Shown here: positions 1-41,204 of the stretch, one piece after another
Position numbering within the stretch: position 1 is the first letter of the stretch
Layout: every line of letters begins with the position of its first letter
From: a virus
Lineage: Duplodnaviria > Caudoviricetes
Virus record (IMG/VR): IMGVR_UViG_3300049455_000029
Location: 1-41,204 of that record
DNA: 41,204 nucleotides
Direction: 5' to 3' (one strand)
The notes under the pieces: model-generated
What the model saw: the letters and a program-made list of their open reading frames with translations, nothing else
The model's database searches: none
Told to the model about the DNA's origin: nothing
Made by a program: the position numbers and the translations under genes

Positions 1-23
1 AGAGCCTCTGACACCTTACGGGA

Positions 24-731
24 ATGGGACTTATGGCGGACCTGAGGAACCCGTACTGCGAAGGCTGTGGGGTTGAGCTGCCGCCTGCCCGCCCGACGGG
101 ACCTCCCCGCCGATTCTGCACCGCGGCCTGCAAGTCAAAGAGCTGGCGGACAGCCAACCCAGAGAAGGTCAATGCTCGATATGCACCCCACGCGCACATC
201 TACGTGCGGACCTGTTCAGTTTGCGGCGACCTCTTCACGGCTCGAGGAAGCCGTGCCCGGGCATGCCCTAAACAGGAGTGTCAGCGGAAGAAAGATGCAC
301 TCCGGCAGCGAGCCTTCCAACAGAAGTACGGGGCCGAACACGGCTCGCCGTACTCGCGCAAGGACCTGGAGACCCGCCGGGCCCGCGAGCTCGTCGCCCG
401 GGAGGAAGGACGTCGGCCGACACGGCAGTCGCACCCAGAGCGCTATCGGGCGCACGATCAGCTCCGCCGGGCGAGGAAGTTCGCAGTGCCGACAGAGGCA
501 ATCGACGCGACGGTCATCTACGAGCGTGATGAATGGAAGTGCGGTATCTGCGGCGGCAAGGTGGCTCAGGACCTCCGCTATCCCGATCCACGAAGCGCCA
601 GCCTCGACCATGTTGTGCCGCTGGCGGAGGGCGGGAGTCACACAGCAGCGAACGTGCGGTGTTCGCATCTTGAGTGCAACGTGCGACGGGGCACCCGCGG
701 TGAGGCGGAGCAGCTCCGGATGGTGGGCTGA
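24..731 (+). CDS. HNH endonuclease with N-terminal Zn-finger repeats
   Basis: CEGC..CTAAC and CSVC..CPKQEC motifs; C-terminal ERDEWKCGIC...LDHVVPLAEGGSHTAANVRCSHLECN HNH signature. Confidence 0.9.
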   Translation: MGLMADLRNPYCEGCGVELPPARPTGPPRRFCTAACKSKSWRTANPEKVNARYAPHAHIYVRTCSVCGDLFTARGSRARACPKQECQRKKDALRQRAFQQKYGAEHGSPYSRKDLETRRARELVAREEGRRPTRQSHPERYRAHDQLRRARKFAVPTEAIDATVIYERDEWKCGICGGKVAQDLRYPDPRSASLDHVVPLAEGGSHTAANVRCSHLECNVRRGTRGEAEQLRMVG

Positions 732-916
732 TGCAGATCCCCCAGATCGTCATCGGCCCGACGAGGCCCCGACGCTCATGCCAGTGGTGCAGCCAGCCCC
801 TCATGGACATCATGTCGAGCCCGGACACTGGCGTCGTGGTCTGCGATTGTTGCGACGGGCCGGCCCCGGGCTGGATGGAGCGGGCGAAGCGAATCGCCCG
901 GGGCGAAAGGCGCTGA
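731..916 (+). CDS. Small Cys-rich (Zn-ribbon) hypothetical protein
   Basis: TGATG coupling to upstream gene; CQWC and CDCC motifs. Confidence 0.65.
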   Translation: MQIPQIVIGPTRPRRSCQWCSQPLMDIMSSPDTGVVVCDCCDGPAPGWMERAKRIARGERR

Positions 917-917
917 C

Positions 918-1328
918 ATGCCCGGCCCCCCGCCGACCCGCAACCCCCGGCGGCGGAATGCACGGCCGGACTGGCGCCGCCTGCCCGCGGCAGGGCGCAC
1001 CGGGGACCCGCCGAGCTTCCCCATCGGCCGGCCCACGAAGGCAGCGTCGGTCCTGTGGGCGCAGCTCTGGGCAACACCCCAGGCGACGGCCTGGGAAGCC
1101 CTCGGATGGGTCCGCACCGTCGCCCGCTATACGAAGCTCGTGCTGGCCAGCGAGCGGCCGAAGGCCCCCGGCTACCTCCTGGCTGAGGTGCGCCAGCTCG
1201 AGGACCGCCTCGGCCTGAACCCCATGGCCATGCGCCGGCTGATGTGGGAAATCGAGGGCACGCCGGCGACTGATGCGGTGCCGGCGGATGTCGCCAGCCT
1301 CGACGACTACCGCGACAAGCTCGGTTGA
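918..1328 (+). CDS. terS: Terminase small subunit
   Basis: MPGPPP..RRRN N-terminus and EVRQLEDRLGLNPMAMRRLMWEI C-terminus typical of actinophage TerS; upstream of terL. Confidence 0.85.
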   Translation: MPGPPPTRNPRRRNARPDWRRLPAAGRTGDPPSFPIGRPTKAASVLWAQLWATPQATAWEALGWVRTVARYTKLVLASERPKAPGYLLAEVRQLEDRLGLNPMAMRRLMWEIEGTPATDAVPADVASLDDYRDKLG

Positions 1329-1356
1329 ATCCGCCGACACGGAAGGGAGAAGAAAG

Positions 1357-1623
1357 ATGAGCTGGAGTGCAAGCGTCCCGGCGACGCCCCAGGACGAGTT
1401 CGCGGCCGCCGTGGACGCAGCCGAAGTTGGCGGCCAGGACATCAACGATCCGGCCGTCAGCGAGGTCGTCGCCGCAGCCAAGGCAGTTGCCAAGAATTTG
1501 GCCGCGACGTACATCACCCGCCCCAAGGTCAGCGCCTCTCTCGGGGGCCACGTCCTCACCGATACCGAGGGCGGCCCGAACTACTACGAGGGCATCTCGA
1601 TCTCGGTGTCGGGGAGCGAGTAG
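1357..1623 (+). CDS. Hypothetical protein (88 aa) between terS and terL
   Basis: Purine-rich SD (GGAAGGGAG) before ATG 1357; high GC3; ends in TAG in frame with terL. Confidence 0.75.
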   Translation: MSWSASVPATPQDEFAAAVDAAEVGGQDINDPAVSEVVAAAKAVAKNLAATYITRPKVSASLGGHVLTDTEGGPNYYEGISISVSGSE

Positions 1624-3342
1624 ATCGACCAGGCCGAGCTTCTCCCCGGCTACTACGTCGAGCCGGGGACGGGGGCCTGGCTGACGCTGCCCTGGCCCCC
1701 GGACCCGATGGCAGCGCCGAGCCTGGCCCCCGGCATCGTGGCCTGGTGCGCCGGCACCGACATCGGCGAGCCCCGGCTCGTGCATCACCTGAGCGGCGAG
1801 CCCTGGGCCTTCACCCGGGGCCAGCTGCGCTTCCTGCATCTCTGGTACGCCGTCCGGCCGGACGGCAGATGGGTATGGCGCTCCGGCGTGAAGCGGGGGG
1901 CCAAGGGCACGGGAAAGGACCCGTTCGGTGCAGCAGTGGCGCTGATCGAGCTGAAGGGCCCGTCCCGGTTCAGCGCGTGGGAGGACGGCAGCCCGGTCGG
2001 GGGCCCGCACCGCCTGGCCCTCGTGCAGATCGGGGCCAACAGCGAGGCGCAGGCCGCCGACCTGCTCCGGGTGGCGAACGCCATGGTGAGCCCGGCCCTC
2101 GCCGAGGAGGTCGGATGGGACGGCGGCGTGCTGCGATCGCAGTGCCACGACGGCTCCCGAATCGAGCTGCTCACCCGGTCCGAGCGCTCCTCCGAGGGCG
2201 ACCCGGCAACGGCCATCATCCTGAACGAGAGCCACCACATGACCCACACGTCCGGGGGCCAGGCCCTTGCCGCCGTCGCCCGGCGCAACGTCGGCAAGTC
2301 CCCCGGGGGCCACGCCCGCGTCCTCGAGCTTACGAACGCCCACCTCCCCGGGGAGGGCTCCGTGGCGGAGGATTCCTTCGAGGCGTGGCAGCTCCAGGTG
2401 GCCGGCCGGACCCGGCGGGCCGACATCCTGTACGACTCCCGGGAAGCGGCCGCAGCCCTCTCGCTGCACGACGAGGCCGAGCTCGAGGAGGGCATCCGAG
2501 CGGCCTACGCCGACAGCCCGTGGACCGATCAGGACCGGATCCGGGACGAGGCACAGGACCCACGCATCACCGTGGCCGACTCCGTGCGCTACTACTTCAA
2601 CGCCCTGCCTACGAACGAGACCGCGTGGGTGGACCCCCGCCGCTTCGACGCCGGCGCCCGGGTGGACGTGATCGTCGCCGATAAGGACCCTCTCGCACTG
2701 TTCCTCGACTGCTCCAAGTCGACCGATGCCACTGTCCTTTGTGGATGCCGGATCACCGATGGCCACGTGATCGCTCTCGGCGGCTGGCAGCGTCCACACG
2801 GGGACCGCGGCACGGGCTGGCTGGCCCCCAAGGCCGAGGTCGACGCCGCGGTGCGGGCCGCCTTCGAGACCTGGGATATCCAGTGGTTCGGCGTGGACCC
2901 CTCGCCGGCCAGAGATGACGAGACCGAGGCCCTCTACTGGGCGCCCCTCATCGACGACTGGCACCGGGACTTCCGGGAGAAGGTCCTCGTCTGGTCGACT
3001 CCCGGCCGGGAACGGGGCAGCTCGGTCCTGTTCGACATGCGCCTGTCCGCCCATGGGGGCCTTGAGCGAAACCGCCTGTTCACCGAGGCAGCCGAGATGA
3101 CAGCGGCTGATATCGACGAACACGGCACCCTGACCCACGACGGGGACCCGATGCTGCGTCTGCACACCCACAATGCCCGGCGCCGTCCCAACCAGTGGGG
3201 CATGACCCTCGGCAAGCAGTCCCGGGACTCGAAGCGCCTCGTGGACTACGCCGTGGCCATGGTGGGGGCGCGCCTCGGCCGGCGCCTGGTGCTCAACAGC
3301 GGGAAGAGCCGGGAGAAGGCTCGGTCGGGGGTGATCTGGTAG
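1624..3342 (+). CDS. terL: Terminase large subunit (first ATG at 1708; coding-like frame extends to ATC at 1624)
   Basis: Walker A KRGAKGTGKD, Walker B AIILNESHH, RNase H-like LFLDCSKSTD and DYAVAMVGA motifs. Confidence 0.93.
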   Translation: MDQAELLPGYYVEPGTGAWLTLPWPPDPMAAPSLAPGIVAWCAGTDIGEPRLVHHLSGEPWAFTRGQLRFLHLWYAVRPDGRWVWRSGVKRGAKGTGKDPFGAAVALIELKGPSRFSAWEDGSPVGGPHRLALVQIGANSEAQAADLLRVANAMVSPALAEEVGWDGGVLRSQCHDGSRIELLTRSERSSEGDPATAIILNESHHMTHTSGGQALAAVARRNVGKSPGGHARVLELTNAHLPGEGSVAEDSFEAWQLQVAGRTRRADILYDSREAAAALSLHDEAELEEGIRAAYADSPWTDQDRIRDEAQDPRITVADSVRYYFNALPTNETAWVDPRRFDAGARVDVIVADKDPLALFLDCSKSTDATVLCGCRITDGHVIALGGWQRPHGDRGTGWLAPKAEVDAAVRAAFETWDIQWFGVDPSPARDDETEALYWAPLIDDWHRDFREKVLVWSTPGRERGSSVLFDMRLSAHGGLERNRLFTEAAEMTAADIDEHGTLTHDGDPMLRLHTHNARRRPNQWGMTLGKQSRDSKRLVDYAVAMVGARLGRRLVLNSGKSREKARSGVIW

Positions 3343-4797
3343 GTGCTGGTCACCACCCTGCCCCCGGAGATCCTCGAGGAGGTCGCCGAGCTCGACACCG
3401 GGCTGACGCCGCCCGACGCACTCGACCTCGTCGCCAAGGACCTCATGCCGAAGTACGTCATGGAGCGCCGCAACCTCGACCGTATCGACCGCTGGTGGCG
3501 CTGGGACCATGACCTGGCCCACCGGCCGCGGCAGGCCACCCCGGAGTACCGGGAGCTGATCAAGCTCGCCCCCACACCATGGCTCGGCCTGGTGGTCACG
3601 GAGCTCGCCCAGGGGCTCTTCGTCGAGGGCTACCGCCGGGCGAAGGACCCGGACAACGCCGGCGGCTGGCAGTATTGGCAAGCAAACCGCATGGACGGCC
3701 GGCAGATGGGCATCCACCGTGCGGCTCTCGCCTACGGCCTCTCGTACGCCACGGTACTGCCCGGCGAGGATCCGCTCACCGGCAATCCCATGCCCATCAT
3801 CCGTGGCTGCTCGCCACGCCGGGGGATGGCCTTCTACGAGGACCCGGCCTACGACGAGTGGCCGGAGTTCTTCCTCCAGGTCGACCCCGTGGCCGCTTCG
3901 AAGTGGAAGGTGCGCCTCTTCACCGAGCAGGAGGTGCATCTCTTCTCCGCCGACAACGGGGGCAGCTCGCTCACCCACGAGGGCGTCCGGGTCCACGCGA
4001 TCGGCGTCTGCCCGGTGGTGCGGTACTCCAACATGCTCGACCTCGAGGCCCGGGCCGACGGCGAGGTGGACCCCTACATCGCCGTGGCGGGCCGGATAAA
4101 CCAGACCGTCGCCGACCGCCTCATCGTGCAGCGCTTCGCCTCCTGGAAGGTCCGCACCATCACCGGCATGGCGAAGCCGGACGATCTCTCCGAGGCCGAC
4201 CAGGCCAAGATGCGCCTGAAGATCGAGGACATCCTGATCGCCGAGGACCCCGACACGAGGTTCGGCACGCTGCCCGAGACCGGCCTCCAGGGCTTCGTCG
4301 AGGCCCGCGACGCCGACATCCACGATCTTGCTGCGGTGACCCAGATCCCGCCCTACGCGCTGCTCACCGGGAAGATGGCCAACCTGAGCGCCGACGCCCT
4401 GGCGGCCGCTGCGGCAGGGCTGAACAACAAGATCATCGAGCGTCAGCACGGCTTCGGGGAGTCGCACGAGCAGACGCTCCGCCTGGCCTGCTCAGTGGCC
4501 GGGGATGACGTCGGCGCCCGAGACGTGGCAGCCCAGGTGCGCTGGAAGGACATGGGCTCCCGATCGCTTGCCCAGGCCGCCGACGCCCTCGGCAAGCTTG
4601 CCCAGATGCTCGGCGTGCCCGTCGAGATGCTGTGGGAGCAGATCCCGGGCTGGACCGACCAGGACGTGCAGCGGGCCAAGGACCTGGCCAAGGAGAGCGG
4701 CGGCATGAACGCGCTGATGAACGCCCTCACCGCCTCGACGGCTCCCCCCGGGCCTACTCCGGCGCCGGCTCCCGTGCCGGCCGGGGCGGCTGCCTGA
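3343..4797 (+). CDS. Portal protein (SPP1 gp6-like)
   Basis: 484 aa directly after terL; WQANRMDGRQ, HAIGVCPVVRY, NLSADAL and FGESHEQ motifs typical of actinophage portals. Confidence 0.92.
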   Translation: MLVTTLPPEILEEVAELDTGLTPPDALDLVAKDLMPKYVMERRNLDRIDRWWRWDHDLAHRPRQATPEYRELIKLAPTPWLGLVVTELAQGLFVEGYRRAKDPDNAGGWQYWQANRMDGRQMGIHRAALAYGLSYATVLPGEDPLTGNPMPIIRGCSPRRGMAFYEDPAYDEWPEFFLQVDPVAASKWKVRLFTEQEVHLFSADNGGSSLTHEGVRVHAIGVCPVVRYSNMLDLEARADGEVDPYIAVAGRINQTVADRLIVQRFASWKVRTITGMAKPDDLSEADQAKMRLKIEDILIAEDPDTRFGTLPETGLQGFVEARDADIHDLAAVTQIPPYALLTGKMANLSADALAAAAAGLNNKIIERQHGFGESHEQTLRLACSVAGDDVGARDVAAQVRWKDMGSRSLAQAADALGKLAQMLGVPVEMLWEQIPGWTDQDVQRAKDLAKESGGMNALMNALTASTAPPGPTPAPAPVPAGAAA

Positions 4798-5408
4798 TGC
4801 CATCGTCGCTCGCCGGCCGGCAGTTGACGGAGGCGCACCGCCTCGCCCAGCTCCGCCTGGGGGTCGCCGTCGTGGCCCAGATGCACAACGCCTGGCAGGT
4901 GGTGGACCCCGACGACATCGAGGGTTCCTACGGCGACTGGATGCCACTGGTGACGCCGATCGCCGCAGCAGGCAAGGTCCACTCGGCGCTCCTGGCCGCG
5001 GCCTACATGCGGACGCACCGCCAGATCGAGACGGGATCGGACGACTTCACGCCGGTGACGGCGGGTGGGCTGGACGCGAAGGCCTTCACCATCTCGATGC
5101 TCGTCTGCGGGCTCTACTCCGCCCGGGGCAACCTCGGCAAGGGCGTGGCAGTGGTCCGGGCCATGGAGATCGCCGACGCACGCACCGCTGCCTCCGCCAT
5201 GCGCTACTCGCTCGACGGGGGCCGGGAGACGATCACCGAGTCCGTAAAGGCCGACCGGCGGGCGGTGGGCTGGCAGCGGGTGTCGTCCGGCCAGGCCTGC
5301 GACTTCTGCGCGTCGCTCGACGGGGAGGTGATGTCCGAGGACGCTGCGTCCTTCGATAGTCATGACGGTTGTGGGTGTTCCGCAGAGCCGGTCTGGGAAG
5401 CAGCCTGA
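4797..5408 (+). CDS. MuF-like minor head / capsid maturation protein
   Basis: Position after portal; GWQRVSSGQACDFCASL...HDGCGC Cys/His motif; TGATG coupling. Confidence 0.8.
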   Translation: MPSSLAGRQLTEAHRLAQLRLGVAVVAQMHNAWQVVDPDDIEGSYGDWMPLVTPIAAAGKVHSALLAAAYMRTHRQIETGSDDFTPVTAGGLDAKAFTISMLVCGLYSARGNLGKGVAVVRAMEIADARTAASAMRYSLDGGRETITESVKADRRAVGWQRVSSGQACDFCASLDGEVMSEDAASFDSHDGCGCSAEPVWEAA

Positions 5409-5412
5409 TCCA

Positions 5413-5486
5413 CCCAGGGCCGAAAGGGCGCCTGGGGCTCGCAGCACCCGGAGCCGAAAGGGCCCGGGTCCATTCCCGAAACGGGA
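5413..5486 (+). promoter_or_regulatory. Three stem-loops with CCGAAA apices in the scaffold 5' leader; the last sequesters the SD
   Basis: CCCAGG..GCCGAAAGGGC..CCTGGG (5413-5436); ACCCGG..GCCGAAAGGGC..CCGGGT (5446-5469); TCCCG-AAA-CGGGA (5474-5486) overlapping GGGAGG. Confidence 0.6.
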
Positions 5487-5493
5487 GGCACTG

Positions 5494-6024
5494 ATGGCAG
5501 ACGATCCCCCGAAGTCTGGGGACCCGCCCAAGTCTGACGATAAGCCGGCGCCGACCAACGAGCCAGATCACAAGGCGGAGGCGGAGAAATGGAAGGCCCT
5601 GTCCCGCCAGAACGAGGCGGCAGCGAAGAAGGCAGCCGAGGAACTCAAGGCTCTCAAGGAAGCTGGCGATGCTAGCAAATCCGAAACGGAGAAGCTGGCG
5701 GCCCGTCAGGCGACCCTCGAGGCCAAGCTGGCCGAGGCCGACGCCCGGGCGTTGCGGGCCGAGGTGGCCAGCGACAAGCAGCTCCCGGCCAAGCTGGCCA
5801 AGCGCCTGCAGGGCAGCACCCGAGAGGAGCTCGAGGCGGACGCCGACGAGCTCCTCGAGAGCGTGAAGCCCACGAAGGGCGACGACGAGGGATCAAAGGG
5901 GGCCGGCAACGGCCGGGCCCCCCGGACCACTCCCCGCGAGCGTCTCTCGGGCGGAGGAGATCCATCGAAGCAAGCCGAGGAGCTCGACCCGCGCAAGCTG
6001 GCGGCGAAGATCCCCCGGCGTTGA
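5494..6024 (+). CDS. Capsid scaffolding protein
   Basis: KAEAEKWKALSRQNE, coiled-coil, LQGSTREELEADADEL; immediately upstream of MCP; SD GGGAGG. Confidence 0.88.
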   Translation: MADDPPKSGDPPKSDDKPAPTNEPDHKAEAEKWKALSRQNEAAAKKAAEELKALKEAGDASKSETEKLAARQATLEAKLAEADARALRAEVASDKQLPAKLAKRLQGSTREELEADADELLESVKPTKGDDEGSKGAGNGRAPRTTPRERLSGGGDPSKQAEELDPRKLAAKIPRR

Positions 6025-6091
6025 CAGTCACCGCATAGGCCCCCGGTCACGGGCTCGCCCATAGCGGTCCCTGACCAAAGGAGGCAGCACA

Positions 6092-7045
6092 GTGGCAAAC
6101 GAATTCATCCTCCCGGAGAAGGTGGTCTTCGCCGCGCTCGGCCTGCTCGAGCGTGAGATCACCCTCCCCGCCCTCGTATGGTCGGACGCCTTTGCCGGCT
6201 GGCAGGGCAACCGCAACGACACCATCACGCTGCGGATCCCGGCCTACACGACGGCCCGCACCCGGACGCTGCGCGGCGGGGCGGCGATCGTCGTCGACGA
6301 CCTTGACGAGACCTCGGTCGACGTGACCCTGAACACCGACATCTACAAGGCGGTCGGCGTGACCGACGCCGAGATGACCCTCGACATCGCCGACTTCGGC
6401 ATGCAGATCCTGGAGCCGGCCACCCACGCCGTGGCCCGGGGCCTCGAAGACGTCCTGGCCACCGCCATGGAGACGGCGACCTACGAGACCGACGTCACCG
6501 TTGACCCGGCCGACCCCTACCCCGCCTTCGTCGAGGCCCGCAAGGCCCTCTCCAAGGCGAACGTCCCCATGGGGCAGCGGTTCATGGCCGTCGGGACCAA
6601 CATCGAGGCGAACCTGCTCACGAGCGACCGGCTGTCCAAGTACGACGGGGCCGGCCAGATCGCCGAGACGGCCCTGGCCGAGGCCACCATCGGGCGCATG
6701 GCCGGCTTCACGATCGTGACGCATGCGGCCCTCGATCCGGACGTTGCGATCGCCGGCCATAAGACGGCCTTCGCCCTGCCCATGAGGGCCCCCCTGGTCC
6801 CCAATGGCGTGCCCTGGGGGGCCTCCCAGTCCTGGGCCGGCCTCTCCATGCGGGCCATCCGGGACTACGACTTCGCCAACACCCGGGACCGCCTGCTGGT
6901 CAACATGTTCGCCGGCTGCTCCCCGGTGACGGACCGGGGCACCCTCGACGCCCACGGCCGCTTCGTGCCCTCCGTGACGGGCGACGACGAGCCTATCTTC
7001 GTCCGGGCCGTGAAGCTCACCCAGCCGCCCGAGGGCGCCAGCTAG
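6092..7045 (+). CDS. Major capsid protein (P22 gp5-like family, HK97 fold)
   Basis: Strong SD AAGGAGG; MANEFILPEKVV.., NDTITLRIP and GRMAGF motifs; 317 aa. Confidence 0.92.
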   Translation: MANEFILPEKVVFAALGLLEREITLPALVWSDAFAGWQGNRNDTITLRIPAYTTARTRTLRGGAAIVVDDLDETSVDVTLNTDIYKAVGVTDAEMTLDIADFGMQILEPATHAVARGLEDVLATAMETATYETDVTVDPADPYPAFVEARKALSKANVPMGQRFMAVGTNIEANLLTSDRLSKYDGAGQIAETALAEATIGRMAGFTIVTHAALDPDVAIAGHKTAFALPMRAPLVPNGVPWGASQSWAGLSMRAIRDYDFANTRDRLLVNMFAGCSPVTDRGTLDAHGRFVPSVTGDDEPIFVRAVKLTQPPEGAS

Positions 7046-7055
7046 GGACTCCCAG

Positions 7056-7532
7056 GTGCTGCCAGCCTTCGCCACCCTGGAGCAACTGACGGCGCGGGTC
7101 GCCGGGGGCCAGGTGAATGATGCGCGAGCCCAGGCGGTGCTCGACGACGCCTCCGCCCGCATCCGGGCCGAAGCAGTGAAGACCTGGGTGACAGACGGCG
7201 AGCTGGACGCCGACGTCCCGGACATCGTCGTGGCCGTGTGCCTCCAGGCGGCGCTTCGGGCCTACCAGAATCCCGAGCGCCTGACCCAGGAGGGCATCGG
7301 CACCGGCTACGTGCAGAGCAACGTCTCGGCCGACGTCTACCTCACGAAGGCGGAGCTGCGCCTCGTGCGGCGGGCGGCCGGGAACACGGGGCTGTGGACC
7401 AAGCCCACGACGAGGGGCCGGGTGGAGACGTCCGAGTGGCCGTGGGCGGACATCTTCCTGCCGACGGAGATCGCCGGCGAGGGCTTCCTCGAGGGCGAGT
7501 CCATCGAGTGGGCGGGGCCGGACGGCTTCTGA
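7056..7532 (+). CDS. Head-to-tail adaptor
   Basis: FATLEQL..RAQAVLDDASARIR..VPDIVVAVCLQAALRAYQNPE..VYLTKAE pattern; follows MCP. Confidence 0.82.
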   Translation: MLPAFATLEQLTARVAGGQVNDARAQAVLDDASARIRAEAVKTWVTDGELDADVPDIVVAVCLQAALRAYQNPERLTQEGIGTGYVQSNVSADVYLTKAELRLVRRAAGNTGLWTKPTTRGRVETSEWPWADIFLPTEIAGEGFLEGESIEWAGPDGF

Positions 7533-7981
7533 TGCCCAGCTCGGTGGGGGCCGCGCAGGACGCACTGGCAGCGGCGATCGCCGCCCGGGCGCTGATTGTG
7601 GCGAACGCCGTCCCCGTCGACGTCGGGTTCAACATGCCGCACCCCAAGCAACCCGAGTCGATCTGGGTCACGGGGATCGTTCCCGACCACAAGACGGAGG
7701 ACCTGACCACGGGCGTGGGGGCCAGGTCCGTGGAAGAGACCTACACGATCGACGTGCACATCCAGGTGGAGCGGGCCGGGAGCAACGCCTGGCAGGAGGC
7801 CCGCGACGTCGTCGAGGGCTACATCGCGGAGGTGGAGGCCGCCATCGTGGCGGACCGCACGCTGGGGGGCGCGGTGCAGGACGCATCAGCGATCGGCGGG
7901 CCGATCTGGGACTTCCAGACGGTGAACAGCGGCCGGGGCTGCAGGAAGACCGTGGCAGTGGCCTGCCAGCGATCGAGATAG
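7532..7981 (+). CDS. Tail terminator / neck protein
   Basis: TGATG coupling; EETYTIDVHI and DRTLGGAV motifs; position before tail tube. Confidence 0.65.
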   Translation: MPSSVGAAQDALAAAIAARALIVANAVPVDVGFNMPHPKQPESIWVTGIVPDHKTEDLTTGVGARSVEETYTIDVHIQVERAGSNAWQEARDVVEGYIAEVEAAIVADRTLGGAVQDASAIGGPIWDFQTVNSGRGCRKTVAVACQRSR

Positions 7982-7991
7982 GAGGCAAGCG

Positions 7992-8252
7992 TTGCAGATC
8001 CAGGTACCCGAGCCCTGCACGGTCGATATCGCCGCTGACGGGGAACGTCATGAGGCCTCGTTCGAGGCAGGAACGTACGACCTGGCAATAGCCTCGCCGG
8101 GAAGTGCGGCCGCACTTCGTCACCTCGTAGCGCAGGGCTTCGCCACGGTGATCGAAGACGAGCCGGGCGAGGTCGCCGAGTTGGAGCGCACCGCGGGCAT
8201 CCCCGTTCCCGCCGGCGCCGTCGAGGAGGTGAGCCATGGGGATTCCCAGTAG
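7992..8252 (+). CDS. Hypothetical virion-associated protein
   Basis: SD AGGAGG before TTG; acidic 86 aa; overlaps tail tube start. Confidence 0.6.
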   Translation: MQIQVPEPCTVDIAADGERHEASFEAGTYDLAIASPGSAAALRHLVAQGFATVIEDEPGEVAELERTAGIPVPAGAVEEVSHGDSQ

Positions 8253-9441
8253 CAATGTCGCCGTCGCCTTCGGCAAGCAGAGCGCCGTGGGCGTCGGTGC
8301 ACCGCCGACCTATGGCGTGGGCCTCGAGAGCGGCAAGCCGTGGAACGAGGCGATCGACCAGGGCGAGATCCCGCTCACCTCGGCGTTCCCGGGCTTCAGC
8401 GAGGTCGAGCGCCGCAGCGTCAAGCCCGGCCTCGTGGTCCCCACGCTGGCCTATGCCCGCCTCGCCGGGCTGTTCCTGTACGAGATGCTCGGCGCCGACG
8501 TCGTCACCGGCAGCACGCCGAACTACACCCACACCCTCACCCCGGCGAACGAGCCGCTGCCGTGGCTCTCGGGCGCGGCTCGCTACGGCGCTGAGTACGC
8601 GGTGCTCGAGGACCTGAAGGTCGACCAGCTGGAGTTCAAGTGGGCGGGCCCGGGAAAAGTCGACATGACCGCCACCCTGGCCGGGAAGACGATCTGGACC
8701 AACCAGGCCTCCCGGGCCTTTACCGACGGCGCCACCACCAGCGGCGGCCCCAACGTGACCAGCGCGGCGCTGGGGCTCTTCACCCAGGCGGACGTCGGCC
8801 GGCCCATCAGCGGCGCCGGCATCCCGGCGAACACCGTCGTGGGCAGCGTGGCGAGCGCCACCAGCCTCGCCATGGCAACCACCGCCGGCGTGGCCGTCAA
8901 CGCCATCGCGACGGCCGCCGGAGTTACGGTCACCCTCGGCGCTGCGGCCGCCTTCAACGACGAGGCAGGGCAGCCGTTCTTCTCCGGCGCTGGCGCCACG
9001 TTCCTGATGGACGCGGCCAGCTCGACGCCCATCGCGGCCAAGGTCTCGGCCGGCACCATCATCCTGAAGCGCAACGCCGATTCGGTCATCCTGGCCGCCT
9101 CGCAGATGCCGGATGACATCGTCACGGGCCAGCTGGAGGTCGCCTACAGCCTCACGTTGGTGCCGAACGATCTGACCCAGTGGTACAAGCTGGAGACGGG
9201 CAGCGGGACCGGCCTGACCCCTTCGGGTACCCCGCCGATCGGCAGCGCGGACGTCACGTTCGCCTACGACACGAACACGTCGCTGCGGATCTTCTCGAAC
9301 CGGGTCACCTTCCTCGCCGACATGCCCGATGCCAAGCCCAAGGGCGGGGCGGCGGCCGTCACCTTTGCCGGCACGGCCTTCCGCCCGACGGGCGGCAACA
9401 TCGTGAGCGCGGTGGTGAAGAACACCGTGGCCGCCTACTGA
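8236..9441 (+). CDS. Major tail (tube) protein with internal insertion domain
   Basis: SD GAGGAGGTGA; VAFGKQSA and YTHTLTPA motifs; position before chaperones and TMP. Confidence 0.85.
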   Translation: MGIPSSNVAVAFGKQSAVGVGAPPTYGVGLESGKPWNEAIDQGEIPLTSAFPGFSEVERRSVKPGLVVPTLAYARLAGLFLYEMLGADVVTGSTPNYTHTLTPANEPLPWLSGAARYGAEYAVLEDLKVDQLEFKWAGPGKVDMTATLAGKTIWTNQASRAFTDGATTSGGPNVTSAALGLFTQADVGRPISGAGIPANTVVGSVASATSLAMATTAGVAVNAIATAAGVTVTLGAAAAFNDEAGQPFFSGAGATFLMDAASSTPIAAKVSAGTIILKRNADSVILAASQMPDDIVTGQLEVAYSLTLVPNDLTQWYKLETGSGTGLTPSGTPPIGSADVTFAYDTNTSLRIFSNRVTFLADMPDAKPKGGAAAVTFAGTAFRPTGGNIVSAVVKNTVAAY

Positions 9442-9809
9442 TGGGGCGGCGCTGGTACCTGAAGTTCGACGGGGGCCAGGAGCTCGAGCTGGATGCCCGC
9501 CTCTGGCCTGTCGGCACCCCGCTGCCGCTCAAGGACGTGCTCGCCTACGAGCGGGAGTTCCACGCCTCGCCGTGGGTGTTCCTGCGTGGCTATGAGGACG
9601 TCCAGGAGGTGCCCACGAGCTTCTGGCTCTACTTTGCCTGGCGGGAGCTGCAGCGCCAGGACCTCCCGAGGGCGGGCAGGGACTACGTGGTCTTCTGCGA
9701 GGGCCTGGTCGACTTCAGGGACCTGACGACCTATCCGGAGGCAGATCAGGCCGCCGAAGAGGGTGAGGGCTCCCAGGACCCTCCTGGAGCGCCGCAGACG
9801 CCCTCGTAG
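9441..9809 (+). CDS. Tail assembly chaperone (G)
   Basis: Between tail tube and TMP; TGATG coupling; acidic C-terminus. Confidence 0.8.
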   Translation: MGRRWYLKFDGGQELELDARLWPVGTPLPLKDVLAYEREFHASPWVFLRGYEDVQEVPTSFWLYFAWRELQRQDLPRAGRDYVVFCEGLVDFRDLTTYPEADQAAEEGEGSQDPPGAPQTPS

Positions 9810-9994
9810 CGGGGATCTCGGCGCTGTACCAGATCCCGGCCTGGACGCCGGACCCCGTCGACGGCGGCCCGCCGGCGGGCGTGCTCGAGGCGCTGCGCAG
9901 CTTCTACGAGGCCGACATGGAACGGGCGGCAGCAGCAGCCGCCGAGCGGAAGCGGCTGGATCTTCAATGCAGGCTCAAGGAGATGACCGGCTGA
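9776..9994 (+). CDS. Tail assembly chaperone T segment, reached by predicted -1 frameshift
   Basis: -1 frame opens at 9767 with no early start codon, reads GPSWSAADALVAGISALYQIPAW...LKEMTG and ends in TGATG overlap with next gene. Confidence 0.72.
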   Translation, partial: GPSWSAADALVAGISALYQIPAWTPDPVDGGPPAGVLEALRSFYEADMERAAAAAAERKRLDLQCRLKEMTG

Positions 9995-10371
9995 TGGCAC
10001 CGACGATCGAGATCGTCAACCTCGGGGAATTCACGGCCGCCGTCCGCAGGTCCGTCTCCGGCGTGGACGCCGCGCTGCACAAGGGGCTTGAGGCGGCAGG
10101 CAAACCGGTCCTGTCCCGGGCGCAGGAGCTGTCGCCCTCCCGCCAGGTGGCAGCCGCCGGGCGGCTGCAGGTCTCGGGGACTGAGGGTCAGATTGTCTTC
10201 GAGAAGGATTGGGCCGAGGCGGCGGAGTGGTCGCAGAAGCCGGGCTGGATGGCCCACGGGGCACCCGGCCGCTACGGGCACCGGGCGCTGCGTGAGAAGG
10301 GGGCCGAGGTCGACAAGCTCGTTGACCAGCAGATGGCGGAGATCGTGACCATGTACGGGTGGTTCGGCTGA
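9994..10371 (+). CDS. HK97 gp10-like tail component
   Basis: IEIVNLGEFTAAVRR..AGKPVLSRAQELSP..GRYGHRAL pattern; coupled on both sides. Confidence 0.6.
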   Translation: MAPTIEIVNLGEFTAAVRRSVSGVDAALHKGLEAAGKPVLSRAQELSPSRQVAAAGRLQVSGTEGQIVFEKDWAEAAEWSQKPGWMAHGAPGRYGHRALREKGAEVDKLVDQQMAEIVTMYGWFG

Positions 10372-12989
10372 TGGCGGGGGCCGTGCGGGCGCTCATCCTC
10401 AAGTACTCGGGCGACGCCACCTCTCTCAAGGCGACAGCCAAGGAGATCGAGGGCGCCCACACCCAGATGGGGAGCAACCTCGGCCAGGTCAGCACCTTCA
10501 TGCAGGGCCAGCTCTCCAAGCTCTCCGGTGCCTTCGGCGTGAACCTGGGCAGCGTCAAGGGCATCGTCGGCGAGGGCGAGACCGCGCTCAAAGGTCTGGC
10601 CGGCGCCGGCGGGGAGGCCGCGGCTGGGGCCGAGTCGGCGGGAGCAGGGATCGCCGGGATCGCCGGGCCGATCGGGATCGGGATCGCAGCCGCCGTCGGC
10701 CTCGCAGTGGGGTTGAAGGGGGCGGCCGACGTTGCGGCCTCCATGGCCGGGGAGATCCGCAAGCTCCAGGCGGTCACCGGCTCGAGCGCCGAGGACGCTT
10801 CCCGGCTGAGGGCCGAGTTCGTCCACTTCGGTATCGACGTCGACACGGGCGGGGCTTCCCTGGTGCGCTTCTCCAAGAACCTCGAGGAGGGGGGGCCGAA
10901 GTTCAAGGCCTGGTTCACCGAGGCGGAGCTGGCCGACATGAAGGGCCAGGACCTGACCAAGGACCTGCCCCTGCTGGCGGAGAAGTACCAGTCGCTCGGC
11001 ACCGCCGTCGAGCGCAACACTTTCCTGCTCGACACCTTCGGCAGGGGCGGGACGGCGCTGCGCCCGATCCTCTCGGCCAACGCGGATGAGATCGTCCGGG
11101 TGGGCAAGGAGGCCGACAAGCTGGGGCTCACCTTCGGCGAGAAGGGTCTTGCCCAGGCCAAGGCCTACACGATGGCGCAGCGGGACATGGGCGAGGCCTT
11201 CAAGGGGATCGAGGTCACCCTCGGGCAGGCCGCGATCCCGGCCATTACCAACTTCCTCCACTGGATCACCACCGGCATCGAGGACCTGCGGGCCATCAAC
11301 GGCTGGATCGAGAGCGTGGACCACGGCCTCGGCGGGCTCGGGACGATCCTGGGCGGGCCGATTGCGTGGGGGATGAAGGCCTGGCACCTCGTGATGGGCG
11401 ACAGCACCAAAGCCGTGGCCGCCACTCGCACCGAGCTGGAGGCCGAGAACCAGGCGCTCGCCGATAACGCCGCGGCAACGCAGAAGGCCGCCCAGGAGGT
11501 GGCGAGCTGGACCACGGCCACCATGAACACCTTCAGCATCGTGCCCACGGTCGTGACCAACATCTCCAACCTGGGGACCCAGACTGCCTCGACGGCGAAG
11601 TCGCAGCGCCAGGCCGCCGACGATCAGGCCCACCTCAACGAGCTGCGGGCCGCCGGCGTGATCAACACGAAGGCGCTCGAATCGGCGGAGAAGGGGATCG
11701 AGACCGCTGCCAAGGGGGCAGAGTCCGCCAGCGTCGCGTACGGCAAGTCCGTCGAGGCCGTGACGGCCCTGCAGAAGAAGGAGGCCGACGCGGCCAAGGC
11801 CCTCGCAGACATCCTGAACGGCCCCGCCCCCGCCGATGCTGCCAAGGCGGTGGAGGACCTCGGCAAGGCCCACGACGACAGCGCTGAGGCGGCTATCAGG
11901 TTCCGGGCAGCCCAGGCTGCCGCTGATACAGCCCAGGCCGACAACACCCTCACGGCCGACCAGCAGGCCCAGGCCCTCATCGACCTCAACCGGGCCAAGT
12001 ACGGGGTGACCGACGCGACGAACGCGGAGGCTGCCGCTGCCAAGGCCCTCTACGACCTGCAGCACGAGGCCGACGCGGGGTCCGCTCCCCGGGTCGCTGC
12101 CGAGCAGGCCCTGCAGAAGGCCCACGAGGACACGACGGACGGGCTGAGGGCCGAGGCCGACGCCCTTCGGGCCGTGACCGACGCGACGAATGCCGAGGCG
12201 GACGCGGCCAAGGCGCTCCAGGTCGCCCAGGCCCCCGACGAGGCACTCGTCAAGGGGATCGCAGCGGCCCAGCGGTCACTCGCCGACGATCTCACCACCG
12301 TGGGGGGCGTGACCAAGGCGGTGACCACCACCTTCGCCGAGTTCAAGGTCCAGATGGACAAGCAGATCACCGACATGCTGGCCTGGGCATCGAACATGCA
12401 GTTCCTCATGGACCACCAGGTGTCGGCGGCCATCCTCGAGCCCCTGGCGGCGCTGGGACCCAAGGCCGGCCCCGAGCTGCAGGCGCTGCGCGACGAGGTA
12501 GTCCTTCACGGAACCGGGGCTATCAACGACCTCGGGAGCCGGCTGACCACGGCGACGGGCCAGGTGACCGACCAGCTCAGCGCGTGGAAGACCTACTGGC
12601 AGCAGAACGGGATAGTGATCCCAGCGACGGTGAAGTTCGACGATGCCACGCTGCAGGCCATGGCCACCGGGGGAGCCATCGGGGGCGCCCACCCGATCCC
12701 GCACCTCGCCCTCGGCGGCCCGGTACCGGGGCCTGTCGGGGTCCCCCGCTGGGCGGTTGTCCACGGCGGCGAGACGGTGTTCACGCCCGGCCAGTTCAGC
12801 GACCTGCTCGCCGGGATGCGGGGCATGCGCACCGCGGGGACAGCGGACATCGCCTCGTCAGGCACGGTCGGGATGGTGGAGCTGCACACGCACCTCTACC
12901 TCGACGGCAAGGAGATCGCCGACAACGTCACCACGCACCAACTCAACAGCGCCCGTCGCAACGGGAACCTCTCGGGAGGGCGCTTCTGA
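10371..12989 (+). CDS. Tape measure protein
   Basis: 872 aa Ala-rich helical ORF after chaperones; internal VTDATNAEA.AAKAL repeats; C-terminal VVHGGETV and LYLDGKEIA motifs. Confidence 0.92.
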   Translation: MAGAVRALILKYSGDATSLKATAKEIEGAHTQMGSNLGQVSTFMQGQLSKLSGAFGVNLGSVKGIVGEGETALKGLAGAGGEAAAGAESAGAGIAGIAGPIGIGIAAAVGLAVGLKGAADVAASMAGEIRKLQAVTGSSAEDASRLRAEFVHFGIDVDTGGASLVRFSKNLEEGGPKFKAWFTEAELADMKGQDLTKDLPLLAEKYQSLGTAVERNTFLLDTFGRGGTALRPILSANADEIVRVGKEADKLGLTFGEKGLAQAKAYTMAQRDMGEAFKGIEVTLGQAAIPAITNFLHWITTGIEDLRAINGWIESVDHGLGGLGTILGGPIAWGMKAWHLVMGDSTKAVAATRTELEAENQALADNAAATQKAAQEVASWTTATMNTFSIVPTVVTNISNLGTQTASTAKSQRQAADDQAHLNELRAAGVINTKALESAEKGIETAAKGAESASVAYGKSVEAVTALQKKEADAAKALADILNGPAPADAAKAVEDLGKAHDDSAEAAIRFRAAQAAADTAQADNTLTADQQAQALIDLNRAKYGVTDATNAEAAAAKALYDLQHEADAGSAPRVAAEQALQKAHEDTTDGLRAEADALRAVTDATNAEADAAKALQVAQAPDEALVKGIAAAQRSLADDLTTVGGVTKAVTTTFAEFKVQMDKQITDMLAWASNMQFLMDHQVSAAILEPLAALGPKAGPELQALRDEVVLHGTGAINDLGSRLTTATGQVTDQLSAWKTYWQQNGIVIPATVKFDDATLQAMATGGAIGGAHPIPHLALGGPVPGPVGVPRWAVVHGGETVFTPGQFSDLLAGMRGMRTAGTADIASSGTVGMVELHTHLYLDGKEIADNVTTHQLNSARRNGNLSGGRF

Positions 12990-14845
12990 TGGCCCTACCC
13001 ACACTGGTTGCAGAGGCAGCATGGACCACGGACCCGCTGGCCATGCCCTCGTGGACCACCGTCCCCAGGTGCAGGACGCTCAAGGTGACAGGCAACCACC
13101 GCTCGGCCGCCCTCGGGCGCTTCGACGCCGGCGTCATCGTTGCCAGCTTCGGCAACCGGGACCGCTCACTGGAGCCGCTGTTCGCTGCCGGGGCCAACTA
13201 CCCGAACGTAAAGCTCCGCAAGAGGGTGAGGTTCCGGGCTGTCGCCCACGGAGGGACCGGGACCACCTACCCCATCGCTGTGGGCTTCGTCGAAAAGGTC
13301 GTCCCCACCTACCCCAAGGACTGGAAGGACGCGGCCAGCACCCTCACCGCGTCGGACGCTTTCAGGCTCTTTGCGGGGGCCCAACTGGTGAATCCCTATC
13401 AGGCTGCCGTGATGAGCGACAACCCTGTGGCCTACTACCGGCTGGCCGAGCCAAGTGGCTCGACGGCGGTCGACTCCAGTGGCAACGCCAACAACGGGAC
13501 CTATCGGGGAGGCGTGACCTTGGGGGCCTCCACCCTCGTCAGCGACGTTTCCGACAAGGCGATCACCATTGCTGGCTGGACCGGTTCCGTCTCTCTGCCT
13601 CCACCGGTGCAGCTCTCGGGAACGGCCGACTGGAGTGTCGAAGGTCTCCTGGCAGTGAACGCCGGGCCGGACGGGTGCACTCTCTTCTTTCAGGGAGTAG
13701 GGGGTGCCAACATTGCCCTGAACGTCAACGCAACCGGGGGGGCGGGGCATGCCTTTGCCTACATCCAGGGCATCGGAACGGGGATCACCAGCCCTTCCGC
13801 GGCTTACGCTGACGGCCTCCCTCATCACTACGTCCTCACCCACACCGCGGCCGGGGTGGTGACGCTCTACGTCGACGGTGCCAGCGTCGGCAGCGCCACG
13901 GGGGGCACTGGGCCGATCGACTCCGTGGCCGCGCCCGCCAGCATCGGAGCCAACGTCGTCGTCCCCAGCCTCACGGGTCCCTATGTGGTCGACGAGGTGG
14001 CGATCTACTCGACCGCCCTCTCACCCACTCAGGTGGCCGCTCACAACGCCGCCCGGACGGCCTGGGTCGGGGATACCTCCGACGCCCGGGTCGCCCACGT
14101 CCTGGACCAGCTCGGCTGGCCCGCCGCCGACCGGGACCTCGATGCCGGTGCCGCTACTCTCACGGACGCCGCTGACCTGGCCGGCCAGAAGGCGTTGGAT
14201 CACCTGCGCCTCGTCGACGCCACCGAGGGCGGGTGCCTGACCATGGCCCGGGACGGCAAGGTCATGCTGCGGAACCGGCACTCGAACCAGAGCGGCCCGG
14301 CGCGCAACACCGTCTCACAGGCAACCTTCGGGGACCAGGGGGGCACGGAGATCGGGTACACGGCTCTGGGCATGGCCTTCGACGACGTCGAGCTGGCCAA
14401 CCGGGTCACGGTCACGCGGCGCAACGGGATCACAGCGGTGGTCTTCGATCAGGCCCAGATCACTGCCTCCGGCACGGTGCAGGACCATGTCGAGAGCTCC
14501 ATCAGCAACTCCGACGTCGACGCCACGGCGCAGGCGCAGTGGCTCTTGGCTCTGCTGAAGAACCCGAACCGGTGGCGCTTCGAGACGATCGTGGTGCCGA
14601 TCACCGATGCCAACCAGGACACCGTCCTGGGGCTCGAGAAGTGGGACCGGGTCACGGCCGCTTTCACGCCCCCACTTTCGGGGGCCCGCATCTCCCAGGC
14701 CGTTCTGATCATCGGCATCGATCACGACGTGACGAAGCCCGGCCAGTGGATCGTGACTTTCCACACAACGGGGACCGACCTTCAGCTCTCGCCGTTCATC
14801 CTCGATACGAGCCTGCTGGACAGCTCGAATGTGCTGGTCTTCTGA
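12989..14845 (+). CDS. Minor tail / tail-tip protein with LamG (ConA-like) domain
   Basis: PVAYYRLAEPSGSTAVDSSGNANNGTY...LYVDG...VDEVAIYSTALSPTQVAAH is LamG-like; first gene after TMP. Confidence 0.82.
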   Translation: MALPTLVAEAAWTTDPLAMPSWTTVPRCRTLKVTGNHRSAALGRFDAGVIVASFGNRDRSLEPLFAAGANYPNVKLRKRVRFRAVAHGGTGTTYPIAVGFVEKVVPTYPKDWKDAASTLTASDAFRLFAGAQLVNPYQAAVMSDNPVAYYRLAEPSGSTAVDSSGNANNGTYRGGVTLGASTLVSDVSDKAITIAGWTGSVSLPPPVQLSGTADWSVEGLLAVNAGPDGCTLFFQGVGGANIALNVNATGGAGHAFAYIQGIGTGITSPSAAYADGLPHHYVLTHTAAGVVTLYVDGASVGSATGGTGPIDSVAAPASIGANVVVPSLTGPYVVDEVAIYSTALSPTQVAAHNAARTAWVGDTSDARVAHVLDQLGWPAADRDLDAGAATLTDAADLAGQKALDHLRLVDATEGGCLTMARDGKVMLRNRHSNQSGPARNTVSQATFGDQGGTEIGYTALGMAFDDVELANRVTVTRRNGITAVVFDQAQITASGTVQDHVESSISNSDVDATAQAQWLLALLKNPNRWRFETIVVPITDANQDTVLGLEKWDRVTAAFTPPLSGARISQAVLIIGIDHDVTKPGQWIVTFHTTGTDLQLSPFILDTSLLDSSNVLVF

Positions 14846-15333
14846 TGGGCTACACCGTCCCCCCGGGCTTCGTCGCCGGAGCTGCGCTGCCGGCGAGCTC
14901 GCTCACGATCCTGGGCAACGACATCGTGGACCTGGATGCCCGCACCCGGCCCTCGAGCGCCGGCGTGACCACCTCCCAAACCACGACCTCGACCTCCTAC
15001 ACCGACCTGGCGACGGTGGGGCCCGCTGTGACCTTGCTCACGGGCACTATGGCCCTCGTGATCGTGACGGCGGAGGTGGATACGACCGGAGCGGGCGTCA
15101 CGCCCCGCATAGGGTTTGCCGTCTCCGGCGCCACGACGGTGGCGGCGACGGATGTCTGGGGGATCAAGGTGGACGCCGGCGCCGCGGCACTCCTTCAGCT
15201 CTCCTTTGCGGTCCTGGTCCAAAATCTCACGCCGGGGACGAACGTCTTCACCGCCAAATACCGGGTGGGCAGCGGGACCGGGACCTTCCTGAACCGCGGA
15301 CTCACCGTGTGGCCAGCCAACAAGCTCTCTTGA
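14845..15333 (+). CDS. Minor tail protein
   Basis: Thr-rich beta protein (TTTSTSYTDLATVGPAVT, LTPGTNVFTAKYR); TGATG coupling. Confidence 0.75.
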   Translation: MGYTVPPGFVAGAALPASSLTILGNDIVDLDARTRPSSAGVTTSQTTTSTSYTDLATVGPAVTLLTGTMALVIVTAEVDTTGAGVTPRIGFAVSGATTVAATDVWGIKVDAGAAALLQLSFAVLVQNLTPGTNVFTAKYRVGSGTGTFLNRGLTVWPANKLS

Positions 15334-15344
15334 TCGGAGGTCCT

Positions 15345-15794
15345 TTGAGCACAGCAGCCAATCCGCCCGGGTCCGGCATCGATCGGCGGGCAGGTCTCCG
15401 CACCGACTTCACCGCCGTCGTGCGAGGTGTCACGGTGCCCGTCGATCCCGTGCAGCTCAAACAGGCGCTCGGTGGTGCGGACGTCTACACGAGCCAGGGA
15501 GACGACGGTTCGACCGTGGTGCTGGCCAACGTCGATCAAGCCGCCCTCGATGCGGCAGTCTCGGCGATGGTTGCCGCGGCTCCCGCTGTAGCAGCTGCGC
15601 AGGCCACGGCCGTCACGAACTACGGCGCTCTTCAGCAGCGCCTCCAGGCGGCCCTGGCCCGCAACGCCACATACCTTGCTCTCTCGTCGCCGGCGATGCC
15701 TGATGTGGTGGGCCAGGTGGCGCTGCTGACGAGGGAGTGCTCGGCCCTCATCCGCAGAGAGCTCAACCTCCTCGACTCGACGGCAGGCACGTGA
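15345..15794 (+). CDS. Hypothetical protein (possible tail accessory or chaperone)
   Basis: SD GGAGG before TTG; coupled to endolysin by TGATG. Confidence 0.7.
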   Translation: MSTAANPPGSGIDRRAGLRTDFTAVVRGVTVPVDPVQLKQALGGADVYTSQGDDGSTVVLANVDQAALDAAVSAMVAAAPAVAAAQATAVTNYGALQQRLQAALARNATYLALSSPAMPDVVGQVALLTRECSALIRRELNLLDSTAGT

Positions 15795-16639
15795 TGGCGG
15801 TCCCCTTCGTCCAGGCGAAGTTCTACACGGTAGTCGGCGGCCGCCGGATCATCTGGTTGGTCCTGCACGACATGCAGGCGCCCAACAAGGGCGGGACCGC
15901 CGCGGCGGTCGCCAACTACTTCGCCACGATGGACGTGCCCCGCCAGAGCGGGGCCTCGGCACACGAGTGCATCGACAACGGCGCTGTCATTCAGTGCGTC
16001 CAGGACGGCGACGTGGCATGGGCGGCGCCCGGTGCCAACTCTCTTGGCTACCACTTCGAGATGACCGGCTACGCAGCCCAGGCGACGAACGAGTGGTTGG
16101 ACCCCTACGGCCACGAGATGCTGTCGATCGCCGCTCAGAGGGTCCGGGCCAAGGCGGACGAGAAGGGGATCCCGATCGTCTTCCGGCGCGCCGCCGACCT
16201 GGCTGCCGGCCTGCCGGGCATCACGACGCATTTCGAGTGCTCGAAGGCCTTCGGGGGCGACCACTGGGATCCGGGCCCCGGATTCCCGATCGACTACTTC
16301 ATCTCCCTCGTCCTTGGCCAACCTGCTCCCGTCCCCCCGTCCACCCCGCGACCGAAAGGACTGGCCGTGTTCGATCCGCCGTTGCAGATCCGTTCCTACC
16401 TGGCCCGACCAGGAATCGGAGCCTGGGGGCTGTTCCCCGACGCCGGCATCGCAGCGATGGGCGCGCCCGACCGGGGCAACGCCCACGGGAAGCCCTACTT
16501 CGCCGGGATGACGGCCGATCACCTGGAGTTCCCGAGCACGCCGCAGGAGCTCAAGGACGCGGCCTCGAAGGGATGGGGGCCGACAGATTGCCACGTCACT
16601 GTGGCCACCGATGGCAAACGCTATGGTCCGGTCTACTGA
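15794..16639 (+). CDS. Endolysin, N-acetylmuramoyl-L-alanine amidase (Amidase_2)
   Basis: LVLHDM, ASAHECID, VAWAAPGANS, FEMTG, ITTH, DHWDPGPGFP motifs; Pro-rich linker and C-terminal domain. Confidence 0.92.
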   Translation: MAVPFVQAKFYTVVGGRRIIWLVLHDMQAPNKGGTAAAVANYFATMDVPRQSGASAHECIDNGAVIQCVQDGDVAWAAPGANSLGYHFEMTGYAAQATNEWLDPYGHEMLSIAAQRVRAKADEKGIPIVFRRAADLAAGLPGITTHFECSKAFGGDHWDPGPGFPIDYFISLVLGQPAPVPPSTPRPKGLAVFDPPLQIRSYLARPGIGAWGLFPDAGIAAMGAPDRGNAHGKPYFAGMTADHLEFPSTPQELKDAASKGWGPTDCHVTVATDGKRYGPVY

Positions 16640-16728
16640 TGCGGGGCTACCTTCTCCTGTGTCTCCTCATGGGGGCCATCCTCCTGTTCGGGTACGCCAT
16701 ACTGCTCGTGTCGCATCCGGCCCGATGA
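16639..16728 (+). CDS. Single-TM micropeptide 1 (MRGYLLLCLLMGAILLFGYAILLVSHPAR)
   Basis: TGATG overlap with endolysin; hydrophobic helix. Confidence 0.6.
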   Translation: MRGYLLLCLLMGAILLFGYAILLVSHPAR

Positions 16729-16741
16729 CTGCGGGCACCGC

Positions 16742-16822
16742 GTGAGCGGCGCAGCCTGGTTCCTCTTGACGATCCCCTGGACTGTGGCGCTCACGGTCGT
16801 GGCTTTCCGGCCGGCCCGGTGA
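16742..16822 (+). CDS. Single-TM micropeptide 2 (MSGAAWFLLTIPWTVALTVVAFRPAR)
   Basis: GTGA overlaps at both ends; hydrophobic; resembles neighbours. Confidence 0.55.
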   Translation: MSGAAWFLLTIPWTVALTVVAFRPAR

Positions 16823-16917
16823 ACCGTGGAACCTGGTTCCTGCTGGCGACGGCCTCCGGGCTCATCACCGCCGGGGTCGTCCTCCTATGGCTGTCCCTGC
16901 AGGCGGCGGGGCGGTGA
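16819..16917 (+). CDS. Single-TM micropeptide 3 ([32 protein letters not shown])
   Basis: GTGA overlaps at both ends; hydrophobic. Confidence 0.55.
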   Translation: MNRGTWFLLATASGLITAGVVLLWLSLQAAGR

Positions 16918-17318
16918 ATGTCTCCCCAGAGGTGGTTGCCGGGGCAGGGATCGTGCTAGCCGCCGCCGTCACGGGTTACATGACCCGGCGGACCCTGAAG
17001 CGGACCACTTCGGGAGATGTGGCCCGGAGCACAGCCGCAGATATGTGGGCCGCCGCCGACAAGTTCCAGGGCCGCACGCTGGCCAGGATCGACTCGCTGG
17101 AAGCAGCCGCCAACACCATGCAGAAGACGATCGACGAGCTGCGCATGGTGGTCATCTCAATGACCGCCACCGATGTGCAGAAGACCGCTGTGATCGTTGA
17201 GTTGCACACGAAGATCAACGAGCTGGAGAACACGATGCGAACGATGCGGGACAGCCTCGCCGAGATCCGGGTTGGGGGCACAGTCGCCGAGGCGCGCTCT
17301 CGGGGGAACCAGCGGTGA
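16914..17318 (+). CDS. Membrane-anchored coiled-coil lysis-cassette protein
   Basis: N-terminal TM ([16 protein letters not shown]) followed by heptad-rich helix; GTGA coupling. Confidence 0.75.
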
Positions 17319-17977
17319 GCATCAGGCAGGAGTCGGAAGCTCTTACCGAGAAGTTCGCGCAGGCACCCGAGAGGGGCCGGTTGCCGAACGAACGGGGTCT
17401 GTTCGTCGCCTACGCGGTCATCTTCCTGATGGTCGTCGGCTTTGCCTTTCAGGGCTACCGCTACGCGCACGCCCTCGGCCGGATCAAGGTCCTCGAAGCG
17501 CAGCGCCGTGTCTATCTGGCCGAGCTTGCCAAGCCTCTGCCGCCCGAGAAGCAGAAGCCGATCATCGACGCTCTCGCCAACAACAGCAAAATGGTGGAGG
17601 GCATCATTGGGGCTACGGGGGTAGCCGGTGCAACGGGTACCCAGGGGTTACAGGGCATTCCCGGGCTTACCGGCCCCCAGGGTCCTCAAGGCCCTGCGGG
17701 TCCCGCAGGGCCTGCTGGTCCGTCTGGGGCTCCAGGTCTGCCAGGGCCCGCGGGCTCACCCGGATTGTCCGGCTTCGTGGGGAGTCCTGGTGAGCCGGGG
17801 GCGCCGGGTTTGCCCGGACCAGCAGGTCCACCCGGCGACGTCGGGCCGCAAGGACCGCCCGGGCCTATGGGACTGCCCGCTCCAACGCCCACTCCCGAGC
17901 CCACGCCCACGCCAAGCCCATCGAATACGCCGACCCCAGCCGTGCAGATCCAGTGTCCGATCATCTGTCCACCGTAG
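17315..17977 (+). CDS. Membrane-anchored collagen-like protein
   Basis: TM segment, about 30 uninterrupted Gly-X-Y triplets, PT-rich stalk, C-terminal CPIICPP. Confidence 0.85.
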
Positions 17978-17989
17978 AGAGGAGACGCC

Positions 17990-18124
17990 ATGGCATCAGC
18001 GATCTTCACCGTCATCGGTTCGTTCTTCACCCACTTTGTTCCGGTCATCGGCCCGTTCCTGGGCGGAGGCTTCGATACGGTGGCCGCCCTACTGCAAGTC
18101 GTTGGTCACAGCATCATCGGCTGA
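17990..18124 (+). CDS. Hydrophobic 44-aa peptide ([44 protein letters not shown])
   Basis: SD GAGGAG; fills gap exactly; hydrophobic/amphipathic. Confidence 0.65.
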
Positions 18125-18135
18125 GAGGAGAGTTC

Positions 18136-18459
18136 ATGTTCAAGAAGCTGCACGCCAAGCTGGATGAGTTGCTGGCAATCCTCAGACTTCTCCCGACACT
18201 GCTAGGGGACCTGAAGGCGACGATGACGGTCATGAGCAAGGACGTCACCGACGGGAAGGCAACACTGGCTCAGGTGCAGGCGCTGACGGGACACACGGCC
18301 ACGGTCGTCGCTATGGCTGCTCAGGCTGCCGTCCCGACCTCAGTGCCCATCGTCCTGCCGGCTGCCCCGGTCGCCGCTGCGCCCACGCTTCAGACGGATC
18401 TGGCGAAGGACGTTGCCAAGGTGAATCCCATGCAGGGCGTCAAGCTGCCGGGCCAGTGA
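18136..18459 (+). CDS. Hypothetical protein
   Basis: SD GAGGAG before ATG; GTGA overlap with next gene. Confidence 0.7.
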   Translation: MFKKLHAKLDELLAILRLLPTLLGDLKATMTVMSKDVTDGKATLAQVQALTGHTATVVAMAAQAAVPTSVPIVLPAAPVAAAPTLQTDLAKDVAKVNPMQGVKLPGQ

Positions 18460-18659
18460 GCATTCCTCCTGCGGTGGGCCAGCTTCCGCTGACGGTCATC
18501 CACCCGAAGATCAAGGTGGCGGCGCTGACGGGCGGGGTGTTCGTCATCCTCAGCCTGTCAGCGCTCTATGCCAGCGGGGGCCTGACGCTGAAGACGGGGA
18601 TCCTGGCCGTGACCGGGCCGCTGCTGCCCGTCGTCGGTGGCTACCTGAAGTCGTCATGA
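18456..18659 (+). CDS. Putative holin (2 TM)
   Basis: HPKIKVAALTGG...LPVVGGYLK pattern with two hydrophobic helices; in lysis cassette. Confidence 0.65.
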   Translation: MSIPPAVGQLPLTVIHPKIKVAALTGGVFVILSLSALYASGGLTLKTGILAVTGPLLPVVGGYLKSS

Positions 18660-18668
18660 GGCCATCCG

Positions 18669-18968
18669 ATGACGAGCCTTGATCCTCTCTCGGAGGCGCT
18701 ATCCGGCGCGATCGTGGAGTACCACTGCCCCGCCGCAAATCACGTCCACATCCTGACCATCCCCGAAGCGGCGGTAACCGTGGATTCGGCCAAGGGGATC
18801 CGGTTCGGCGATGTCACCTGTCCCATCTGCGAAAGCGAACTTACCGGGTGGATCCCGCCCAGCCACATCCGGGGAATCTGGTGGGAGACAATGAAAAAGG
18901 AAGAGGTCCAGCGGCGGGCGAGAGAAGCCCGGGCGAATCACGTTCCCTCGCTGCCGGCAGGGTGGTAG
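18669..18968 (+). CDS. Hypothetical protein, possible Zn-binding
   Basis: HCPAANH and CPIC motifs; last + strand gene before convergent integrase. Confidence 0.6.
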   Translation: MTSLDPLSEALSGAIVEYHCPAANHVHILTIPEAAVTVDSAKGIRFGDVTCPICESELTGWIPPSHIRGIWWETMKKEEVQRRAREARANHVPSLPAGW

Positions 18969-19035
18969 CCAGCCTCCGGCGTAACCGGTCAGGCTACTGG
19001 CTACCGATCCCCAAGCTCTCGTCTTCGGGGGGATC
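18964..19035. terminator. Tandem hairpins at the convergence of late operon and int (probable bidirectional terminator)
   Basis: GGTAGCCAG..CTGGCTACC stem (18964-19005) followed by GATCCCC..GGGGATC stem (19006-19035); no U-tract. Confidence 0.5.
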
Positions 19036-19124
19036 TTCGTCCCGCTGGCTGCTGCTGATCAACCTCCACTAAAAGGTCTCGTAAGGCTCCCAACGACTTA
19101 CGCACAATGGGGACAAGTAGATAT

Positions 19125-19200
19125 GCCTCCGAATCCACAAGCTAGGCACAACGTCGACAAGGAGATATATCAACAAGGGGACACGCCTCCGAATCTACAA
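19125..19200. repeat. 16-bp direct repeat GCCTCCGAATCYACAA, period 60 bp
   Basis: Copies at 19125-19140 and 19185-19200 (15/16 identical) in a relatively AT-rich intergenic tract. Confidence 0.8.
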
Positions 19201-19219
19201 TCCGTGTCTCCCGGCATCG

Positions 19220-20104
19220 TCATCCTGAGGCAGGCCCCTCGAGCTTCGAGAGCGCTTCCCGCAGCGCTGCGTCGTTCGGCTGGGTGTAGGTCATGACGTG
19301 GCGGAGGTCGACGTGGCCGAGGATCTCGGCGATCAGGCGAGGATGGACGCCGCGCTCGGCCAGGTGCGTGGCCCCCGTGTGGCGTAGGGCGTAGGGCCGG
19401 CACTTCTCCGGGGGCAGGCCGGCGAGGCGGGCGGCGGCGCTGACCAGCTCCCAGTAGCGGGTGGTGCCCACGGTGATGAGGTAGGCCGACGTCGCCGGAG
19501 TCAGCTCGAGGAGGTTCTCCAGGGCGACGCGGGCCACACCCACGACCGGCACAATGCGGTCGTTGCCGGTCTTCGTATCGGTGATGTAGACGCACGAGCT
19601 GCGGCCGTTGAGGTTGATCTGGGACTTAGCTAAGCGGCAGATCTCGCCCGGGCGCAGGCACAGGCCGTACTGGGCCAGGATCGCCCAGGCGACGTCGTGG
19701 CCGGTCCCCCGCCGGCCGTAGTGGCCGATCCAGATGGCGGTCTGGAACACGGCGAACAGCTCCTCTTCCGTCCACCCCCGCTTTACCTTCTGGCGGCTGA
19801 CCCGCGCCTTGCGGGCCTCCTTCAGAGGGTTGTCGGGCCGGAGGCCGCGGCGCTCCAGGAAGCCGAAGAAGTCGGCGAGAGCTGCCCGGCGCAGCGAGGC
19901 GTGTTGGGGGCGCAGCTCGCCGAGATGGCGATCGACGTCCCGCACGGTGACGTCCAGGGGGTGGCGGCCCATGTCGGCGCAGGCTGCGAAGACCTCGCGC
20001 CGGTACCGCTTGACCGTTGCCGTCCCGAGCCGCCCGGGCACCTCCGCCCACCATCTTCGGTAGAGCTCAAAGGCATCCAAGTGGGCATGCCTCGCATAGA
20101 ACAA
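19220..20104 (-). CDS. int: Tyrosine integrase, short / arm-less (Xer-like size)
   Basis: LRPGEI (R), TKTG (K), YALRH, LGHVD..TY catalytic motifs; 294 aa with no room for an N-terminal arm-binding domain. Confidence 0.9.
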   Translation of the reverse strand: MFYARHAHLDAFELYRRWWAEVPGRLGTATVKRYRREVFAACADMGRHPLDVTVRDVDRHLGELRPQHASLRRAALADFFGFLERRGLRPDNPLKEARKARVSRQKVKRGWTEEELFAVFQTAIWIGHYGRRGTGHDVAWAILAQYGLCLRPGEICRLAKSQINLNGRSSCVYITDTKTGNDRIVPVVGVARVALENLLELTPATSAYLITVGTTRYWELVSAAARLAGLPPEKCRPYALRHTGATHLAERGVHPRLIAEILGHVDLRHVMTYTQPNDAALREALSKLEGPASG

Positions 20105-20199
20105 GCAAGTAGGACATTCCAGGACAAGTTAGCGTGCCCAACCCAGAATGTCCAGAGTGAGGGAGAGGTTACAGCCAGCCGTCTCGGCCGTACTTACAG

Positions 20200-20571
20200 C
20201 TATGCAACTAGGGCAAGAATTGGCACAGAGATCGGGCCGCTGAGGTAAGCGCCCTGTTCTTCGGGGATCGTAACCGAACCCTGGGCAGCGGCGGACGGCA
20301 GAACCTTGCGCTTCGCTCGAGCCGGCGTGGGATTGCGAGGCGACATGCGCAGCGCCTCAACTTCATCCGGGCTGAGGATACCGAGCAAGCCCAGGACATC
20401 CGCCTTCGTCAGCCGTAGGAAGGCCGCCAGAGCATCGGCCTTGTCGGCTCGCGGCTTGGAGAAATCCTGCTCCCAAGCTCGGTAGGCGCTTGGCTCGATG
20501 CCAAGTACACCTGCGGCCTGCCTCAATGATCTGTCCCCCCTGGCCTCCCGAAGCATCTCTCCGACAGTCAT
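20200..20571 (-). CDS. Immunity repressor (XRE/CI-type HTH) with hydrophobic C-terminus ILALVA
   Basis: SLRQAAGVLGIEPSAYRAWEQDFSKP HTH; upstream of and co-oriented with int, divergent from cro-like gene. Confidence 0.85.
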   Translation of the reverse strand: MTVGEMLREARGDRSLRQAAGVLGIEPSAYRAWEQDFSKPRADKADALAAFLRLTKADVLGLLGILSPDEVEALRMSPRNPTPARAKRKVLPSAAAQGSVTIPEEQGAYLSGPISVPILALVA

Positions 20572-20585
20572 AGCTCTGGTCCCCC

Positions 20586-20617
20586 GTGGTCTGTACGGCC
20601 TTCACTGTACAGACCAC
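20586..20617. promoter_or_regulatory. 11-bp inverted repeat (candidate operator) upstream of repressor
   Basis: GTGGTCTGTAC-N10-GTACAGACCAC; further CAGTACAG / CAGTGTACTG motifs at 20619-20626 and 20706-20715. Confidence 0.6.
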
Positions 20618-20686
20618 ACAGTACAGCTAGCACTGTCCCCTGAACAAGCGCCCAAAGTGGACGCCCACGTTTTCCAGACAAAAGGG

Positions 20687-20716
20687 TTGACGCTCGTACG
20701 GTGTTCAGTGTACTGT
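20687..20716 (+). promoter_or_regulatory. Early lytic promoter, probably leaderless
   Basis: TTGACG-N18-TACTGT; ATG 20724 lies 7 nt downstream of the -10 with no SD. Confidence 0.65.
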
Positions 20717-20723
20717 GCACTCC

Positions 20724-20918
20724 ATGCTCACCACCGATCGTGAACCGATCCCCCACAGCAAGGCTTCCGGGGAGAAGAACAAGACCGAGATTCGGCGGCT
20801 CTACGACAGCGGCCTGAACGGGCGCCCGATTGCCCGCCAGCTCGACCTGAACGAGTCCTACGTCTACCGGGTGATCCGCGAGTACCTGGCTGAGAAGGCC
20901 GAAGAGAAGAGCGCCTGA
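20724..20918 (+). CDS. Cro-like HTH protein
   Basis: EIRRLYDSGLNGRPIARQLDLNESYVYRVI HTH; divergent from repressor. Confidence 0.78.
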   Translation: MLTTDREPIPHSKASGEKNKTEIRRLYDSGLNGRPIARQLDLNESYVYRVIREYLAEKAEEKSA

Positions 20919-21004
20919 AAACAGTGGCACCCCGCCGCTGAGAACGACGGGGCACCGGAGGTCTGAACGGCTTTCGGACAGCTTACCAAGCAGGGAGATC
21001 TGGA

Positions 21005-21208
21005 ATGGCTAAGTTCGAAGCACCACCGAGGTTCCTCACGGCGGGCGAGGTCGCGGAGCTGCTACACGTCTCGCCGAAGACGATCGGCCGGTACTCGAAC
21101 GAGGGCAAGCTGCCGTACGTCCGCACGCTCGGCGGGCACCGTCGGTATAACCCCGACGAGGTCGCAAAGGTCATCGCCGCACTTGGCCGATCGGACGGTG
21201 ACGCATGA
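21005..21208 (+). CDS. BldC-family / excisionase-like MerR-type HTH protein
   Basis: FLTAGEVAELLHVSPKTIGRYSNEGKLPYVRTLGGHRRY closely follows the BldC pattern including RTLGGHRRY. Confidence 0.85.
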   Translation: MAKFEAPPRFLTAGEVAELLHVSPKTIGRYSNEGKLPYVRTLGGHRRYNPDEVAKVIAALGRSDGDA

Positions 21209-21654
21209 GGGCCGCCGCCGAGATTCAGGCAGAGGTCACCTCGCTGACGGCGCAGATCCGGGAGCCGCAGGAGGATGACGTCCTCAAGAGTCTCATCGTC
21301 GCCCGGGAGGCGCTGGAATGGGCGGCCGGGCGTGCCAGTTGCCGACCCACGAACTTCGTCATCGAGCCTCCGTCTGAGTTCGATGTCGTCGAGCTGGGGG
21401 AGCGGGCCGCTAAGGCGCTGTCGAAGGCCGAGCGGCTGCGGGCCGACGTGGCCCTCGCCTTTCTCGGGGGCCTGAGCGCGGCGCAGCTGGACGGCACGGC
21501 ATGCGCCTACTGCCACACAGCCGCCGCCGAGGGCGGGGCGATGGTGCCACTGAAGGTGGTCGCGGGACTCGAGTACACGGGGGCCCACCACACGCTGTTC
21601 ATCTGCGAGCCCGATTGCCGGGAAGCGAAGCTGCTCGAAGGGTGGGCGGAGTGA
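21205..21654 (+). CDS. Hypothetical protein
   Basis: ATGA coupling; CAYC and CEPDC motifs. Confidence 0.7.
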   Translation: MRAAAEIQAEVTSLTAQIREPQEDDVLKSLIVAREALEWAAGRASCRPTNFVIEPPSEFDVVELGERAAKALSKAERLRADVALAFLGGLSAAQLDGTACAYCHTAAAEGGAMVPLKVVAGLEYTGAHHTLFICEPDCREAKLLEGWAE

Positions 21655-21893
21655 CCAAGGGCCTCGAGTTCGCCGTCACGATGGGCTGTACCGGGGGGCA
21701 CCGGATCGAGGGCCTCACCGAGGATGCTGCCCGGCGCCTCAACGCCACGCTCTGCGAGCGGGAGGGCTGCGGGAGGCCGCTGCTGCGGGTAGTCGTCAAG
21801 CCCCGGCCCGCGGCACAGAAGCGAGAGCCGATCCGCTGCCCACACCACGCCAACGGCGATCCCTGTTGCCTACGTCAAGAAAGGAGTGCCTGA
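21651..21893 (+). CDS. Cys-rich hypothetical protein
   Basis: GTGA coupling; CTGGH, CEREGC, CPHH motifs. Confidence 0.6.
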   Translation: MTKGLEFAVTMGCTGGHRIEGLTEDAARRLNATLCEREGCGRPLLRVVVKPRPAAQKREPIRCPHHANGDPCCLRQERSA

Positions 21894-22159
21894 TGGCACG
21901 CATCCCCGAATACACCGCGCGTCCCGACGACGGCGGTGCCTGGCTCGTGTTCGACCCCTCGGGCCTCCAGGTCGCTTTCTTTGGCCCGAGGGCCGACGGG
22001 GACCTGGCCCCCATGCTCGCCGAGCGGCACGCCGCGGAGAAGACGTTCGAGCTCCGCTTCATGGCCGACTTCCTCGGCGTCAGCCGGGAGCGGTACATCG
22101 AGGCCCTGGCCGCATGTCACCACGAGGTCGATACCAGGGTCGCAGCGGGCGCGCTGTGA
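21893..22159 (+). CDS. Hypothetical protein
   Basis: SD AAGGAG; TGATG coupling. Confidence 0.7.
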   Translation: MARIPEYTARPDDGGAWLVFDPSGLQVAFFGPRADGDLAPMLAERHAAEKTFELRFMADFLGVSRERYIEALAACHHEVDTRVAAGAL

Positions 22160-22551
22160 GCCGGACTGCGATGATCCTGCCCGCTATCTGCATGGCCGTC
22201 ATCGCCGTGTCGCTGGTCGACCTCTGGCGCAGCCACGTGCGGTTCAGCCGAAACCTGGCCCGGCTCGATGCTCTCGCAGCCGGCTACGCAGAGGCCCCCT
22301 GTCCCGCCCTCAGCCACGTCCGGCTCGTGCCGCGGGATGCGGAGCTGCCGGAGGCTGAATCCCGGCCGGAGGACGATCTCTTCGTGCGGATGGTGGCCGC
22401 ACTCAACGTCTTCGCCGCTGAGAACGGCTACGAGGTGCCCGTGCCTCTGCTCTGGACAGCCATCGCCAGCGTCACGGCCGAGGCGATCCTGGGCGAGGAC
22501 CTGGCGAAGCTCGTGGCGGGCCCCGGCCTGCCCGAAGGGGGTGAGCGCTGA
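22156..22551 (+). CDS. Membrane-anchored hypothetical protein
   Basis: GTGA coupling; N-terminal TM MILPAICMAVIAVSLV. Confidence 0.65.
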   Translation: MSRTAMILPAICMAVIAVSLVDLWRSHVRFSRNLARLDALAAGYAEAPCPALSHVRLVPRDAELPEAESRPEDDLFVRMVAALNVFAAENGYEVPVPLLWTAIASVTAEAILGEDLAKLVAGPGLPEGGER

Positions 22552-22601
22552 TGGCCTCCACCTCCACTGCACCATCTGACGCTCATTCGAGGAGGGAACG
22601 C

Positions 22602-22820
22602 ATGAATCTAGATACCGCCCGTGCTGCACTGGTGAGCTTCTTCGGACTCGTCGGGTTCACCGTCTCCATCGCTGTCGCGGTAGTGCTCATCATCGGCCAC
22701 GCTAACCATCTCTGGCCGGTCGTTCGCACCCGCCACTTTGACCTCACGCCGCACAACAACGAGGGCTTCGAGCTCGACTGGGAGAAGGAAGGTTCCGACT
22801 CCTGGGGTGATTCGCTTTGA
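22602..22820 (+). CDS. Small membrane protein
   Basis: SD GAGGAGG; TM LVSFFGLVGFTVSIAVAVVLIIG. Confidence 0.65.
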   Translation: MNLDTARAALVSFFGLVGFTVSIAVAVVLIIGHANHLWPVVRTRHFDLTPHNNEGFELDWEKEGSDSWGDSL

Positions 22821-23068
22821 ACGCCTCAGAGGAGCTGCCGGCCTGCGTGGCCCTCGGCCTCGCCGACATCTACGCGGTTCCAAGCCAGCACGGGGAGGTC
22901 CCCTACCTGGTGGCCTGCCTGTTCGACGGGCAGTGGGTCTGCTCGTGCCCGGCGGAGCACCGCAAGCTCCGGGCCGGGGGCCGCTACTGCCGGCCGATCA
23001 GAGAGGTCATCCCGCTGCGAAGCGCGGTCCCGCTCCCGCCTGTATCCGAACGAAAGAGAGGCTCCTGA
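22817..23068 (+). CDS. SWIM-type Zn-finger protein (last ligand appears replaced)
   Basis: YAVPSQ..YLV..WVCSCPA...YCRPI versus the CxC..CxH SWIM consensus. Confidence 0.6.
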   Translation: MNASEELPACVALGLADIYAVPSQHGEVPYLVACLFDGQWVCSCPAEHRKLRAGGRYCRPIREVIPLRSAVPLPPVSERKRGS

Positions 23069-24264
23069 TGGGCAGCACCGACATTGCCACGATCGATCCC
23101 ACGGACATGGTCGCCCGAGTCGCCGGCGGAACGCTCACTACGGCCGAGCAGGTGCTCATCAACCGCCTGGTGAAGGTGCGCCAGGGGCAATCGCCGCCGT
23201 CCCGGGAGGAACTCGCCCTGGTCGTTGGCGAGGCGATCCACATGGGGCTCGACGTCTTTGCCAGGCAGTGCTACTTCATCAAGTTCGACGACGGGCCTGG
23301 GGGAGCCTGGGAATGCTTCCCGCACTGGTCGGGCCTCGTGAAGATCGCCGAGGAGACCGGGGAGTACCTGGGGCACCGGGGGCCGTTCTACAGCGCCGAC
23401 GGCGAGAAGTGGTCGAGGGCCTGGCTGCCCGATACCGCCCCGCCGCTGTGCATGGTGACGGTGCTGCGCTTGGACCACGAGCCGACGACGGTGGTCCTGA
23501 AGTTCAAGCGGTGGGCCCGCTACTACACGAAGAACGGGCAGCGCCGGCTGATGCCGCAGTGGGAGACCAATCCCGAGGAACAGCTCGGCAAGCAGACGCT
23601 GCGGATCGCGCTGCGGCGGGCGTTCCCCAAGGAGGCCGACAAGGGGCTGTCGAAGGCCCAGCTCCGGGCGCTGCACACGCTGGCGAGCCTGAAGGGTCTG
23701 GGGGGGCCGGAGAAGCGCCCTGAGCGGCTTGCAGAGGTCTCCGAGATCGTGGGGCGAGAGGTGGACAGTTTCACGGATCTCTCAGTGGCAGAGGCCTCCG
23801 AGGTCTACGAGACGCTGGCTGAGGAGCTTGGGGAGGTCCTACCGGACGACGTCTTCGGCGACGAGGAGCTTCCTGAGATGACGCCGGAGGTAGCAGATGT
23901 GGTGGGGGGGAATCGCCAGCCACCCGAGTCGAACCGGGAGGCCGACGGCGAGCAGAGCGGTACGAGTAGCCCCGCTCACCCTCCCGCCGCAGCATCGGAG
24001 CCGGACGATCCCCAGGAGCTGGCGGAGCTGCGGAAGAAGGGGATCGATGAGTTCCGGGTGCTGTCCTCGAGGCTGCCGGCGGAGTGGCGGCCGTGGTTCC
24101 GCAACAACGTCGAGGAGATCAAGCCGGGGGCCTGGGAGGGGAGCGACGCCGGGGCTAGCTGGCCGAGGAGCTTCAACGTCGCCCAGATGAAGGAGCTGTT
24201 CGAGCGCCTGGAGCGGGTGCGGCCCTGGGGCGATCCGGAGCAGGGAGCAACAGCCGGTGGATGA
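23068..24264 (+). CDS. RecT/Bet-like single-strand annealing protein
   Basis: GLDVFARQCYFIKF, SGLVKIAEETGEYLG, QWETNPEEQLGKQTLRIALRRAFP; acidic disordered C-terminal extension. Confidence 0.85.
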   Translation: MGSTDIATIDPTDMVARVAGGTLTTAEQVLINRLVKVRQGQSPPSREELALVVGEAIHMGLDVFARQCYFIKFDDGPGGAWECFPHWSGLVKIAEETGEYLGHRGPFYSADGEKWSRAWLPDTAPPLCMVTVLRLDHEPTTVVLKFKRWARYYTKNGQRRLMPQWETNPEEQLGKQTLRIALRRAFPKEADKGLSKAQLRALHTLASLKGLGGPEKRPERLAEVSEIVGREVDSFTDLSVAEASEVYETLAEELGEVLPDDVFGDEELPEMTPEVADVVGGNRQPPESNREADGEQSGTSSPAHPPAAASEPDDPQELAELRKKGIDEFRVLSSRLPAEWRPWFRNNVEEIKPGAWEGSDAGASWPRSFNVAQMKELFERLERVRPWGDPEQGATAGG

Positions 24265-25186
24265 GTTCGGCAAGCCGAAGATCGAATGGTCGCTCGTGAC
24301 GGACGAGGCCCTGCTGGATGACTACACCTACTTCCCGCGGGAGAGTGCCTTGACCCGGGCGCTCGCTCCTGTCCTCGCCGCCATGGACCTGCCCGGCGGC
24401 TACCGCTCCGCCATCGAGATCGCGTGGGGCCTTCGGCATGCTCCGTATAGGGGCCGGTTCCTGTCGAGCCTGCCCTGGCATCCAGCGTTTCAGCGGGCGC
24501 AGCGGGCGATGTCCGAGCGCAACATCCGGATCGCCGCCGGGCTGCGGTGGTGGGCGGATCAGCTGGAGGCCGGTGGCGGATCGCCGGAGCTGGTGGGTGC
24601 CGTCCTCCGCACGATGATGGAGCACGTCCCCTGGCCGGAGGTGCTGCGGCTGCACGCCGGCGAAGCGGAGTGGCATGCAGAGCAGTATCTGCTCGCCGCC
24701 GATGAGGCGGAGGCCGCCCCGCCGCCAGTGCGCCGGCCGCTGTTCTGCATGGACTGCCTAAGCCGCGAAGCGAACCATGCAGTCGACGCTTACCGGCCCT
24801 CTGTGGTGGGCAGGGACGAGCTAGGGCGCCTGCACCGCACAGATGGCCCCGCGGTGGCCTACCGGGACGGATACGGGCTGTGGGCCATCCATGGGCAGGA
24901 ACCGTTCCTGCGGGCGGCCGGCGCCGGCCTGGTCGACGAGGATCTCGACGCGCTGGGCTTCCCACGCCGGCTGCACCGGGTGGTGATCCCGGGCGACGAG
25001 GATCTGGTGATGGTCGAGGTGACGAACTCGACGCCGGAGCCCGACGGCCACCACAAGAGCTACATGCTCCGGGTGGACCCCCGGATGCGGACGTGCGCCG
25101 GCGCCATTGCCTCGAGCTGGCGCTACCCCGACGGCTCCCGGGTGTTCGCCGAGGGCCGCGACTACCAGCTCGCAGCCGAGAGCTGA
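24257..25186 (+). CDS. DUF6745-like protein
   Basis: RDELGRLHRTDGPAVAYRDGYGLWAIHG and VEVTNSTPEPDG..YMLRV motifs. Confidence 0.65.
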   Translation: MDEFGKPKIEWSLVTDEALLDDYTYFPRESALTRALAPVLAAMDLPGGYRSAIEIAWGLRHAPYRGRFLSSLPWHPAFQRAQRAMSERNIRIAAGLRWWADQLEAGGGSPELVGAVLRTMMEHVPWPEVLRLHAGEAEWHAEQYLLAADEAEAAPPPVRRPLFCMDCLSREANHAVDAYRPSVVGRDELGRLHRTDGPAVAYRDGYGLWAIHGQEPFLRAAGAGLVDEDLDALGFPRRLHRVVIPGDEDLVMVEVTNSTPEPDGHHKSYMLRVDPRMRTCAGAIASSWRYPDGSRVFAEGRDYQLAAES

Positions 25187-25215
25187 GCGGTGGCAACACA
25201 CCGTGGCCGGTAGCC

Positions 25216-25890
25216 GTGAGCGTCCGACTCATGACGCTCGTGTGGGATATCCCGCTCAGCTGCTCACAGAAACTCGTCCTCTTGAAGCTCGCCGACAACG
25301 CCCACGACGACGGGCTGTCTGCAAGGCCCGGCGTACCCACGATCGCAACGCAATGCGGGCTCTCAATAAGAACGGTCCAATATGCTCTTCGGGACCTCGA
25401 AGAGACTGGTTTAATTGCCGCTACCCAATTTGCAGCCGGTGGCCGAGCATTGGTTACGGAGTACCGCCTCTTCCTAAGAAAGGGTGCAACTGGTGCGCAA
25501 GAAAGGGTGCAACTGGTGCGTGAGAATCCCGAAAAGGGTGCAACTGGTGCGCATAAGGGTGCAACTGGTGCGCTCGCGCGTGTTCCTTATGAACCATCAA
25601 GAACCGTAAGTACAGGGGCTGGCGCCCCCCTTAACGGCAATGAAGAGGACTCCACCCAAAACCTTGTCACCTTTTACGTCGAATCCTGCAACTCGTTTGG
25701 TTGGAATCCGTTGAGCCGATGGCGCAACCAAATTGCTAAACAAATCGCCGAGCTGCGAATCGAGAAGCCCCTGGACATCATTCGGTCGGCACTGAGAATC
25801 GCAGCGAACGAGCGCAAATCCCCGACGGCCCTCCCCCACGTCGTCGCCGACATTGAGGCAGGAAGGAGTAGCAGTGGGAAGAGTGCGTGA
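25216..25890 (+). CDS. Replication initiator (N-terminal HTH_36-like wHTH)
   Basis: KLVLLKLADNAHDDG..PGVPTIATQCGLSIRTVQYALRDLEETGLI; contains internal iterons like lambda O. Confidence 0.85.
   Translation: MSVRLMTLVWDIPLSCSQKLVLLKLADNAHDDGLSARPGVPTIATQCGLSIRTVQYALRDLEETGLIAATQFAAGGRALVTEYRLFLRKGATGAQERVQLVRENPEKGATGAHKGATGALARVPYEPSRTVSTGAGAPLNGNEEDSTQNLVTFYVESCNSFGWNPLSRWRNQIAKQIAELRIEKPLDIIRSALRIAANERKSPTALPHVVADIEAGRSSSGKSA
25480..25572 (+). repeat. Replication origin iterons, 4 x AAGGGTGCAACTGGTGCG
   Basis: Perfect 18-bp copies starting at 25480, 25503, 25534 and 25555 inside the initiator gene, in a lower-GC tract. Confidence 0.88.
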
Positions 25891-26260
25891 GGAAGAGATC
25901 CAGCGCGGCGGCCCCCGGGATGCCGGCCGGGCACGGGGCATGAGCTTCGACTGCGGGATCTGCAAGCGGCCGAAGGAGTGCCCGGGCCTGCCCACTGTCG
26001 CCGAGGACGGCCACACCCGGCTCCTGCCATCCGAGGTCGTCGAGGTCTACAACCTCCGGCGCTACGAGCACTACCTCCGGGACTTCACCTCCGAGGAGGA
26101 CCTGCGCCAGCACCTCGTGGACCGGGCGCACTACTGGGCAATCGACGAGCCGGGGCGCCTGGCCGAGATCCTCGCCGGCAACGACGCCACCCTCGCCTGG
26201 TGGCTCATCGCCCACCGCCGCCAGGTCGAGGCGCGGACTCAGGAACGGCTCCCGGCATGA
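25874..26260 (+). CDS. Hypothetical protein
   Basis: SD AAGGAG before GTG; high GC3; start uncertain (alternative ATG near 25940). Confidence 0.65.
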   Translation: MGRVREEEIQRGGPRDAGRARGMSFDCGICKRPKECPGLPTVAEDGHTRLLPSEVVEVYNLRRYEHYLRDFTSEEDLRQHLVDRAHYWAIDEPGRLAEILAGNDATLAWWLIAHRRQVEARTQERLPA

Positions 26261-26535
26261 AGCCGACTCCCCGCAAGGACCCCGTCTGGTGGAACGCCTG
26301 CGCCTTCTGCCCGGACGACACCCAGCCGCAGAACGGCCACCACGCCGGGTTCAACAACGCGTTCCGGCCCGACGATCTGACCGTCCTCGTGCTCTACGGC
26401 CGGCGCCGTCCTCGCCTCCGCCGAGTCCACCTGCTGTGCCTGCCCCTCGCCCTCGCCGCAGGAGTCGCCATGCCCCCGCTTGTGTCCCCACCCCCAGCCA
26501 CAGCGCAGGACACGCTCTTCGAGGCCACAGCATGA
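26257..26535 (+). CDS. Hypothetical protein
   Basis: ATGA coupling at both ends; CAFC..HLLC. Confidence 0.6.
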   Translation: MKPTPRKDPVWWNACAFCPDDTQPQNGHHAGFNNAFRPDDLTVLVLYGRRRPRLRRVHLLCLPLALAAGVAMPPLVSPPPATAQDTLFEATA

Positions 26536-26792
26536 GCGCGCCAGAGCACAGCATCCCGGCATGGTGGTCTGACGGCGTGAGCATCCCCGAGCGGACAATC
26601 CCGGCCCGCTGGTCGAAAGAAGACCCTGACGCACCGTCGGCCCTCGAGCTGGTCGAGCAACTGACGCAGGCTCTCTGGGGCTGGAGCGGCCCCCTCCCGT
26701 CGAACGTCGTCCGGCACTGGGCCGAGCTCCTGGAGGACATCGAAGACGGGACCTACCGGAACTGCCACGGGGATTGCGATGGTGCGTCATGA
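26532..26792 (+). CDS. Hypothetical protein
   Basis: ATGA coupling at both ends. Confidence 0.6.
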   Translation: MSAPEHSIPAWWSDGVSIPERTIPARWSKEDPDAPSALELVEQLTQALWGWSGPLPSNVVRHWAELLEDIEDGTYRNCHGDCDGAS

Positions 26793-27217
26793 CCCCCTCC
26801 GGCGCGGCCCACCAGATGCGCACCCGGACCAGGGGCCGGGCCATCTCCCGGCTGATCGAGGCCCACCGGGCAGAATTCGACGCCCTGGTGGCCGAAGAGC
26901 GAGCGCACGCCGAGGCCTGGCAGCGCCGTCTGAATCGTCACTCCGAGACGGTCTCGGTGACGCCGCTGGACGAGCCGAGGCAGCTGCGCCTAAGCCCATA
27001 CCCGCACTCCAGCGGACCTGACCGGCGAGAAGCCCGACGACGACGGGTGGTCGCCATGTGGCAAGTCGGCGCCACGCTCGACGAGATGGCTGAGGCAGCG
27101 GACTGCTCCAAGCGAACGATCGAACGCATTACCGCAGCCGAGGGACTTCGCTACGGCCGCGGCTCATCGCGTCGCAAGGTCGACGCCGAGGACAGGAGGC
27201 GCGCCAGTGGCGAGTGA
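26789..27217 (+). CDS. HTH DNA-binding protein
   Basis: C-terminal GATLDEMAEAADCSKRTIERI HTH. Confidence 0.65.
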   Translation: MTPSGAAHQMRTRTRGRAISRLIEAHRAEFDALVAEERAHAEAWQRRLNRHSETVSVTPLDEPRQLRLSPYPHSSGPDRREARRRRVVAMWQVGATLDEMAEAADCSKRTIERITAAEGLRYGRGSSRRKVDAEDRRRASGE

Positions 27218-29726
27218 CCCGAGCTACGAGGAGTTCCTCCGGGAGAAGTTCGACTTCCGCCAGTCCTTCGGCTTCGAGGTCGACCCGTTAGAGCTCTCGC
27301 CGATCCTCAAGCCTCACCAGGCCGACATCGTTCGCTGGGCCGCGGCCGGCGGCCGGCGGGCCATGTTCGAGTCCTTCGGGCTCGGCAAGGGCGTCCAGCA
27401 GCTCGAGATCTTGCGCCTCATCCTCGCCCGTGAGAATTGCCGCTGCCTGATCGTCTGCCCTCTCGGAGTGCGCCAGGAGTTCACCCGCGACGCCCGGGAC
27501 CTGCTCGGCATCGAGGTCACGTTTGTCCGCCGAACCGAGGAGGTTGGCGGGCCCGGGATCTACCTGACCAACTACGAGTCGGTCCGCGACGGGCGCCTTG
27601 ACCCCACCCTCTTCGACGCAGTTTCTCTCGACGAAGCCTCGGTTCTCCGGTCGTTCGGGTCGAAGACCTACCAGCGCTTTCTGGGACTCTTCTCGCACAC
27701 CAAGTACCGGTTCGTCGCCACCGCGACCCCCTCGCCGAACCGCTACAAGGAGCTGATCCACTACGCCGGGTTCCTGGGAGTCATGGACACCGGCCAGGCC
27801 CTCACTCGCTTCTTCCAGCGGGACTCGACGCACGCGAACAACCTCACGCTGTACCCCCACAAGACCGAAGAGTTCTTCCTCTGGCTGCACTCGTGGGCGA
27901 TCTTCCTGCAGCGGCCGTCCGAGCTTGGCTACTCGGACGAGGGCTACGATCTGCCGCCCCTCGACGTTCGCTGGCATGAGATCCCCGTCGAGGGTGACGG
28001 CGGCGAGGACCGAGACGGGCAGCGCCGCCTCATCCGTGATGCCACTCTCGGGGTGAGCCAGGCGGCGAGGGAAAAGAGAGACACTCTGGTCGAGAGGGTG
28101 GCCGCAGCAAAGGCGATCGTGGATGCCTCGCCCGACGATCACTTCATCCTGTGGCACGACTTGGAGGCCGAGCGCCGGGCGATCAAGGCGGCGATTCCCG
28201 GAGCCGTCGAGGTCTACGGGAACCTGGACCTGGACGTCCGGGAGGACCGCATTATCGGGTTTTCTGACGGCGACTTCCGGCTCCTGGCCACCAAGCCTGA
28301 GCTCTCCGGGAGCGGCTGCAACTTCCAACGCCACTGCCACCGCGAGATCTTCGTCGGCGTCGGTTTCAAGTTCAACGACTTCATTCAGAGCGTCCATAGG
28401 GTGCAGCGGTTCCTCCAAACCGAGCCGGTGGTCATCGACATCATCTACGCCGAGTCCGAGCGCGAGGTGGTGAAGATCCTGCGGCGGAAGTGGGCACAGC
28501 ACGAGGAGCTCACCGCGACGATGTCCGAGGTCATCCGTGAGCACGGCCTGAACCAGCTCTCCGTGACCGAGGCGCTGGACCGCTCGCTCGGCGTCGAACG
28601 GGTAGAGGCGTCCGGCGACGGATGGCTTGTGGCTTGCAACGACTGCGTGCCCGAGACGATGGCCATGGAGACGAACTCGGTGGATGCGATCGACACCAGC
28701 ATCCCGTTCGGCAATCACTACGAGTACGTGGCCGCCTACGAGGACTTCGGCCACACGGACGACCCTGAGCACTTCTGGCGCCAGATGGATTTCCTCACTC
28801 CCGAACTGCTGCGGGTGCTCCGCCCGGGCCGGGTCATGTGCTGGCACGTGAAGGACCGGATCCTGTTCGGGAACGTGACCGGGAACGGCTTCTCGACGGT
28901 AGCCCCCTTTCACGCCGAGGCGATCATGCACGGGATCCGCCACGGGTTCGAGTACATGGGCATGATCACGGTCGTTACCTATGTGGTCAAGGAGAACAAC
29001 CAGAGCTACCGCCTCGGATGGTCGGAGAACGCCAAGGACGGCTCCAAGATGGGTGTCGGCTCCCCCGAGTACGTCCTCATTTTCCGCAAGCCCCAGACCG
29101 ACCAGACGAAGGGCTACGCGGACGTCCCGGTGGTCAAGGACAAGGCGGACTACAGCCGCTCCCGGTGGCAGATCGACGCCCACGCCTTCTGGCGCAGCGA
29201 CGGCAATCGGGCGCTCACCGCTCGGGACCTTGAGGGGCTCAGCACCGCTCAGCGGATGCGGATCTTCGAGGAGTGGTCCCGCAACAACGTCTACAACTTC
29301 GAGGCCCACGTGAAGCTCGGCGAAGGGCTGGACGACATGGGCCAGCTCCCGGCGCACTTCATGGCCCTTGCCCCGCCCTCGACGCATCCCGACGTATGGA
29401 CCGACGTGGCCCGCATGCTCACGCTTAACACAGCGCAGTCCCAGCGCCGCCAGGCACTCCACGTGTGCCCGCTCCAGTTCGACATCGTGGACCGCCTGAT
29501 TGTCCGCTACAGCAATCCCGGCGACCTGATCTACGACCCGTTCGGGGGCCTGATGACGGTTCCCGTCCGGGCGCTGCGGGCCGGCCGCCGGGGACGTGCG
29601 GTCGAGCTCAACGCCGACTACTTCCGAGACGGCGTGCGTTACCTCGAGATCGAGGAACGCGGACTGAACGCCCCCACACTCTTCGATCTCGAGGATCTCC
29701 ACGACGGGGACGAGGTGCCGGCATGA
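27207..29726 (+). CDS. SNF2-like helicase domain fused to N4/N6 DNA methyltransferase (beta class)
   Basis: LKPHQ, GLGKG, LDEAS, TATPSPN, GCNFQ helicase motifs; MTase motif IV TSIPF before motif I YDPFGG. Confidence 0.88.
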   Translation: MASDPSYEEFLREKFDFRQSFGFEVDPLELSPILKPHQADIVRWAAAGGRRAMFESFGLGKGVQQLEILRLILARENCRCLIVCPLGVRQEFTRDARDLLGIEVTFVRRTEEVGGPGIYLTNYESVRDGRLDPTLFDAVSLDEASVLRSFGSKTYQRFLGLFSHTKYRFVATATPSPNRYKELIHYAGFLGVMDTGQALTRFFQRDSTHANNLTLYPHKTEEFFLWLHSWAIFLQRPSELGYSDEGYDLPPLDVRWHEIPVEGDGGEDRDGQRRLIRDATLGVSQAAREKRDTLVERVAAAKAIVDASPDDHFILWHDLEAERRAIKAAIPGAVEVYGNLDLDVREDRIIGFSDGDFRLLATKPELSGSGCNFQRHCHREIFVGVGFKFNDFIQSVHRVQRFLQTEPVVIDIIYAESEREVVKILRRKWAQHEELTATMSEVIREHGLNQLSVTEALDRSLGVERVEASGDGWLVACNDCVPETMAMETNSVDAIDTSIPFGNHYEYVAAYEDFGHTDDPEHFWRQMDFLTPELLRVLRPGRVMCWHVKDRILFGNVTGNGFSTVAPFHAEAIMHGIRHGFEYMGMITVVTYVVKENNQSYRLGWSENAKDGSKMGVGSPEYVLIFRKPQTDQTKGYADVPVVKDKADYSRSRWQIDAHAFWRSDGNRALTARDLEGLSTAQRMRIFEEWSRNNVYNFEAHVKLGEGLDDMGQLPAHFMALAPPSTHPDVWTDVARMLTLNTAQSQRRQALHVCPLQFDIVDRLIVRYSNPGDLIYDPFGGLMTVPVRALRAGRRGRAVELNADYFRDGVRYLEIEERGLNAPTLFDLEDLHDGDEVPA

Positions 29727-29905
29727 GCCCCAAGCCGAAGCCCCCGACCTGCGACCGCTGCGGCATCCAGGAAGGCTCCCGAAGCCGCAACAAGGTGCTC
29801 CCCGAGCGACTAGAGCTGATGCCGGTCGGAAAGCGCTCCTGGCTTCTCTGCCAGCGCTGCCGGGGCCTGATGGCCGAGCTCAAGCCGATCGAAAGACTGG
29901 CCTGA
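29723..29905 (+). CDS. Small Zn-finger protein
   Basis: CDRC and CQRC; coupled at both ends. Confidence 0.62.
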   Translation: MSPKPKPPTCDRCGIQEGSRSRNKVLPERLELMPVGKRSWLLCQRCRGLMAELKPIERLA

Positions 29906-30354
29906 TGGCCACCATTGTCGCCCTCATCACAACGGCGTTCGCCGTCCTGACGGCGCCCCCGGCCCCCACCGCTGCGGTAGCATCTCCCCAGGCTTCGAGC
30001 GGCACCGCCGGGAGTTTGCCGCCCCGGGACCTGGGCAAGTCGAGCGGCCCTGACAGCCGGGAAAGACCGGCCCTCGCCTCCTGGTACGTCCCGCGGCCCT
30101 CGGCCTGCTGGGATGCCCTAGGCCGCCATCCGCTGCTCCCAGGGCTCGTTGCCTATACCGCTCACCCGTCGCTGCCCTGTGGCACGCTGGTCGACGTATC
30201 CGGCCCTGCCGGCACCATCACCGTCCCAGTGGAAGACCACGGCCCCGAGGCGTGGACCGGCCGGGCGCTCGACCTCTCCCCCGCCGCCTTCCGGGCTGTG
30301 GCGGGCTCGCTGTCCGCCGGCGTGGTCCCCGTGACCTGGCGGGCCGCCCCATGA
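29905..30354 (+). CDS. Secreted RlpA-like double-psi beta-barrel protein
   Basis: Signal-like N-terminus; ASWY, AHPSLPCGT, VEDHGP, RALDLSPAAF motifs. Confidence 0.85.
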   Translation: MATIVALITTAFAVLTAPPAPTAAVASPQASSGTAGSLPPRDLGKSSGPDSRERPALASWYVPRPSACWDALGRHPLLPGLVAYTAHPSLPCGTLVDVSGPAGTITVPVEDHGPEAWTGRALDLSPAAFRAVAGSLSAGVVPVTWRAAP

Positions 30355-30373
30355 GCGTCGATCAGCCGGCAGT

Positions 30374-30667
30374 GTGAGCATCGAAGAGCACGTCTGGATC
30401 TGCTGCGACCACCCGGCCTGCGAGGCCAGGACCCCGGATCACGTCGATCGCCTGGAGGCCCGACGCTGGGCGGCAGATCACGGCTGGGTGCACCAGCATC
30501 CGTCCCGGGACCACTGCCCCACCCACGCCGGGAAAGAGCTTGTCCCGGCCGTACAGCCACCCCAGCGGCCCACAGGCTCGATGCTCGAGGACGGCGGCGG
30601 CTACTGGTCCGAGGAGGCCCGCAAGGCCCGCCTCGACACCGCCCTCAACCGGATCTTTCAGCACTGA
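30374..30667 (+). CDS. Hypothetical Cys/His protein
   Basis: CDHPAC and GW..DHCPTH motifs. Confidence 0.65.
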   Translation: MSIEEHVWICCDHPACEARTPDHVDRLEARRWAADHGWVHQHPSRDHCPTHAGKELVPAVQPPQRPTGSMLEDGGGYWSEEARKARLDTALNRIFQH

Positions 30668-30672
30668 CCGCG

Positions 30673-31437
30673 TCAGACGTCCAGCGGGACCTCGTAGACC
30701 AGGACGTGTCGGTCGGTCGGCAGCGTGAGGACGCGCACCTCCACTGGCTCGTCCTTGGCGTCACGGGCAGTCTGGATAGCGACCAGGACCGGGATCCCCG
30801 CAGCAAGCTGAAGCGCCTCAGCCTCCGCGGCTGTGGGCATCCGGGCGCCGACCTCTTCGGTCGCTCGCACCGCCTCGTGCCCCAGCTCCGCCATGATCCG
30901 GTTCGTCCCCCGCACGATGTCGACCGGCTGCACGATCTCCGTGCCCTCCACCATCCGCGTTGGGAACCACGAGTCCGTTAGCGCCACTGGCCCCCCGTCC
31001 ACGTATTGCACCCGCCGCCGCACGATGACCTCCTCGCCCTCAGCGAGCCCCAGCCGGGCCGCGATGTCATCCGGCGCAGCCAGCAGTTCAATCGTCACGT
31101 CCATCCGCACCGTCCGATGCGGTAGGTCCGTCCGGAGGGCATCGGCCTCGGACGCCTCGCGCCTCGAGCGAGCGTTGATCGTCGAGCGGTTCAACCGCAG
31201 CGGCACGCTTGTCGGATCAACCACGAAGCTCCCCCGCCCCTGACCTGTCTCAACGAGGCCCTCAGAGCGGAGTAGCCCAAGAGCTAGCCGCACCGTGATT
31301 CGGGAGACCTCATGGGTCTCGGTCAGCTCCGCTTCGCTCGGGAGCTTGGTGCCGGGGACCAGCTCCCCGGCCTGGATCTGACGGCGGATCTCATCGGCGA
31401 GCTGTCGGTACAGAGCGTTCGGACCGGTGGGGTTCAT
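30673..31437 (-). CDS. GntR/HutC-family repressor with UTRA domain, KorSA/TraR-like
   Basis: LYRQLADEIRRQI..LPSEAEL..VSRITVRLAL..QGRGSFV wHTH plus ARMPTAAEAEAL UTRA; divergent from a TraB-like operon. Confidence 0.9.
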   Translation of the reverse strand: MNPTGPNALYRQLADEIRRQIQAGELVPGTKLPSEAELTETHEVSRITVRLALGLLRSEGLVETGQGRGSFVVDPTSVPLRLNRSTINARSRREASEADALRTDLPHRTVRMDVTIELLAAPDDIAARLGLAEGEEVIVRRRVQYVDGGPVALTDSWFPTRMVEGTEIVQPVDIVRGTNRIMAELGHEAVRATEEVGARMPTAAEAEALQLAAGIPVLVAIQTARDAKDEPVEVRVLTLPTDRHVLVYEVPLDV

Positions 31438-31453
31438 CGTGGCCTTCCTCTCT

Positions 31454-31499
31454 GCCTGTCATGACAGGCTTGCCAACTTGTTATATGACACGGTACAAT
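31454..31499 (+). promoter_or_regulatory. Divergent kor/tra control region: palindromes plus sigma70-type promoter
   Basis: Perfect 16-bp palindrome GCCTGTCATGACAGGC (31454-31469); TTGCCA-N18-TACAAT (31470-31499) with near-palindrome TGTTATATGACA (31479-31490) in the spacer. Confidence 0.7.
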
Positions 31500-31566
31500 C
31501 GGGCACTTAGTACATCGTGATACATGTCCTAGCTTAGAGCGGGGCGGCCATGTGGGACAAGAGAAC

Positions 31567-31749
31567 ATGAGTACGGTAGAAAGCCTCCTTTCGGCCCTCT
31601 TCGCCCACGGCCCCCTGCCCGTAGCGGCCCTCGTGGTCGCCCTGCTCTGGTGGGCCTGCTCCCGGATCCTCCGCATCGTGCGGGCCGAAAGCCGCAATCC
31701 CCTGTTCGTAGCCCTGGTGCTCTGGCTCTGGTCCAGGCACCGCAGGTAG
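31567..31749 (+). CDS. Small membrane protein
   Basis: Two hydrophobic Trp-rich segments; first gene after the tra promoter. Confidence 0.55.
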   Translation: MSTVESLLSALFAHGPLPVAALVVALLWWACSRILRIVRAESRNPLFVALVLWLWSRHRR

Positions 31750-31770
31750 TTCCGAGAAAGGAGCAACGAG

Positions 31771-32250
31771 ATGCCCAGACGCACCGACGAAGAAGTGCGG
31801 CAGCACCACCAGGTCGCCCACGAGGACCCCGAGGCTTTTGGCGCTGGCCGGATCTTTTGCTCCTGCGGCTGGGCTTCCCCCATCGCCCCCAGCGCCGAGC
31901 GCATGGATGTCCTGGCCCGCCACGTAGAGCACGAGGTGAATGGCGAAGAGTGGTGCTGGGGCGACCAGGAGAAGGCCAGGCGGCGCTACCACGAGATCGA
32001 GAACGGCCGTCTGCGGGTGCCCTACGGCCCGGAGCAGAGCAACATCGGCGCTTTCGTCCAGGACGGCAAGGGCCATCTCTTCGAGGTCGAGGATGAGACG
32101 CCCGACGGCCGCCACGTCGTCATCAGCACCGGCCACGGAACCAGCATGGTCGACCTCGAGCTCGACGACGTCTTCCAGGTCCCCGATGCAGGCCTGGTAG
32201 CCGCGGCCGCCGCCCTCGACCCTGGTATCGACCTCCGGGTGCAGCCGTGA
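31771..32250 (+). CDS. Hypothetical protein
   Basis: SD AAGGAG; HHQ..CSCGW..H motif. Confidence 0.72.
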   Translation: MPRRTDEEVRQHHQVAHEDPEAFGAGRIFCSCGWASPIAPSAERMDVLARHVEHEVNGEEWCWGDQEKARRRYHEIENGRLRVPYGPEQSNIGAFVQDGKGHLFEVEDETPDGRHVVISTGHGTSMVDLELDDVFQVPDAGLVAAAAALDPGIDLRVQP

Positions 32251-32495
32251 GCCCCCTCGCCGCTTCCTGCGACACGGCAAGGACCGTGGCCGAGTGCCTG
32301 AACGCCCGGACCACCCCCACCATGGCCCAGTACGGATCGGACATCCCCGCCGCGGCGGCCCACATGATCGGCGCCTTCCTCGACGGCGGGCCCGCGTACT
32401 GGCTCGCCCTCCTGCTCGTGCTCTGGGTGCTCGGCAAGGTTCTCGGTTTCGCCCTGCTCCTCATCGCTGGCCCCAAAGAAAGGACCCACAGGTGA
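32247..32495 (+). CDS. Small membrane protein (Spd-like position)
   Basis: GTGA coupling; C-terminal TM segment. Confidence 0.62.
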   Translation: MSPLAASCDTARTVAECLNARTTPTMAQYGSDIPAAAAHMIGAFLDGGPAYWLALLLVLWVLGKVLGFALLLIAGPKERTHR

Positions 32496-32716
32496 AAACC
32501 TTCGTCAAGGCTCTCGTTGCTCTCTGTTTCGTTGGATGGGCGGCCCACAACCCCGCCCAGGTCCAGGCCGACGTTGGCCGCGTCATGTCCGCCGGCCAGG
32601 CACTCGTGAGCGCCGGGATGAACGCTGCAGGCTCCGCTGTCTCCGGCGTCAGCGGCGGCACGGGCGTCGCCCCCGCTCCCGCGGCCCCCGTGCCCGCCCC
32701 CACCTCGGCTCCCTGA
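32492..32716 (+). CDS. Small membrane or secreted protein (Spd-like position)
   Basis: SD AAGGA; MKTFVKALVALCFVGWAAHNPA; directly upstream of the FtsK gene. Confidence 0.65.
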   Translation: MKTFVKALVALCFVGWAAHNPAQVQADVGRVMSAGQALVSAGMNAAGSAVSGVSGGTGVAPAPAAPVPAPTSAP

Positions 32717-32717
32717 C

Positions 32718-34787
32718 ATGGCCTCCCGCCTGCTCACCTTCCGGGGCCGTGGGATCACCACCCACACCGATGCCCCTGCCCCCGTGGCCCCGCCGGAGCC
32801 CCCCAAGCCCCGCCCGGCCCACCGCCCGATCCTGCCCCCCTGGCTCCGTCAGCGGGCCGAGCTGCGCAACGCCACCCACTGGGCAGTCCTGCACGTGGCC
32901 CACCTGGGGGCCTTTCACGGCCTGCGCCTCCCCAAGTACGCCCTGCGCCTCGCCGTCTACAGTCCCCGCGGGGCGTTCCGGGCTCTCGGCTCGGGCGCCC
33001 GCTGGCTGTTCGATGCCGACGGCCTCACGGTCCAGCGCCACGCAATCACGTCGCTCGCAGGCTCCGTCATGGGCCACGAGCGCAGCGGCCACGTGGCTCA
33101 GTACCGCTCGCTCTCCAAGGAGCACTCCCACCGGGTCCGGGGCCGCCTGTTCGTCGTCGCCATCCTCGTCGTCTTCGGTCTCCCCGCCCTCGCGGCTCTG
33201 AGCCCCCGTATCCCCGCCCTCGCCGCCGTCGTGGCCGTGGGCCTGCTCGGCTGGCACGGCCGGCGCAAGGATCGCCCCATCGTCGACCAGGGCACCATCG
33301 ATGCACCGGGGGCCCGCCCCATCACCCCCGACATGGTCGTCGCCGCGTTCAGCGCCGCAGGGCTCTGCAAGGACACGGACCCGATCACCTTCGCTGCCCC
33401 CGGCGTCGCACGTGATGGAAAGGGCTTCGCCGCCCGGGTCTTCCTGCCCATCGGCACGACGACCTCGAAAGCCGTCGACAAGACTCAGCAGATCGCCTCG
33501 GGCCTCGACGTAAAGCGCGCCCAGGTCTTCCTCGGCCCGTGGGCTGCCGACGGCTCCGAGCGCCGGGTGCAGCTCTGGGTGGCCGATACCGACCCCTACG
33601 CGGCGAAGACGCCCATCACCCCCCTCGCCGCAATCGACACCCTGGACTTCTGGAAGGGGTTCCCTTTCGGGCTCACCGCCAGGGGCCGAGCCGTCAACCT
33701 CTCGCTCGTTTGGTCCTCCCTCCTGGTGGGGGCCATCCCGAGAATGGGAAAGACCAACGTCGCCCGCCTGGTCGGCGCTGCGGCTGCCCTCGACCCTTAC
33801 GTCAAGCTCATCGTCGCCGACGGCAAGGGCGGCAAGGACTGGTCCGCCTTCGCAGACGTCGCCGACTGGTACGGCTCGGGAATCCGCGACGGCGTGGTCG
33901 AATCCTTCGCTCGCACGCTCAAGGGCCTTGTTGACGAGATGGAGCGCCGCTACACCGCCCTCAACAAGCTCCCGGACGACCGGTGCCCCGACGGCAAGGT
34001 CACCCCGTCCATCTGCCGGGACCGCCGGCTCAACATGCCGCTCGTGGTCGTCATCGTCGATGAGATCCAGCGCCTCCTGGAGCACAAGGAGCTGGGTGAC
34101 ACGATCCTCGAGCTGCTGGTTGACCTGGCCAAGACCGGGCCGGCGGCCGGCATCATGCTCGTCCTCGCCACGCAGAAGCCCGACGCACAGACCCTGCCCG
34201 ACGACCTCCGGGGCCAGATCGGCACCCGCTTCGCCCTCCGGGTCATGACCTACCAGGCCAGCGACACCATCCTCGGCGCCGGCTCCTACTCCGCCGGCCT
34301 CGATGCCTCCAAGATCGAAGAGCAGCACCTGGGCGTCGGTATCCTCCGGGGCGCCGGCGACGAGGGCAGTGCCGGCAGCGCCGGTCAGACGGTCCGCACC
34401 CACATCTGCGACATCCCGACGCTCCGCAAGATCGTCGCCCGCGGCCGGGAGTTGCGCATCAAGGCGGGGACCCTGACCGGCATGGCCGCCGGCGAGGACG
34501 TCATCGAAAACGAACCGCCCCGCAAGCTGCTCGACGACGTCCGGGAGATCTTCGCCGTCGGCGAGTCGAAGCTCTGGTCCGAGACCATCGCCTCCCGTCT
34601 CGCCGGCCGCTGGCCCGACGCCTACGACGGCTGGACTGCCGCCGACGTCGGCTCCCAGCTTGGCCGCCTCGGTATCAGGACCGGCCAGGTCTGGGCCACC
34701 ACCCCCGACGGCACCGGTGCCAACCGCAAGGGCGTGACCTTGGAGGGCCTGGCCGACCTCCAGGACGCTCCGACGGGTGCCAAGTGA
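32718..34787 (+). CDS. FtsK/SpoIIIE-family DNA translocase, TraB/TraSA-like
   Basis: N-terminal TM pair; Walker A GAIPRMGKT, DGKG, Walker B VVIVDEIQ, LATQKP, RFALRV; C-terminal wHTH-like LWSETIASRL..YDGW..NRKGV. Confidence 0.9.
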   Translation: MASRLLTFRGRGITTHTDAPAPVAPPEPPKPRPAHRPILPPWLRQRAELRNATHWAVLHVAHLGAFHGLRLPKYALRLAVYSPRGAFRALGSGARWLFDADGLTVQRHAITSLAGSVMGHERSGHVAQYRSLSKEHSHRVRGRLFVVAILVVFGLPALAALSPRIPALAAVVAVGLLGWHGRRKDRPIVDQGTIDAPGARPITPDMVVAAFSAAGLCKDTDPITFAAPGVARDGKGFAARVFLPIGTTTSKAVDKTQQIASGLDVKRAQVFLGPWAADGSERRVQLWVADTDPYAAKTPITPLAAIDTLDFWKGFPFGLTARGRAVNLSLVWSSLLVGAIPRMGKTNVARLVGAAAALDPYVKLIVADGKGGKDWSAFADVADWYGSGIRDGVVESFARTLKGLVDEMERRYTALNKLPDDRCPDGKVTPSICRDRRLNMPLVVVIVDEIQRLLEHKELGDTILELLVDLAKTGPAAGIMLVLATQKPDAQTLPDDLRGQIGTRFALRVMTYQASDTILGAGSYSAGLDASKIEEQHLGVGILRGAGDEGSAGSAGQTVRTHICDIPTLRKIVARGRELRIKAGTLTGMAAGEDVIENEPPRKLLDDVREIFAVGESKLWSETIASRLAGRWPDAYDGWTAADVGSQLGRLGIRTGQVWATTPDGTGANRKGVTLEGLADLQDAPTGAK

Positions 34788-34895
34788 ACCGCCACGGCCT
34801 CGTGGGCGTCGAGGAGCAAGCCATGCGCCGACAGGCCGGGCTGGCCTGGATTGCCGCCCAACCATCCGGGCCCCCGGTGCGGCTCGCACCCGGCA

Positions 34896-35093
34896 CTAGC
34901 TCCCCTTGGGCGTATCAAAGGGCCGCTAGAGACGGGGATAGACCTAGACCCCCTCAAGGATAGACCTATCCCCCCTCAACCTCGCCCAAAGGTCTTCTGA
35001 CCTGCGCTCTAGCCCCCTATCCGCCCCCACGACGCTCACTGTCCATTGTGCCTAGAGCCCCACCCCGCTGTCCCGACTCACAACCGCCGCTAG
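34896..35093 (+). repeat. clt-like repeat cluster downstream of the TraB-like gene
   Basis: Tandem GGATAGACCTAGACCCCCTCAA / GGATAGACCTATCCCCCTCAA (34936-34978); six CTAG tetramers in 200 bp; recurrent CTA(G/T)..CCCC units in one orientation. Confidence 0.65.
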
Positions 35094-35185
35094 AGCAGCC
35101 CCCGAGACCGGCGCCGACCGCTGGAGGAGTGGCCCGGAGCGATGCAGCGCCCCACCCGAGACTCACCGACTGGGAGGTAAAGCCC

Positions 35186-35302
35186 GTGACCGAACTGATT
35201 GGGTTCACGCTCGGATTCCTCGCCGCCTGGTACTCCGGCAGGCCCACGGGCCGGCTGGTTGCCCGGCGCTGGGGATTCCCGGTACCGGATGAGAGCCGAT
35301 GA
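35186..35302 (+). CDS. Small membrane peptide
   Basis: SD GGGAGG; MTELIGFTLGFLAAWY; ATGA overlap with next gene. Confidence 0.58.
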   Translation: MTELIGFTLGFLAAWYSGRPTGRLVARRWGFPVPDESR

Positions 35303-35670
35303 TCCGCCGCCTCGTGGCCCTTACCTTGCTCGCCACCTGCGTCCTGGCGATTCCCGCCACCGCGTGGGCCTGGCCGCAGGGCTACAGGACCGAAATCAGC
35401 ATCTCGCCAGGGGGGCACTTCACCGCGGTCCTCCACTCGCCGACCGCTCAGGACCTCTACGTCTGGATGCGGCCGCCACACTTCGGCGAGCCGGAGAACA
35501 GCCCGCGATGGGAATACCTTGCCGCGCACTGCAGCGGCTCGACCGCCTGCCACCTGTCCGGCACCTACACGGTTGACTGCACGAAGGTCTTCATCCAGTT
35601 CCAGGCGTTCAAAGGCCCGGTCTGGCCCGCTCGCCACGAGAACTTCGCCGTGGCCGAGTCGCTATGTTGA
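35299..35670 (+). CDS. Secreted protein
   Basis: Sec signal MIRRLVALTLLATCVLAIPATAWA; four Cys in mature part. Confidence 0.72.
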   Translation: MIRRLVALTLLATCVLAIPATAWAWPQGYRTEISISPGGHFTAVLHSPTAQDLYVWMRPPHFGEPENSPRWEYLAAHCSGSTACHLSGTYTVDCTKVFIQFQAFKGPVWPARHENFAVAESLC

Positions 35671-36101
35671 TCCGCCGTCTTGCCGCGGGAGTCGTCCTGG
35701 CAGGCCTGCTGGCCCTGCCCGCCGGCGCAGCGCCGAGAGCGCTGCCTCCTTCGCAGCAGTCCACCTGCACCGCCGACATCCGGGTCTGCTTCAACGAGTA
35801 CGCCTCGACCCCCGGCCCCCAGGGCGTCATCCGGGCCAATACCGACGACTCAACCCCGACGTTCGGCCACAGCGCCTTCCGCCGGGCGATCCTGATCTTC
35901 CACCTGGTGCACGACCCCGACACCGGCCGCTGGGTCCCCTACCTTGTGGCGCAGGCCCCCTGGTGCGTGGCGGTGAGCAACTGCTACGTCGAGTGGCACA
36001 CCGACGATCCGCTCGCCATGCAGCTCACGCTCTGGTGGGGCGCCACCTTCGACAACAACAATCACGTCCTCGTTGCCCGCGTGGGCTACCCGTCGGCGTG
36101 A
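35664..36101 (+). CDS. Secreted protein
   Basis: Signal MLIRRLAAGVVLAGLLALPAGA; four Cys; overlaps previous gene. Confidence 0.72.
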   Translation: MLIRRLAAGVVLAGLLALPAGAAPRALPPSQQSTCTADIRVCFNEYASTPGPQGVIRANTDDSTPTFGHSAFRRAILIFHLVHDPDTGRWVPYLVAQAPWCVAVSNCYVEWHTDDPLAMQLTLWWGATFDNNNHVLVARVGYPSA

Positions 36102-36165
36102 CGGTGCTTTGTGTGTGCGGCAGGCCTGCCAGCTCGGAAGCCTGCCGCGCCCAGAGGCGCATCTG

Positions 36166-36450
36166 ATGGGTTTCCTCTACCTGCTCGGCGAGATGCTCTT
36201 CTACACGCTGCGGCCGCTGGCCGGGATCGCTGCGATAGCGGCGGGTGTCGTGATAGGGATGGTCGCCGCCCTGTTCCTGTATGACCGGATGACCGGCCGC
36301 GTGGTTGAGCGTGCGGACCAGGACGTGACGCAGGCCGAGGTCGGCCCCAGCAACGTCTACTACCTCACGCCCGAGCTCGAGGCCGCCCACCGGGACCGCC
36401 GTGTGATGCGGTTGCTGGACCGGTCCTGTCAGGCTGATGCTCACTTTTGA
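36166..36450 (+). CDS. Membrane protein
   Basis: TM LAGIAAIAAGVVIGMVAALFLY. Confidence 0.62.
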   Translation: MGFLYLLGEMLFYTLRPLAGIAAIAAGVVIGMVAALFLYDRMTGRVVERADQDVTQAEVGPSNVYYLTPELEAAHRDRRVMRLLDRSCQADAHF

Positions 36451-36470
36451 TAATGAAGACTTATCACAAG
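36444..36470. other. lox/dif-like tyrosine-recombinase site
   Basis: CTTTTGATAA-TGAAGAC-TTATCACAAG: 10-bp inverted arms (9/10) around an asymmetric 7-bp spacer, AT-rich, about 270 bp upstream of a Cre-like recombinase. Confidence 0.7.
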
Positions 36471-36488
36471 ACCACAGGAGGTAGGAGC

Positions 36489-36737
36489 ATGACAGAAACC
36501 GAGGCCGCCGAGATTCAAGGACTCAAGGAAGAGGCCGGCGGTTGGAAGGTCGCTCACGATATGTGCGAAGAACGCAGGCTTGCCGTTCAGGTCCGTGCCG
36601 ACTGGCTGGAGGCCGAGAACAAGCGTCTACGAGAGGGCATCAGCGGGCTGGCTGAGATCACGAGCGGGGAGATTCACGAGGAATTGGAGGCGCTGCTCAC
36701 CGATCCTTCCCCAGCCCAGCCCGAGGCCGCCGACTGA
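36489..36737 (+). CDS. Coiled-coil hypothetical protein
   Basis: SD GGAGGTAGGAG; LEAENKRLRE heptads; TGATG coupling to recombinase. Confidence 0.7.
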   Translation: MTETEAAEIQGLKEEAGGWKVAHDMCEERRLAVQVRADWLEAENKRLREGISGLAEITSGEIHEELEALLTDPSPAQPEAAD

Positions 36738-37792
36738 TGGGCGACCAGGCTGTAGCCTTGGCCATCCGCCCCCTCGAGGCGGTCGGGGAGGTGGACGAGG
36801 CGGAATCCCGGATCCGGGCCTTCATGGCGGGCGCGAAGGCGGACAGCACCCGGCGGGCCTACCGTGACGACTGGCGACGCTTCGAAGCGTGGTGCGCCGC
36901 CGAAGACCTGTCAGCGTTGCCGGCCACCCCGACGGCCGTCTGCCGTTTCCTCGATCACCTCGTCGTCGAGGGCTATCTTGCTCGCAACGGGGAGCGCCGG
37001 GCCTACAGCGCTTCGACCCTCAGCCGCTTCATGGTCTCGATCAGCGTCGCCCACACCCGGGCCGGCTTCGCCCACACCGACAACCCGATCAAGCACCCGG
37101 CCGTCCAGGAGTGCTGGGAGGGCATCCGGCGCAGCGTCGGCTCCGCTCAGCGCCCGAAGGCGGCTGCCACGACGACGATCATCCGCAGCATGGTCGCCGG
37201 CCTGCCCGACCCGGTGGCCCCCCTGCCCGGCGCCGCTGACCGCCTCCAGCTCGCCGGCCTCCGGGACCGGGCCCTCGTCCTCCTGGGTTTCGCCGGCGGA
37301 TTCCGCCGCAGCGAGCTCGCCGCCCTGGCCGTCGAGGACCTGGAGGACGTCGACGAAGGCATGGACATCCGCATCCGCCGGTCGAAGACCGACCAGGCGG
37401 GCAAGGGCCGCACGGTCCTTGTCTGCTACGCCCCGGACGCCAGGGACTGCCCGGTGCGCGCGCTGAGGGCCTGGCTCGCTGCCGGCGGTATCAGCGAAGG
37501 CCCGGTCTTCCGCAAGATCGACCGCCACGGTCACGTCGGTTCCCGGCCCCTCAGCGGCCAGGCGGTCGCCGACGTCGTGAAGGCCCGGGCGAAGGCCGCG
37601 GGCCGGGATCCATCGAAGTACGCCGGGCACTCCCTGCGCCGCGGCCACGTCACCAGCGCAGCCAAGGCGGGAGCGACCCGTCAGAAGATCAAGGCGCAGA
37701 CCGGCCACCACAGCGACCGCATGGTCGACGCCTACACCGAGGACGCCGCTCGATCGGAAGGCAATTCCTCAGCCGCCATCTGGACGGTCTGA
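36737..37792 (+). CDS. Cre-like tyrosine recombinase (resolvase type)
   Basis: STRRAYRDDWRRFEAWC SAM-like N-domain; RDRALVLLGFAGGFRRSEL, RRSKTDQ, GHSLRRG, QTGH..Y. Confidence 0.92.
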   Translation: MGDQAVALAIRPLEAVGEVDEAESRIRAFMAGAKADSTRRAYRDDWRRFEAWCAAEDLSALPATPTAVCRFLDHLVVEGYLARNGERRAYSASTLSRFMVSISVAHTRAGFAHTDNPIKHPAVQECWEGIRRSVGSAQRPKAAATTTIIRSMVAGLPDPVAPLPGAADRLQLAGLRDRALVLLGFAGGFRRSELAALAVEDLEDVDEGMDIRIRRSKTDQAGKGRTVLVCYAPDARDCPVRALRAWLAAGGISEGPVFRKIDRHGHVGSRPLSGQAVADVVKARAKAAGRDPSKYAGHSLRRGHVTSAAKAGATRQKIKAQTGHHSDRMVDAYTEDAARSEGNSSAAIWTV

Positions 37793-38451
37793 TGCAGATC
37801 CGCTTCCGCCCGATCCAGGCCTGGCCCGGCGCCCTCACGGTGGGCCGCAAGGATGCCCCGTTCCGGGCGACCTTCGACGACACATTGAGAGTCCTGGAGT
37901 CCGAGCTCTCGATGATCCGCGCCCACGATGTCGTTGTCGAGCTGGCTCTCACCGAAGCCGACATCCGCATCGACGGCTGGCCCAGGGCTATCGCCAAGCC
38001 TGCTCACCCCGGTGTCATCCTCTCGTTCGACTCCCGCTATGGCGACCTCCGTTACTTCACCGACCTGTTCAAGGACAGCCAGGTGTGGCGCAAGCGCAGC
38101 GACGGCCGTAGTGGCTACAGCGACGTGCCCGGTTGGCACATGAACCTCCGGGCGATAGCCCTGGGCCTTGAAGCGCTCCGCAAGGTGGATCGCTACGGCA
38201 TCACTCGCAAGGGCGAGCAGTACACCGGCTGGCGGGCGATCACCCAGGGCAGCGAGCCCTGCATGACCCCGGACGAAGCCCTGCTGTTCGTCGCCAGCCA
38301 CGCTGGTATGACGCCGCTCGAAGTCAAGGTCGACAAGGCTCGGGCGTACCGGCAGGCCGCCAAGGCGTTGCACCCGGACGCCGGCGGCAACGAACTCGGC
38401 TTCGCCCGGCTGACCCAGGCCAAGGCACTGCTGGACGGAGCCGCCAGATAG
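37792..38451 (+). CDS. Protein with C-terminal J-domain (DnaJ-like)
   Basis: AYRQAAKALHPDAGG with HPD motif; N-terminal NLRAIALGLEALRKVDRYG..QYTGW domain. Confidence 0.8.
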   Translation: MQIRFRPIQAWPGALTVGRKDAPFRATFDDTLRVLESELSMIRAHDVVVELALTEADIRIDGWPRAIAKPAHPGVILSFDSRYGDLRYFTDLFKDSQVWRKRSDGRSGYSDVPGWHMNLRAIALGLEALRKVDRYGITRKGEQYTGWRAITQGSEPCMTPDEALLFVASHAGMTPLEVKVDKARAYRQAAKALHPDAGGNELGFARLTQAKALLDGAAR

Positions 38452-38524
38452 CCCCCGGCTGTGACCTTTGCCCGAATAGTTTTAGCGGGAATGTCACAGG
38501 GCGAACGCCTGTACGATTAGGCGC

Positions 38525-38776
38525 ATGGTTCGGGATGCCCCTACGCCCACTGAGGAGCGGATCCTGGCGCTGGAGCAGGAGGCCCACGCCGGCATCCGCC
38601 GGCTCCGGGCGGCGATCGAGCGGGTCTCCCGAATGGCGAGCACCGTCCCCTCAGCCTCCGTGATGCAGACAGGCAAGGCCACGAACGGCAGCGGGCCGCG
38701 GGACTTCACCGAGGCGATCGCCTGGCTCGACGAGGTCCGCCAGCAGGCGGCCAAGCTCGCCGACGAGGCGCCGTGA
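38525..38776 (+). CDS. Hypothetical protein, probably leaderless
   Basis: TACGAT 7 nt upstream of ATG; GTGA overlap downstream. Confidence 0.65.
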   Translation: MVRDAPTPTEERILALEQEAHAGIRRLRAAIERVSRMASTVPSASVMQTGKATNGSGPRDFTEAIAWLDEVRQQAAKLADEAP

Positions 38777-39057
38777 GCATTCAGGGGCCTACCGTCATCG
38801 TGGCCGAGCTACGGCCCGGTGACGTCGTCGAGCAGGCAGGGCAGGAAGGGCTCCCGGCCACCTTTATCATCCGCACCGAGCACCCGATCTGGCCGAAGCT
38901 GAGCCTGGTTGTTTGGAAGCTCTGGGATGGATCGTGGAGCTTCGACGCCCTCAGCGACGCCCAGGAGGTAGGGCAACTGTCGCCCTCGGATCACGGGACC
39001 AGGCAGGAGCGGCTGCGAAATGCGCTCTACGGGAGGATCCCGGGCCGCTCAGCATGA
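38773..39057 (+). CDS. Hypothetical protein
   Basis: Coupled at both ends; HPIWPKLSLVVWKL..WSFDAL. Confidence 0.68.
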   Translation: MSIQGPTVIVAELRPGDVVEQAGQEGLPATFIIRTEHPIWPKLSLVVWKLWDGSWSFDALSDAQEVGQLSPSDHGTRQERLRNALYGRIPGRSA

Positions 39058-39749
39058 TCGTCGTAGGCGCAACCCTGACCCACTACGCAATGGCGCACCG
39101 CGGGACGTGGGCCTCCTGGCTGGACACCGCCGAGGCCCTCCAGGCCCACTCCCCCGAACCCCTGAAGTTCTTCGCCGCCATCGAGGTCGACAACCGTGGG
39201 CTGGAGGAGTTCGCACCCCTGATCCACAGGCTCACGGAGCTCGACAGCGACTGGTGGACCTTCAGCCTCGACGACGGCCGTACCGAGGCCTCCACCGCCG
39301 CGGCCCGGCTCCCCCACATCTGCGCCGGCCGCAACCTGATCGCCGAGAAGGCCACCACCCTGGGCGCCTCCCACGTGCTGTACCTCGACGCCGACTGTTG
39401 CCCCCCAGCGGACGCCCTGCCGAAGCTCCTCGAGCTGGACTGGCCCTACGTGGGCGGAGAGGTCCCCACCTACTGCCTCCACGGTGAGCCCCTTCCCGGC
39501 CCGATCCCCGTCGAGGAGCACATGCCCGTGGCGGCCTTCATGCTCGTGCGCCGGGAGGTATTCAAGCGCCTGCGCTGGCGCTGGGACCCCGAGCTCGGAA
39601 TGCACGACGATGCTGCCTACCATCACGACGCTGCGCAGCTCCTGGGGATCCGGGCACGGGTGCGCAAGGACGTCGTCGGGCGCCACTACCCCGAGCGCAT
39701 CGGCCCCGTCGAGACCCGCTTCCCTGGCCGGGACATGAGCGTGCGTTGA
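39054..39749 (+). CDS. Glycosyltransferase, GT-A fold (GT2-like)
   Basis: GRN..ASHVLYLDAD (DxD), FMLVRREVF, HDD. Confidence 0.8.
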   Translation: MIVVGATLTHYAMAHRGTWASWLDTAEALQAHSPEPLKFFAAIEVDNRGLEEFAPLIHRLTELDSDWWTFSLDDGRTEASTAAARLPHICAGRNLIAEKATTLGASHVLYLDADCCPPADALPKLLELDWPYVGGEVPTYCLHGEPLPGPIPVEEHMPVAAFMLVRREVFKRLRWRWDPELGMHDDAAYHHDAAQLLGIRARVRKDVVGRHYPERIGPVETRFPGRDMSVR

Positions 39750-39884
39750 GGCCGTAGAGCCCGGTAGTTGACAAATCACGCGCGCGGGCTTTCACTGATA
39801 CGTGGCGACGTGTGCCTTGACCGAGCCCGCCCGGAGCCCTCGAGGCCAGCCGCCGCCCCTTTTCCTCTCTTCCCCAGGACATCT

Positions 39885-40907
39885 GTGCCCAGAGTGCGCT
39901 TCGTCGCCTGCGATCGGGTCGGGAGTCGCCTGCGCACCTGGTGGCCGGCCGAGGCCCTCGCCGCCCGCGGGTGGGATGCCCGGTGCTCCGAGAAGAGGTG
40001 GCCGCCGCCGGGCGAAGCGGACGTCGTCGTCGTACACCGGCCCCTGACCAACCGGGACGTCTCGCAGGTAGCGGCCCACCGCAAGGCTGGCGCCGTGGTC
40101 CTGGTCGAAGCCGACGACGCCCTCGGCCTTCTACCCCCCGGCCACGGCTGGACGCCGCCCCCGGGCGCGCTGGCCTGGCACGACGAGGCCATCCAGGAAG
40201 CCACCGGCCTGATCGTCAGCACCCAGCGCCTGGCAGAGATCTATGGCCCCCTGGCACGCCGGACGTGGCTCATCCCGAACCGTCTGCCGCGGCGCATCGG
40301 CCAGTACCGCTGGCAGCACCCACCGGGCGACACGCGGGTGCGGATCGGATGGGCGGGCATCGTGAGCACGCACGCCCACGACCTGCGCTGGCTGGCTCCA
40401 GAGGCCAAGCGCATGGTGAGCGGGGCGCTCTTCACGTCGATCGGCGATCACCGCACGCAGAAGGAGCTGCGCCTGCCGGGGCGCATCGACAAGCTGCTTG
40501 GCTTCACCTACGACGAGCGCACCTACTACGAGGGCGTGGCCCGGGCGGACATCGGCATCGTGCCCCTGCTGCCCTGCCCGTTCAACGAGGCGAAGTCGGC
40601 CCTCAAGGCCATGGAGTACATGGCCCTCGGCAAACCCGTCGTGGCCACGAGGCTGCCCGAACAGGCAGCCCTGATCACCCAAGGTATTTCGGGATTCCTG
40701 GCCGACACCCCGGCCGAGCTGGCCGACGCGGTGCAGGAACTTGTGCGGAACAAGGATCTTCGAGAGCGCATGAGTGCGGCCGCCCGGGCGACGATGGCTG
40801 GCCTGTGGCTCGAGGATTCCATCGAGGTGTTGGAGGGTGTTCTTCGGGAGGTGACGGACGTCAGGCCAGTGGGCCGGAAGCGATCGAAGGCAGCGGCTAC
40901 CGCGTGA
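39885..40907 (+). CDS. Glycosyltransferase, GT-B fold (GT4-like)
   Basis: RIGWAG..H..DL, DIGIVPL..FNEAKSALKAMEYMALGKPVVAT; start uncertain. Confidence 0.85.
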   Translation: MPRVRFVACDRVGSRLRTWWPAEALAARGWDARCSEKRWPPPGEADVVVVHRPLTNRDVSQVAAHRKAGAVVLVEADDALGLLPPGHGWTPPPGALAWHDEAIQEATGLIVSTQRLAEIYGPLARRTWLIPNRLPRRIGQYRWQHPPGDTRVRIGWAGIVSTHAHDLRWLAPEAKRMVSGALFTSIGDHRTQKELRLPGRIDKLLGFTYDERTYYEGVARADIGIVPLLPCPFNEAKSALKAMEYMALGKPVVATRLPEQAALITQGISGFLADTPAELADAVQELVRNKDLRERMSAAARATMAGLWLEDSIEVLEGVLREVTDVRPVGRKRSKAAATA

Positions 40908-41172
40908 CTGGAAGCAGCGCCGTCTCAGCGTCCTCGAGCGGGACCGGTGGATCTGCTACCTCTGCGGTGATCCGGCAAGTGAGGTGGACCACAAGCGGGC
41001 CGGGGACGACCATTCCGAGGAGAACCTGGGAGCGACGTGCCCCCCGTGCCACAGGCGCAAGAGTGCAAAAGAAGGATATGAGGCGTCGCTGCTGAGGCGA
41101 GCCCCGCGGCAGCGGCCGGCGGCGCTGCACCCCGGAGTGACGCCGGCTCGACGCGACGGGGGTGGGGGGTGA
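40858..41172 (+). CDS. HNH endonuclease (cos-packaging associated), apparent ACG start
   Basis: SGQWAGSDRRQRLPRDWKQRRLSVLERDRWICYLC..EVDHK..DHSEENLGATCPPCHRRKS; SD GGAGGT just upstream of ACG 40858. Confidence 0.82.
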   Translation, partial: TSGQWAGSDRRQRLPRDWKQRRLSVLERDRWICYLCGDPASEVDHKRAGDDHSEENLGATCPPCHRRKSAKEGYEASLLRRAPRQRPAALHPGVTPARRDGGGG

Positions 41173-41204
41173 CCCCTCGGCGCGTGGGCCTGGCGACCGG
41201 CAGG
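41158..41204. other. Probable cos / genome-end region
   Basis: GGGGGTGGGGGGTGACCCC G-run at the end of the HNH gene; window ends about 30 nt later and restarts just before the HNH/terS genes. Confidence 0.5.

What the first reader, a model, noticed from the sequence alone, without database searches (positions are those of the whole stretch)
30673..37792. Candidate conjugative phage: complete virion genome carrying a Kor-TraB-clt transfer cassette plus a Cre/lox-like resolution system
Seen: a genome with intact head, tail, lysis, integration and iteron-replication modules also carries a GntR repressor divergent from small membrane genes, a 689-aa FtsK/SpoIIIE translocase, a repeat cluster just downstream of it, then secreted proteins, a lox-like site and a second tyrosine recombinase. 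Established: in actinomycete plasmids and AICEs (pSAM2, pSVH1) KorSA/TraR, TraB and clt mediate double-stranded DNA transfer without relaxase or T4SS. Seen: the Rep, Xis and Int that normally complete an AICE do not follow the translocase. Inference: the cassette has been domesticated to move the excised phage circle from cell to cell, with the Cre-like enzyme keeping circles monomeric. That would give three routes of spread: virion, lysogeny and contact transfer.
Basis: partly seen in the sequence, partly recalled or inferred. Interest (0 to 1): 0.92.

Follow-up and report, generated by a model that had tools for sequence, protein, structure and literature searches.

The report
Temperate phage lineage carrying conjugation pump
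A family of tailed, integrating soil phages keeps an intact copy of the one-protein DNA pump that actinomycete plasmids use to pass double-stranded DNA between cells, along with its repressor and a conserved predicted loading site, so these phages likely also spread by cell contact without virus particles, as already reported for the Streptomyces plasmid-phage pZL12 but untested here.

Summary
The cassette is real, and it is not a chimera. One source contig spans it unchanged. Two sister phage contigs from other records carry GntR, small membrane genes, FtsK, the repeat element, the recombination site and the Cre-like gene at the same position.

The FtsK belongs to the actinomycete AICE Tra family, apart from chromosomal FtsK and EccC. 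Of 24 relatives with long flanks, 15 are followed by Rep plus Int. Its ATPase is under purifying selection between two phage copies (dN/dS 0.08). A CTAG-box element follows it and tracks the winged-helix type (66 of 75 against 1 of 56 loci). The single 'lox' is conserved but has 10-11 bp arms and a 7 bp spacer, so it is not loxP.

The concept is not new. The conjugative plasmid-phage pZL12 has FtsK-like, GntR and Cre-like genes. Unrelated phages captured the same Tra family, and this scan noted similar modules on other DNA eight times.

Distinctive here: an integrating lineage without par genes that keeps the module and swaps its alleles. Transfer is untested and the host is unknown.

The parts
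30673..31437 (-). GntR/UTRA (HutC-type) repressor, Kor/TraR-like
   Evidence: Pfam GntR 2e-19, UTRA 3e-27; 34% to pSVH1 TraR over 242 aa, 34% to pZL12.80; 58-59% to the allele in both sister phages
31454..31499 (+). Predicted operator (perfect 16-bp palindrome 31454-31469) abutting a sigma70-like promoter for the transfer operon (31470-31499)
   Evidence: the intergenic region is swapped together with the GntR allele in G001/L029; binding is inferred
31552..31749 (+). Small membrane protein (Spd-like by position only)
   Evidence: hydrophobic segment; 58-66% in both sisters; no Pfam, PHROG or NCBIfam hit
31771..32250 (+). Soluble 159-aa protein, variable part of the cassette
   Evidence: no tblastn match in G001 or L029, 65% over 86 aa in L030
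32247..32495 (+). Small membrane protein
   Evidence: TM segment 55-73; 81-88% in G001, L029, L030
32492..32716 (+). Small protein with hydrophobic N-terminus and Pro/Ala tail
   Evidence: N-terminal 38 aa conserved in G001, L029, L030, L034; below the TM threshold used
32718..34787 (+). TraB/Tra-type FtsK translocase: N-terminal membrane segment, P-loop ATPase (Walker A near aa 339-346, Walker B near 445-451), C-terminal winged-helix-like domain (about aa 595-680)
   Evidence: 33% to pSVH1 TraB over 386 aa
34893..35096 (.). clt-like element: fixed-spacing CTAG/CTAT boxes, a 22-bp tandem pair (34936-34979) and a CTGACCTGC motif at 34997
   Evidence: the same CTGACCTGC motif lies downstream of pSVH1 traB
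35299..35670 (+). Predicted secreted protein, variable
   Evidence: N-terminal hydrophobic segment; 95% in L029, no match in G001
35664..36101 (+). Predicted secreted protein
   Evidence: 91-93% in both sisters; Atlas neighbours are unnamed actinobacterial secreted proteins, score 0.87, a lead only
36166..36450 (+). Small membrane protein that travels with the cassette
   Evidence: also downstream of FtsK in L030 and L075, and in G001 and L029
36443..36471 (.). Single inverted-repeat site (10-11 bp arms, 7 bp spacer), predicted target of the Cre-like recombinase; overlaps a promoter-like sequence
   Evidence: arms invariant in the three phages, spacer varies at 2 positions; single copy; like sites upstream of homologues in 2 of 4 plasmids read; promoter-like 36426-36454
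36737..37792 (+). Cre-like simple tyrosine recombinase with R-K-H-R-H-Y motifs intact
   Evidence: Pfam Phage_integrase; only PDB hit Tre (Cre variant) E 9e-4; 31% to pZL12.36 over 326 aa; motifs; dN/dS 0.09-0.17
19075..20104 (-). Context: phage integrase and adjoining attP-like region, intact in the contig
   Evidence: one source contig runs across it from 17344
25222..25890 (+). Context: lambda-O-like replication initiator with four internal iterons
918..16639 (+). Context: terminase, portal, head, tail and amidase genes
   Evidence: collinear with G001 at 83% DNA over 15 kb

Best explanation
This is a temperate tailed phage, likely of an actinobacterial soil host, whose lineage carries an intact AICE/plasmid-type transfer module that likely pumps the excised circular phage genome, as double-stranded DNA, into neighbouring cells or compartments without virions. 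Steps: (1) Shown: the module sits at one fixed place in three collinear phage contigs, with intact frames and purifying selection. (2) Inferred from pSVH1 and pSAM2: the GntR protein binds the boxes at the divergent promoter and silences the operon, because unregulated Tra is toxic. (3) Inferred: after excision by the phage integrase and iteron-driven replication, Tra hexamers anchored in the membrane bind the CTAG-box element through their winged-helix tails and translocate the circle; the small membrane proteins act like Spd helpers. (4) Inferred: the Cre-like enzyme recombines its single site between tandem copies to keep circles monomeric, which serves any circular state and need not be tied to transfer. 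(5) Inferred: the incoming circle integrates or goes lytic. The phage supplies the replication and integration functions that an AICE would place after tra. The module recombines with relatives: repressor plus operator, and the ATPase domain, come in swapped alleles.
For: No chimera: a 23,854-bp contig of run X1 (possibly the source) covers 17344-41197 with no differences. G001 (42,184 bp; terL 94%, portal 97%, Cre 95%) and L029 (RepO 96%, Cre 94%) have the cassette between the same flanking genes. Seven more database contigs share a length and source for both an FtsK and a Cre homologue, which is indirect because they were not read. Family: the quick ML tree puts the ATPase among AICE and phage Tra proteins, away from chromosomal FtsK and EccC; 15 of 24 relatives with 9 kb downstream have Rep plus Int. 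Selection: ATPase dN/dS 0.084 at dS 0.18 between G001 and L029; TerL window-G001 is 0.09. Loading site: CTAG cluster P about 7e-7, aligned box for box in 8 loci, present in 66 of 75 loci with this winged-helix type against 1 of 56 with another type. C-terminal model pLDDT 88.6 with helix-turn-helix plus beta-wing topology. GntR is 34% identical to pSVH1 TraR, with the same divergent layout. TraB plus TraR suffice for transfer in pIJ101 (PMC4447253, passages).
Against: No transfer, expression or binding data. Host unknown: no named close relative, and nothing in 401 sampled Actinomycetota genomes; TraB transfer is proven mainly in mycelial hosts. The protein scores far below the NCBIfam plasmid_TraB cut-off (30 vs 800 bits), and no member of its subfamily with tested transfer was among my sequences. 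Fold matches of the tail domain are weak (Foldseek E >= 0.02; VIA Z 5.3). The 66/75 vs 1/56 contrast is essentially two clades, so it is not 131 independent events. No SpdB2/DUF2637-like helper was found. More distant phages lack the FtsK (0 of 5 records, one of them a 13-kb fragment), so the module is dispensable for this phage type. The cassette also occurs on a plasmid-like contig (L030), so the selection signal may partly reflect time spent in plasmids.
Confidence: 0.6

Rival explanations
1. The pump works, but only inside one organism: it moves phage circles across cross-walls of a filamentous host or into daughter cells (spreading or segregation), not to unrelated recipients.
For: No parA/parB among 82 ORFs scanned, so another retention route for circles would help. 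In pSVH1, TraB with Spd proteins also drives intramycelial spread (PMC4447253).
Against: The family's usual context is AICEs. The same machine does both jobs in pSVH1. An integrating phage does not need partitioning.
Confidence: 0.15
2. The cassette is a repeatedly replaced plasmid or AICE passenger. It is kept for another benefit (Kil-Kor addiction, exclusion of related elements, or mobilising host chromosome from the integrated prophage), or simply by exchange with host plasmids.
For: Alleles are mosaic: ATPase 54% but N-terminus 76-80% identical to the sisters. G001 holds a 156-bp leftover duplicate of its ATPase. The cassette is on plasmid-like L030 with a different rep gene. traB-traR is a Kil-Kor pair.
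Against: Same position in all three lineage members read. No broken frame in the FtsK or GntR of any of the three. The clt-like element is kept in cis. Five unrelated phage records carry the same Tra family.
Confidence: 0.15
3. FtsK, the tyrosine recombinase and the dif-like site form a private FtsK-Xer-dif system in which the motor activates recombination to resolve or integrate phage DNA.
For: Motor, recombinase and an arm-spacer-arm site lie within 3 kb and co-occur in the lineage.
Against: The motor is not of the chromosomal FtsK type. The recombinase family is widespread on plasmids, with no FtsK-annotated neighbour in the four regions read. None of the other FtsK loci fetched had a match to this recombinase. 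The boxes form one palindromic cluster, not polar sites spread over the genome.
Confidence: 0.07
4. Assembly chimera, or an independent integrated element inside the phage.
For: Metagenomic record; identity to the sisters drops at the left edge.
Against: Even depth and one unbroken contig; two other records with the same junctions; no flanking repeat above control; only one recombination site.
Confidence: 0.02

Closest known systems
pZL12 / phiZL12, Streptomyces plasmid-phage (NC_013420; Zhong et al. 2010, paper not held; seen as title in reference lists and through statements in PMC3583192)
   Same: Virion genes plus FtsK-like pZL12.71, GntR pZL12.80 (34% to ours) and recombinase pZL12.36 (31% to our Cre-like). 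Reported to transfer by a major tra gene and adjacent genes.
   Different: 90 kb with parA/parB. Its FtsK has no detectable similarity to ours, so this is an independent capture. Ours is 41 kb with integrase, cI/cro, attP and no par genes.
TraR-Spd-TraB-clt module of Streptomyces venezuelae pSVH1 (also pIJ101, pJV1, pWTY27)
   Same: Divergent GntR, small membrane genes, membrane FtsK with C-terminal DNA-binding domain and repeats right after the gene. TraR 34%, TraB 33% over the motor; shared CTGACCTGC motif; in both sister phages an ORF follows GntR, annotated as GNAT in L029 as in pSVH1.
   Different: Repeat motif is CTAG-based and palindromic, not 8-bp direct repeats. No SpdB2 homologue. 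It rides on a tailed phage.
AICEs (pSAM2, pMEA100/300, SLP1) and their Tra proteins
   Same: The FtsK subfamily is mostly found upstream of Prim-Pol/DUF3987/DUF3631 rep and integrase genes (15 of 24). A GntR (KorSA) is typical (PMC2440964).
   Different: No AICE Rep-Xis-Int after tra. The element has full morphogenesis genes and a lambda-O-type replicon.
Cre/loxP of phage P1 and plasmid Cre-like resolvases
   Same: Simple tyrosine recombinase, only PDB match Tre, with a single proximal inverted-repeat site.
   Different: Arms 10-11 bp and spacer 7 bp instead of 13-8-13; His in place of Cre's Trp (Trp recalled); closest plasmid relatives about 40%.
Cultured phages with FtsK-like genes: Streptomyces phages Galactica, Hiyaa, Spocter, Keanu; Thermobifida phage P1312; circular prophage pPaSha2 of Pseudonocardia alni
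   Same: Virion genome with an FtsK-like translocase; membrane genes lie upstream in Galactica. pPaSha2 has the same Tra family as ours (35% over 93%) between integrase and holin.
   Different: The first five are pZL12-type FtsK, unrelated at sequence level to ours. I found no paper testing their transfer.

Membership tests
Streptomyces/AICE TraB-clt transfer system | Membrane-anchored FtsK/SpoIIIE ATPase with intact Walker A/B | tested here: met
Streptomyces/AICE TraB-clt transfer system | Groups with plasmid/AICE Tra, not chromosomal FtsK or EccC | tested here: met
   quick tree, 51 of 54 rows; genomic contexts; pSAM2, pMEA and SLP1 Tra sequences were not in the tree
Streptomyces/AICE TraB-clt transfer system | NCBIfam plasmid_TraB (NF041214) equivalog cut-off | tested here: not met
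   30.4 bits against 800: a different Tra subfamily
Streptomyces/AICE TraB-clt transfer system | C-terminal winged-helix DNA-binding domain | tested here: inconclusive
   confident model with wHTH topology; best matches winged-helix/LOTUS but weak
Streptomyces/AICE TraB-clt transfer system | Cis repeat locus next to tra | tested here: met
   binding not tested
Streptomyces/AICE TraB-clt transfer system | Divergent GntR (Kor/TraR) repressor | tested here: met
Streptomyces/AICE TraB-clt transfer system | Tra- and clt-dependent dsDNA transfer | not testable with these tools
   needs matings
AICE | Int + Tra + AICE-type Rep (RepSA, RepAM, Prim-Pol) | tested here: not met
   no such Rep among 82 ORFs; the replicon is lambda-O-like and virion genes are present
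Phage-plasmid (P1/pZL12 type) | Plasmid prophage with partition genes | tested here: not met
   no ParA/ParB hit; integrase, cI and attP present; a plasmid phase is not excluded
Cre/loxP | 34-bp 13-8-13 site | tested here: not met
   10-11 bp arms, 7 bp spacer; layout from PMC4957104
Cre/loxP | Cre-fold simple tyrosine recombinase with full catalytic set | tested here: met
   sequence only, no structure predicted
Cre/loxP | Cofactor-free recombination at the site | not testable with these tools
   needs a two-site reporter
Temperate Caudoviricetes | Terminase, portal, HK97-lineage capsid, tape measure, lysin, integrase, repressor | tested here: met
   particle formation not shown

The most novel reading that the evidence does not exclude
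Integrating actinobacterial phages have repeatedly captured one AICE Tra-clt family and use it as a regular third route of spread: contact transfer of the excised genome, bypassing receptors and without killing the donor. This lineage swaps repressor/operator and pump alleles like immunity types. The same family sits in five unrelated phage records (G002, G003, G004, L035, pPaSha2). Conjugative temperate phages would then be a widespread, overlooked class rather than the single case pZL12.
Probability: 0.4. Interest if true: 0.8.

Novelty: new variant of a known kind. Interest (0 to 1): 0.55.

Why it matters
Phage spread is assumed to need a virion and a receptor. A prophage that can also be pumped into neighbours would cross receptor barriers, spread without lysis and possibly drag host DNA from its integration site, which blurs the phage/ICE boundary in soil actinobacteria. 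pZL12 shows this is possible. This case indicates that it extends to small integrating phages and is kept under selection across a lineage. pPaSha2 in cultured Pseudonocardia alni offers a strain in which the same Tra family can be tested. The Cre-like enzyme with a predicted site is also a candidate recombinase tool.

Tried and rejected
Chimera and flanking att repeats were rejected.

Searches that found little or nothing:
- No cultured phage in INPHARED carries this FtsK subfamily: 5 weak Ralstonia hits over 17% of the query.
- Cre-like and glycosyltransferase scans of viral contigs returned only G001.
- The clt pattern scan gave 16 loci, of which only G001 had any match to window or Tra proteins; the other 15 are chance.
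- The host search with the integrase in 401 Actinomycetota genomes found nothing at 1e-30. The only names are 'Actinomycetota bacterium' (integrase, 50%) and Acidimicrobiales/Pseudonocardiaceae MAGs (FtsK, 51-52%).

Results I did not use, or used with limits:
- An RNA-structure reading of the element has no covariation support (term 0.09). The pairing follows from the palindrome, so I read it as DNA boxes.
- dN/dS of window vs sisters in the swapped ATPase (0.8) is not interpretable at 54% identity and GC3 about 0.9. The value for the 36166 gene was dropped because my G001 coordinates included its stop.
- The careful tree did not finish, so the quick tree was used. pZL12.71, L173 and L190 had no domain hit and were left out, L170 was mis-cut, and long branches meet.
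- Run X2 holds only scattered pieces of a relative (share 0.08) and is not used as support.
- Fold searches of the tail domain listed no FtsK gamma domain, which excludes nothing.

Literature:
- The pZL12 paper was not held.
- Searches showed no paper on Tra-mediated transfer of an integrating phage. One search was swamped by an unrelated term, and the library lacks most subscription journals.

Full report
Observation. The window is a 41,204-bp virus record classed as linear, CheckV 57%. HMM scans of 82 ORFs give terS, terL, SPP1-type portal, protease, scaffold, capsid, adaptor, tape measure, minor tail and amidase genes, then integrase, cI, xis, RecT, a lambda-O-like initiator with four iterons and a helicase-methylase. 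No ParA/ParB and no AICE-type Rep were hit. The cassette is as described: GntR/UTRA 30673-31437(-), small hydrophobic ORFs, FtsK 32718-34787, two predicted secreted proteins, a membrane ORF, an inverted repeat at 36443-36471 and a tyrosine recombinase 36737-37792.

Not a chimera. A 23,854-bp contig of run X1, which may be the source of this DNA, covers 17344-41197 in one piece at even depth with no differences. Independently, G001 (42,184 bp) is collinear with the whole window (terL 94%, portal 97%, capsid 96%, integrase 93%, Cre-like 95%) and has the cassette between the same neighbours. L029 (16,475 bp) does too, from the replication gene (96%) to the last HNH gene. G001 links the window's two ends within about 400 bp, so the window is close to a full genome. 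The longest exact repeat between the cassette's edges is 13 bp; control region pairs give 10-16 bp. Seven further database contigs have the same length and source for an FtsK homologue and a Cre-like homologue (39,048; 34,077; 30,749; 16,710; 10,126; 8,253; 6,409 bp), and four for FtsK and the integrase. I did not read these, so this is indirect. Of the nine other terL loci I searched five records: none has the FtsK, and one is a 13-kb fragment that does not reach the region. The module thus marks the close lineage only.

What the translocase is. It has a membrane segment, Walker A and B and a C-terminal domain modelled at pLDDT 88.6 with three helices and a beta wing; fold matches are winged-helix or LOTUS domains but weak. 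It is 33% identical to pSVH1 TraB over 386 aa, yet far below the NCBIfam plasmid_TraB cut-off. In a quick ML tree of the motor (51 of 54 rows) it lies among AICE- and phage-borne proteins, with chromosomal FtsK, EccC and the pSVH1, pIJ101 and pJV1 proteins outside (SH-aLRT 93; long branches noted). For 24 non-viral relatives with 9 kb downstream I scanned 56 of 105 long ORFs. Fifteen have a Prim-Pol/DUF3987/DUF3631 gene plus integrase, 4 rep only, 3 integrase only and 2 neither; some are near-duplicates. It is therefore an AICE-type Tra.

The cis element. Six of the window's 20 CTAGs fall at 34896-35090 (P about 7e-7), and 8 of 26 in G001 cluster likewise. The boxes align at fixed spacing in 8 loci, with a CTGACCTGC motif that also follows pSVH1 traB. 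Among 131 of 140 FtsK loci with enough flank, 66 of 75 with this winged-helix type have at least 4 CTAGs near the stop, against 1 of 56 with another type; 21 of those 56 carry CCGTC(A/C)C repeats instead. This is mostly a two-clade contrast, but it is what a cognate clt predicts. clt loci are repeat clusters next to tra bound by the wHTH (PMC3583192 and PMC4447253, passages).

Regulation and selection. The GntR is 34% identical to pSVH1 TraR and faces away from the operon across a 16-bp palindrome and a promoter-like sequence. The sisters share another GntR allele (59%) with a different intergenic region. Their ATPase is also a different allele (54%), while the N-terminus is 76-80% identical. 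Between G001 and L029 the ATPase has dN/dS 0.084, like TerL (0.09, window vs G001). L030 carries the small genes, FtsK, element and the 36166 gene ahead of a 397-aa ORF without Pfam hit that I read as a rep gene, and shows no match to the window's phage genes. The module is therefore probably exchanged with plasmid-like elements.

The recombinase. Catalytic motifs are intact, the only PDB match is the Cre variant Tre, and 2476 plasmid records hold relatives. The site's arms are invariant in the three phages and it is single-copy. Similar arm-spacer-arm sites lie upstream of homologues in 2 of 4 plasmids read; one of the other two was cut at the record start. Multimer resolution, the job of Cre in P1 (PMC8138268, passage), is the simplest function. 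Nothing ties it to transfer specifically, and the site is not of loxP layout (PMC4957104, passage).

Mechanism. Most likely (0.6) the GntR keeps the operon off; after excision and replication the membrane-bound Tra binds the CTAG element and pumps the circle into a neighbour, where the phage integrates or replicates, and the Cre-like enzyme keeps circles monomeric. Position, intactness, family, element and selection are shown; repression, binding, transfer and resolution are inferred. Rivals are spread within one filament (0.15), a passenger or addiction module (0.15), a private FtsK-Xer system (0.07) and an artefact (0.02).

Comparison and novelty. The record of Streptomyces phage ZL12 has virion genes, parAB, an FtsK-like gene, a GntR (34% to ours) and a recombinase (31% to ours). 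PMC3583192 states that pZL12 transfers through a major tra and adjacent genes; I could not read the original paper. Its FtsK is unrelated at sequence level to ours and has relatives in cultured phages Galactica, Hiyaa, Spocter, Keanu and P1312. Our Tra family also occurs in unrelated phages: G004 (CheckV 100%, HK97-type head), G002, provirus G003, L035, and the circular 41.9-kb pPaSha2 of Pseudonocardia alni, which is annotated with terminase, portal, integrase and holin. Eight earlier notes of this scan describe like modules in other genomes; none matched this sequence, and they are not counted as support. My literature searches showed no test of Tra transfer for an integrating phage. Papers were seen as search listings and passages only; no supplements were read. 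Verdict: a real, well-supported new variant of a known kind, an integrating counterpart of pZL12 built from an AICE Tra family, with transfer untested and host unknown. Interest 0.55.

Noticed in passing
L202 (CP052773.1, Pseudonocardia alni 'plasmid' pPaSha2, 41.9 kb): Deposited as a plasmid but annotated with terminase, portal, HK97 protease, integrase and holin, plus DUF2637 and a same-family FtsK. It is a circular prophage in a cultured host and the best test system.
   Followed up: partly
window 19075-19195: attP-like region conserved in G001: an inverted pair CGTAAG/CTTACG around an 11-nt spacer and repeated GCCTCCGAATC boxes, next to a short (294 aa) Xer-like integrase. The target site was not found.
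   Followed up: partly
L002:11459-11614: G001 has a 156-bp partial duplicate of the FtsK ATPase region just after the stop, probably a recombination scar.
   Followed up: no
window 34936-34979: Both copies of the 22-bp repeat carry GATAG where relatives have GCTAG/TCTAG, alongside a different recognition-helix sequence; possible concerted change of pump and site.
   Followed up: partly
L029:6190-7074 and the matching G001 interval: The sisters have two extra ORFs after GntR, one a GNAT acetyltransferase, the same GntR-GNAT order as in pSVH1; the window lacks them.
   Followed up: partly
window 29905-30354: Secreted DPBB (RlpA/expansin-like) protein directly upstream of the cassette; 96% in L029, no protein match in G001.
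   Followed up: no
window 39054-40907: A 231-aa ORF without family hit and a GT4 glycosyltransferase (91-92% in both sisters) lie before the terminal HNH gene; possibly DNA, capsid or cell-surface glycosylation.
   Followed up: no
window 40906-41172: The HNH frame has no ATG/GTG/TTG start upstream of its conserved part and overlaps the glycosyltransferase stop; 87-93% in both sisters.
   Followed up: no
window 27207-29726: Fused SNF2-like helicase and DNA methylase (839 aa), only 34% identical to the allele at the same place in both sisters: another swapped module.
   Followed up: no
L003:589-822, L005:9467-9673, L037:6430-6639: Two phages and one AICE with this FtsK family share a small divergent ORF in place of GntR; their ATPases form one clade (SH-aLRT 100).
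   Followed up: no
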